Origin: Octopus vulgaris
Lineage: Eukaryota
Assembly (NCBI GenBank): GCA_951406725.2
Contig: OX597843.1
Coordinates: 20,460,001 to 20,524,000 of the forward strand
Direction: 5' to 3'
Length of the DNA stretch: 64,000 nt
The notes beneath the pieces were generated by a model. The model did not search any database. It saw only the letters and a list, made by a program, of their open reading frames with translations, and was not told the DNA's origin. This document shows, piece by piece, positions 1 through 64,000 of the stretch (position 1 is the first letter of the stretch; each line of letters starts with the position of its first letter). The translations under genes and the position numbers were made by a program.

Positions 1-1566
1 GTAACAATTATCGTGGAATATCTCTTCCACGCACTGTTGGAAAGACCTTTGCTCACGTTATCCTGCCCAGGGTACAACTGCTTCCTTCTCGAATTTATCC
101 GGAATCGCAGTGTGGCTTTAGAAGGAGCACATCAACTATTGACATGATATTCTCCATACGCCAACTTCAGGAGAAGTCCAGAGAGCAGAAAATGCCATTA
201 CATATCGCCTTCATTGGTAAGTAGAAAAGGCCTCTTCATCCTGCTCCAAAAAATCGGATGTCCACCAAAGCTGCTGAGATTCATCAAATCTTTCCATGAT
301 GATATGCAAGGCACCATACAGCACAATGGTTCAACAACAGCCGCATTCCAAATAAAAAACGGAGTAAAGCAAGGTTGTGTCCTTGTTCCTACATTATTTG
401 GCATCTTCTTCTCGCTATTGCTCTCACATGCCTTTCAGACATCAGATGATGGAGTGTTTCTGCAGAGTAGAAGTGACGGGAAACTGTTCAATCTCTCGCG
501 CCTGCGTGGCAAGACCAAAATCAGAAGCGTCCTGCTCAGGGAAATGCTATTTGCTGATGATGCCGCTCTGGTATCACGCACAGAAGAAGCCCTAGAAAGG
601 CTCATCAACTGTTTTGAGCAGGCATGTAACGACTTTGGATTAGCTATCAGCTTCAAGAAGACCAACATCATGTTTTGGGCTACACCGGACATCCGAAACA
701 TACATATTGGAGACCACAAATTACAGGAGGTTGAGACGTTTACCTATCTTGGCTCTACTGTCACCTACAACCTATCCTTTGATGTTGAGCTCAATATACG
801 GATTGGCAAGGCATCTGCTGTGATGCCCCAACTCTCGAAACGAGCATGGGTCAACATTAAGCTGACCAAGAACACAAAAATGAAGATTTACCAGGCATGT
901 GTACTTAGCACTCAACTGTATGGAAGTGAGACTTGGACGCCATTCACACGCCAAGAGCGTCGCCTAAATATCTTTCACCTGCGCTGCCTCTGGAAAAGCC
1001 TTCGCATCAAATAGCAGAATCATGTCCCCAACAAAGATGTCCTCAAGCAAGCAGGAATACTAAGCATGTTTGGACTCCTCACACAAAGACTTATGAGATG
1101 GCTTGGACATGTTAGCCGTATGGGAGATGGCAGAATCCCCAAGGACATATTCTACAGAGATCTTACTAGGTGCACAAGGTCTGCTGGTAGACCGTTCTTA
1201 CGATACAAGGATGTTTGTCAAAGGGACATGAAGGCCTGAAACGTTAATATTAGCAACTGGGAAGTAGTTGCCAGCAAACGTGGAGATTGGAGACGTTCCG
1301 TAAAAGAAGGAATACAAAGGAGTGACAGAGGAAAAGAGGAGAAATGGAAAGACAAGAAAAGACGTCAACAAGAAACTATGACATTACAACCAGCCAGGCA
1401 AAGTCTTCGCTACATTTGCGGCACCTGCCAGAGTGAGTGTTTGTCCAGGATAGGACTACACAGCCATAGCAGGAAATGTATAGGACATGAGATGTAAAAA
1501 GCCGGACTAGATTATTTTATGCGCAACTCCATTGTCTCCCGAGACAAACAAGATGCCAACAACAAT
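1..1566 (+). mobile_element. RTE-clade LINE, 3' half (RT and C-terminal Zn finger), inactivated
   Basis: ORF 214-1014 has GVKQGCVLVPTLFGIFF, LFADDAAL, FTYLGS and LYGSETW. Downstream is CGTCQSECLSRIGLHSHSRKC (~1417-1480) and a short (CAA)n tail near 1557-1565. It has stops and lacks the DLxKAFD motif near 215. Confidence 0.93.
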
Positions 1567-1662
1567 TAAAATTATCAATTTAATAAATAAATAAATAAGT
1601 TAACATTTTTAATGTCCTAAAGTTGATGAACCAACTATTGTTCTCCTTCATTTTCTTACTTG

Positions 1663-1726
<64 letters not shown>

Positions 1727-1851
1727 TATTATATTAGAGACAAAACCACTATTAGGCAAATCAAACAATGAAAAACTTAAGCCAATACATAAGATTAATT
1801 TATATTATTTAAATATATAACAAAATTATTAATAAAATATAATTAATTTCA

Positions 1852-1915
1852 CACTACGATCGTTTCATGCCTGCTAACTTCATCATATTTTTGAGTCGCA
1901 GTCATTCATCAGGTG
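1852..1915 (-). ncRNA. Minimal type I hammerhead ribozyme in a PLE pLTR-like segment (1725-2060)
   Basis: Minus strand reads cac-CTGATGA-ATGACTGC..GCAGGCAT-GAAA-CGATCG-TA-gtg: intact core, stem II 7 of 8 pairs, palindromic stem III, GUA site. Confidence 0.8.
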
Positions 1916-2090
1916 GTTTAAATATCTAAAATATTATCAATATTTTTAAGATATAAATAATATATATAATATAATATTTTTACTTATAATAAACTCTATT
2001 ATTAAATATGATTATATCGAAATCGACTATATTGTTAAATATTAACTTTAATTTATAAGGTAGAAAACCTAAAGTCTACTGTAGAAAACC

Positions 2091-4471
2091 TTAAAGTCTA
2101 CTGTGCTTCCAATATATATTTTCTCTGGCATTCTTGAGCCTCAACACTACATTTATAAACTACATTTTCCTGGCGACAATTTCCGCTAATCGGACATACT
2201 GATGGGCCCCTACAATTACATTTCTTCAACCTGCTATGTGGTCTCGTATTACTGATCACTCCGAAACCATGCCCCCTCCCAGTACTAGGATCCATCATAT
2301 CATTTACACCATCGTTCCTACTATTTTCCTGTATATGTATTGTTATATGTATATGTATTGTTATTTTTACTATTACCATCATTCTTATTTTTATTTTTAT
2401 TTTTACTAATATTTGTATTACCATTATCAGTACAATTAACACTATTATTACCACCCTGATAATCATTATAATCAATAATATCATCACCAACATCATTATT
2501 ATGATTATCTCTACAATTTGCATTATTTGTCATTCCAATACGCCCTTCATAATCGATTTCAGAAGACGTACTATTAATATTACTACTATCTTCTATGTCC
2601 CTTATGAATTTTCCATTAAAGCTTCTGTCATCATTTCTATCATTATAGCGCCTTATTTTACTTCTGTTCAACGAAGCAACAATAGATCCGACATTGGGTG
2701 TGTCTGAGTAGGCCAACTTGATTGTTGACTTGTTACATATTGAATAGTACTTATGACGTTTTGGGATATTTTCCTTCAATAACTTTAAAAATAGCTTTGG
2801 TAAACCTTTCACCCTTAATGAAAAGGGAGAGGCAAACCAAGTAACTTCACGAATCTTAGACTTGGTATTAATAATGGGATTACAATATGTTGCTTGACTT
2901 GATGTACTAAATGTAAGGCCATTCCTGTATCTATTAGTAATATTTATATTTTTATTTTTACTACTATTAGTATTATTCTTATTCCTATTTTCACCTTCAC
3001 TAGACGTATGACCAACTTTAAACCTCAATTCACATGTATGACTCCTATTATTTGCAACATCTTCCCTCCCGTTGCTGTTATCATCCATGGTATTTTCATC
3101 ATTACAATTCTCATTATTAACCTTATTAACGTGGTTACCATTTACAAAACCAACAACATCACATTTATTTCCCTTATTTCCAAATCTCATTTTATCAGCA
3201 TAAATATTGGTCATTATCAGCTTGTTGCGAGTTCCTTGGGGATCATGAGGGGAGCCTCTGCTATCCGAAATCCGTTTCATATCGTCGCTGACCATGCTGG
3301 CCATTTTAATTTTTAATTTTGTATTGTGTATGTATTCAATATTATTTGTGAACCCAGTCAATTTTAAGGCATTGTTGTATATTGGGGCGTGTTGATTAAA
3401 TATGTTTTCATTTGTCGATAGGTCTGAGATTCTGATAGAAATTGCAGTTATAATGCTATTGACGGTTGATTTGGGATGATTTGAGGAAACATTGATACAT
3501 CGGAAAGTTTGGTTTGGTTTTCGGAAAGGGTAGTGTAAGCTAGTATTCAGATAGAGTGATGTCGAAGAAATCTGCCACTTTTACAATTATTCTCAAAATC
3601 GATGCTCAAATTATAAAAGTCCTTGAGAGTTTCTCTAAGGTCCTTCTTCATTCTTTCAATATGAGGCTTAGATATGGAAAAAACCGCTTAAACTTGTCTA
3701 ACAAAAATAGACCAACAATATCCGTCACTTGTGCCGAGTCCGATGATCCCATAGTGATGTCGAATAAAATAAAAGAATCCGATTTAGACCAGTGGTGCTT
3801 TCCATAATTTATCAGAGTCATTCTTGGTGCTTGAATAATATCAATATCTAGATTCGATTTTTGAACAAACTTCCGGGCGAAAATGATTGCTTTATTCAGT
3901 AAGATGGGAGAGATCAAGGCGTTGTAATTCGAAATATCAAATTGTACAAATGAAGATGAGTCATCACATTTAATTGTGTGAACCCTATATAAAACGTCAT
4001 TGGTAGATTCCCATAAGGGCAACATCGTCCTTTCTCTTATCACTGGAATAATTCTATCCAATATGGATTTGCTGATTCTACCCAAGTCAGATTTAGTTGG
4101 GCAAATTTATCGTATTGACAGTTTGGCAAGAAAATCTTCTTTATGGTCCTCTAGGGCGCAGTGCGCGGATCGTAAGGTTGCGTGCAGTCAAGGATTCCCA
4201 ATTCAGAAATTAATTCGTCGTGTCTATTATTAATGTCGGCAAGAGCCGATTTCTTGGCGATTCTGTATTTAGCTTGCAGCTCTTTGGATATCAATTTATC
4301 CTAAGTTTCATAAGGCACTGAATAAATATTCCCTTTTTTATCAGAAAGAATGTGTAGATTAAGATTTAAATGTTGGGCTTTATAGATTTAAATGAGTATA
4401 TGAAGATTTGTATGATTTTGTGACGCTCCTGTGGTTGTTGCTCGCATTGCCTCGCCTCGGATAAAAAAGTC

Positions 4472-4472
<1 letters not shown>
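2091..4472 (-). mobile_element. Penelope-like element, Nematis-type (RT and truncated GIY-YIG), decayed
   Basis: Motifs DKKGNIY, VQFDISNYNALI, FDITMGSSDSAQVTDIVGLFLL, VTWFASPFS, KLAYSDTPN, CNCRGPSVCPISGNC..VVYKC, and YIGSTVDF cut at ~2091. Confidence 0.88.
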
Positions 4473-4518
<46 letters not shown>

Positions 4519-4520
<2 letters not shown>

Positions 4521-4704
4521 TGTACGCATTTTTTTCTCTCCTTCTTTCTGTGTTTTTCTCTCTCTGTGTATCTTTCTGTTGAAGAGCGTAGGCTCGAAAC
4601 GTTAAAGACTTGTTTTATTTATATTTCCTGAGCGCCATACTAATACAATTGTTCGTTTGTTTTCCACCTGCCTTCGTCTTTTGTTTATTTCATAAAGCTT
4701 CCCG

Positions 4705-4705
<1 letters not shown>
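4519..4705 (+). mobile_element. ~190 bp solo PLE pLTR between (TA)n tracts, with variant hammerhead at 4571-4608
   Basis: tcttt-CTGTTGA-A-GAGC-GTAG-GCTC-GAAACGTT-aaaga; A6>U core variant; (TA)n on both sides. Confidence 0.7.
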
Positions 4706-4795
<90 letters not shown>

Positions 4796-4811
4796 TATAC
4801 ATATATATATA

Positions 4812-5888
4812 CATTGTTATATATCGGAATGGTCATTTTGCCCGTTTAGCCAATAAAAAAAAACGCACTATGTATTTGGTGTTGCTTCCTTCAGGGTTAT
4901 TTATTTTTTTACATTAATCTTAATCTTATTTCAGCCAGAGTTCTTTCGTCACACTCCTGTGACCGCATCAGCGGTCCTTTGTTTTCTTCTTTCTTATTTG
5001 TGTCTCTCCCTAATAACCGTCCATTTTGTATTCCTATTGTATGTCTTCATTTGCGCATGTTTATATCTCTATGTGCGTGTATGTTTATTTAGTGTGTGTG
5101 GGGGGATGCATGTAATATTTGTATCTTTTCTTTATATACGTTGATGTAATTTCTTTTTGTTGTTGTTTTTGTTTATTCTTATTTTGTTCATGTGTTCACA
5201 TCTACTTATTATTATCATTACATACGCTTGTATGTATGTATGTGTGTATAACAAAAATACTAGTAATAATAATAATAAATCGAAAAAAAAAAAAAAATAG
5301 TTATTTATTTCTCTTTGTTTATTTATCTGTGTATTTATTATGTTTTCGGGATCCTCTACCGTCATATATTGTGGTGTGTACTAGTGTTCCATTCTAGTTT
5401 TCTATTCAGGCTAGGTTTATTTTCTATTATGTGTGTAGCTTCTGTAATTTGTCTGATTGTTGCCTCTGTTCTATGTGTGGACAATATTTTAATTTCTATG
5501 TTGTTGATGGAACCCCCGTGTTCCTGTTGGTACAGAATCGATGAGCTTTTACCTTCCTTGAGTTGTCTCCAATGACCATTTACCCGCTCTCCTATGCTTC
5601 TTGCTGTTTCCCCTACGTATGTCGTTGTCTTATTACTGCATCGTCCCTCTACACATCTTATACTATAGACACAATTTCTGGCTTTACAGGAGTGTGACAA
5701 AAGAACTCTGGCCGAAATAAGATTACGATTAATGTAAAAAATAAATAACAATGAAGCAAAGTAACACCAAATATATAGTGCGTGTGTTTTTATTGGCTGA
5801 ACTGGCAAAATGACCATTCTGAAATATAACAACATTTGTTTCAACACACGACTTCACATAAAAAATCTTCACAACAAAGATATAAACG

Positions 5889-5890
<2 letters not shown>
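4812..5890 (-). mobile_element. 5'-truncated PLE (GIY-YIG, 3' UTR, HHR) with an inverted copy of its own 3' tail
   Basis: Minus ORF has CVYSIRC..YVGETARSIGERVNGH..EH..ITEATHIIENKPSLNRK. Arms ~4812-4960 and ~5686-5835 are inverted repeats. HHR with CTGATGC core at 4934-4977. Confidence 0.85.
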
Positions 5891-5983
<93 letters not shown>

Positions 5984-6005
5984 TATTTATATTTATATAC
6001 TTACG

Positions 6006-6036
<31 letters not shown>

Positions 6037-6054
6037 GTATCTATGCATATATGA

Positions 6055-6980
6055 GGAGGCAAAACTATATAAAAATTTGTTGTTCACGATGCACCTAAAT
6101 TTGGATTTTTTAATAATAACCTTATTTGAATTGTTTTTAAATAACCTTATTTACATACATACCAAATTAGTTTCAACAATACTTTTTTTTAATAGTAAAA
6201 ATTTAAAATATTGAACTAGAAAAACATGTTTCAATGTTTACAAGTTTCAGTGATATGAAATATGATTTAAATATTCATAACATTCAATAATATAAAAGAT
6301 GTGGAACATCTTGTTTGAATGCATAAAATTCAAAATATCGATAAGAAATGTGGTTCATCAGAGTTTTGGTCATACAGGGTAAAGAAGGAGAAAAACAAGG
6401 GAGAATTGAGATAGTGGAAAAAGGGAAATCTTTGAGCACAGTCCCTGTGAATCACTTTCCGCCGTGTGCAAGGACTTTTGCTTGTATCGGCGTTATTTGG
6501 AATTGGATGTGTTTACAATTTTTTCCGTGAACCGATCTGATATTTGATTCATTAAATTACAGGTGACGTCTAATTTTTCTCGTGGGCAAGGTTGTTGTTC
6601 TGCCTGATGGGCTTCCCTGTGGGCATAAGCCATTCCAGTTGGTTGATTCTCTTAAAGCGTCACTTTGTTGTGTTTGCTCAAGTTCGGTTCTGATCAGAAG
6701 TAAAATTTCAATGATTTATGAGACATCGGCAACTGGTGATTATATGGTGTTATTGTATGGCGATTTGGATCTGCTATTTCGAAACCCGCGTTGAAGACTG
6801 GTACTAAAGATTTTTGAATTATGTCTGTTGTATCTCGGGTTTTTATTGTGGAAAAATTGTTTCTTTTTCCTTTTTCTGTTTAGTGTTTAAACAGAGGTGA
6901 ATAAGCGAGAATGAATTAAACGATATTCTTTATTCCATAACACTACCATTGAATATTATTCAGGTGTTGTAATTAATATA
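6055..6980. repeat. Unclassified block present three times (also ~38665-39720 and ~53350-54265)
   Basis: Alignable by eye, e.g. cagttggttgattctcttaaa and tttcgaaacccgcgt occur in all three copies. No TE motif recognised. Confidence 0.85.
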
Positions 6981-6981
6981 T

Positions 6982-7270
6982 AGCGCATGTCTTAGTGGTT
7001 AGAGCGTGGAGCTTACAATCGTGAGGTTGTGAGTTCGAAACCTGGACCGGGCTCCGTGGTGTATTCTTGAGCAAGACAGGTGTAGAAATGAATTGCGACG
7101 TCACAGGTTCCAAGTCGTATCGGCAGTTGCCTTTCCCTTAGATACAGAGGGGAGGCCGATACGCATGGGCGACAGCTGGTCTTCCATAAACAACCTTGCC
7201 CGGACTTGTGCCTGGGAGGGTAACTTTCTAGGTGCCAACCCATGGTCAGTCATGACCGACGGGGGTCTCA
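6982..7270 (+). mobile_element. tRNA-derived SINE (copy at ~54268-54585)
   Basis: A-box-like cttagtggttagagcg and B-box gagttcgaaacc, followed by a non-tRNA body. Absent from the third copy near 39715. Confidence 0.85.
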
Positions 7271-7513
7271 GTTCAATCCTTACCATCTATTGTAGGTGTA
7301 AAATATGCTTTTAGGTGAGTATTTCAATAAGTTCTACGTTAGATCATAGAATCATTTCACAGACACATGTTCCACCTTTGATGAATGGCAGTGATCACAC
7401 AAGATATTAACCATATCATCTCATCAATGAACTACGGGAGTGATGTATAGACACAATTGCAGGGATATGGAATAAAGAATGTCGTTGAAACCATTCGCTT
7501 ATTCCTCATCAGC

Positions 7514-7612
7514 TATGTATGTATGTATGTATGTATGTATGTATGTATGTATGTATGTATGTATGTATGTATGTACGTATGTACGTATGTATGTACTATG
7601 TATGTACGTATA
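7514..7612. repeat. (TATG)n microsatellite
   Basis: Tandem tatg run. Confidence 0.95.
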
Positions 7613-7854
7613 TACCATTATTTCCTCTTTTACGTGTTTCAGTAAGTTGACAACAGGAGAATCACCTTGAAGTATGTAACTCGAACGAATCGAGACCACT
7701 AACTATTACTGGTACTTACCCTGTCGGCCGCTTATGCGAAATCGCTGACTGACGTGGAATTAAACGCATTAACATAGGTTGTGAAGAAGTAGTGAGTACA
7801 AACATAGAGACTAAATCACACACATACACTCGCACACATATGTATATTTTATAA

Positions 7855-7910
<56 letters not shown>

Positions 7911-7914
<4 letters not shown>

Positions 7915-8348
7915 GAGTTAGGACTCTAGTCCATGGAGCGAAAACCGAAGAGGTATGTAGTGATATGTGTGGAAGTTACTAGGGAAGCTGTTATCAAACT
8001 TTGGAATTCAGAATTATACCAGACGTCGAATTGGACGTCACTGCACTGTTCCAAAAGTCCCGGCTCTCTCATTTAATATTAGGAGAATATATTGCAATAG
8101 TTTGGAGTTCAAGTGCTCACAGATATTTAACACCTTGCCAACACATCTGAGGAGTGGGTGTAGATGTTTCAAGATAAAACTTGACCTCTTGCTATCCAAG
8201 TGAACCAATATCAGGGCAGGAAACTCAAAAGACTGCAGCGGTAGCGAACTCCGGCCAATCCCATAAACTCGGCCAGTCGGAAAAGTGTTTACACTCATGG
8301 GGCCCCAGCATCGACACAGACTCAGGGTTAAAACATAAAAGAATAAAA

Positions 8349-8351
<3 letters not shown>
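7911..8351 (+). mobile_element. CR1/L2-like LINE 3' fragment (copy at ~54850-55282)
   Basis: LGL*SMER..VWKLLGKLLSNFGI..GRHC..SQIFNTLP..FKIKLDLLL; (TAAAAGAA)n tail running into (TA)n. Confidence 0.7.
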
Positions 8352-8380
<29 letters not shown>

Positions 8381-8385
<5 letters not shown>

Positions 8386-9096
8386 TGAAGGTTTGAAAAT
8401 GCAATTTTAAAAGATGTTTATTTACTTGACCGGTTTCACTTTCTTAGAAAAAGATTGTCAAAAGTAACATGTAAAAGCTTTGTTGTGTTAGGTACTGATT
8501 GTCTACAATACATATACACATTCCTTGATAATCATATGAACATTTAGTTAGTATATAAACGTACAATGAGGGAGATATTTTTAGTTTGAACTGACCTAAT
8601 TCACCATATTATCGTAAAAGCTTTTACGATATTATGGTGAATCAGGTCAGTTCAAACGAAACATATCTCCCTCATTGTACATTTATATACTACCAAAATG
8701 TAACCTTTTTGAACTTATAATTTTCTGTGTGTATATATACAGATACAATACCAATTTTCCTCTGAACTTTTTAATAATTCTTTCTGTAAACTGTTTTTAA
8801 CATTTTCTTTTATTATCAAAGAATGTATATATGCATTGTAATCTTTTGTACCCAATATTTTAATGAACTTGTCAAATTTCTTTTATATTTTCCCAAGATT
8901 TTCCCTTGTAAACTGTGTTTAACATATTCTTATTATTATCAAAGAATGTATATATGTATTGTAATATTTTGTGACAACCAGTACCTAACACAACAAAGCT
9001 TTTACATGTTGCTTTTGACAATTCTTTCTAAATAAGTGAAACCGGTCAAGTAAATAAACATTTTTAACATTGCATTTTCAAACCTTCTTTCATATA
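8381..9096. mobile_element. Fold-back element in (TA)n with decayed HHR in each arm (copy at ~55301-56018)
   Basis: Outer inverted arms ~8381-8530 and ~8935-9096; inner palindrome centred on aaaag|ctttt (8620/8621). Arms carry tt(a/g)ctt-TTGACAA..GAAACCGGTC-aagtaa at 8422-8467(-) and 9009-9053(+). Confidence 0.8.
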
Positions 9097-9199
9097 TAAT
9101 TCCACTCGTGCGGTACCTTACAACTCGAAACATTACTCTACGACAGTGGGTCGTACGTAATGTTTCGAGTGTATGGGCGCACGAATAAATCACAGCTTA

Positions 9200-9597
9200 A
9201 TCCAGAGCATGTTCATCATATTTTTCCGACATCCTCGGTATTATGCATTGGGAGCTTTTTCGGGGAGGACGTTTGGGGAAAACTCGTGAAGTTTCTTTCA
9301 CGACAAAAATGCACCTATCAACGTGTTTCTTGCCATCGCTTCCGCACCTGCCCTATTCGCCAGATTTACCACCTGCTGATTTGAATCTGTTCCTCAAGAT
9401 GAAAAATCAGCTCAGAGTTCGAGATCAAGAGCGAATTTAACGCCGTCGTCGAGATCAAGAAGTCCTCGAATCGTCTATGCTAAACTAAGTTCAGGCCGGA
9501 TTCAAAAGTGTCAGAAAAGCTGGGGCCGCTGTATTAATGATCAGGTAATATAAGTTACTTTTATTAAACATAACTCGTTCAGGAACTTTATATATAC
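9200..9597 (+). mobile_element. mariner transposase relic (3' end)
   Basis: LPHLPYSPDLPPADLNLFLKMKNQL (YSPDL motif). 3' end resembles ~25495-25545 and ~41725-41780. Confidence 0.75.
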
Positions 9598-9846
9598 GAC
9601 GGGTTTCCTTCAGTTACCGTGTACCCAATTAATTAACATACACGGGTTTGTTCGGTTGGAGTGCAGAGTACGCGCAGAAGGACTGAATACAGAAGCAAAA
9701 TTCTTATCACACAGCAATGCCAACGCCTAAACGTATGCACACACAACCACACACACACACACACACACACATACACAATACACACACACACGTATGACGG
9801 AAATGAAAAATGGATTTTACGTGATATATTAATCATTACTGCCGTT

Positions 9847-9984
9847 TCAACCCGTCTTCAATCGGCCCCTCATGGATGAGATAATGGTCGATTGGCCGCG
9901 GTGCATCTTTCTTTGCAGATGTTTCTCATCAGTTGACATTTCAAAAAGTTCTCTGCTCAATAAACTCGGTTTCACTTGGTTCGA
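9847..9984 (-). other. Candidate exon-like island B (also 42010-42147, 56424-56561)
   Basis: 46-codon frame SNQVKPSLLSRELFEMSTDEKHLQRKMHRGQSTIISSMRGRLKTG* is open and indel-free in three copies. The upstream acceptor position reads AA, not AG. Confidence 0.3.
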
Positions 9985-10001
9985 TTATAAAATATTTCGT
10001 T

Positions 10002-10003
<2 letters not shown>

Positions 10004-10038
<35 letters not shown>

Positions 10039-10122
10039 TTTAGTACGAATGAGGTGAAGAAGAAGAAGAAAAAGAAGAAGAAGAAAAAGAAGAAGAAGAA
10101 GAAGAAGAAGAAGAACAACAAC

Positions 10123-10154
<32 letters not shown>

Positions 10155-10190
10155 AAACAACGACAACAAAAACAAAAACAACAACAACGA
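10004..10190. repeat. Compound (TAA)n-(GAA)n-(CAA)n microsatellite
   Basis: Seen directly; length-variant copies near 42170-42220 and 56582-56775. Confidence 0.95.
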
Positions 10191-10356
10191 AGTCGGTGAT
10201 GAATAAAAAGTAATATAAATAGCAAAAAAAAAAAAAAACAGACAAGATGGACAAGCAAAACAATAACAAGAAAATTTGGGAATGAGGATAGAAATGATAA
10301 TAAAAATATATCAACATAAGTAAAATTATCAGACATACACACAGACACAAACGTAC

Positions 10357-10486
10357 GAGGGACACACCAAACGTTGTTTTATGTTGTGGGCGACTAGCTA
10401 CATTAACATCCTTCCTAAAGAAATTGAAACGGCATATGCAGCCATCACACTGCACAGTTTGGCCAAATTGCCCCAGCTGTAGCTCA
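10357..10486 (-). other. Candidate 130-nt exon A (also 42374-42503)
   Basis: Acceptor ttttcta(t/tt)..gtacAG and donor CTC|GTACGT in both copies. Frame ELQLGQFGQTV(Q/H)CDGC(I/L)CRFNFFRKDV..FGVSL is open in both. Confidence 0.35.
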
Positions 10487-11106
10487 CTGTACATATAGAA
10501 AATGACGACTACCAACTTCAGCACGTCATGTAATTGTAGTGTTTAAAATAACTCATTATTGAATCAGTATCTCAAAAGAGTGAGGATGAATATATTTCTA
10601 TACTTTCTTCTCTTGAAGTGAGTATAACTCTGCATAAATATATATTTCATAATATACCCACCTATAGACACAAATGCAAACATAGATATTCACGTGCAAT
10701 CGTACACTCATACACAAAATGTTATACATTTATGCTGACACATAGAGACACAAACATTTCATAGACACCTTCATTCACACTCTTACATGAATATAGTAGA
10801 ACATTAGTTAGAGATAGAGAGAGAAAAAGGAAGATGAGAAGACATTAAGTTCCTAGAAAAATGTCATAAATAGAATAATATCAAAAAACTTTAGCAACTT
10901 ACATTTCCTTTAAACTTGAAAGATTTTGAAAGGATCCTTGTGAGATGGTTGTGATCTTATTATAAGCGAGATTTCTGAAAAATAAAACACAATTCAAAAG
11001 TAAGAGTATCAAAGATTATTAAAAAGATTTCTTATAAACTATTATTAATTCTTGTATCTTTAGAATCATATTAATAAAAAGAGGATGGTGAAGGAGAAAA
11101 TGGCCG

Positions 11107-11140
11107 AGATGATGTTGATGATGATGATGATGATGACGAC

Positions 11141-11199
<59 letters not shown>

Positions 11200-11281
11200 C
11201 GATGATGATGATGATGATGATGACGATGATGATGGTGACGATCGTGACGATGGTGATGTTCGTGACGATGATGATGATGAA
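11107..11281. repeat. (GAT)n microsatellite (copy ~57114-57345)
   Basis: Tandem gat/gac run. Confidence 0.95.
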
Positions 11282-11604
11282 AGATGTGGTGAAAAGTTAG
11301 AAATTGATAAGATTAACGAAGAAGGTGAAGGAAAATAAATCATAGAACGGATAAATACAGAGAAGTAGAAGAAGAAGAAGCGAAAATGATTCATGAAGAG
11401 AGGAGAAAGCAGTTGATTAAAAGCAGAAGAACCAGAAAATGATGAACAAGATGAATGTAGAGAAATATTGTGAAGAAGACGATAAATGCAGGAAAAGAAG
11501 ATATATTAAGACAAGAAAAATAACGTGGAATATCAGAATTGGGAAACAAGTGGGAATAAAAGAATATAAATACAAATACTATAGTCACACATCAAACACA
11601 AACA

Positions 11605-11664
<60 letters not shown>

Positions 11665-11699
11665 CACAACCCGCCATCGATTCAACTCGAATGAATTCC

Positions 11700-12508
11700 A
11701 CTGGAATATGTGAATACTTTCTGCTACCTTGGGAGCCATCTGTCAGCAAAGGCAGACCTCAGCGATGAAATCCAACACCGTCTGAAGTGTGCAGGAACAG
11801 CTTTCGGCAAGCTTCGAACAAGAGTTTTTGCTGATCGGGACATCCGAACCGAAACCAAACACATGGTGTACAGGGTAGTCATTATCTCAACCCTCCTTTA
11901 CGCATCCGAAACCTGGACCCCGTATTGTCACCACCTGAAAACGCTCGTGAAATTTCACCAACGCTGTCTTCGAAAGATCCTTAACATCAACTGGGAAGAC
12001 AGAAGAACTAACGTCAGAGTGCTACAAGAAGCAAAAATGACCCGCATCGAAGCCTATGTCATCAAAGGCCAACTAAGATGGAGCGGCCACGTGGTTAGAA
12101 TGACTGACGAACGACTACCCAAAGAGATCTTCTACTCCCAACTCAAAGACGGCAAGCATACAAAAGGAGGCCAGAAGAAACGCTACAAGGACTTCCTGAA
12201 AACGAACCTCAAAAAGTGTGACATCGAATTCACTAACTGGGAGGAAAAGGCAAAAAACAGACCACTCTGGAAAACCACCATCCATAAGGGAACGGCGACA
12301 TTCGAGTCGAAAAGGTCTGCAGAGCTTGAGGAGAAAAGACGACGACGGAAGGAGCGCCAACAACAACCACTTGCGACTCTCCCTTCCGGCACTAGATGTC
12401 CGCACTGCGACCGATCTTTTCCAGCAAGAATTGGTCTTATCGGTCACCTACGGACTCACAAGTATATTTGCGCGAAGACCATCATCCTCAACCTAGAGTG
12501 ATTGCCAT

Positions 12509-12511
<3 letters not shown>
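11700..12511 (+). mobile_element. RTE LINE 3' fragment with uninterrupted 263-aa frame, inserted in (TA)n
   Basis: FCYLGS, LLYASETWT, QLRWSGHVVRM..RLPK, GGQKKRYKD, CPHCDRSFPARIGLIGHLRTH. Absent from the duplicate (57676-57828). Confidence 0.92.
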
Positions 12512-12550
<39 letters not shown>

Positions 12551-12585
12551 TAGATAGAAGATAGAAAGATAGATATATATATATA

Positions 12586-13111
12586 CACACGTTTATGTAT
12601 TGGTTTTGCAAGAATTTTGATGTGAAATCGTGCTTTAAAACAGATATTGTTGTATTTAGGAATGGTCATTTTGCCAGTTTAACCAATAAGAACACGTGCA
12701 CTATATATTTGCTGTTACTTTGCTTCAGCATTATTTCTCTTTTAAATTAATCTTAATCTTATTTCGGCCAGAGTTCTTTCGTCACACTCCTGTGACCTCA
12801 TCAGTGGTCCTTTGCTTTTTTCTTTCATATTTGTGTGTCTCTCCTTACTAACGGTCAGTCATTTTGTATTTTCTATTTCTATTGTTTGTGTCTTCATTTG
12901 CGCATGGGTATACCTCGATATGGGTCTATGTGTGGGGAAGTGACTGTAATATTTGTATCTCCTGTTTATATATGTTCGAAATAACTGTGGCCGAAATAAC
13001 ATTAAGCTTAACGTAAAAATTAAATAACACTGAAGCAAAGTAACACCAAAGATATAGATAGTGCGTGTGATTTATTGGCAAAACTGGCAAAATGACCATT
13101 CCTAAATACAA

Positions 13112-13113
<2 letters not shown>
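12586..13113 (-). mobile_element. Non-coding PLE fold-back mini-element, same family as 4812-5890 (copy ~57830-58372)
   Basis: Inverted arms ~12645-12780 and ~12977-13113; (TA)n flanks. Confidence 0.85.
12766..12810 (-). ncRNA. Type I hammerhead ribozyme, intact core
   Basis: ggacca-CTGATGA-G-GTCACA-GGAG-TGTGAC-GAAA-GAACTC-tggcc; perfect 6-bp stem II, CUC cleavage triplet. Confidence 0.82.
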
Positions 13114-13162
<49 letters not shown>

Positions 13163-13359
13163 AGGGATGAAATGGAGCCGAACGAAAATTCTACAAAATT
13201 CCTTTTTATTATTTTCTACACATGTTTCAAAGGCTGCAAATTCCCAAATTCGGATTGAATAAGGAGCCCATTCTGCAGCTTTCTCTTCAGGAAAATCAGG
13301 AATTTAAAATCTCCAAACAAATGCGCAGCAAGCTTTTCGAACAAAACGCTCCCTAGGAG

Positions 13360-14032
13360 CCCATGGTAAAAATCAGAGAAAGGGACAAATGGTACCAACT
13401 GATGAGACGATCTGCAATAGATGAAGAGCAACGCAAGGCACAATTGTAGTGAGAGAGAATGCGAGACCAAGGTAGAAGACAGGATGAGGAAGAACAAACA
13501 CAGTACAAGGAACAACAAAGATTGATATTTCTGCGGAGAATGGAAAACATGAATGATATGCAGTGTGCGCAGTATCAGGACCAACAGAAAAGCGTAATGT
13601 AACAGAGTAGGGAGAATATGGATGATTTGGAAAGGGCTGCTTGTCTTCAAGGTCAAACAGAGAGACATCAAGATGGAGTTGCAAGTATGAATGCTGAACA
13701 GGCGTTACGTTTGCGAGATGAACAGGTGCAACGAAAGCGTGAAGCAAGACATGGACTACCGCTGAACAGACACAATAATCCTAAACGAACCTATCGTATT
13801 GGTGATATGTACTTATATTGCGAGTATTGTGGAGCACTGAACTTTAAATATGAAAACTTCATGTTCAGTCACAATAATAAAGTGAATTTTCCTACACTGC
13901 AACTAAAACCTCAGACATTGAAGCGTTTGTCTGAGAAAATTACATCAGCAATTACAACTGCATACCTTCCTTTACGTCATTTGGTGTGAAACTCTGTGTG
14001 CCACAGGGAAGAGGTCTACATTGTTTCTGTAT
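13360..14032 (+). mobile_element. Helitron RepHel N-terminal part (copy ~60060-60778)
   Basis: R/E/Q-rich repeats, then YRIGDMYLYCEYCGALNFKYE..HNNKVNF and SFTSFGV..QGRGLHCF. Confidence 0.8.
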
Positions 14033-17000
14033 TGTTGTGGAAGGATTTCGACCACCTTCCAATTGACTAAACGCGAACTGACACATTCCTATTAAATAGA
14101 CAACTGTCGAGTCTTCAGCAATTAATTGGTAAATAGTTCACCGTGAGCCATTGACAGAGAGCGTTTGGTAATCGATTCGCGTCGTGTATACACTTTCTTT
14201 CCCCCTGATTCCTTAAATCATCCGTTCCAAACCAGAGTATAAAAGTGGCGAAGAGTTCTTCGAAGTTTGCGTTCGACGTTTAAATTTGTTTGGGATGGGT
14301 ATGAAACCAAAGAAAAATTGTTTAAGATAGAAGGCTTATTGGCGTCTGTGGTGCAGTTGCAACAGCATCAATAGTAACAACAACAAGAGCAACTACAACA
14401 GCAACAACAACAAAACCAAGAGTTGCTGGAATCAATGCTAAAGAAGTCTAAAAATATTTCAGGCGTGAACTTGCCAGACAGCGTAGCAATCTCTATTGAA
14501 GTATTCAGTTATAATTCAGAAGATGGGATTACCTTCTCTGCATATTTTCGAAGATACGAAGAAATTTTCAAAGAAGAATTTATAAATTGATCTGAGAGGA
14601 AAAATAGTAAGACTACTTTGTAAGACAGGTATCCCTTTGCCAAATACAAAAAAATATTGTAATTATATTCTGCCCATGAAGTCGGGTGAATAAAAACTAT
14701 TAACATTTTATCAAATGATTTAGAACTGGACGAAAATTAACTCTACAGACAGAAGCAGAAGAATGCCAGAAAAGACGACGCAGAAAAAAATGAAGAAAAA
14801 GATTGCTCTCATATTCCAGTGTCTCCACCGTAACGGATAAGAAATAAGACAAAAAATGTCAAGAAGGAGTCCATGTTGTGGTCTACATTTTAAAAGTAAC
14901 TGCCAAGTTAAAATCCAAAAACGAAATTTTGTCAAAACGTTTCAGTGAAAGAAGTTCTCTGCTAAATACTTGCGGACAGTTTTTATATTTTGTCCCAAAA
15001 CATGAAGATTTCGTCACCTGTGCCGAGGATGTTAACGGAAAGTGTAAAAAATTCAAATTATATGAATTAAGATGCATATTTTTCAAATGCATATTTTTGG
15101 TTTAAGGCCTAACTGCAAGCAAAGATGGAAATATATGTTCACGGATGTCAACAAAATTAGAACTGGACAAAAAGTGACTCTACAAACAGAAGCAAAAGAA
15201 TGCCAGGAAAGACGACGCAGAAAAAATGAAGAAAGCGACGCCCAAAACGAAATTGAAGAAAAAGATTGCTCTCATATTCCAGTTTCTCCACCGTAACGGA
15301 TAAGAAATAAGAGAAACAAATGTGAATATCGAATCCATGTTGTGGGTGCGGTGGTCAACATTTTAAAAGTAATTGCCCGTTTAAAAATATAAAAGGAGTC
15401 AAATGTGGCAAGAGAGATCATAAAATATCACACTGTTGAACAAACCTGGAAAACAGCTCAACAGAAAGAAAACACGAAAACAGGTTATCGGTGACCAAAA
15501 ACCGAACAGCCTCAAAGGAAATTTGTGGACGTAAAGTTGCAACTAGTTAAGGGCAGTGATATCTCGATAATTAACACAGATACATAGAAAAAAAACAGAA
15601 GACTCAGATTAAGACATTTCGAAAATTGTAGGTGGTGTTTCAGGAAAATAATTACATTTTAATGGCGTAATGATGAACCACGTTCCATTTCGTGGAAAAA
15701 ACCTTATAAACCAAAGATTTTGTGTTGAATAACATCCCAAATATATTCGGAAAACTGAATAAAATTGTTTACCTTATGGGAACTCCCCATAAATCTTTTC
15801 AGTAAAAATGTGAATGGTTTTCTTGCCAATACAAATGAATCGGCGGACGATTTGTAAAAATAATTTAAAAAGATTTTTCCTGAAGTTCTCTCTGATAAAT
15901 TAGATCTGAGCATCACAACGAAAACGAAGTTCCAAGTAAAAGTAAATGCCAAACCGGTATTTAAATATAAACGAACTGTAACTTTTGCATCGTTGGAACA
16001 GATAAGCTTTTGCATCGTTAGAAACAAATAAACAAAATCAGAGTGTATGCTGATTTTTTCCACTCGTTTAAATGAGTGTCTTAAAACGTTCCACTATCAG
16101 CTACCTACCCTGGGGGATATATTTGCAAAATTAGACGGTGGCAAGGTATTTTCTTAATTGGATCTCCCTGACGCGTACCTACATATTAACGTAGACGATG
16201 AATGCTATAAATACCTAAAGATTAACGCACATATGTATATATATTTCTTTACTACCCACAAGGATCTAAACACAGAGGGGAAAAACAAGGACAGATAAAC
16301 GGATTAAGTCGATTACATCGACCCCAGTGCGTAACTGGTACTTAATTTATCGACCCCGAAAGGATGAAAGGCAAAGTCGACCTCGGCGGAATTTGAACTC
16401 GGAACGTAATGACAGATGAAATACGGCTAGGCATTTCGCCCGGCGCGCTAACGTTTCTGCCAGCTGGCCGCTTATGTATGTACAACAGGTTACTGTATGC
16501 CTTTATGTCACACCGGCGATTTTTCAACATCTTATGGATGCAGTGTTAGCGGATAGTAAAGTTGCATATCCATCTCTGGATGATATACTCATTAAAAGCG
16601 AATCACAAGATCAACATGTAGAGCAAGTAATATATATGTTCGAAAAAATTAGGGATTACAGTGAAAAAGAAAGCGTGAATTTTCTTCTTAACGAAAATAA
16701 AATTGGACAAACAATTGAAAGAATTGGATGAGGACCAGATCCGTTGAGGGCAGACGCAATTAAATACATGTCCCCTCCAACAAATATAACGACCTTACAT
16801 GATTGCTTTGGAGACAAGCAAATTATTAACAAACTTATATTCTAATTATTCATAGGGTAAGTGTTACAGTAGATTATGTATTTTAAAAATTGTCAATTGA
16901 AATGGCTCTGAAAATTGTCAAAAGGAATTCGACAAAATTTTAAAATATTAACATCTGATTTGTTGTTAGCACGCTTCGATTCTGTAGCGGAGAATGTTGT

Positions 17001-18549
17001 AACTTCAGATGTCTCTGAATGCTGAATCGGCGCAGTAATGCTACATAAATAAAAAAGATGGTAACATGAAGGCGGTGGTTTAAGATATCAGCAGAAAAAA
17101 TTACAGCCAAATCAAAAAAGAGGCTCTTGTAATTATTTTTGCAGTAAAAAATTTCATAGATTTTTACACGGCAGAAGTTTTTGAATACAGACAGATCATC
17201 GTCCGTTATTATCAGTACAAGAGTAAAAGAAATAAATATCTAGCCGTACTGCTAATAGGCTGCAGTACTGGGGTAGTGTATTATTAAACTATGAATTAGG
17301 ACACGCTAATTGTTTATCAAGACCGATTTCAGAAAATGCTGAAGCATTTGAAGATACCGTGATTGCTACTTTGCGAGCGGAAAATGAAATTAAAAGCAAA
17401 CTGTATAACTCCATGCGTAAACTGCTATTTACGTTACAGGAGATAAAATTACAATTGGGAAACGATATATTCATTAAAAAATGAAAGAAATGCAGAAGTG
17501 TTAAAGAGATAAAAGATATTCGAGCCTATCACGAGGTGTGACAATGTGCTGATGTATGCACAAAGAGTCGTAGTGCCAGCCGCACTACAAAAGCAATTAC
17601 TAAAGGAATTTCATATTGAGTCAAAGGGATTTCGATAATGAAATCGTTAATGAGAATTTAGGTGTAGTTGCCAACAACGGACTGTAACATTGAAGATATA
17701 GTGATAGTATGCAATACGCTGTTCTCTAGCTCCAAATACACCCGTCACGAAATGGCACCCGTATCACTTCGTTGTGGGGGACTGTTTTTCAACGTGGTCT
17801 GAAGTGCATAAATGTAGAAAGCCGACATCTCTGGTTACAAAGATATTTGATGTTTGTTAGAATAATCAGATCCATCTGTGATCAGCCGATACCGAGTGAA
17901 AATATAAAAAAAGGAATATTTCAAAATTCTTCAAGCTAGGTGACAAACTATATTAAAGAACTATACATATATTAAACAAGGCTGGGAGGATGGTACAATT
18001 GTTAAATAAATTGCAAGAATGATATTCCTGGTAAAAGGTAAAACAAATATCGAACATAAAAGACTTATTAACCAACTTAAAACCTGATTCAAGGAAAAAT
18101 CAGTCAAAGGAAGTGAATTTCTCATGAAAGTATTGCACGACACGTTTGAGGTACCAACACAGAAACAATTTGTAATTACACATTCTTGCACCAGAAAACG
18201 AAACGAATGGAAACACAAGAATTGAGCCCTAAGCATAAGAGATATTAAAATTCTGAGCGACTTTAATTCTCAAGTGGAGAATTTAGGGGAGACTAATTCT
18301 ATAAATGGGAGAGGCTGTGGAAAGATTCTGACAACCTTCCAAGTGACTAAAAGTGGTCTGACACATTTCCATTACTTGGAGAACTGTCTAGTCGTAAGCA
18401 ATTGATTGTAAACAATTGATTGGTAAGCATTTCTCTATGATCCGTTGGCAGAGAGCTTCGAGTCTCATGTAATAGCAATCGTATTGTGTCGTGTAAATAG
18501 TCGTGTAAATAGCTTCATTAAATTATATATCTAATACCAAGATACAGAA
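14033..18549 (+). mobile_element. Ty3/Gypsy LTR retrotransposon, heavily decayed (partial copy ~60779-63878)
   Basis: LTRs ~14033-14244 and ~18313-18549; PBS tggcgaagag at 14246; purine tract at 18303-18314; TSD tgtat/cgtat. Gag knuckle CxxCGGQHFKSNC; RT IFAKLDGGKVFS.LDLPDAY and SLDDILI; RNase H YSQIKKEAL..QTDHRPLL. Confidence 0.9.
16244..16471 (-). mobile_element. Young tRNA-derived SINE inside the Gypsy RT region
   Basis: Minus strand ggccagctggcagaaacgttagc..gagttcaaattccgcc (A/B boxes). Absent from the duplicate near 62920. Confidence 0.88.
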
Positions 18550-20680
18550 CGTATTCAGGGCCAAACTTAGCACAATACTACGAACTTGAATCTGTCAATG
18601 GTCGCCTGCAGTACAGTGAGTTATATATTATTAATGCATCACAGAGTGCAGGCTCTGCATCACAGAGTGGATGCAATCCCAAAGCTCTTCTCAAAGAATG
18701 GTTGTCATGTGCAACAAGTAAATCCTTATGTTGAGCTATATGGCAACATGCACTTAATTGAACAACAAGAGATTGAAAATGCCAGGAGAGAAAATGTGAA
18801 CTACAATTCAAAAGAAGGCGCTACAATTTTGAATTGGAGGACAGACATGTATTTGGTGTAAGAGTAACTCATGTCCATGTTATCGAGTTTCAAAAGAGAG
18901 GACTTCCACACTGCCTTATGCTCGTAGACAAAGTGAAGATCAGAGATGATATAGACAGAATGGTATCAGCAGAAATTTCTGATTCAAATGATGACCCCGT
19001 CTTGCATGATTTATTAAAATAATTCATGATACTTAGACCTTGTGGTGTTGATAATCCCTCCTCTCAATACATGGGGAATGGCTCTTGCCAAACAAAGTTT
19101 CCCAAGAACTACAGAAATGAGACACTACTAAATATTAATGGATATCCAGAATACATGAGGCACAATAAAGGGATCACATCACAAGTTGGATGCCATTCTG
19201 TTGACAACTGGTATGTCGTTCCATACTATTTTATATTTTATTTTATCTAGTTTCAGCTCAAGAGCTGTGGCCATGCTGGGGCACCGCCATTTGGTGTTGC
19301 TACATGATTTTACTTCATGAATGCTTTTTAGCAACTGCCATTTGGTGCATGAGAGGGTCCGATGCAGCTGCCCTCATCTGCACCTCCTACCTTGAAGTTG
19401 GTTCATATGGGACACTTGACAGGAAGAGATCCAGTCCTACTTTAAAGACATCTGCATCCATCCACCCCATGCAGGTCTTTCAGGAGGATATTGAAGAGCT
19501 GTGGGCCTCTGAAGCCCAGGCTATCACAGAATCTTGTCCTACATCTTGATGGCAAATTCGGAGTCCTTGGCACCACGCAGTGGCGCTCAGTTCTGGCATT
19601 TGTGTTACTCTCGATGCCGAGATGCTTACCTATTAAAGAAATTCCGAGCTCTTATTAATGTAGAAGTTTGCTCCTCCGTAAATTATCAACTACATATGCA
19701 AGAATGCCTACAACGGTCGCGATAGCGCTTCAGTTGAAGTAAGGAATGATGCAGTTGCAGAAGGTGGACAGACTCAGCAACCTCATGGTTAAATCAGAAA
19801 TTATTTTGCTTCTAAAGCCATGCGGAGAATATTTAAGTAGAAACTGCATAACTCGTCCCACACTGTCTACAGATTAGCTGTTCACTTTGAAGACCAGCGG
19901 AGACTGAGCTTTCACAGAGGTAGCACTTCGCAACCTGCTCAAGAACAGAGAGATCGTGACAATACTCTCATTGCATGGTTCAAACTGAATGAGCACGATT
20001 AACGGAAGTACTTGTACCCTAACATTCCTAAAGTTTATGTGTTTAATGAACGTACAAAATCATGAACACTCAGGTGAAGAAACAATAACATCGGCTGCAG
20101 AATGAACACTGTGAGTCCTAAGGACGGAGAAAAATTTCATTTACGATTGCTATTTCGGATGTTCCAGGTGCCAAGTGCTTTGAAGAAGTGAGCACTGTAG
20201 GAGGTGAAATCTATGCAACATTTAAAGATGCGTACATATGAGTTGGTCTCCTCCAAATTGATGAGGGTTTGGAGCATACTATACATGAAGCTGCTGCGTA
20301 TCGGATGCCATTTCAGTTGCGTATTACGTTTGCTGTCCTCTGCACCTATTCAAATCCTTCCAATGTCCTTCGCCTGTGGAATACTGACAAGAATTCTATG
20401 ATGGAAGATTATGCTCACCGAGGGCTGAATGCAGACTCTACACTCCATAAATTCTGTGTTTATTGAAAATGGCACTAGCTGCATTAATATTAGCTTGCTT
20501 GTACCAATTGGAATGTAACGGGTTGAGCAGAAAGATGACAAGAACCACCCACGCATTGCAACCCTTACCAACGAGCAGAAAGGGATCGCTGATGCAGGCA
20601 TTAAAGACAGTTGGTAAGAAAAGGTTGAGGTGAGATGCTGGAATCTTTCTATTTCTCTGCAGATGTTCCCGGGGGCTGTA
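18550..20680 (+). mobile_element. Helitron RepHel (HUH Rep to start of Pif1-type helicase), decayed
   Basis: RIQGQT, HVIEFQKRGLPH, PCGVDNP..CQTKFPK..GYPEY, VDNWYVVPY, INVEVC, VPGAKCFEEVSTV, MPFQLRITFA, LTNEQ, and a decayed Walker A (DVPGG). Confidence 0.88.
19228..19575 (-). mobile_element. CR1/L2-like LINE 3' end inserted in the Helitron
   Basis: Minus strand RFCDSLGFRGPQLFNILLK..VFKVGLDLFLSSVPYEP and (TAAAA)n tail. The same tail occurs alone at ~38780-38850. Confidence 0.75.
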
Positions 20681-21882
20681 ACTTCATAAATTCCACTTCA
20701 ATCCGTACACTTCGGTAAATTTCTTATTTACTTTTGCAACGTTTTGTGTTTTCTTTTTGTTGTTGTTGAAGGAATTACTGATAAAAGTAAGTTCATAATT
20801 TACTGACAGGAGTAACTTCAAACATTTCACTTAAACCCACGCACATAGTTAATTTTCCTAAAAATTTCTTATTTACTTTTGCGCCGGTTTTTTGTTTTCT
20901 GTTGTTAATGGCTTTTTTCTGGTTCCTTCGATACTGGCACTTTGGTTCAGTTAGTGACAAATTTCGCTTCAACACGTACAATTCTTTATTGTCCGTAAAT
21001 CTATCTTGTTAATGTTCTGCTTGTCGTATTAAGAAATATAATTGTCGTTACCCAGTTATTTTCATTGTTTACTATCTTCTGCGCTCGTGTATTTCTGTAT
21101 AACCATGCCTAGAAGGAAGGTGTCAAATCTGTCTACAATGTCAAGATAAAGCCAAAAGAATGTCTCTGTCTAGAGAAAGAGAGACAGCTGCAGAAAGGGA
21201 AGCATACCAAGAAACGAACAGACTTTGCACTACGAAAATGCCAGAGCATCTCAAAATGATGAACAGAGGTATACACGGCTGACAAGGAATAAGATCTCCA
21301 CTGCAGAGAGACAAGAAATAAGATCTCCACTAATTACATTTATTTTTTACTGAGTATTCGTTTTCCTCTCTCCCTATTTTCTTTCTTCTTTCTCTTCTAC
21401 TACTTTCTTTTCCCTCTAAGCAGTTATGAAAGCGAAAGCTCATTAGGTCACTTTATCTAAAGAGGAACACAAGACTTCCTCGTTCCTATTTGAATCTTTT
21501 GCATGTCTGCAGTCTTATTTGTATTTTATTCGTTCCCCAAATAGATGGTAGTATAACAACATGCCAGACGACACTCAAAATCTTTAGTCACACACAACTT
21601 TATCGATGTGCCTGATGGGGTCCAGACTGATCGATGCAGCACAACACGTTGAACAGAGTCCCACAAATAAAGGACAATAGCAAGACGGGTCGAAACGAAA
21701 GTTGTACAGAATAAAATTTAATTCCAGTTCCATTATTTTGTTACTTAATACAATTATGTATACACAAATACACACAAACACGCAAACAGATATATATATA
21801 TATCTATATATATATATATATAATACTATTTTTGTTCCACGTCTTCACGTTGCTGTGGTTTTTTGTGCTTTCTTGTTTGGAT

Positions 21883-21917
<35 letters not shown>

Positions 21918-21920
<3 letters not shown>

Positions 21921-23865
21921 GGTTGGCCGGCCTGTGAAACCCACCGAAAAAGCAATTTTCTAGACATCCTACTGAAACCCTTGCTGAAATACATCAAAAG
22001 TTTTATTAGAGAAAAAGCAATTAATGCAATATTGGTTTCCCTCGATGTTATCAATCTTTACACCAACATCCCCCATGAATTTGGAATAAAAGCAATTAAA
22101 TTCTGGTTGGAAAAGTACTCCCGGAATGCATAAACTAGATGTTTATACTTGAATCCTTAAAATTTATATTTCAGAACAATTATTTCCTCTTTGATGACAC
22201 ATACTATCGTCAGAAATGCGGAATTGCGATGGGAACGAAAGCTGCTCCTGTTCTTGCGAACCTCATAATGAGTTATTTTGAGTTCACCTTATATGAAGTA
22301 TCACTTCAGAAATATGGTTACCCTTTTACCTCTACATAAGAGAAAATTGGAAGAGATACATAGATGACTGCTTTATCATCTGGAAGGAGAACATCGGCAA
22401 ACTCTTGCATTTCAAATCAACACTAAATGACATCAATAGTAACATACAATTCACAATGGAATATAACAAAGAACAAGTCACATTTTTAGAGGTCATGATA
22501 AAAAAGTTAACAATGAAATCATAACTGACATTTATTATAAACCAACTGATTCAAAACAATATTTTCTATTTAACTCATGCCACCCGAAACACATCAAAGT
22601 AAACATCCCTTTCAATTTAGCAAAAAGGTTCTGCACAATAGTGTCTGATAGAACAACTCGGGACCTTCGTCTTCAAGACCTCAAAATAATACTTATTGAA
22701 AGACAATATCTACCCTCACTTATCAACGAAAGAATTAAACTTGCCAAACAATTAGAACGAAAACACTAAGAACAACAAAACATAACACAACAACTCAACA
22801 CAAAACATTACTATTTATATCAACACACAACTACAGAAACAGTGAGGCATTCACCACTATTGTGCAAACTCTTCCTTTGCTAAATTGAGATTCAAAAAGG
22901 AACGACAACCTGAAAACACAGAAACTCATCAAATGCAAAAACAAGACAAATTGCTAGAGAGACTACTAACAAACGCGAAGCTTTACAAAGCAACCAAAAA
23001 AACCAATGGTTGAAAAATATGGTCGCCCAAACTGTGGAACCTGCCCCAACCTGCTTGAAGGCTCGGACTTCCTTTTCAAACAAGGACAGAGGTTCACAAT
23101 TAAAACTAGTTTCACTTGAGCATCTGAGAACCTAATTCATGTAATAACCTGCTCGGGTTGAGGACACCACTATATTGGACAAACGAGTATGCCCTTGAGA
23201 AAGAGAACCACTCTAAATAAAGGGCAAATCCGTTTCCCGGAATACAGACAAATTCCTTTCAGTGAACATATAGAAACATATGCATGTAACATCAAACCAA
23301 ATTTCACACTCTTCCCTTTTTACCAGTGCAAAGACGCAATCTCTCAACTAGAGCGTTTAAATAAAGAAACTTTTTTCATTGAAAATACAAGAAAACGCCT
23401 TAATATCCAGGCATAACCAACTGTTATATTTTATATATTTCAATTCACGATTACAACACTGTACATAACTCTCCTACTAAACAAGGTTTTTGAAACTTGT
23501 CTGTCATAACTCCTATATAATCCGCACCCATTACCGAAAGTTGAACCGTTATCTACCTTACCCACAACAATAACATGAATAACGACAACCAATAACCGCC
23601 CTTTATTTATCCACTTGTGAAGTCATTCACTCGTGAATTTCATCAAACACAACATGGACAAAATTTCTTTCTAAGAAAAAATATATATTCAAATAAGTAA
23701 AATATAATATCATGAATAGCGATATCGAAACCGGTCAATATATTAAAAATTATATTAAAACTATGTAAGTGTGCGTATTTTCCTTTTTTAATTTCTTATA
23801 TACATGACACCTCACGACGTGGGGATAATCGAATTTCCTCTTTTCTGTTACTACAACTGCTACTA
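21918..23865 (+). mobile_element. Penelope-like element, Neptune-type (RT and GIY-YIG), decayed
   Basis: PACETHR..FLDILLKP, SLDVINLYTNIPH, GIAMGTKAAPVLANL, WKRYIDDCF, YKPTDSKQY, ENLIHVITCSG..HYIGQT. Decayed HHR (..CATGA..CGAAACCGGTC) at ~23708-23740. Confidence 0.9.
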
Positions 23866-23892
23866 TATACATACATATATATATATAAATGT

Positions 23893-23945
<53 letters not shown>

Positions 23946-23947
<2 letters not shown>

Positions 23948-24344
23948 ATATGAGAGGTAATATTGTCAAGGAAACCCAAATGTGTCAGTCAAAGCTGAGT
24001 TGTTGCTATGGACATGCAAATGAGGAGTCCAACTTAGGTCATATATTAACATCGATATGTATAAAATTAAAAGAAGGAAATAAAGATCCAAGGCTGTGAA
24101 AGATTTAAGAACATTTCTAAAGAGAAGACGTTACAGCTGTTTTCGGGATATTTATGTATCTCTTCATCGGAGACGGTGCGAGAAGATGGTTAGGCAATAG
24201 GTATTCTAGAATAACTATTGCTTAACCATTTTCTCACACCGTCTTCGATGAAAGAATATATAAAATATCCCTGGAACAGCTGGAAGACGTCTCTATAAAT
24301 GTTCTGAAATCTTTCACAGACTTGGACATTTATCTGATTCATTT
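23946..24344. mobile_element. Fold-back mini-element in (TA)n with head-to-head HHR motifs
   Basis: Palindrome ~24080-24335 centred on ttct|agaa (24207/24208). Arm consensus cgtct-CCGATGA-A-GRGATA..TATCCC-GAAA-CAGCTG-TA-agacg. Confidence 0.8.
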
Positions 24345-24632
24345 ATATATATATATATATATATATACACAAACACACACACACACACACATACAGATAT
24401 ATATGTACATAACAATACATATATGTATATATAAATGCAAGTGTATGTGGTTATCTATGATTGCTTACGAATTTCATTTTCAAATTTCTTAATCCCGAAT
24501 TATAGGTTGTCCATAAATAGTGGACCTGGATACCGTAAAGCTATTTTTCTATATGAAATACCCATTTTCTAGTTTCTCCGCCTGAGAAACAGTAGAACTA
24601 CCCGATCAACGACAATTATTACTGCTAGTATA

Positions 24633-24696
<64 letters not shown>

Positions 24697-24698
24697 TT

Positions 24699-25545
24699 CG
24701 CGGTTGTATCAAAATTTCACGGACAAACTCCATAGCGCGCCAACGCTTGGATGCACACAATTGTAAGCACGCTGATAGCGAGCAGTGACCTTCATGAAGT
24801 AGTATGCTGAGTAACATCGATGTGTATACTTCACACGATGTGGAATTTGTATTTTTGTGATGACGTGTATGAACAGGACGGGTATGGATGAAAGAGCCAA
24901 CATGAAATTTTACGTAAAAATTGGGAAGTCTGCTATAGAGAGATGGAGCATGCATCGGCAAGCTTATAGCGATGAGACAATGGGTCGTACATAATATTTC
25001 AAGTTCACAGGTGCACGAGAGAATGACAGCTTAATCAAGAGAATTTTCAATATTTTTTCTATATCGTCAGTATTGTGCATTGAGAATTCGACCCCAAGTC
25101 CAAAAGAGGGATTAATTTAGACATTTTAAAGCTTTTCAAGGATGACATTCGAGAAAACTGACTGGATGTGTGGTGCGCAAATTATTGGATTTTTCACGAC
25201 GACAATGCACTCTGTCACCACACTCGCGGGTTTCTTGCCAAAAGCAACATGATATCGCTTCCGTGCATGTCCTTTTAGCCAGATTCAATACCTGGTCACT
25301 TCCATCTCTTCCCCAAGATGAAAATACAGTTCATAGATCGAGATAAATAGGAAATTTAACACCGTTGTTTAGATCAAGATGTCCTCAAGAGGCCGGATAC
25401 CAAAAGTGTCAAGAAAGCTGGATCGGGTGTATTCAAAAATCTTGCCGGTGTATACCTGCACAAGGTGACTTTACCGAATGAGATGAAGTGAATATAAGTT
25501 AGTTTTATTAAACATAACTCATCCAGGAACATTACGATGCCACTT
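24699..25545 (+). mobile_element. mariner element relic
   Basis: MDERANMKFYVKIGKSA (HTH start), WIFHDDNALCH, FHLFPKMK; degenerate terminal inverted repeats. Confidence 0.75.
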
Positions 25546-25703
25546 TGTATTTATACGATGGGTTTCCTTTAGTTACCTTGAACAAATATACACGAGTTTG
25601 TTGTGCTGTAAGCCAGAGTACACGCAGTGGGACTGAATACAGTAGAAAATATTATATCACATTTATGCCAACACCTAATCGCATGTACATATATATATAT
25701 ATA

Positions 25704-26578
25704 TACAGGTTGCAACACGAAATTGTCACCATTACCTTTTTAATTTCTCGCATGCGCCTTCTTTGTTTTTTACTTTTGTCTACCTCTCAGTATAGTATGA
25801 TCAGTTGGGTACCGTCTGTGAAAAAAACAGCACCATGGCGTAAGTCACTCTGCCATAACTTTTTGAAATGACATGCTGTACTGCTTGGCATTCGCGCCGA
25901 AAGATCTAATATGAACATTTCAGAGTGTTTGGGTGTCAGTCTGAGGAATGTTCAATCCAGGGACATGTACTCCGACTGATAAAAATCAAACATCCAGTCA
26001 ACATCATGGTGTTTGGAGTGATCACTAGTGATGGTGACATTATGCTTTCATTCACGGTTTCAGACTCAATACGGAGGCCTACATTAAGTCCCTGGAGAAG
26101 GTAGTGCTTCCCTGGAGCAAAGGGATAGCTGATGGAAGATCCTATCTCTGGCAGCAAGACTCTGTGCAATGCCATACAACCAGGAGAACTCAGCCATGGC
26201 TGTCAGACAAATTCTGCGACCACATCACACCTAAAATCACGCCATCTAACTCCCCAGGCTGGAACCCCCTTGATTATTATGCGTGGGACGCAGTTGACTG
26301 AGAGGTCAACAAAACCCCTTGTAACATCAAAGATAAACTGAATACAAGGATTTTGGCAGTATTCACCAAATTAAACAAGTTGACCGTCCAAAAGAGTTTC
26401 AAGAGATTCCGAAGCTGACCGGAAGACGTGGTTGAAGCCAATAGCGATTTTATTGAAGACATTTACTTTCAAGATGCTTTTTCTGTTATTTTGGTAAATA
26501 TACCTGTTAAAATGGGATGTCAGTTTTATTTTCATTTTTGCATAATTTAGATGACACTATATTTACCGTACCCTGTAC
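25704..26578 (+). mobile_element. Tc1/mariner-superfamily (maT-like) internally deleted element
   Basis: KHPVNIMVFGVITSDG, YLWQQDSVQCH, PSNSPGWNPLDYYAW; ends tacaggttgc.. and ..taccctgta. Confidence 0.8.
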
Positions 26579-26581
26579 AAA

Positions 26582-26615
<34 letters not shown>

Positions 26616-26679
26616 ATGTGCGTGTGTGTGTGTGTGTGTTGTGTGTGTGTGTGTTTTGTGTGAGGATGCTCTTGAGTGC

Positions 26680-29202
26680 TACTGGTAAATCTTCCTATAG
26701 ATGATACACAAGATAGCAATCCCTCCACACTATCTATCAAAAACCGCCTTATCCATATATGGAATGAAAACCGTAAAGCCAGAAACTTTTCTTTCTGGAA
26801 TACGATTAAAAACAACCACAAGACAGAAATCTACGAACGCTGGCTAAACTCTACACCAATAATTTTGCCTCGTAAATTCCAAATTCAACGTATTCCAAAG
26901 AAGCCGACAACGGAAGTGCGGTAGTAGTGATGAATACAGAATACTACAAATATTTAACACTTTCCATGTTGGAAAGTAATACTTACTATGAGAAATTAAT
27001 ACATAACCACCCACAGAAAACACTGAAAAACTTGCCCTCCTTACTCCAAATTCATGGAAAGGGTCTCACTAACATTGAAATAGACTTTTTACCCAATTTT
27101 AAATAGGGTCCTAGTCTATTCTACGGATTACCCCCCCCCCCAAAAAAAAATCCACACGTTTGTGAAGCCTGCAAAGTCTCTACAAGCCTAAGCATTAATG
27201 TCCCTTCCTCTACTGACCTCAAAATGAGACCCATCATAGCGGGGCCTTCTTGTGAAACCCACCGTTTCAGCAATTTCCTCGACATCTAACACAAAACGTT
27301 TTTTTAAAGATATGTGAAAAGCTTTATCAGGGATGACCTAGACATGCCGAACCACCTCCCGAATACATTAAAGGAAGGAACCATGCTGGTGTCTTTCGAT
27401 GTGGTGAATCTGTACACCAATATCCCACATGAGTATGGTATAGAAGCAATCACATCCTGGCTAGAAAAATACCCAGAAGAGATCCCAGGATACATAAACC
27501 ACAGATTGATAATCGAAGCACTCAAATTCGTCCTGCTGAAAAACTATTTCATGTTCGATACAACTTACTATCGAAAACAATGTGGAATTGCAATGGGAAC
27601 CTGAGCTGCTCCAGTGATTGCAAACCTTGTAATGGGTTACCTAGAACTGAAGTTATACCAATCATCACTAGAAAATTATGGCGCCTCTTTTAATTGCTAT
27701 TTAAAGGAGAATTGGAAGAGGTATTCGGATGATTGCTTCATACTTAGGAAAGACAGCATGGACAAACTCCTTGATTTGAACGTAATGCTTAACAACATAC
27801 ATAGCAATATACAATTCACTATGGAACACAACAGTAAACAACTCCCTTTTCTAGACATGATAATTAAAATAGTTAACCATAGCATAGAAACAGATATCTT
27901 TTATAAATCCACAGATTCTAAACAATACCTATTGTTTGACACCCCAAACACATAAAAATTAATACACCTTTTAATCTGGCGAAAAGAATATGTACCATAG
28001 TTTCGGATACATATATTCGTGAACAAAGACTCCTTGAACATAGATCAACACTAACTAAAAGACATTACCCAATCTCATTAATAAATGATGGCATTAGAAG
28101 AGATCAGGAAATAGATATACAAATATTAAGGCAAGCCAGCCGAAATTCTAAACCAGACTTAAAAATACTCCCGTACATTTCCACACATAACCCTAGAAAC
28201 ATCGAAGCCTTCAATATTATCACCCAAAATCTTCTCATCCTCACAGGAGACAAAACAACGAACGAAATTTTAAGCTCATACAAAATTTATAAAAAGCAAA
28301 CTACAACCCAAGTCACTGAAAAAGTATTAACCAGCGTAAGACTATATCCACAAACAACAGAGCCAAAAGTGAAAAAATGTGGTCGTCTCAACTGTGGAAC
28401 ATACCGCAACGTTTTGGATGGTTCATAATTCCTCTTCAAGCAGGGTGAAATATTTAAGATCAAATCACATTTCACCGGACACTCTGAAAATCTAATCTAC
28501 ACCATGACTTGCTTAGGATGTGGTAAGCACTATATTGGACAAACAGGAATATCCCTCCGTCGAAGAACCACCATGCAAAAGGAAGAAATTCTCCACCCAC
28601 AATACAGACAGTGACAGCTTAGTGAACACATAGAAAGGTGTGCTAGGATTCCTAATCCTAATTTCCAAATTTTCCACTTCTATCAATGTTCACAGAACAC
28701 CTCAATGCAACAAAGGTTGAATAAAGAGACAATTTCCATCAATAAATATATTCCCCAACTGAATATAAACACACAACCTAATACAGAACACTACTATCCC
28801 TTCAATTAACACCATAAACACCAATACATTCCTTACAAAATTCAGATTCAAATTCTATATCAAACCTTACTGCACAAAATCCAGAACTACTTACCTCCCT
28901 TACAAATAATCTTTTTATTCAGGCACTATTAGACCTAACACCGTTCATTAGCCGGTGTTCATTCAAAGCAATGAATGGCTTATGACGAAAGCATGGTTTG
29001 CTTTCTGACTCTTTAATCATCTCATAATAATGACTTTTATGACTCTTATTACTACCTCAGTCCATCTAAACGTATATATATGTCGTTACCTTTCATAAAA
29101 AGCTTTTTCTTGCTTTATTTACAATGTGCATTTTCGTTGATTTTTCATATTTTCCCTTACATTTACACGTGTATTTCCTAATTTCTTCTTGTAACATACT
29201 TC

Positions 29203-29205
<3 letters not shown>
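26680..29205 (+). mobile_element. Penelope-like element, Neptune-type, decayed
   Basis: KEADNGSAVVVMN, RPIIAGPSCETHR, SFDVVNLYTNIPH, GIAMGT, WKRYSDDCF, CGRLNCGT, ENLIYTMTCLGCGKHYIGQT. Confidence 0.9.
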
Positions 29206-29233
<28 letters not shown>

Positions 29234-29242
29234 ACATATTTC

Positions 29243-29292
<50 letters not shown>

Positions 29293-29295
29293 TCC

Positions 29296-29329
<34 letters not shown>

Positions 29330-29655
29330 CACTCATACATACATATATACATACATATATACAAACACACATACATACAGAAATGCATACGCTATATATA
29401 CCCTACATAAATACGGGTGCATGTGGTCTTTATGTGTTTTTAGATCTACGAGCCTCTGAAACTTTTCGTCCTGTAGTAAAACGAATTTGATATCCGAAAT
29501 CCGATTCCCAAGGTAAACATCGTCCATAAAATATGATAAATATCATAATCCTCCACGTGAAATAACCCAACTTTGAGATCTCAACCTCCCACTCTATATC
29601 TTTCACTACCCATGTATCTTATATTTGCCATACTATTTGATGCTCTCTCTCACTC

Positions 29656-29696
<41 letters not shown>

Positions 29697-30509
29697 GTGA
29701 ATTAAAAATCAATCATTGCTTTCATTTTGTTTAAAATCTCTCCTACTGCTGTTTTATGATACAAGTGTTCAAACACAAACAGCTTAGCTTCCAAATCTTG
29801 TTTTCCAATGGGGTAAAAATGATAAAACTTTGAACCTCTGATGTGTTTTCTAAACTTTGTCTCCAATAAATAAAAAATTTCCAAATTTCCACATACTTTT
29901 CAAATTTCAAATTCTGTGACACAAAGCGAAAAGTTCGCTCTCTAATTGCTTATTTCTTTCCTTTTCTCATAGTAAACCTTCCCACACTTTATGAAAGTAT
30001 ACCGCTCACACTATCGTGTTCCCAATGTGTGTCGTGTTCCTAATATATATATAGGTGTGTCTGTGTGTGTGCCATTGTGTCTGCGTGTGTGGATGTAAGA
30101 ATGTGTTCGTATTTTTGTGCGTTATTGTGTGTATACGTATGTGCAGAAGAATTATACGCATAAACTTATATATATATATATACATGCATACGTATACCCA
30201 TGCATACCAGTATATATCATATATACACACTCACATACATACACTCACACATATATATATATATATAGAGAGAATATTATCTTCCAATTATTCAAGTCAT
30301 TAATCAGCAACCATCCTGGCAACCCTCCTAGAAAGTATTTTATTCGAATATATTTTCCACGGTATTTAAATTTTGAAAGTCTGTTACTTATTATATCGGT
30401 TTCTTTTGAGGAACTGTTAAGTTACGGGGATGGAATATCTCCAGAGACTAATACAACCACTATAATCAAAGCTCACACACACACATACACCCATGTATAT
30501 ATGTATATA

Positions 30510-30660
30510 CATAAGACATGCCTCTTTCAGTTTCTGACAACAAAATCTACTCACGACACGAGGATATGGAATTGGACACTTGGTGAAGGCAGCCCGTATT
30601 AACAATGACCCCTACACCATGTGGTTGGAAATCAAGCTTCTTATTACGCAGACACGCCAT
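30510..30660 (-). mobile_element. Old SINE 5' fragment of the family at 38255-38660
   Basis: Reverse complement resembles gtgagtggatttggtagacggaaactgaaagaag. Confidence 0.55.
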
Positions 30661-30707
30661 TGACTTTATACACACATACACTTATATAGATATACATATA
30701 TATTTAT

Positions 30708-30754
<47 letters not shown>

Positions 30755-30759
<5 letters not shown>

Positions 30760-30976
30760 TAAAGCAGCAGAAAATTCAACAAAACCTGTTACTCTGAGTT
30801 TCCCGTTGTCGTTCATCGGACAGTTTTTGCTAGACACTGTCTGATGAACGGCAACGGGAAACTCAGAGTAACAGGTTTTGTTGAATTTTCTGCTGCTTTA
30901 AATAAAGCATATTACTCTACCAATTGTATTTAAGAACTCTTTTTTCCACCTTGTTTCACATTAATGTGTTTACTCC

Positions 30977-30978
<2 letters not shown>
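30755..30978. mobile_element. ~225 bp fold-back mini-element in (TA)n with a near-perfect 150 bp hairpin
   Basis: Arms 30755-30824 and 30836-30905 differ at only 2 positions; a unique tail continues to 30978. Confidence 0.92.
30837..30874 (+). ncRNA. Minimal type I hammerhead ribozyme, intact core (mirror copy 30786-30823 on minus with CCGATGA)
   Basis: ctgt-CTGATGA-ACG-GCAA-CGG-GAAA-CTCAGAG-TA-acag; GNRA-capped stem II, near-palindromic stem III, GUA site at 30868-30870. Confidence 0.85.
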
Positions 30979-31065
<87 letters not shown>

Positions 31066-31079
31066 ATATGTATGTATTG

Positions 31080-31418
31080 TACGCTCAAGTGGTCACACCT
31101 GTTTTATCCTGTTTTAAACACCTACATATTGGACTCACTACTGCCTGAACTTTCTGCACCTCTCCGATTCTACACCTCTCCGATTGCCACTGGATATAAT
31201 TATGGATCTCACGGGACACATCTGTTAATGAAAAGTCCCTCCAATACACTACAACTTTTAATCCTTTTTCAACTTCTGTGATTTCCTCATTTTCTTTACT
31301 TTTGAAGATCGTAGGGCCGAAACATAAAGCTCTTTCTCACTTTTCGGAGTGTCAAACTAATACACACCTTGTTCATATATCTGTGTTCGTCTTTTGTTTT
31401 TCTGCAAATTTCAACTAT
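31080..31418 (+). mobile_element. Solo PLE pLTR related to 4519-4705, decayed HHR ~31293-31329
   Basis: cttta-CTTTTGAA-GATCGTAGGGCC-GAAACAT-aaag and a shared tail (actaatacac..ttcgtcttttgttt). Confidence 0.6.
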
Positions 31419-31908
31419 GTATATATATATATATATGTCTATAGATAGATTATATATATATATAAATACAGTGTACATTTAAACACATAAGAGGTATCCG
31501 TTATCCGTTCATTGCACGCTAGAAGGAACAGCTAAAATCCAAACCGCTATTAGGGATAATCATCGAAGGGAATGAAAATTATAAAACATTTACCTCTGTC
31601 TCCTAGACAACGGATTGAGACATTTTTTTAGCAAATATACTTATTTGCTAGGCGAAGTCTTCACCAGCAGGTACGCCTATATTAAAACATATAAGCATGA
31701 GGCAATCCAACATTGCCTCTTATGTGATACCTCTTATGTGTTTAATTATGTTTAAATGTGTTTAAACACATACGACGAATACCTCTTATGAGTTTGAATG
31801 TACACTGCATTTATATGATTAATATATAGGCTATTGACAATATTTTTACATATTAGGCCACTGGTAGTACAGATTCTAAGCTTTTTTATTACCCTGTTAT
31901 TGTTAATT

Positions 31909-32025
<117 letters not shown>

Positions 32026-32026
32026 C

Positions 32027-33110
32027 ATGTTTCTTTACAAGCCACAAAGAGCTGCACACAGACGGGAAAGATTACAATGTAGAGCTTTTCTTTTTTTAGG
32101 AAATAAAAGGTGGGGTAGGTATTCGATAAAAAGAGATCGTAAAAGGGAAAGAAGAAGTTGAAAAAAGGAAAAGAAACAAAAGAAAAAAACGAGTAGGGAT
32201 CGTGTATCACAGTGTCATGATGTATGGTGTAAAGGGGGAAGCAGATAAGGTTTAACCGTGGGAAGAAAAGCCCACGGAAAGACCACGGTAACCTCGGTCA
32301 ATATTGTTACATGTTACCACATTTGTTTTCAAGTAACCCTCTGTTTTAAATTTCCGGTTTCATAGGATTATGCTCAAGCTGGCTTCGTCATTCATTCGTG
32401 CCATCCTTGCTACATTCACCCATCTTTTTTAAAACATTCGCTAGACAAAACTTGCCTCTCTGCTCTCACTTCCTTTTCAAGTGATACTTGAAAATGTTAA
32501 TGAGAGATTGACCAGAGAGGAAAGTGTTTGTCTCTAATCCTTTCAGACGCGTCCACCAGATACATTCTTTCGCCATATGATGAAAATAGCTCTTCCTTCC
32601 TGTTTGAAGGTCGGAGGCGTGACAATATTGACAATAGACTCGGCTGTTAAACCGACTCGTCCCACACGGGACAGCAGTTGTTCGACAAAAGCCCACAAGT
32701 CGGTAATGGTTGGACACTGCACGAAAGCGAGCAAAACGGTATCGTTGCTCTGACCCCATCTCGGGCTGGTCGTCCCCGTGTTCCTCGAGCCGTGTCTATA
32801 GAGCTTATCCTGAAGAGGTAGCGCTTCTCGGTAGCACTGCCAGGCCAAAGATCTCTGGATGTTGTCAATGGGCCCTGGCCCGAAAGTCGTCCTGAACATG
32901 CGGATCAGGTATTACTCGTCAAAGTCCAGGTTGGCCCCGAGCTCGTCGTCGTACCTCACCCCCACTAATCCCCTATAGAATGCTTGGGTTGTGTTGAAGT
33001 CCCTCATGTTCGATCCGGGACGGCGGAGTTGCTTGAGAGCAACGTGACACGCGAGGTGCCATTCGCCCTTCCTCGGCCTCTTTTTGATCCACGACTACAC
33101 CTGTTCACCG
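32027..33110 (-). mobile_element. Tx1/L1-like LINE 3' end (zf-RVT region and 3' UTR)
   Basis: QRSLAWQCYREALPLQDKL..SPRWGQSNDTVLLAFVQCP (decayed CPRC..ETVxHxFxxC), ECIWWTR; 3' end abuts the microsatellite. Confidence 0.78.
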
Positions 33111-33267
33111 TCGTCTACGTAGAGCCTGAGATATATCAGTCTCAGCGCTTGTCTGCGCATCATCGTCCATCGTCCATGGTGGAGAAAGTGTCAGCAGAGG
33201 TTCACCATTACCTTTGGCCGGAGCCACGTTGAGCTGAGGTGTTCAGCTCATAAACAAACATCTCATA

Positions 33268-33322
33268 ATCTGAGATTCGAAACCGCGATCCCTCGAGCGC
33301 GAGACTGCTGCTCTAACCACTA
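33268..33322 (-). mobile_element. SINE tRNA-like head
   Basis: Minus strand tagtggttagagcagc..gcggtttcgaatctc (A and B boxes). Confidence 0.6.
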
Positions 33323-33364
33323 GAACTTGTGCCTCTCTCTATATATATATATGCTCGTGTGCCT

Positions 33365-33432
<68 letters not shown>

Positions 33433-33849
33433 CTCGTGTTTTCCGTGTTGAAGTTAAACCCACCTCTGGCCTTGTAATGAAATCTTCTATATTCCCTCTA
33501 CCAACTGTTACCAATTAAGATGTTATATCTGATTCGGCAGGGATTTTATCCGCTTAACGCTTTCGACATATTCCTCCATACCGGACCGTCTGAAATCGCA
33601 GTGAAACGTTTGGGTGTACTTCGACACATTGAGAGTGATGTCTGTTTATTTCTTTCCACTTAATGTCTCTCTCGGTACAAAATTGATCAGCGTGTCCACT
33701 CTCAGCAAAATCCGAAGAAAAGTGGTAAGGTTATGTCATAAAATAGAATCCATTTGACCACTTACATGAAAATATTCCATTGCCATTTAAATCTCAATAC
33801 ATCTTATAAATAATCGACGTTTCATATGTCGAAGTGCTTAATTTTACTC

Positions 33850-34530
33850 ACTGTTCAATTTTCTTCAAAATCAGTTCATTATTTTATTGTGAATGATTTT
33901 GACGATTGCTGCCTTTCATCATTTTAATTTTAATTCTACTTCATGACTCCGGCCATAAATTTTACCTAAAAGTCAAAGTTTATCAAAATCGGATGAATTG
34001 TGTAAAAGTTACAGCATAATATACTAATCCTATGGGTAACTGCATACAAAAAGCCTATTGATATTTTAAAAGTCTCTCTCTCACACGCAGTTATCGATTT
34101 TTGTCAACTCTTCATCTGGTATCAACTAATGGACATGAACTGTAATCACGTGTAAAATTCCTACAAAATCGTTAAGAATGTCTGTAAAGAAATGCTTATG
34201 TACATTTGTACCCTTTTCAAGCTCTTTTGAATTAAATACATACATTTCCCATATCCCCCACCAATCATTTACCTACACTTCATATTTCATTAAAATCGGA
34301 TGAAAAATATGTAATTTACGGCCAAAAATAAAACCCCTATGGGTATTTGGACGCAAAACGTCTATTGATTCTATAAAACCACTGCTCCGGCCCAATTACC
34401 AATTTTTTTCTGAACGTCATATACTGAAATAAACTCACTGCCATGAGCCTTGCTCACTCATCGATTTTCATTAAAATTGGACAAAAAATGCAAAAGCTGC
34501 TGGGAAAATAACATCGTTATGGGAATATGC
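33850..34530. repeat. Degenerate tandem subrepeat array
   Basis: Motif aa(a/t)tttc(a)tYaaaatcggatgaa..ctatggg recurs at ~33860, 33980, 34155, 34285 and 34465. Confidence 0.6.
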
Positions 34531-34814
34531 GAGGTTAATGAACACAATTTTAAAATGTCGCCATTGTTTTCAAATTACGTTTCACATTTTGTTTGAAAAA
34601 ATGTGTGGATTACAATGGTGATCACCGATTTCCAAAATTTTTCATTCAAAACTTTTGTTAATGCGTCGTTCAAAAGCATTGCCCAAAATCGGTACCGATT
34701 GGGATTGGGGATTTGAAAAAAATGAAAACACATTCAAACAATTTTTAAAGAGCTTCCTGCCATCATTTCAAACGTTGAGGTGAAAAAAAAATTTGAAAAT
34801 CATCATCAGAACGA

Positions 34815-34851
34815 GTGCAGGAGTGGCTCTGTGGTAAGTAGCTTGCTTACC
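34815..34851 (+). mobile_element. 5' head of the SINE whose body resumes at 38255
   Basis: gtgcaggagtggctctgtggtaagtagcttgcttacc (A-box region). Confidence 0.7.
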
Positions 34852-34999
34852 TCATTGAGAACGTGCGAAGCTGTAAAGACGTGTTTTTGAAGCCGTCTTA
34901 AATTGAATATTTTTGAAACTCAGCTGTAAGGTAAGACATCTTTGGGGGTCTAGTGGGGGCCTGTTGTCTGCCACAATTATTGTTTACAAACAAGACGTC

Positions 35000-36870
35000 C
35001 TCACTGGATTCTAGTCTACCTGTAGCTGAGTGAATATTTTTTCACTTAACTGTGAAAATTATTGTTTTTGTGGGCGTATCCTACCGCAAAATTTTGTTTG
35101 AGAATCGTGTTTGTCCAGGAATAACTCTGCGAATTTTTAGAAAAAATTTCAACAATATTGTTCCTGTAAGGATTACCTATGAGAAGAAAATTGGAATGAT
35201 TTGCGTTAAAATTTTGACCTGGAGTACCGAGTGGCCTTTGCAGTGTTTTGAACTGCTGCTCTTTTCACCCCTCTTTTATTTAAAAAACGACTCTTTATTA
35301 ATTTTTTCTTTTTTGTTTGAACTTTTTTCTCTTCCTTCTTTTTCCTTAATTATTTTGTATTTTATGAGGTGTTTTTTGGACTTTTTTTAAAAAGAAACAT
35401 GGCAAAGAACAATGGAAATTTGGTGGAGTGGGAATTTATACCACCCAAAAGATGATTAAAAGAACTTGAAAGTAAGACGGTGGTTTTGAGGACCTACTCT
35501 AGGATCCTCGACGCCATTGCCAATTTCAAAAAATATAATCGAAAGAGAGATGGCAGAATTTCAGCCAGCTATTAAGTTTATCACTCGGAGGGTCAAATAT
35601 GCAACCGTGTGGTTGCTGTTTGACTCCCCAGAAATGGATTGGGAATTTGCGAGCCAGCTCCTGGAAGGCAAGGACATTTTGTTTCTTCCCGCTTATTGTG
35701 GGAAGAAGTTGACGAGGGCTTGGGTTTGCGGCTTTCCACCCGGTGCTGAGCCCGAGTGGATAGGAGATACTATCCGCCGGGGTCTTCGTGGCGCTAGCAC
35801 CAAGCTCTTCAATGTAAATATTCTGCCTGCAGCTGACTGGGAGATGTCAAATGCCGTTTTGACCCTCTAGATCCAGTCAGCCGAAAGTCTGGTATTTCCA
35901 GACTTTTTAAGAATAGGCGGGTCGAAGAATCCGGTGATGCTTGAAGGAGCCCCCCCCCCCCAAGTGTCATCGGTGCCTGGAGCCTGGCCATATAAAGAAA
36001 GAACTGTCCTCAACGGCAAAGCAAAGTCCTGGAGCGGTTGACGGAGACCTCTGTAGAAGAAGGAATGAAGGCGGCCGAGGAGACAGAGGATGCCTCAAAG
36101 AAGAGCCGCAAAAGGAAGAAGGTGAGTAATAATGGGTGCTCACCGAAGGATTCTGGGAATGAGGGAAGGGAAGCACATGTCCTGGTCACGGAGGGGATGT
36201 ACCCTCCCACAGTCAAAAGGAAAAAAGAGGAAGAGGAGAAACGGGATATTGCTGACAATCGGAGCCATGGAGCCTCATCGGTGGGTGGAGTGGGGGGTCG
36301 TGCCACTGGTGGGGGTTGGCTTAGACACAATTGGTAAGAAGTGTGCCGCCAACGGTAGAATTGATTACCTCGGACCCGGAGGAGGAAGAACTGCTGGTCT
36401 TCTGTTATAGAGGGGGAGTTGTGGAAAAGGTAATAGAAGAACACTACAAGGGTTTACCTTTGGCCTTCGCACGGTAACCCGAATGACCTCCGCAGATAGC
36501 TGTGGAGTTCATAACGTGGCGCATGTTACATAGTCTGGGGGGACTAAAAGAGGAATATCGCTCGTGGCCGGGTGACGCCAACTTTGAGCATACCTTGATT
36601 TTAAAGCAAGCATGGGCTATGGTGCAGTACACGTACACAAGCGATGATGAGGATTGACAAGTGGTTGAAAAGCCTCAGTGTTATAATGTGTAAGTAGCTC
36701 AGTGCCTCATTTGTAAATGGACTAGTGTTGATTGTATATTGAATATTTTATTGTATATTATTGTATATCATTGTATGTTATTACTTGTTATGGACTATTA
36801 AGTCCAATAATTGTAAAAACTGTAGTGAGAGGTTCAATACCTCGTTATTTTTCTGTTGGGAAAAAAAGAA
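35000..36870 (+). mobile_element. Gag/ORF1-like (CCHC) retroelement with no ORF2, decayed
   Basis: RRM-like stretch AIKFITRRVKYATVWLLFDSPE..FLPAYCGKKLTRAWV, knuckle KCHRCLEPGHIKKE, K/E-rich tail, T-rich 3' UTR, A-run near 36861. Confidence 0.65.
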
Positions 36871-38254
36871 GAATGTTTTAGAGAACCAGAACCAGATAAA
36901 GTCACGTGTTCTTGTTATCTTATTCCGATTGATAGGTTTATCCGAGTATATAAAGGGTTTTGAAAGTGCATACGGGTGTTGATATCGGCAGGCAGAAACA
37001 GGGTTAGTGTCAAGGGTCACCGAGTGGGGAGATTGTTTGTTAGATCATATACTACTTTAAAATTTGGGAGAGTAGTAGTACGATGGGTTATGCGTGATAT
37101 TTTTCGTTTCATCTGGAGGAAGGGTGTATCCTTGGTTCCGTGTTTAGTGATGGGAGGCTTGTCCCACATGGATATATTCGATCAAATTCGTATGATCGTC
37201 GCGTTGTAGAGCGCAATTATAATATTCAGCGTATTGTTCGAATATTTCCTTACTGGCGGACGGTGATGAAATCCGTTTTGATACGATATCTACGATAGAG
37301 TTTTGGACAACTGGCGTTGTGGTTGGAGGAAAAGTTGACGTAGTTGAGGTTCTCCTCAAGTTCATGACATGGGTAGAAAATTTGGCTTTGTAGATCTAGG
37401 GTGACATCTAGGAAATTAGAAGTTTTAAGGCTGCTACAAAAAGTGATGCAGAGGCCCACCTTTTTCAAAAGATATCTTAGTCTTTTTCTAATCTGTTCAA
37501 TTCGGCGGTTGCGAGAATCCCGAATGTCTCTATTGGCCCAGAATTACCCAGTTTTATCATATGTCGACGGGCGGCCAAGATGATATCAATATCGTCAGAT
37601 GGGAGGTTAGAGTGTATCATTGCAAACATGAGGACTTTGTTGAGAAGGATAGGGGATACACTAGAGTAATTTGGTCTATGTCGATCTGGATGAATTTAAA
37701 AGTATGTTTAGGGCTTTAGGAATTAAACCACTGGACGGCTTGAGTAATTTCAGTCCATAGGTGTAGTGTGTACGTTGGATGCAGTTGGGGGTATAATCCT
37801 GTCTGATGAAATCTTGCTAATCTTACCTATATCTGAACTGAAGGGGCAAATGAGGCGAACGGAAGGGTTCTCGGCAAATTTTATTTTATGTCTTCTACGT
37901 TAATATGAAGTGAGCGAGTTAAGGAACGTCCGGTCCTATCTTCTAATGCGCGTTTAAAAACGAGATCACGATTCTTGATGTAAATGTCTGTTAGAACGGA
38001 GACTGGTACAATACGGTATCATTTATGTAGTTATTTGTGTATTAGCTCTCGGTATTTATCTAGAGGAGTATTATAAAGTTGCCGGGTTTGACGGCTTGGA
38101 AGAGAATTTCAGAGTATTTTTGAAGACTCTTGAGGATATTATTGATTTTAGTTAGGTGGGGTTTGATTGTTATTTTTCTAGGTTGAAAATTGATGTTCTA
38201 AATCAGATTGGTAAGATGTTGCTCGAAATTATCTAGGTCACGCTTAGGAGGTGC
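36850..38254 (-). mobile_element. Second Nematis-type PLE family, RT region, decayed
   Basis: IEQIRKRLRYLLKKVGL..NFLDVTLDL..YVNFSSNH..VSKRISS.SASKEIFEQYAEYYNCAL. Confidence 0.8.
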
Positions 38255-38388
38255 CTTGTTTACCAACCACCTGTTTCCGGGTTCAGTCCCACTGCGTGCC
38301 ACCTCGTGCAAGTGTCTTCTACTATAGCCTCGGGCCGAGCAAAGCCTTGTGAGTGGATTTGGTAGACGGAAACTGAAAGAAGCCCTTC

Positions 38389-38434
<46 letters not shown>

Positions 38435-38661
38435 CGTTTGTGTTTGTGTGTCTGTGTTTGTCCCCCTAGCATTGCTTGACAACCGATGCTGGTGTTTTTA
38501 TGTCCCCGTAACCTAGCGGTTCGGCAAAAGAAACCGTTAGAATAAGTACTGGGCTTACAAAAGAATAAGTCCCGGGGTCGAGTTGCTCGATCAAAGGCGG
38601 TGCTCCAGCATGGCCGCAGTCAAATGACTGAAACAAGTAAAAGAGTAAAAGAGAAAAGAGT
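38255..38661 (+). mobile_element. SINE body with internal (TA)n/(TG)n and (TAAAAGAG)n tail
   Basis: B-box-like gggttcagtccc; 3' end ggcggtgctccagcatggccgcagtcaaatgactgaaacaagtaaaagag, also at 54728-54848. Confidence 0.88.
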
Positions 38662-38664
38662 ATA

Positions 38665-41600
38665 ACAAAAGAGGCGTTGTATTTCCATGCAGAAAAGTAT
38701 ATAAGAAAATTTTTTGTTGAAAATGCCCCTAAATTTGAAAAACATGTAATTGTTTTTAAATAAATATATTTATATAAAATGGCGGCGCCCCAGCATGGCC
38801 ACAGCTCGTGAGCTGAAACTAGATAATATAAAATAAAACAAATAAAAACAATATACCTACCAAACTAGTTTCAACAATATTTTTTGTTTATCAATGGTAA
38901 AAATTTAAAATTATGAATTAGAAAAACATGTTTTTATGTTTATAAGTTTCGGTGAAATGAAGTATGATTTTAAATGTTCATAAATTTCAATAATATATAA
39001 AAAATGTGGATCATTTTGCTGAAATGCACAACATTCAATAGTGTTAGTAGTGATCGATAAGAAATGTGGGTATCAAAGTTTCGGCCATACTGAGTTAAGA
39101 GTGAGAAAAACAAGGGAGAAATGAAGATAGTGAAAAAAGGGTTTTTGTTTACAGTTTCTGTGATTCTCTTACCGACGTGTACAGGTCTTTTGCTTGTGAA
39201 GGCGTTTTACAGAATCCGGTGTATTTACGATTTTTTCCGTGAACGGATCTGATATTTGTTGATGTCTTATTTTTCTGGTGGTCAAGATTTTCATTCTGCC
39301 TGGTTGGCTTACCTGTGGGGAACGGTCATCAGCCATTCCAGTTGGTTGATTCTCTTAAAAGGGTAATTTTGTTGTATTTGCTGAAGTTCGATTTTGATTG
39401 TAAGTCAAATTTCATTGTTCTAGAGTTAGGTGACGTCAGCAACTGGTATGTGTATGGTGATATTGTATGGCGATTCGGATTTGCGATTTCGAAACCCGCG
39501 TGGAAAACTGTTACTAAAGCGTTTTGAATATCTGTTGTCGTATCTCGTTTTTTTTTTCTTTGTGGAGAAATTGTGTCTCTTTCATTTTTCGCTTTCGTGT
39601 TTAAACATAGGTGAATAAGAGGGAATGAATTAAACGATATTCTTTATTCCATAATACTACAATTGTTACTACATGATTTCACAACCATTGTACATGGTTC
39701 AGATGATGTAATTAATAAATTTTGTAATGCTTACCATCTATCAGAGGTGTAAAATATGCTTTTCAGGTGAGTATTTCAATAAGTCCTACGTTCCACCTTT
39801 AAGGAATTGTAGTGATGACACACGATGTAAATTATATCATCTCATCAAGAACTACGGATGTGATGTGTAGACACAATTGCATTGATATAGAATAAAGAAA
39901 TTCGCTGAAACCATTCTCTTATTCTTCATTAGGTATATATGTATATATGCAAGTATGTATGTATGTATGTACCAATCCTCTCTTTTTACTTGTGTTGTGT
40001 GGACGCCCCCAGACGATGAGGTAGGCTAGCTCAATACGTAGATATAGAGGGAGAAGTCTAGACGTCGAAGTAGAGTCGAGTTGAGTAGAGAATTGTGTAG
40101 TTGATAGGTGTTGTTTTTGAGGTCGAGTTGTTGAAGTTGAGTTGTATTTGTGAGTGGAACGTGAATTTATTGTTGGTTGTTGCTGTTGTTGATACCGTTG
40201 TTAATATCGTTAAAGTTTTGTTGAGTTGATTTTTCCCATTGAGGAAAATGGAGAAGGCGCCAGCGGGGGCTACTGGAGGAGAAGCGGGGAGAGAAGCATT
40301 GGAGACTTTTAAAGTAGAGGTCGAGGCCAGGAGGATGAAGGCTGGCGAGAGGCTGCTGAGTGGGGAAGGCGAGATGAAATTGACACCACCCGGGGAGCTG
40401 GTGAACAGCGTTATGAGGAAGACAGTGACATACAGGACTGTGAGGGTCGCTACAGGAAGGATCGAGATGGCGACTGTGGTGGGGATCGAGAGGATGTTGG
40501 AAGGCATGAAAGGATGATAACCTTCGGAACAGGATGCAGGGAGTATGCAACTGTGAATGTGAGTTTCACATCGGAGGAGGAAGCGATGAGGCATGCTACG
40601 GAGGCGGTCCGCTCAGAAGAATGGATTCTTCTGGCATCCTGTTGCGGCGGACGTGTGGTGAGGGTTTGGGTGAGCCAGATGCCCCCTGAGCTGGAGGAGG
40701 CATGGCTGATGACGGCCATTGTGTACAACATGGAGGACGAGGCTGGAATATTGAGGGCCACCAGAGCAAACAAGCTGCTGGGGCTGTGGGTTGGAACTAA
40801 CAATCCAGGCTAAAGTGGAGGACTTGAACGGAATGGCAGAGGAAATAGTGTTGCACTGGGAGTGAAGGTGGAAGGCAGGCCGCTTGTGTGTTTCGAGTGT
40901 GGCGAGGAGGGACACATGAAGGCGAGATACCCACGGAGGGAGCAGAGAGAAACTGAAGAGGGTGTCGAGCAGGCATTGACAGTAGAGAATAATGAGAAAA
41001 CAGCCGAAGAAGAATTCACGTTAGTGGAAAGAAAAAGGAGGAGCGGTAGGGTAAGCCCGCCACAGACTAACCAGAAAAAGAAGAAAGAAGAGGTGGGAAA
41101 GAAAGAGATAACGAGAAAGAAAGATGATAAAAGTGAGGCGGAAAAGGAAAGTGAAAAAATAATTAAGGTGTGTGACAATGAGTCAGAGAAGGAGGAAGCA
41201 AGTATGAAGATGAGAGGTGAATTGACGGAAGATTCAGGAACTCAACTACAAGAGAGTGAGATAGAGAAACTGAAGACAGAGAAAGAGAAGGTCTCAGACT
41301 CAGAGAAGTGTATAGAGGAACCTGTAATAAGAAAAGTAGTAAAAGAAGAAAGGAGAAGACCGAAAGGGGGTAAGAACAAATGGAATTTTGTGACGTATTC
41401 TAAGAACAAGGAAGTGGAGAAACAAATCGTAAAGTTCATAAGGGTAAAGTTGTCCAACAACGTGTACCAAGAGAGTGTGAAGGTCATTGTGGTCGATACG
41501 GAAACCTATAAGAAACTTAGAGATATGTGCGGGGATTGAATTGACCCGGCCAGAGCGTTGATGGAGTTCAACGTGCTGCCCCCAGAAATTGATCTGTTAG

Positions 41601-43150
41601 AACTGGAGCCGTATATGTGACGTTAACGGTGAAAAAAAGGAAAAAAAGAAAGGAAAACGTTTCATATTTGTGTTTTATTTCGCAAGTCGACTTTTCCGAA
41701 GGAAATGAAGTTATAACTCAGGTAGTATAAGTTACTTTTATTAAACGTAACTCGGCCGGGAACTTTATGATACCACTTTGTATATATACGACAAGTTTCT
41801 AAGTTACCCTGTAACCAATTAACTAACATACACGGGTTTGTTCGGTTGAAGACCAGAGTACACGCAGAGGGACAGAATACAGAAACAAAACTGCTATCAC
41901 ACAGCCATACCAACGTCTAAGCTTATACTCACACATACACACACACATACTCACACATGAGGGAAATGGAAAATTGATTTTACAAGATTCGTCAATCACT
42001 ACGGCCGTTTCAGCCCGTCTTCAATCGGCCACTCACGGATGAGATAATGGTCCATTGTCCGCGGTGCATCTTTCTGTGCAGATGTTTTTCGTCAGTTGAC
42101 GTTTCAAAAAGCACCTCGCTCAATAAACTCGGTTTCACTCGGTTCGATTATAATGTATTTCGTTATGTTAAGAAGAACAACAACAATAACACCAACAACA
42201 ACAATAACAACAAAATCAGTAACAACGAGGAAGTCGATGATGAAGAAAAGATAGTAGCAAGAAAACAGACAAGATGGACAAGCAAAACAATTTGACAATT
42301 GCGAATGAGGATAGAAATGACAATAAAAATATATCAACGTAAGTAATATCATTACACATACACATAAACGTACGAGGGACACACCAAACATTGTTTTATA
42401 TTGTGGACGACTGACTACTCTAACATCCTTCCTAAAGAAATTGAAACGGCATAAGCAGCCATCACAATGGACAGTTTGACCAAATTGCCCCAGCTGTAGC
42501 TCACTGTACAAATAGAAAATGACGACTACCAACTTCAGCACGTCATGTAATTGTAGAGTTTAAAATAACTCATATCAATGAAGCAGCATCTCAAAAAAGT
42601 GAGAATGAATATATTTCTATACGTTCTTATCTTTTCTTGAAGTGTATATAGATTTTTCAAGCGAATTCTGCATAAATATGTATTTCATAATATACCCACC
42701 TGTAGACACGAATACAAACATACATATTCTCATTCAATCGTACGCTCATACACAAAATATTAGATATCGATGCTGACGCATACAGACACCAACAATTGCA
42801 TAGACTTTCATACACACTCCAACATGAATATGGTAGCGGAATATGCGTTAGAGATACAGAGAGAAAAAGAAAGATGAGAAGACATTAAGTTCCTAGAAAA
42901 ATTTCGTAAATAAAATAATATCAAAAAAACTTAAGCAACTTACATTTTCTGTAAACTTGGAAGATTTTGAAAGACACCTTGTGGGATGGTTGTGATCTGA
43001 TTGCCATAGAAATTTCTGAAACATAAAACACGGGTCAAAAGAAAAAGTATTAAAAAGATTTCTGATAAAATATTAAATCTTGTATCTTTAGAATCATATT
43101 AAGAAAAAAAGGACGATAAAGGAGAAAATGGCCGAGATGATGTTTATGTT
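38665..43150 (+). repeat. Older third copy of the duplicated core
   Basis: 38665-39990 aligns to 6055-7640 (without the SINE); ~41720-43150 aligns to ~9540-11115. Confidence 0.88.
39990..41658 (+). mobile_element. Gag/ORF1-like (CCHC) retroelement with no ORF2
   Basis: ATG near 40248; YATVNVSFTSEEEA..WILLASCCGGRVVRVWVSQMPPE; VEGRPLVCFECGEEGHMKAR; K/E-rich tail; A-rich end 41632-41658. Confidence 0.7.
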
Positions 43151-43189
43151 GATGATGAAGGGGAGGATGATGGCGATATAATGCTTAGC

Positions 43190-44750
43190 GTAGATGATCA
43201 TAAACCATTTCAGATTACAAGAAATTGATTTATGTTGAAGTTTATGGATTAGTCGAGATAAATAGGTAGTGTCAGACAATGCTTTGTCTTAAAGGGTCAG
43301 TGTTAGTAAGGAAGTTGAAGTGTGTTCTATTTTTGTGGATATGAGGCTGGGGGTTCGGGTGAGTTATGTTATTATGATAAAGGTTACTAATTGTATGTTT
43401 CAAAGTTCCTTATATGTTAAGATTTCGGATTGGTCCAACAATTTCAGTGGTGGTGGAGTAGGAAATTGTTATAGATTGCGGGTTAAATATTTTGGTATAG
43501 GGGCTGGACATAGGGAGATGCTTCTCGTGTATGGTGAAGAAGAGCATGGGTACAAGGGGTCGGGTATTAAGAGGGAAGGGTGTATTCTTGGTTCCGAGGT
43601 TAGTTGAGGGAGGCTTGTTCCACATAGGGGTATATTTGATCGAATTCGTATGACCGGAGCGTTGTAAGGCGCAATTATAATATTCAGCGTATTGTTCGAA
43701 TATTTCCGTACCGGCGGGCAGTGATGAAATCCGTTTTGATACGATATCTACGATAGAGTTTAGGACAACTGGCGTTGTGTTTGGAGGAAAAGTTGACGTA
43801 GTGGAGGTTCCCCTTAAGTTTATGGCATGGGTAGAAAATTTGACTTTGTAGATCTAGGGTGACATCTAGGAAATTAGAAGTTTTAAGGCTGTTACAAAAT
43901 GTGATGCAGAGGCCCACCTTTTTCAAAATATATCTTAGCCTTTTTCTAATCTGTTCAATTCGGCGGTTGCGAGAACCCCGAATGTCTCTATTGGCCCAGA
44001 AGTACCCAGTTTTATCATATGATTATATCAATATCGTCACAAGTGAGGTTAGAGTGTATCATTGCAAACATGAGGACTTTGTTGAGAAGGATAAGGGATA
44101 CACTAGAGTGATTTGGTCTATGTCGATCTGGATGAATTTAAAAGCATGTTTAGGGCTTTAGGAATTAAACCACTGGACGGCTTGAGTAATTTCAGGCCAT
44201 AGGTGTAGTGTGTACGTTGGATGCAGTTGGGGGTATAATCCTGTCTGATAAAATCTTGTGATCTTACTTGTATCTGAAATGGAGAAGCAAATAAGGCGAA
44301 CGGAATGGTCCTTGCCAAATTTTATTTTCTAGTCTTCTACGTTAATATCGAATGTGCGAGTTAAGGAAGGTTCAGTCCTATCTTCTAATCCGAGTTCGAA
44401 AACGAGATCACGGTTCTTGATGATGATGTCTTTTCGAGTGGAACCGGTACAATATGGTAGCCTTTACGTAGTTGCTTGAGTATTAGCTCACGGTATTTAT
44501 CTAGAGGAACGTTATAAAGGTTGCTGGTCTTGACGGTTTGAAGAGAATTTCAGAGTATTTTTGAAGACTCGCGATGATAATATAAGTTTTAGTTAGGTGG
44601 GGTTTGATTGTTATTTTTCTGGGTTTCAATGTGATGTCTTTAACGAGATTGGTAAGATCTTGGTCGAAATTATCTGGTTACGCTTACGAAGTGCATATAT
44701 AACGTTTCTCTCTTAGTCTGCGAATTATCTTACATTCAACAACATATAAT
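43190..44750 (-). mobile_element. Nematis-type PLE, close relative of 36850-38254
   Basis: High similarity over ~43590-44695; adds KIFNPQSITISYSTT. Confidence 0.82.
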
Positions 44751-44844
44751 ACTTATGTATATATTGGTATATTGTGCGTATATGTATGTATGCATATACA
44801 TATGTTCGTTACCAATATGTATGCAGAATAATATTGACATAACT

Positions 44845-44985
44845 GGTGATAAGTCCATTCAGATTAGCGTAAGATATGGGCGCCACGGGACACCGCTGAC
44901 GGTGGGAGGGACCTTCTTGTCTCATTGGTTAGCTACTGCCTACCTGAAGCAGGGCAGCCCCCAGTTAATAAGTTGCTGACCCACC
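44845..44985 (+). ncRNA. Candidate decayed HDV-like ribozyme in the RTE 5' UTR
   Basis: P1 GGTGA/TCATT, P2 GGTGGG/CCCACC, P3 GAC-CTTCTT-GTC, GG, P4 TTAGCT..AGTTAA. J4/2 reads ATAAG, without the catalytic C. Confidence 0.4.
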
Positions 44986-47430
44986 ACAGGCCGCCTGCTT
45001 CATTGGGTGCTTGGAGCTAAGAGTTTGACTTGAAAAAACGGCCTGCAACATCTGCACCAGGCAAACAACTAAAAGACAAGAAACCACCAGTCCTGCGGTT
45101 AGAAAACTGGGATGTCAGGACCATGTGCCCTGGAATATCTGATGATCTACTCAGGGTTGAAGACACAAGAAAGACGGCCATCATTGACCGTGAACTAGAG
45201 AGGCTTAACATAGACATTGCTGGGCTGCAGGAGCCAAGACTCCCCTCAAACGGGAAAGTCAAAGAACAGGATTTCACCTTCTTTTGGCAGGGAAGCGATC
45301 TAGAAGAACCTCGTCAGCATGGCGTTGGCTTTGCAGTGAGAAACTCATTACTCTCCTCAATAGAACCACCATCAGGAGACACTGAGCGTATCCTCTCACT
45401 GCGCCTCTCGACTTCTTCTGTTTCAGTATATCTACTGAGCATCTATGCTCCCACTCTCTACAGCCCAGAGGAGACCAAGGACCAGTTCTACAAAGATCTC
45501 AACTGTGTCATTAAAAATATACCAACAAATGAAAACATCTACCTTCTAGGAGATTCGTGGCCCATTTGTGTTGGATACACTGATATTGGCAACATGAATG
45601 ACAATGGTGAGAGACTACTTGAATTTTGCCCATACCATAACCTGGGCGTCACCAGCACATACTTTACCAACAAGCCATCACACAAGGCATCTTGGAGACG
45701 TCCAAGATCTCACCACAGGCATCAGATGGATCTCATCATTACACGAAGATCCTTTCTGAATTCTGTTTAACTAACCCGTAGTTACCACACAGATCACTCA
45801 CTAATTAGAAGCAGGGTGAGGATCCTGCCTAGAAAAGTCCATCACTCCAAGAAAAAGGGCCGATCACGCATTAACACTGCCAGAAGCTCGGATCCTACAC
45901 AGCGAAAATGTTTTGCTGTTTCTATCAAGGTGCCCTCAGTAGTTGCCCAACCCCCTTTGCTGAAATTAGGTGGAATTATATCAGGGAAGCTTTGTATACC
46001 TCATCAATAGATACTTTCGGCATGAGAGAAAGGCAACACCCAGATTGGTTCAGTGATGGGCTCTTAGAGCTGGAACCAGTTATCGAAGCAAAGCATGCAG
46101 CTCTGATACAATACAAGAGTGATTCTTCTACAAAATCACTCGAAGAACTCAGAAAGGCAAAAAATATAACCCAAATGACAGCCAGATGCTGTGCAAATAG
46201 GTATTGGCAGGAAATCTGTCAGAGTATCCAGTCAGCTGCTGAGAGTGGCGATACCCGTGGGATGTATGCCGGTTTAAAGAAGGCCCTCGGTCCATCCGCA
46301 ACCAAGTCAGCCCCTCTGAAATCAACTACTGGAGATCTCATTAGGGATCAAGGCAAGCAAATGTATAGATGGGTGGAGCACTACCAGGATCTCTATTCAC
46401 GGGAGACTATAGTGGCTGAGGCTGCAGTCGAGAGTGTCAAGATCTTGCCAGTTATGTGCGAACTTGACGGTGGGCCATCTATAGCAGAGCTCACCAAGGC
46501 TGTTGACTCCCTAGCAAGAAATAAGGCTCCGGGAAAAGACGGCATCCCCTCAGAGGTCATCAAAGCCGGCAAAAACACCATCCTGCTTCGGCACCATCAT
46601 GAGCTTCTGTGTCAGTGCTGGGAGGAGGGTACAGTCCCTCAGGATATGCGGGATGCTAACATCATCACGATTTACAAAAACAAAGGTGACCGTGGTGATT
46701 GTAACAATTACCGTGGAATATCCCTTCTACGCACTGTTGGAAAGACCTTTGCCCGCGTTACCCTGGCCAGGCTACAACTACTTGCTTCTCGAATCTATCC
46801 GGAATCGCAGTGTGGCTTTTGAAGAAACAGAACAACTAGCAATATGATATTCTCCATACGCCAACTTCTGGAGAAGTCCAGAGAGCAGAAAATGCCATTA
46901 CATATGGCCTTCGTTTGTAAGTAGAAAAGGCCTCTTCATCCTGCTCCAAAAAATCGGATGTCCACCAAAGCTGCTGAGGATCATCAAATCTTTCCATGAT
47001 GATATGCAAGGCACCATACAGCACAATGGTTCAACATCAGCCGCCTTCCAAATAAAAAACGGAGTAAAGCAAGGTTGTGTCCTTGCTCCTACATTATTTG
47101 GCATCTTCTTCTCGCTCTTACTTTCACATGCCTTTCAGACATCAGATGCTATTTGCTGATAATGCTGCTCTGGTATCACACACAAAAGAAGCCATACAAA
47201 GGCTCATCAACTGTTTTGAGCAGGCATGTAACGACTTTGGCTTAGCTATCAGCCTCAAGAAGACCAACATCATAGGTCCGGCTACACCGGACATCCCAAA
47301 CATACATATTGGAGACCACAGATTACAGGAGGTTGAGACGTTTACCTATCTTGGCTCTACCGTCACCTACAACCTATCCCTTGACGCTGAGCTCAATATA
47401 CGCATTGGCGAGGCAGCTGTGGTGAAGGCT
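44845..47430 (+). mobile_element. RTE LINE: 5' UTR, APE endonuclease and RT, 3'-truncated
   Basis: ENWDVRTM, DIAGLQE.RL, HGVGFAV, SIYAPT, KAPGKDGIP, KNKGDRGDCNNYRGISLL, ESQCGF. 46701 onward matches window position 1 onward. Confidence 0.93.
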
Positions 47431-47679
47431 CAAGATATACAACGGACTGGAAATAGAGGTGCTCTAATGAGCTGTATACACTTTTTGTTTATATCCGAGG
47501 GGAGGCAATGCGAGCAACAACTACAGGAACATCGCAAAATCCACAGAAACACCAAATACATACAAATCTTCATATACTTATTTATATCTTTAAAACCCGA
47601 CATTTAAAAAAAGTTAAATGTAGTAATATATAAATATATCACATAAAAATATAAATTTTGCTTATAACACCTTGAATCT

Positions 47680-49985
47680 AGGGAGGGGCAACGGCTTGAA
47701 ATAGGCATTGCAGCCGGATGCACGATATCAGTCATCTTATTTGTGTTAGTCATTGGAAATGCTACTCAGATCTACAAACTGTGAGAAAGCTGTTACTAAG
47801 ACACCATTAAGGGCTTTTATGGACGACGTAACTATATTATCAGAAAGTAGAGAAGCAGCAGAGGAAACGTTAGAGCGGTTGGACGAACTGATAGGATGGG
47901 CATGGATGAAATTCAAAGCCAAAGAATCTCGAAGCGTGGCTTTCGTGAAAGGAAGGCAAGAAGTGAAATTCAGGATAGGAGGTGAAGACATACCAACGGC
48001 GAAAGAACAACAGGTAAAGAGTCTCGGCAGATGATCTATAAAGATTTATTAAATGATAAGAAGCAAGGAAAAGAAACAACGAGTTAGTAGAACAAGGATT
48101 AAAGGCAATTGACAGAACAACGCTGTCGGGAAAATTCAAATTTTGGATACTGCAATTTGGGCTGTACCCAAGAATAATGTGGCCATTACAAATGTACGAA
48201 ATAGCCTCGAGTAGAATAGAAAGGATGGAGCAAAAATGCAGTGTGTTTATCAGAAAATGGCTTGGTCTGCCGAAACCACTGAATACAACTGCACTATATG
48301 GAAAAGCCGAGCTGCAACTACCAATAACATCAATCGCCGAAGAATATAAGGCAGGAAAGGCAAGGACAGTAATGATGCTAAGGTATTCAAAAGATCAGAG
48401 TATCCGGGAAAACCCTTCAAAGGTACGATCAGGGAGGAAATGGAAGGCGGAAGAGGCAGTAAACAGGGTTATCGGAAAACTAAAGCACGCAGATATAGTC
48501 GGAGCGACGCAAGAAGCTACAACCAGCCTAGGGTCACAAAATTTCAGGCCATTTTGCAAGAGCAGTGTAAAAGAGATGAAAGAGGCAGTGGTATACGAAG
48601 TGAGAAAGGAGGAAGAAGAAAGGCGAAATGTACATTTTGTGCGATGCAGTTAAAATGGACAGTGCCTGAGATGGGAGGAATATGTGATCAACCGCAGAAT
48701 ATCATGGAAGGAACTTTGGGCTTGGGAACAAGCAAGAACATCTTTCCTGATCAAGTCTACCTTCGACGTTCTACCTTTACCGGCGAATTTAGCCCGGTGG
48801 AACATAAACAAAATTGATGAGTGTAGATGCGGAGAGAAAGCGACGGTTAGACATGTTATGTCAAGTTGCAGACTAGCACTTGAAAGAGATACTTGGCGGC
48901 ATAATCAAGTCCTCAGCGTCATAAGCGCAGCACTCAAGGATAAGATCGAGAGGTACAATAGGGGAGAGTACCCAAAAGTAGAAAAGCGCAGGAAGTATAC
49001 TTCCACAAGGAGGGAAAAGGTTATAAAACCAGGCCTACAAGTAAAGTATACAAGATAGACGAAGGATGGAAGGGATACTTGGAGGTGGCCACGGACTTGG
49101 AAAGACAAGTAGTATTTCCACTAATAAAAACAACACAAAGACCGGACTTAGTTCTATGGAACAGAGACCAGGGAATGGGAATTTTACTAGAATTGACAGT
49201 GCCTTGGGAAGAGAACATCGGCAATGAAACTAAAGGAGAAGAGATACGAAAAGTTAATCGAAGAATGCAGAGAACAGGGATTGAATGTCGAATATTATCA
49301 CCTGGCAGTGGGGGCTAGAGGCTTCATTGAAAAGAAAATGACAACGCTTTTCAAAAGAAGATTTGTTTTTTTCTAGCCCCGAGCTGCGTAAACTAATAAG
49401 GAGAGTACAGGAGGCGGTCGAAAAAGCCAGCTTCTATATATGGCTGAAGCGGAAAGACTGAAAATGGCTTGAAAGTCATAAACACGCCGACGGGAAGTAA
49501 CATCATTAGGTGAGACTGGCTGACTGAATCAGCTTCGCTGACTGACAGGTGATGGTCGTTTAGAAGAAGCGCGGGCTAAAACTACACACCTTCTCTAGTC
49601 AGTTAAGGTGAGACAGTGCCACGTGACAAGTAGCTGGGGCTATGTGGCAGGTATTTAAAGAGAGAAATTTGACAAGACAGTCAGTCACCAGGCTGACACT
49701 CGCTGACGATACATCGAAGAGGCCAGGGAAAGAAGAAAGAAGAAGAACGAAGACATGTACCCAACACCAGAACTGAAGACACCTCCAAAAGGAGGGGTCC
49801 CGCCACGTCAAAACTGTAGAGGAGTAGGGGCCGAAACAAGACGTGGTTCCTCCAGACTATGTCTTGAGTTAACTGGATCCTATAAAGGAGCTGTTGGTGT
49901 AGCAGACCACGAAACACGGTTGTAATTCCTAAGTATAAATTTGTTACAATAAGAGAAATAAATAGAATAATAATAAATAAAAATA
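47680..49985 (+). mobile_element. Hero-like non-LTR retrotransposon (RT, CCHC, restriction-like endonuclease), 5'-truncated
   Basis: GIAAGCTISVILF, AFMDDVT, CRCGEKATVRHVMSSC, WRHNQVL, RPDLVLW, LELTVPWEE; (AATA)-rich end. The 3' boundary is uncertain. Confidence 0.85.
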
Positions 49986-50096
49986 AAGCATACAATGGCA
50001 AATTAAAAGACGAATTAAAATTCTAGCGAAATGTACATAGAAGATAATAATTATACAATTTACAAAAATATAAGTTTACAAAGATACACAGAAGTC

Positions 50097-50178
50097 CCTC
50101 TACGGGCCGTTTCGGAGACGCGCCAATTAATATTAGTCAATTCATATACTAAAAATTGGCACTCCCCTCATCAGGATG
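50097..50178 (-). ncRNA. Type I hammerhead ribozyme with long stem II in the Nematis pLTR
   Basis: tc-CTGATGA-GGGGAGTGCCAATT..AATTGGCGCGTCTCC-GAAA-CGGCCCG-TA-ga. Confidence 0.75.
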
Positions 50179-53100
50179 TCCTATACATACAACACATAGT
50201 AAACGTGAACAAATACACAATTACATACCGGCCATATTCAGAAACGAGACATTACGTACTCCCAGAAATTTTTCTCCGATCCTGAATGCTATTTTATATG
50301 CATATAATTCGATCCAGCAGCCATAGTAAATGGTATGCACACAGCGCCATCTGGACCATTTCACTTCTGCACTTATTTTATTTTATTTTTCTTCAATCTT
50401 ATAAGTTCTCACATACATGCAAAGCCACATATTCGGGTTCAAGTCCTTGACCATTTTATACTAATAGCTATTTTTTCTTTTAATAATTACATTACTTTAG
50501 TTTTATTTCATTTACTACTTACTATACTTACTAAATTTAATTCAATTGTTATTGCTTAGCTCTAACTTTTATTGCTATTTCTATTTCTAAATTTCTTATA
50601 GAACGTCGAGTGGATCTTATGCGTACACGCCGGTATTGCATCAGTGAACTTATTTAACACTGCGTTGTTGTAATTTTTCAATATAGTATATCCTTCCCTT
50701 ATGCATAAACCGCATCTAGTGGACCCAATTCTATAGGGGGGCGTGCGCAATGATAGGCCATGATATTTTAAATTCAACATTCCTTTCCTTAAGGTCATTA
50801 ACATGTAATGCCAATGTTGTAGAGTTCTTATATTTAGGATTGTTGAAAGAGCTCAGGTGGGATCGATACCTCTGCTTAAAGTCTACTGTGCTTCCAATAT
50901 ATATTTTCTCTGGCCTCCTTGAGCCTCAACACTACATTTATAAACTACATTTTCCTGGCGACAATTTCCGCTAATCGGACATACTGATGGGCCCCCTACA
51001 ATTACATTTCTTCAACCTGCTACGGGGTCTCGTATTACTGATCACTCCGAAACCATGCCCCCTCCCAGTACTAGGATCCACCATATCATTTACACCATCG
51101 TTCCTACTATTTTCCGGTATATGTATTGTTATATGTATATGTATTGTTATTCTTACTATTACAATCATTCTTATTTTTATTTTTACTAATATTTGTATTA
51201 CCATTATCACTACAATTAACACTATTATTACCACCCTGATAATCATTATAATCACTAATATCATCACCAACATCATTATTATGATTATCTCTACTATTTG
51301 CATTATTTGTCATTCCAATACGCCCTTCATAATCGATTTCAGAAGACGTATTATTAATATTAGACATCTTCTATGTCCTTAATGAATTTTCCATTAAAGC
51401 TTCTGTCATCATTTCTATCATTATAGCGCCTTATTTTACTTCTGTTCAACGAAGCAACAATAGATTCGACATTGGGAGTGTCTGAGTAGGCCAACTTGAT
51501 TGTTGACTTGTTACATATTGAATAGTACTTATGATGTTTTGGGATATTTTCCTTCAATAACTTTAAAAATAGCTTTGGTAAACCTTTCACCCTTAATGAA
51601 AAGGGAGAGGCAAACCAAATAACTTGACGAATCCTAGAGTTGGTATTAATAATGGGATTACAATATGTTGCTTGACTTGATGTACTAAATGTAAAGCCAT
51701 TCCTGTATCTATTAGTAATATTTATATTTTTATTTTTACTAATATTAGTATTATTCTTATTCCTATTTTTACCTTCACTAGACCTAAGCCCAACTTTAAA
51801 CCTCAATTCACATTTATGACTGCTATAATTTGCAACCCCTTCCCTCCCGTTGCTGTTATCATCCATGGTATTTTCATCATCACAATTCTCATTATTAACC
51901 TTATTAACGTGGTTACCATTTACAAAACCAACCACATCACATTCATTTCTCTTATTTCCAAATCTGCTTTTATCAGCTTGTTGCAAGTACCTTGGGGATC
52001 ATGAGGGGAGCCTCTGCTATCCGAAACCCGTTTCATACCGTCGCTGACCATGCTGGCCAACTTAATTTTTAATTTTGTATTGTGCATGTATTCAATATTA
52101 TTTGTGAACCCACTCAATTTTAAGGCATTGTTGTATATTGGGGCGTGTTGATTAAAGATGTTTTTTCGCCGATAGGTTTGAGATTCTGATAGAAATTGCC
52201 GTTACAATGCTATTGATGGTTGATTTGGGATGATTTGAGGAAACATTGATATATCGGAAAGTTTGGTTTGGTTTTCGGAAAGGGTAGTGTAAGCTAGTAT
52301 TCAGATAGAGAGTGATGTCGAAGAAATCTGCCACTTTAGGATTATTCTCAAAAACGATGCTTAAATTATAAAAGTCCTTGAGAAATTCTCTAAGGTCCTC
52401 CTTCATTCTTTCAATCTGAGGATTTGAATGATTAGAGACGATGAATAATGCGTCATCCCAGTAAATCCCTCCGGATAGAGATGGAAAAAACCGCTTAAAC
52501 TTGTCTAACAAAAATAGATCAACAATATCCGTTACTTGAGCTGAGGCCGATGATCCCATAGTGATGTCGAATAAAATAAAAGAATGCGATTTAGACCAGT
52601 GGTGTTTTCCATAATTTATCAGAGTCATTCTTGCTGCTTGAATAATATCAATATCTAGATTCGATATTTCAACAAAGTTCCGGGCTAAAATAATTGCTTT
52701 ATTCAGTAAGATGGGAGAGATCGAGGATTAGTAATTCGAAATATCAAATTGTACAAATGAAGATGAGTCATCACATTTAATTGTGTGAAACCAATATTAA
52801 ACATCATTGGTAGATTCCCATAAGGGCAACATCGTCCTTTCTCTTATCACTGGAATAATTCTATCCAATATGGATTTGCTGATTCTACCCAAGTCAGATT
52901 TAGTTGGGCAAATTAATCATATTGACAGTTTGGCAAGAAAATCTTTTTAATGGGCCTTTAGGGTGCAGTGCGGGGTCTTAGGATCATAAGGTTGCGTGCG
53001 GTCAAGGATTACTTAATTCAGAAATTAAGTCGTAGTGTCTATTATTAATGTCGGTAAGAGCCGATTTCTTGGCGATTTTGTATTTAGCTTGCAGCTCTTT

Positions 53101-53301
53101 GGATATCAATTCATCATAAGTTTCATAAGGCACTGAATAAATATTGCCTGTTTTATCAGAAAGAATGTGTGGATTAGGATCTAAATGTTGGGCTTTATAG
53201 ATATAAATGAGTATATGAAGATTTGTATGTGTTTGGTCTTTCTGTGGATTTTGTGATGCTCCTGTGGTTGTTGCTCCATTGCCTCCCCGCGGATAAAAAA
53301 A

Positions 53302-53345
<44 letters not shown>

Positions 53346-56328
53346 ATATGCGGAGCAAAACTGTATAAAAATTTGTTATTCACAATGCACCTAAATTTGG
53401 ATTTTTAAAAAATTACCTTATTTGAATTGTTTTTAAATAACCTTATTTACATACATACCAAATTAGTTTCAACAATACTTAGAAATAATGAACTAGAAAA
53501 ACTTGTTTCAATGTTTATAAGTTTCAGTAATTATGAAATATGATTTAAATATTCATAACATTCAATAATATAAAAATGTGGAATATCTTGTTTAAAAGCA
53601 TAACATTCAAAAGATCGATTAGAAATGTGTATCATCAGAGTTTCGGCCATACAGGGTAAAGAAGAAGGAAAACAAGGGAGAAATTGAGATAGTGGAAAAA
53701 GGGAAATCTTTGAGCACAGTCCCTGTGAATCATTTTCCGTCGTGTGCAAGGACTTTTGCTTGTAACGGCCTTTTTGGGAATTGGATGTGTTTACAATTAT
53801 TTCCGTGAACCATTCTGATATTTGATTCATTAAATTACAGGTGGCGTCTAATTTTTCTGCTGGGCAAGGTTGTGGTTCTGCCTGATCGACGTCCCTGTGG
53901 GGGACGGTCATCAGCCATTCCAGTTGGTTGATTCTCTTAAAGCGTCACTTTGTTGTATTTGCTCAAGTTCGGTTCTGATCAGATGTAAAATTTCAATGAT
54001 TTATGTGACATCAGCAACTGGTGTTTATATGGTGTTATTGTATGGTGATTTGGATTTGCTATTTCGAAACCCGCGTTGATGACTGGTACTAAAGATTTTT
54101 GAATTATGTCTGTTGCATCTCGATTTTTTATTGTGGAAAAATTGTTTCTTTTTCATTTTTCTGTTTACTGTTTAAACAGAGGTGAATAAGAGAGAATGAA
54201 TTAAACGATATTCTTTATTCCATAACACTACCATTGTATATTGTTCAGATGATGTAATTAATATATAGTGCATGGATCAGTGGTTAGAGCGTGGAGCTTA
54301 CAATCATGAGGTTGTGAGTTCGAATCCCGGACCGGGCTGGGTGTTGTATTCTTGAGCAAGACCCTTTATTTCGCGTTGCTCCAGTTCACTCAGCTGTAGA
54401 AATGAGTTGCGACGTCACAGGTTCCAAGTTGTATCGGCAGTTGCCTTTCCCTTAGATAGAGAGGGGCGGCCGGTATGCATGGGTGACTGCTGTTCTTCCA
54501 TAAACAAACCTGCCCGGACTTATGCCTGGGAGGGTAACTTTCTAGGTGCAATCCCACGGTCAGTAATGACCGACGGAGGTCTCAACCATCTATCGTAGGT
54601 GTAAAATATGCTTTTATTTGAGTATTTCAAAAAGTTCTCCGTTAGATCATACTATCATTTCACAGACACATGTTCCACCTTTGAAGAATGGCAGTGATCA
54701 CACAAGAAATTAACCCAGTATTAACCATACTGGTCTTACAAAGAATAAGTCCCGGGGTCGATTTGCTCGACTAAAAGGCGGTGTTCCAGCATGGCCGAAG
54801 TCAAATGACTGAAACAAGTAAAAGAGTAAAAGAGGGAGTAAAGAGTATTTGAAAGATTTTGGACTCTACTCCATGGAGCGAAAACCGGAGATGTATTTAG
54901 TGATATGTGTGGAAGTTACTAGGGAAGCTGGTATCAAACTTTGGAATTCAGAATTATACCAAACCCCGAATTGGACGTCACTGCACTGTTCCAAAATTCC
55001 CGGCTCTCTCATTTAATATTAGGAGAATGTACTGCAATAGTTTGGAGTTCAAGTGCTCACAGATATTTTACAGATCTGAAGAGTGGGTTTAGATGTTTCA
55101 ACATACGACTTGACCTCTTGCTATACAAGTGAACCAATATCAGGGCAGGAAACTCAAAAGACTGCAGCGGTAGCGAACTCCGGCCAATCCCATAAACTCG
55201 GCCAGTCGAAAAGTGTTTACACTGGTGGGGCCCCAGCATCGACACAGCCTCAGGGTTAAAACATATAAAAGAATAAAAGAATATATATATATATATATAT
55301 ATGAATGAAGGTTTGAAAATGCAATTTTAAAAGATGTTTATTTACTTGACCAGTTCCACTCTTTTAGAAAAAAGATTGTCAAAAGTAACATGTAAAAGCT
55401 TTGTTGTGTTAGGTACTGGTGGTCTACAATACATACAGACATTCTTTGATAATAATATGAACATTTAGGTAGTATTTAAATGTACAATGAGGGAGATATG
55501 TTTAGTTTGAAGTGACCTGATTCCGCATATTATCGTAAAAGCTTTTACGATAATATGGGGAATCAAGCCAGTTCAAACTAAACATATCTCCCTCATTGTA
55601 CATTTATATACTACCAAAATGTAACCTTTTTGAACTTATAATTTTCTGTGTGTATATATACAGATACAATACCAATTTTCCTCTGAACTTTTTAATAATT
55701 CTTTCTGTAAACTGTTTTTAACATTCTCTTTTTATTATCAAAGAATGTATATATGTATTGTAATCTTTTGTACCCAATATTTTAATGAACTTGTCAAATT
55801 TCTTTTATATTTTCCCAAGATTTTCCCTTGTAAACTGTGTTTAACATATTCTTATTATTATCAAAGAATGTATATATGTATTGTAATATTTTGTGACAAC
55901 CAGTACCTAACACAACAAAGCGTTTACATGTTGCTTTTGACAATTCTTTCTAAATAACTGAAACCGGTCAAGCAAATAAACATTTTTTAACATTGCATTT
56001 TCAAACCTTCTTTGATATATAATTCCACTCGTGCGGTACCTTACAACTCGAAACATTACGTACGACAGTGGTTCTTACGTAATGTTTCGAGTGTATGGGC
56101 GCACGAATAAATCACAGCTTAATCCAGAGCATGTTCATCATATTTTTCCGACATCCTCGGTATTATGCATTGGGAGCTTTTTCGGGGAGGACGTTTGGGG
56201 AAAATGACCGGATCTGGATTCGCGAAGTATTGAATTTTTCACGACAAAAATGCACCAGAGTACACGGAGAAGAACTAAATACAGAAGCAAAATTCTTATC
56301 ACACAGCCATGCCAATGCCTACGCGAAA

Positions 56329-56368
<40 letters not shown>

Positions 56369-56578
56369 GTATGACGGAAATGGAAAATGAATTCTACGTG
56401 ATACATTAATCATTACTGCTGTTTCAACCCGTCTTCAATCGGCCCCTCACGGATGAGATAATGGTCGATTGGCCGCGGTGCATCTTTATTTGAAGATGTT
56501 TCTCATCAGTTGACATTTCAAAAAGTACTCTACTCAATAAACTCGGTTTCACTTGGTTCCATTATAATGTATTTCGTT

Positions 56579-56634
<56 letters not shown>

Positions 56635-57675
56635 TTAAAAAAATAATAATAATGATAATAATAATAATAATTTTAGTGCGAATAAGGTGAAGAAGAAGAA
56701 GAAAAAGGAGAAGGAGAAGGAGAAGAAGGTGAAGAAGAACAAAAACAATGACAACAACAACAATAATAACAACGAAGAAGTCGGTGATGAAGAAAAAGTA
56801 ATATAAGTAGCAAAAAAACAGACAAGAAGGACAAGCAAAACAATAACAAGAAAATTCGGGAATGAGGATAGAAATGATAATAAAAACTATATCAACATAA
56901 GTAAAATTATCAGACATACACACAGACACCAATTAATTGGTGATGACGACGTTGATTATTATGAGGTTCATAACGAAGTTGATAATGATTCTGCATGCTA
57001 GAAATAGCAGAGTAAATGGTGGAAGGAAATAGTTATAATGACAAGATAAATTATAACGATTAGTGAAAACGAAAATATGATTAGCAGAAGGACGATATAT
57101 ATGATAGCGCTGAAGATGATGATGACGATGATAATGATGACGAAGATGACGATGATGATTATGATGATGATGATGATAATGATGACGAAGATGACGATGA
57201 TGATTATGATGATGATGATGATGATGATGACGACGACGACGACGATGATGATGATGATGATGATGATGATGACGACGACGATGATGATGATGATGATGAT
57301 GAATTGTGACGATGATGATAGTAACGATCGTGACAATGATGATGAAGAAAGATGTGATGAAAAATTAGAAATTGATAAGAATAACGAGAAAGGTGAAGGA
57401 AAATAAATGATTGAACGGATGAATATAGAGAAGTAGAAAAAGAAGAAGCGAAAATGATTCATGAAGAGAGGAGAAATCAGTTGATTAAAAGCAGAAGAAC
57501 CAGAAAATGATGAACAAGATGAATGTAGAGAAATATTGTGAAGAAGACGATAAATGCAGGAAAAGAAGATATATTAAGACAAGAAAAATAACGCGGAATA
57601 TCAGAATGGGGAAACACGTGGGAATAAAGGAATATAAATACAAAAACTATAGTCACACATCAAACAAACGCAAAC

Positions 57676-57834
<159 letters not shown>

Positions 57835-58386
57835 GATTATGCATTTGATTTGCAAGAATTTTGATGTTAAATCGTGTGTTGAAACAGATATTGTTGTATT
57901 TAGGAATGGTCATTTTGCCAGTTTAGCCAATAAAAACACACGCACTATATGTTTGGTGTTATTGTGCTTCGGTGTATTTATTTTTTACATTAATCTTATT
58001 TCGACCAAAGTACTTTCGTCACACTCCTGTGACCTCATCAATAGTCCTTTGCTTTCTTCTTTCATATTTGTGTGTCTCTCCTTACTAACGATCAGCCATT
58101 TTGTATTTTGTATTCCTATTGTACGTGTCTTCATTTGCGCATGGGTATACCTCTATATGAGTCTATGTTTAGTTAGTGTGTGTGTGGGGGGGGGGGAGTG
58201 CCTGTAATATTTGTATCTCCTGTTTATATATGTTCAAAAGAACTCTGGCCGAAATAAGATTAAATTTAATGTAAAAAATAAATAACGCTGAAGCAAAGTA
58301 ACACCAAATATATAGTGTGTGTGTTTTTATTGGCTAAAATGGCAAAATGACCATTCCTAAATACAACAACAATATATATATATATA

Positions 58387-58447
<61 letters not shown>

Positions 58448-58759
58448 ATACACACATCCACCTATATATACCTTATCAAACCCTGATGTATGAACGCACA
58501 CACTCACTTCCAGCCCACACATATATTCCCACTTTCTTACACACAGGCAAACACAAATTGCAAGACAATATGAATTGTAGAAGAATGAGGGTAAATAAAC
58601 AAGATAAGAGAGACATTCAGTTTGTGGAAATGACATTGGATGACATATCGTGATCTTATTATGAAGAAGATGACTAACACAAAAGAAAGTCTCCCGCCCC
58701 TAAGCCCTAGACCATCACCTAATCACCCTTATCCGTCTTGTTGCCCAAACCGCAACACC

Positions 58760-58761
58760 AA

Positions 58762-58803
<42 letters not shown>

Positions 58804-58805
58804 TG

Positions 58806-58854
<49 letters not shown>

Positions 58855-58980
58855 AAGAAGAAGAAGAAGAAGAAGAAGAAGAAGAAAAAGAAGAAGAAAA
58901 AGAAAAAGAAGGATAAGAAGAATAAGATGATGATGATGATGATTACGATGATAACGATGATGAGCAACAACAACAGCATC
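58760..58980. repeat. Compound (CAG)n-(TAG)n-(AAG)n-(GAT)n microsatellite
   Basis: Seen directly; not present in the first copy. Confidence 0.95.
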
Positions 58981-61900
58981 AACATTAAAACAACAATAAG
59001 TGAAGTGGCAGAAAATGTCGGAGCTGAAGAAAAGAATGATGTAAAAAATAAGGAGGAAACGAAGGAGTCTGTCATGAAGAAAACTTAAATATAATATTTC
59101 TGATCTTATAATAATTCTGCTTGTCATTATGTTAATTTGTCCGTCGGTAACGCGTTCTCGTGATTAGAGAAAAAGAGGGAGAACGAAAAAGAGCGAAAGT
59201 GAAATGTCCATGACCTTAGGTAGAAGGAACGTGACTGTAATGCTTTCACGTGATTAGTTAAATGGAATGAGAGACCAAGAGAAAGAAAAAGGAATGAGAA
59301 AACGATAGTAAGTCGAAGAGTGGGGCAGAAAGAGAGGGAGAGGGAGAAAAGGGGAGAGAGAAAAAACCGAGGGAGAAAAAGAGGGAGAGAACATTGTGGT
59401 AGGGGGAACGTAATATTTATTACGTGAAGAAAATGTTAGATGAAGGTCGTGATATTGAGGAGGGTTACGAATATAATTTTAGTAGAACGGTGATGTTCTG
59501 ATGGTGAGATTAAAATAAGGCAGATAGGTAGATAAAGAGATAGGTAGATAAACTGAGAAAATGAGAGAAAGGGGGAGTGAGAGACGGTGGTAGTGGTGGT
59601 AGTGGTAATTGTGAGTGCATAATGCAAAGTAACTTTTGAATTGAACTAAGTATTTTATACCACCTTTCACTTAACACATGCTCATAAATGCAATTCTGCT
59701 AAATATTCACACTTATTTACAGTGTCATATGTACGACGCATATATATATATATATATATATATATAACAATTAAGAAATATATACACTATAATTAAAATA
59801 TATATATTTCAATTAAAATAAAGGTGGACACAGTAAATTCCATCTCTACAAGACCCCGATTAATGTTGTTACTGCTTCTCATACATGCCGCCGTTGGTAG
59901 TGCTTCCGCTATGGGTGAGATAGAAATTCGCAATTTAAGGTTATTTGATCCTTTTTCCAAAGCTGTGCTTATGAAATAAGCAAATTACAAAACTTGACTG
60001 AAGAATGGAAAGTTAAAGAAAATTAAAAGCTACTAGCGAGAGGGTTAGGCACTAAGGGCAGCGAATAAGAGAAGAACAGCGGTAAGAAACCAGAGAAAGG
60101 GACAAATGGTACCAACAGATGAGACGATCTGCAATAGATGAAGAGCAACGCAAGGCACAGTTGTAATGAGAGAGAATGCGAGACCAAGGTAGAAGACAGG
60201 ATGAAGAAGAACAAACACAGTACAAGGAACAACAAAGATTGATATTTCAGCGGAGAATGGAAAACATGAATGATATGCAGCGTGCGCAGTATCAGGACCA
60301 ACAGAAAAGCGTAATGTAACAGAGAAGGGAGAATATGGATGATTTGGAAAGGGCTGCTTGTCTCCAAGGTCAAACAAAGAGACATCAAGATGGAGTTGCA
60401 AGTATGAATGCTGAACAGGCGTTACGTTTGCGAGATGAACAGGTGCAACGAAAGCGTGAAGCAAGACATGGACTACCACAGAACAGACACAATAATCCTA
60501 AACGAACCTATCGTATTGGTGATATGTACTTATATTGCGAGTATTGTGGAGCACTGAACTTTAAATATGAAAACTTCATTGTCCTGTCACAATAATAAAG
60601 TGAATTTTTCTCCACTGCAACTAAACTTTCAGACATTGAAGCGTTTGTCTGAGAAAATTACCAAGAGTCTGCTTCATTTCGAAAAAAACATCAGCAATTA
60701 CAACTGCATATCTTCCTTTACGTCATTTGGTGTGACACTCTCTGTGCCGCAAGGAAGAGGTCTACATTGTTTCTGTATTGTTGTGGAAGGATTCCAACAA
60801 CCTTCCAATTGACTGGAAGGGTACTGACACATTCCTATTAAATAGACAACTGTCGAGTCTTCAGCAATTAATTGGTAAATAGTTCACTGTGAGCCATTGA
60901 CAGAGAGCGTTGGGTAATCGTGTCGCATCGTGTAAACACTTTCTTTCCCCCTGATTACTAAAATCATATGTTCCAAACCAGGGTATAAAAGTGGCGAAGA
61001 GTTCTTCGAAGTTTGCGTTGGATGTTTAAATTTGTTTGGGATGGGTATGAAACCAAAGAAAAATCGTTTAAGATAGAAGGCTTATTGGCGTCTGTGGTGC
61101 AGTTGCAACAGCAACAATAGTAACAACAACAAGAGCAACTACAACAGCAACAACAACAAAACCAAGAGTTGCTGGAATCAATGTTAAAGAAGGCTAAAAA
61201 TATTTCAGGCGTGAACTTGCCAGACAGCGTAGCAATCTCTATTGAAGTATTCAGTTATACTCCAGAAGATGGGATTACCTTCTCTGCATAATTTCGTAGA
61301 TACGAAGAAATTCTCAAAGAAGAATTTAAAAATTGATCTGAGAGGAAAAATAGTACGACTACTTTGTAAGACAGGTATCCCTTTGCCAAATACAAAAAAA
61401 ATATAGTAATTATATTCTGCCGAAGAAGTCAGGTGAGATTTGTTTCAATAAAAACTATTAATATTTTATCAAATGATTTAGAACTGGATAAAAATTAACT
61501 CTACAGACAGAAGCAGAAAAATGCCAGGGGACTCGACGCAGAAAAAAATGAAGAAAAAGATTGCTCTCATATTCCAGTGTCTCCACCGTAACGGACCAGA
61601 TATAAGACAAAAAATGTCAAGAAGGAGTCCATGTTGTGATCTACATTTTAAAAGTAACTGCCCGTTTAAAATCCAAAATACGAAATTTTATCTAAACGTT
61701 TCAGTGAAAGAAGTTCTCTGCTAAATACTTGAGGATAGTTTTTATATTTTGTCCAAAAACATGAAAATTTCGTCACCTGTGCCGAGGCTGTTAACGGAAA
61801 GTGTAAATAATTCAAATTATATGAATTAAGATGATGTTCAATATTATATTTTTGGTTTAAGGCCTAACTGCAAGCAAAGATGGAGATATATGTTCACGGA

Positions 61901-64000
61901 TGTCAACAAAATTAGAACTGGACAAAAAGTAACTCTACAGACAGAAGTAGAAGAATGTCAGGAAAGACGACGCAGAAAAAAATGAAGAAAGCGACGCCCA
62001 AAACGGAATTGAAGAAAAAGATTGCTCTCATATTCCAGTGTCTCCAGCGTCACGGATAAGAAATAAGAGAAAAAATGTCAAGATCGAATCCATATTGTCG
62101 GTGCGGTGGTCAACATTTTAAAAGTAACAGCCCGATTAAAAATATAAAAGGCGTCAAATGTGGCAAGAGAGATCATAAACAATCACACTGTAGAACAAAC
62201 CTGGAAAACATTTCAACAGAAAGAAAACACGAAAACAGGTTATCGGTGACCAAAAAACGAACAGCCTCAAATGAAATTTGTGGACGTAAAGGTGCAACTA
62301 GATAAAGGCAGTTATATCTCGATAATTAACACAGATACATACGAAAAAACAGAATTCCTAGATTAAAAGACATTTCGAAAATTGTAGGTGGTGTTTCAGG
62401 AAAATAATTACATTTTAATGGTGTAATGATAAATCACGTCCCATTTCGTAGGTAAACCTTAAAAACCAAAGATATCACAAATTTATTCGGAACACTGAAT
62501 AGAATTGTTTAACTTATGGGAACTCCCATAAATCTTTTCAGTAAAAATGTGAATGATTTTCTTGCCAATACAAATGAATCGTCGGACGATTTGTAGAAAT
62601 AATTTTAAAAGATTTTTCCTGAAGTTCTTTCTGATAAATTAGATCTCAGTATCACAACAAAAACGAAGTTCCAAGTAAAAGTAAATGCCAAACCGGTATT
62701 TAAATATAAACGAACTGTAACTTTTGCATCGTGGGAACAGATAAACTTTTGCAGCGTTAGAAACAAATAAACAAAATCAGAATGTATGCTGATTTTTTCC
62801 GATGGTTTAAATGAGTGTCTTAAAACTTTCCACAAGGTATTTTCTTAATTGGATGTCTCCGACGCGTGCCTACATATTAGCGTAGACGATGAATGCTATA
62901 AATACCTAAAACGTAACGCATATATATATATATACAACAGGTTATTATATGTCTTTAATGTCACACCGATTTTTCAACAGCTTATGGATGCAGTGTTAGC
63001 GATAGTAAATTTGCATTTCCATATCTGGATGATATACACATTAAATGCGAATCATGGGATCACCATGTAGAGCAAGTAATATATATGTTCGAAAAAATTA
63101 GGGATTACATTGAAAAAGAAAGCGTGAATTTTTTTATTACCGAAAATAAAATTGAAAGAAATGGACGAGGACCAGATCCGTTGAAGGCAGACGCAATTAA
63201 ATACATGCCCCCTCCGACAAATATGACGACCTTACATGATTGCTTTGGAGACAGGCAAATTATGACCAAAATCCTATTCTCAATATGCATAGGGTAAGTG
63301 TTACAGTAGATTATGTATTTTAAAAAATGTCAATTGAAATTGCTCTGAAAATTGTCAAAGGGAATACGACGAAATTTTAAAGTATTAACATTTGATTTGT
63401 TGTTAGCACGCTTCGATTCTGTAGAGGAGAATGTTGTAACTTCAGATGCCTCTGAATACTGTATCGGCGCAGTAATGCTACATAAATAAAAAGATGGTAA
63501 CATGAAGGCGGTGGTTATTGATATCAGCAGAAAATATTACAGCCAAATCAAAAAAGAGGCTCTTGTAATTATTTTTGCCGTAAAAATTGCATAGATTTTT
63601 ACACGGCAGAAGTTTTTGAATACAGACAGATCATCGTTCGTTATTATCAGTACAAGAGTAAAAGAAATAAATATCTAGCCGTACTGCTAATAGGCTGCAA
63701 CGCTGGGGTCCTGTATCATTAAACTATGAATTTAAGATAGAGTATATACCATCTAAATGATTAGGACACGGTAATTGTTTATCAAGACAGATTTCAGATA
63801 ATGCTGAACCATTTGAAGATACCGTGATTGCTACTTTGCGAATGGAAAATGAAATTAAAAGCAAACTGTATAACTCCATATATATATATATATTATAATG
63901 AAAGTACCAGGAGTGTAAATGTACAATTGCAAAAGTGTGAACTACACTTCAGAAGAAGGGATTATATAAGGGGTTACACTTTTTCCACAAGCAATGAAAT

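What the first reader, a model, noticed from the sequence alone, without database searches (positions are those of the whole stretch)
30755..30978. Very young 150-bp hairpin holding a hammerhead in each polarity
Seen: two 70-bp arms differ at only 2 nt. The right arm has an intact + strand HHR (cut after GUA at 30870). The left arm is its mirror with U4>C. The fold-back point lies only about 6 nt upstream of stem I. Inference: a transcript from either strand would form a rod in which the ribozyme is paired to its own complement. This resembles the ambisense HHR arrangement of viroid-like RNAs and could act as a conformational off-switch or a dsRNA/siRNA source. It is the best experimental candidate in the window.
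Basis: partly seen in the sequence, partly recalled or inferred. Interest (0 to 1): 0.72.

Follow-up and report, generated by a model that had tools for sequence, protein, structure and literature searches.

The report
Head-to-head Penelope retroelement stub, two hammerheads
The hairpin is real, but it is one of thousands of stubs in this genome where two shortened ends of a Penelope-type jumping gene lie head to head in a TA repeat, likely because the element copies its RNA from both sides of the DNA cut, so the mirrored ribozymes are probably a by-product and not a viroid-like switch.

Summary
The 70-bp arms (2 mismatches, 11-nt loop) and both hammerhead motifs are present. The 224-bp unit is an extremely 5'-truncated insertion of a Hydra-clade Penelope-like element (PLE): a direct pseudo-LTR (pLTR) with a 71-nt tail, joined head to head to an inverted, tail-less pLTR, in (TA)n. 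The hammerhead pattern has 4,717 exact genomic matches. A 727-aa RT/GIY-YIG parent ORF was found for the sister subfamily (94% identical pLTR). Corrections: the left arm's C4 is the subfamily norm and the right arm's U4 is derived; both arms mispair at 10.1-11.1; the insertion predates seven segmental duplicates, so it is not very young. Junctions differ between independent insertions, arms share subfamily variants, one arm carries the tail and the other does not (40 of 43 pairs), and either can be longer. This points to priming from both strands at two fixed RNA sites. About half of arms stop at the hammerhead's helix I edge; no excess begins at the cut site. A second family behaves alike. 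Opposite-strand PLE hammerheads are in print, and this scan reached the same reading on other DNA. Ordinary feature; modest mechanistic value.

The parts
30705..30754 (.). (TA)n target tract, left part
   Evidence: 8 paralogous sites without the element hold a continuous TA/TG tract
30755..30834 (-). Inverted, tail-less, 5'-truncated pLTR arm; its 3' end lies at RT start site 2, just after AATAAA (last 2 nt lost in this copy)
   Evidence: matches parent positions 3196-3275 at 94%; end class
30786..30823 (-). Hammerhead motif of the left arm: C4 core, A.G at 10.1-11.1, loop II ACAA, predicted cut after 30790
30835..30835 (.). One-base filler at the head-to-head junction; this junction is unique to the insertion and its 6 duplicates
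30836..30907 (+). Direct, 5'-truncated pLTR arm up to site 2
   Evidence: 30836-30978 matches parent positions 3206-3348 at 94%
30837..30874 (+). Hydra-type type I hammerhead: helix I CUGU/ACAG, CUGAUGA, A.G mispair, 2-bp helix II with GCAA loop, GAAA, palindromic helix III, predicted cut after 30870
   Evidence: near-identical layout to Hydra-2_aMil in the supplement of PMC8557442
30908..30978 (+). 71-nt PLE tail between start sites 2 and 1; in the parent it is 5' leader ending 19 nt before the ORF's ATG
   Evidence: two predicted stem-loops in the parent copy
30979..31058 (.). (TA)40 target tract, right part

Best explanation
The hairpin is a 224-bp, doubly 5'-truncated insertion of a Hydra-clade Penelope-like retroelement into a TA microsatellite, likely made when the element's protein cuts both DNA strands and primes two cDNAs, one at each of two fixed start sites on its RNA, whose free ends are then joined head to head. 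Shown: family membership, TA target, fixed outer ends, variable junctions, the one-tailed/one-tail-less rule, arm covariation. Inferred: two-ended priming; end joining by microhomology or filler; a class of templates whose 5' end lies at the outer edge of hammerhead helix I (probably a transcription start in the pLTR), which would make 80-nt and 150-nt arms the commonest product. Predicted: a read-through transcript forms a rod that blocks both ribozymes, as a by-product.
For: 4,717 exact pattern matches, control 0. 40 of 40 scored candidates match nearly the whole 224 bp at 88-100%. Parent with a pLTR at both ends and a 727-aa ORF with Hydra motifs. 8 empty paralogs, 7 filled, 1 filled by another family. 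40 of 43 two-arm pairs are tail plus no-tail; the other 3 have an arm ending elsewhere or beyond the fetched DNA. Second family: 31 of 35, 4 unclassified, none same-class. The tail-less arm reaches further 5' in 31 pairs, the tailed arm in 20, equal in 11, with kb-scale differences both ways. Arms share diagnostic bases in 42/48, 46/48, 47/48 and 39/39 pairs; shuffle maxima 38, 36, 37, 31. 41 of 128 arm 5' ends fall in 5 nt at the helix I edge. Of arms that reach that region, 56 of 116 stop there, against 0 of 24 pLTRs lying upstream of an ORF (p about 1e-6). In vitro, a Poseidon PLE protein cuts and extends both strands and starts at two sites that bound the tail (PMC11167929).
Against: No ORF was found physically linked to the window's own subfamily: all 24 ORF-linked pLTRs with a readable hammerhead, among 30 fetched of 69, are of the sister subfamily, and the remnant in L096 belongs to a third family. 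The parent ORF matches no Pfam family and no solved structure, so its assignment rests on motifs and on likeness to published Hydra proteins seen in a supplement. Arm covariation cannot separate one RNA from two RNAs of one source, nor exclude later conversion; in long pairs the partner arm is often no closer than arms of other copies. The unbiased sample is one stretch of one contig and needs one arm with a whole hammerhead. The 0-of-24 comparison uses long, young copies that may come from more processive events; 3 of them are mirrored pairs counted twice (0 of 21, p 5e-6). No cap-G signature was found. No contig from another run bridged the junction with 31 nt on both sides among those shown.
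Confidence: 0.8

Rival explanations
1. Single priming followed by fold-back or self-priming, as proposed for palindromic junctions of rotifer Penelopes, possibly on an antisense template.
For: Perfect palindromic junctions at a 4-nt palindrome recur. The arms share variants. PMC3846280 proposes self-priming (passages).
Against: Fold-back of a tail-primed cDNA needs the tailed arm to reach further 5', but the tail-less arm does so in 31 of 62 pairs, by 0.6-1 kb in L034 and L040. A site-2 cDNA holds no tail to copy. Many junctions have filler and no palindrome.
Confidence: 0.1
2. The mini-hairpin is itself a non-autonomous unit (MITE-like, retrozyme-like or ambisense replicon) that spreads whole.
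For: High copy number with fixed outer ends; a few junction types recur.
Against: The window's junction occurs only in its 7 segmental duplicates. Arm lengths form a continuum from under 80 nt to over a full unit. Recurrent junctions occur in different subfamilies and with the tail on either arm. The hairpins are not tandem arrays.
Confidence: 0.04
3. The hairpin is kept as a regulatory element: ribozyme off-switch, siRNA source or A-to-I editing substrate.
For: A rod is predicted on both strands. Penelope copies give small RNAs in a rotifer (PMC3846280, passages).
Against: Absent from 9 of 16 paralogous sites. The filled paralogs carry scattered changes, including in the hammerhead core of L005 and L007. 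The ORF scan showed only transposon remnants and simple repeats in the window.
Confidence: 0.05
4. Assembly artefact.
For: Hairpins between long TA tracts are hard to assemble; no independent contig shown spans the junction.
Against: Seven paralogs on two contigs hold the same junction with their own substitutions. Dozens of other insertions have distinct junctions. Contigs of three other runs show arms ending in TA at site 2.
Confidence: 0.01

Closest known systems
Hydra clade of C-terminal-endonuclease Penelope-like elements (Craig et al. 2021, PMC8557442)
   Same: RWK, DKT, C-terminal GIY-YIG without CCHH, CxxC and CxH, (TA)n target, hammerhead in the pLTR. The supplement lists Hydra-2_aMil with a near-identical hammerhead, and Penelope-13_HM with a hammerhead on each strand owing to an inverted 5'-truncated copy.
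   Different: The unit is 3.35 kb with a 1.1-kb 3' region (published ones are mostly under 3 kb). The tail is 71 nt (30-40 nt published). The second linker cysteine is intact in only 2 of 17 translated copies (overlapping loci included). The hammerhead differs from that of the published Hydra-1_oBim.
Inverted-pLTR-plus-tail insertion units of Penelope elements (Arkhipova et al. 2013, PMC3846280; Craig et al. 2021)
   Same: An inverted 5'-truncated copy at the 5' end, a tail at one end only, palindromic or microhomology junctions.
   Different: Here both arms are cut down to the pLTR alone, and the pairing rule and the 5' hot spot are counted over many copies.
Minimal and palindromic-helix-III hammerheads of metazoan PLEs (Cervera and de la Pena 2014, PMC4209133)
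   Same: Type I, in the pLTR, palindromic helix III, dimer predicted; that paper notes pairs on opposite strands 100-700 bp apart.
   Different: Helix II has 2 bp and lacks G10.1-C11.1; one subfamily has C4; the pair is under 30 nt apart.
Poseidon element PAc in vitro (Frangieh et al. 2024, PMC11167929)
   Same: Both strands cut and extended, AT-rich target, two start sites bounding the tail, hammerhead cleavage not needed for insertion.
   Different: A different clade; its start sites lie inside the ORF, here upstream of the ATG; the parts read do not derive the head-to-head unit.
Ambisense hammerheads of viroids and viroid-like RNAs (recalled; no call)
   Same: A hammerhead in each polarity held inactive in a rod.
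   Different: There the two ribozymes are distinct overlapping sequences on a replicating circle; here they are two copies of one genomic sequence with variable junctions.

Membership tests
Hydra-clade PLE | Single ORF, RT followed by C-terminal GIY-YIG | tested here: met
   727-aa ORF in L036 with RT motifs at 269, 328, 360 and VVY/YTG at 596-616; sister subfamily, not the window's own
Hydra-clade PLE | RWK motif and DKG modified to DKT | tested here: met
   RWK at 53, DKT at 129; conserved in 18 homologues
Hydra-clade PLE | No CCHH inside the GIY-YIG; CxxC and CxH flank the conserved E and N | tested here: met
   no cysteine between VVY and YTG; CRLC at 683, CRH at 711
Hydra-clade PLE | CxCx5C linker | tested here: inconclusive
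   intact in L103 and L240, second C replaced in the other 15 translations including L036; intact in the homologues
Hydra-clade PLE | Insertion into (TA)n | tested here: met
Hydra-clade PLE | Hammerhead in the pLTR | tested here: met
   both pLTRs of L036; layout as in supplement S2
Hydra-clade PLE | Phylogenetic placement with published Hydra proteins | not tested
   published proteins were seen in the supplement but not aligned or put on a tree
Canonical active hammerhead (filter of Perreault et al. 2011) | Unchanged core C3 U4 G5 A6 N7 G8 A9, G12 A13 A14, A15, U16, H17 | tested here: inconclusive
   met in the right arm, not in the left (C4); U4C lowers activity in vitro (PMC3088659)
Canonical active hammerhead (filter of Perreault et al. 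2011) | Paired 10.1-11.1 | tested here: not met
   A.G in both arms; mispairs here are common in listed Hydra hammerheads
Canonical active hammerhead (filter of Perreault et al. 2011) | Self-cleavage | not testable with these tools
   needs in vitro transcription
Non-LTR retrozyme | Head-to-tail tandem units, each with a hammerhead | tested here: not met
   single head-to-head unit; definition from bioRxiv 10.64898/2026.07.22.740005 part 1
Ambisense viroid-like RNA | A conserved unit propagated whole | tested here: not met
   junction private to one insertion; junctions vary
Ambisense viroid-like RNA | Circular RNA of both polarities | not testable with these tools
   no raw RNA reads were available

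The most novel reading that the evidence does not exclude
Hydra PLEs integrate by two-ended priming from two fixed sites on an RNA that begins exactly at the first base pair of hammerhead helix I. The hammerhead then marks the RNA's 5' boundary more than it cuts the template, and tiny twin-hammerhead hairpins are the element's main product, seeding thousands of dsRNA-forming sites in the genome. This would explain the PLE inverted pLTR and one-sided tail in one step.
Probability: 0.35. Interest if true: 0.62.

Novelty: new member of a known kind. Interest (0 to 1): 0.32.

Why it matters
The locus itself is an ordinary transposon stub. Its family is useful because how PLEs make inverted repeats and a one-sided tail is stated as open (PMC8557442, passages), and so is the job of their hammerheads. 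Two abundant families here give countable rules: one arm from each start site, either arm longer, a 5' hot spot at helix I that is missing from internal pLTRs, and no excess at the cut site. These fit the in vitro two-strand, two-site data and give direct predictions. The sister subfamily also offers near-identical full-length copies (69 leader-to-ORF junctions) for a first Hydra assay.

Tried and rejected
Rfam: no hammerhead hit, only chance hairpin families. Pfam and PDB: no significant match for the parent ORF or its alignment. Protein atlas: unavailable. Cap-derived extra G at arm 5' ends: seen in several loci but not genome-wide, G in 13 of the first 100 of 199 matches and 5 of the first 100 of 505; rejected. 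Hammerhead cleavage products as templates: 45 matches beginning at the cut site against 66 at a control site 4 nt upstream, or 33 against 31 after I dropped apparent 1-nt deletions by hand (12 and 35); about 9 of 20 inspected are true junctions; no excess with one control site. Intrinsic RT stop at helix I: disfavoured by 0 of 24 internal pLTRs. L096 as parent of the window's subfamily: rejected. Parent ORF of the second family: not found in 6 long loci. Upstream pattern count (180 matches): uninformative because subfamilies differ there. Sequencing runs: no RNA holder listed; one run guessed to be RNA holds family sequence but cannot be tied to this locus. Searches had script errors and were rerun; one search stopped before its last three duplexes. 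Literature searches for a printed two-ended model: 2 papers, listing only, not on this subject by title; 0 papers; some searches listed only papers cited here or unrelated ones. Subscription papers, including Arkhipova 2006, were not searched.

Full report
OBSERVATION. The arms 30755-30824 and 30836-30905 are 70 nt with 2 mismatches and an 11-nt loop, flanked by TA tracts. The + strand reads as a type I hammerhead with a predicted cut after A30870, and the - strand holds its mirror. Either strand is predicted to fold into a rod. The motif is not canonical: 10.1-11.1 is A.G, helix II has 2 bp, and helix III is a palindrome that is not predicted to form in a monomer. Rfam does not find it. The filter of Perreault et al. 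(PMC3088659, passages) would reject both arms, though that paper notes tolerated U.U mispairs and U4C activity in vivo.

FAMILY. The whole 224 bp, hairpin included, is a dispersed repeat in the window's genome G000 (2.8 Gb): 259 candidates, 40 scored, 88-100% identical. A 33-nt hammerhead pattern matches 4,717 times, control 0. I fetched 74 stretches around the first 100 listed matches, all on one contig, as a sample unbiased for hairpins. L036 holds pLTR-ORF-pLTR. [quoted passage not shown] These define the Hydra clade (PMC8557442, section 11 read whole). Published Hydra proteins and hammerheads in that paper's supplement look the same (searched, and part 2 of 59 read). The window's arms match this parent at 94%, but they belong to a sister subfamily (C4, G at 11.1) for which I found no linked ORF. 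In the parent the tail is 5' leader ending 19 nt before the ATG.

AGE AND TARGET. The window's TA tract lies in a segmental duplication. Of 16 distinct paralogs among 20 loci fetched, 7 hold this insertion (flanks 96-100% identical to the window), 8 are empty (87-94%) and 1 holds an independent hairpin of another hammerhead family. The exact junction occurs at those 7 places only. All 7 share the right arm's U4; the left arm's loop change is private to the window. The insertion is therefore older than these duplications and older-looking than the sister subfamily's 99-100% copies. A target duplication cannot be read inside (TA)n.

HOW THE HAIRPIN FORMS. Outer ends are fixed at two sites 71 nt apart, each followed by TA. 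In 40 of 43 two-arm pairs one arm ends at each site; L051, L070 and L103 have an arm ending elsewhere or beyond the fetched DNA (counted by hand). About 20 arms stand alone. Inner ends vary: junctions show 0-10 nt of overlap or filler, arms run from under 80 nt to more than a unit, and the tail-less arm reaches further 5' in 31 pairs, the tailed arm in 20, equal in 11 (both samples pooled, 6 duplicates of the window and L104 dropped). Simple fold-back cannot give this. The two arms share subfamily variants far beyond shuffles (42/48, 46/48, 47/48, 39/39; one false pair left in), so they come from one source at one time. Whether that means one RNA molecule is open. The second family (5,708 matches) follows the same rule in 31 of 35 loci with opposed arms, 4 unclassified (one locus counted twice, and one looks like two insertions). 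In vitro, the Poseidon protein PAc cuts and extends both strands and starts at two sites that bound the tail, and is predicted to be a dimer (PMC11167929, parts 1-2 of 4). I infer two-ended priming with end joining.

WHY SO SHORT. 41 of 128 arm 5' ends fall in parent positions 3194-3198 and 64 in 3189-3212. The parent's helix I is predicted to extend to A3194. In the second family helix I is 6 bp, and 25 of 76 arms end 6-7 nt before the core. Of terminal arms that reach this region, 56 of 116 stop in it, against 0 of 24 pLTRs lying upstream of an ORF (Fisher p about 1e-6; 30 of 69 such loci fetched). So it is probably not an intrinsic stop, and long copies come from read-through templates. The simplest reading is a template class whose 5' end sits at the helix I edge. 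The sequence there fits a pyrimidine-rich initiator consensus (recalled), but a cap-G signature was absent, and junction microhomology blurs exact ends. Arms do not begin at the hammerhead cut site more often than at a control site, in line with cleavage being dispensable for insertion in PAc.

WHAT IS KNOWN. Inverted 5'-truncated copies with a one-sided tail are standard PLE anatomy (PMC8557442 and PMC3846280, passages). Opposite-strand hammerhead pairs were noted in 2014 (PMC4209133, parts 1-2 of 4), where single motifs did not cleave and dimers cleaved weakly. Penelope-13_HM is listed with a hammerhead on each strand. I did not find the pairing rule, the helix I hot spot or an explicit two-ended model in print (open-access library only). 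The supplement of PMC11167929 and that of the bioRxiv preprint (part 1 of 5 read) were not seen and may bear on this. Earlier notes of this scan reached the same reading on other DNA of this genome, after I had formed mine; they call the host an octopus, which I did not test.

VERDICT. A real but ordinary Hydra-PLE stub, a new family member of a known kind. The ribozyme lock is a predicted by-product. The value lies in the family-level rules, which make the PLE insertion mechanism testable. Interest 0.32.

Noticed in passing
L115 (G000:C30:20384904-20388362): A paralog of the window's TA tract carries an independent hairpin of a second hammerhead family (6-bp helix I, U.U at 10.1-11.1, 4-bp helix III); 5,708 pattern matches. 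Variation is mostly at N7 and loop II, so it is a better cleavage candidate than the window copy. Its parent ORF was not found.
   Followed up: partly
window 2090-16243 vs 50875-62934: An internal duplication of roughly 46-49 kb period at about 90% identity; the window is dense in transposon remnants.
   Followed up: no
window 2324-4106 (-), 51363-52727 (-), 43413-43853 (-): Decayed ORF pieces that resemble Hydra-type PLE proteins of other families; 2324-3580 matches the L036 protein at E 5e-13 and carries an asparagine-rich stretch.
   Followed up: partly
window 27940-28425 (+): An ORF remnant that looks by eye like the RT thumb region of another PLE clade.
   Followed up: no
L096 700-3980: A diverged sister Hydra element (53-78% aa identity to L036) with a degenerate C4 hammerhead, next to a separate arm of the window's subfamily.
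   Followed up: partly
L031-L104, L240, L247: The second cysteine of the CxCx5C linker is replaced in 15 of 17 translations of the most abundant subfamily (overlapping loci included), although it targets (TA)n.
   Followed up: no
L220, L234, L227: Copies that run from the leader into the ORF and stop after 344, 308 and 1279 nt; possibly further start sites or deletions.
   Followed up: no
L036 upstream of the hammerhead; second family likewise: A pyrimidine-rich AG, like a splice acceptor, lies at the 5' side of helix I; PMC4209133 reports an intron ending there in Drosophila virilis Penelope.
   Followed up: no
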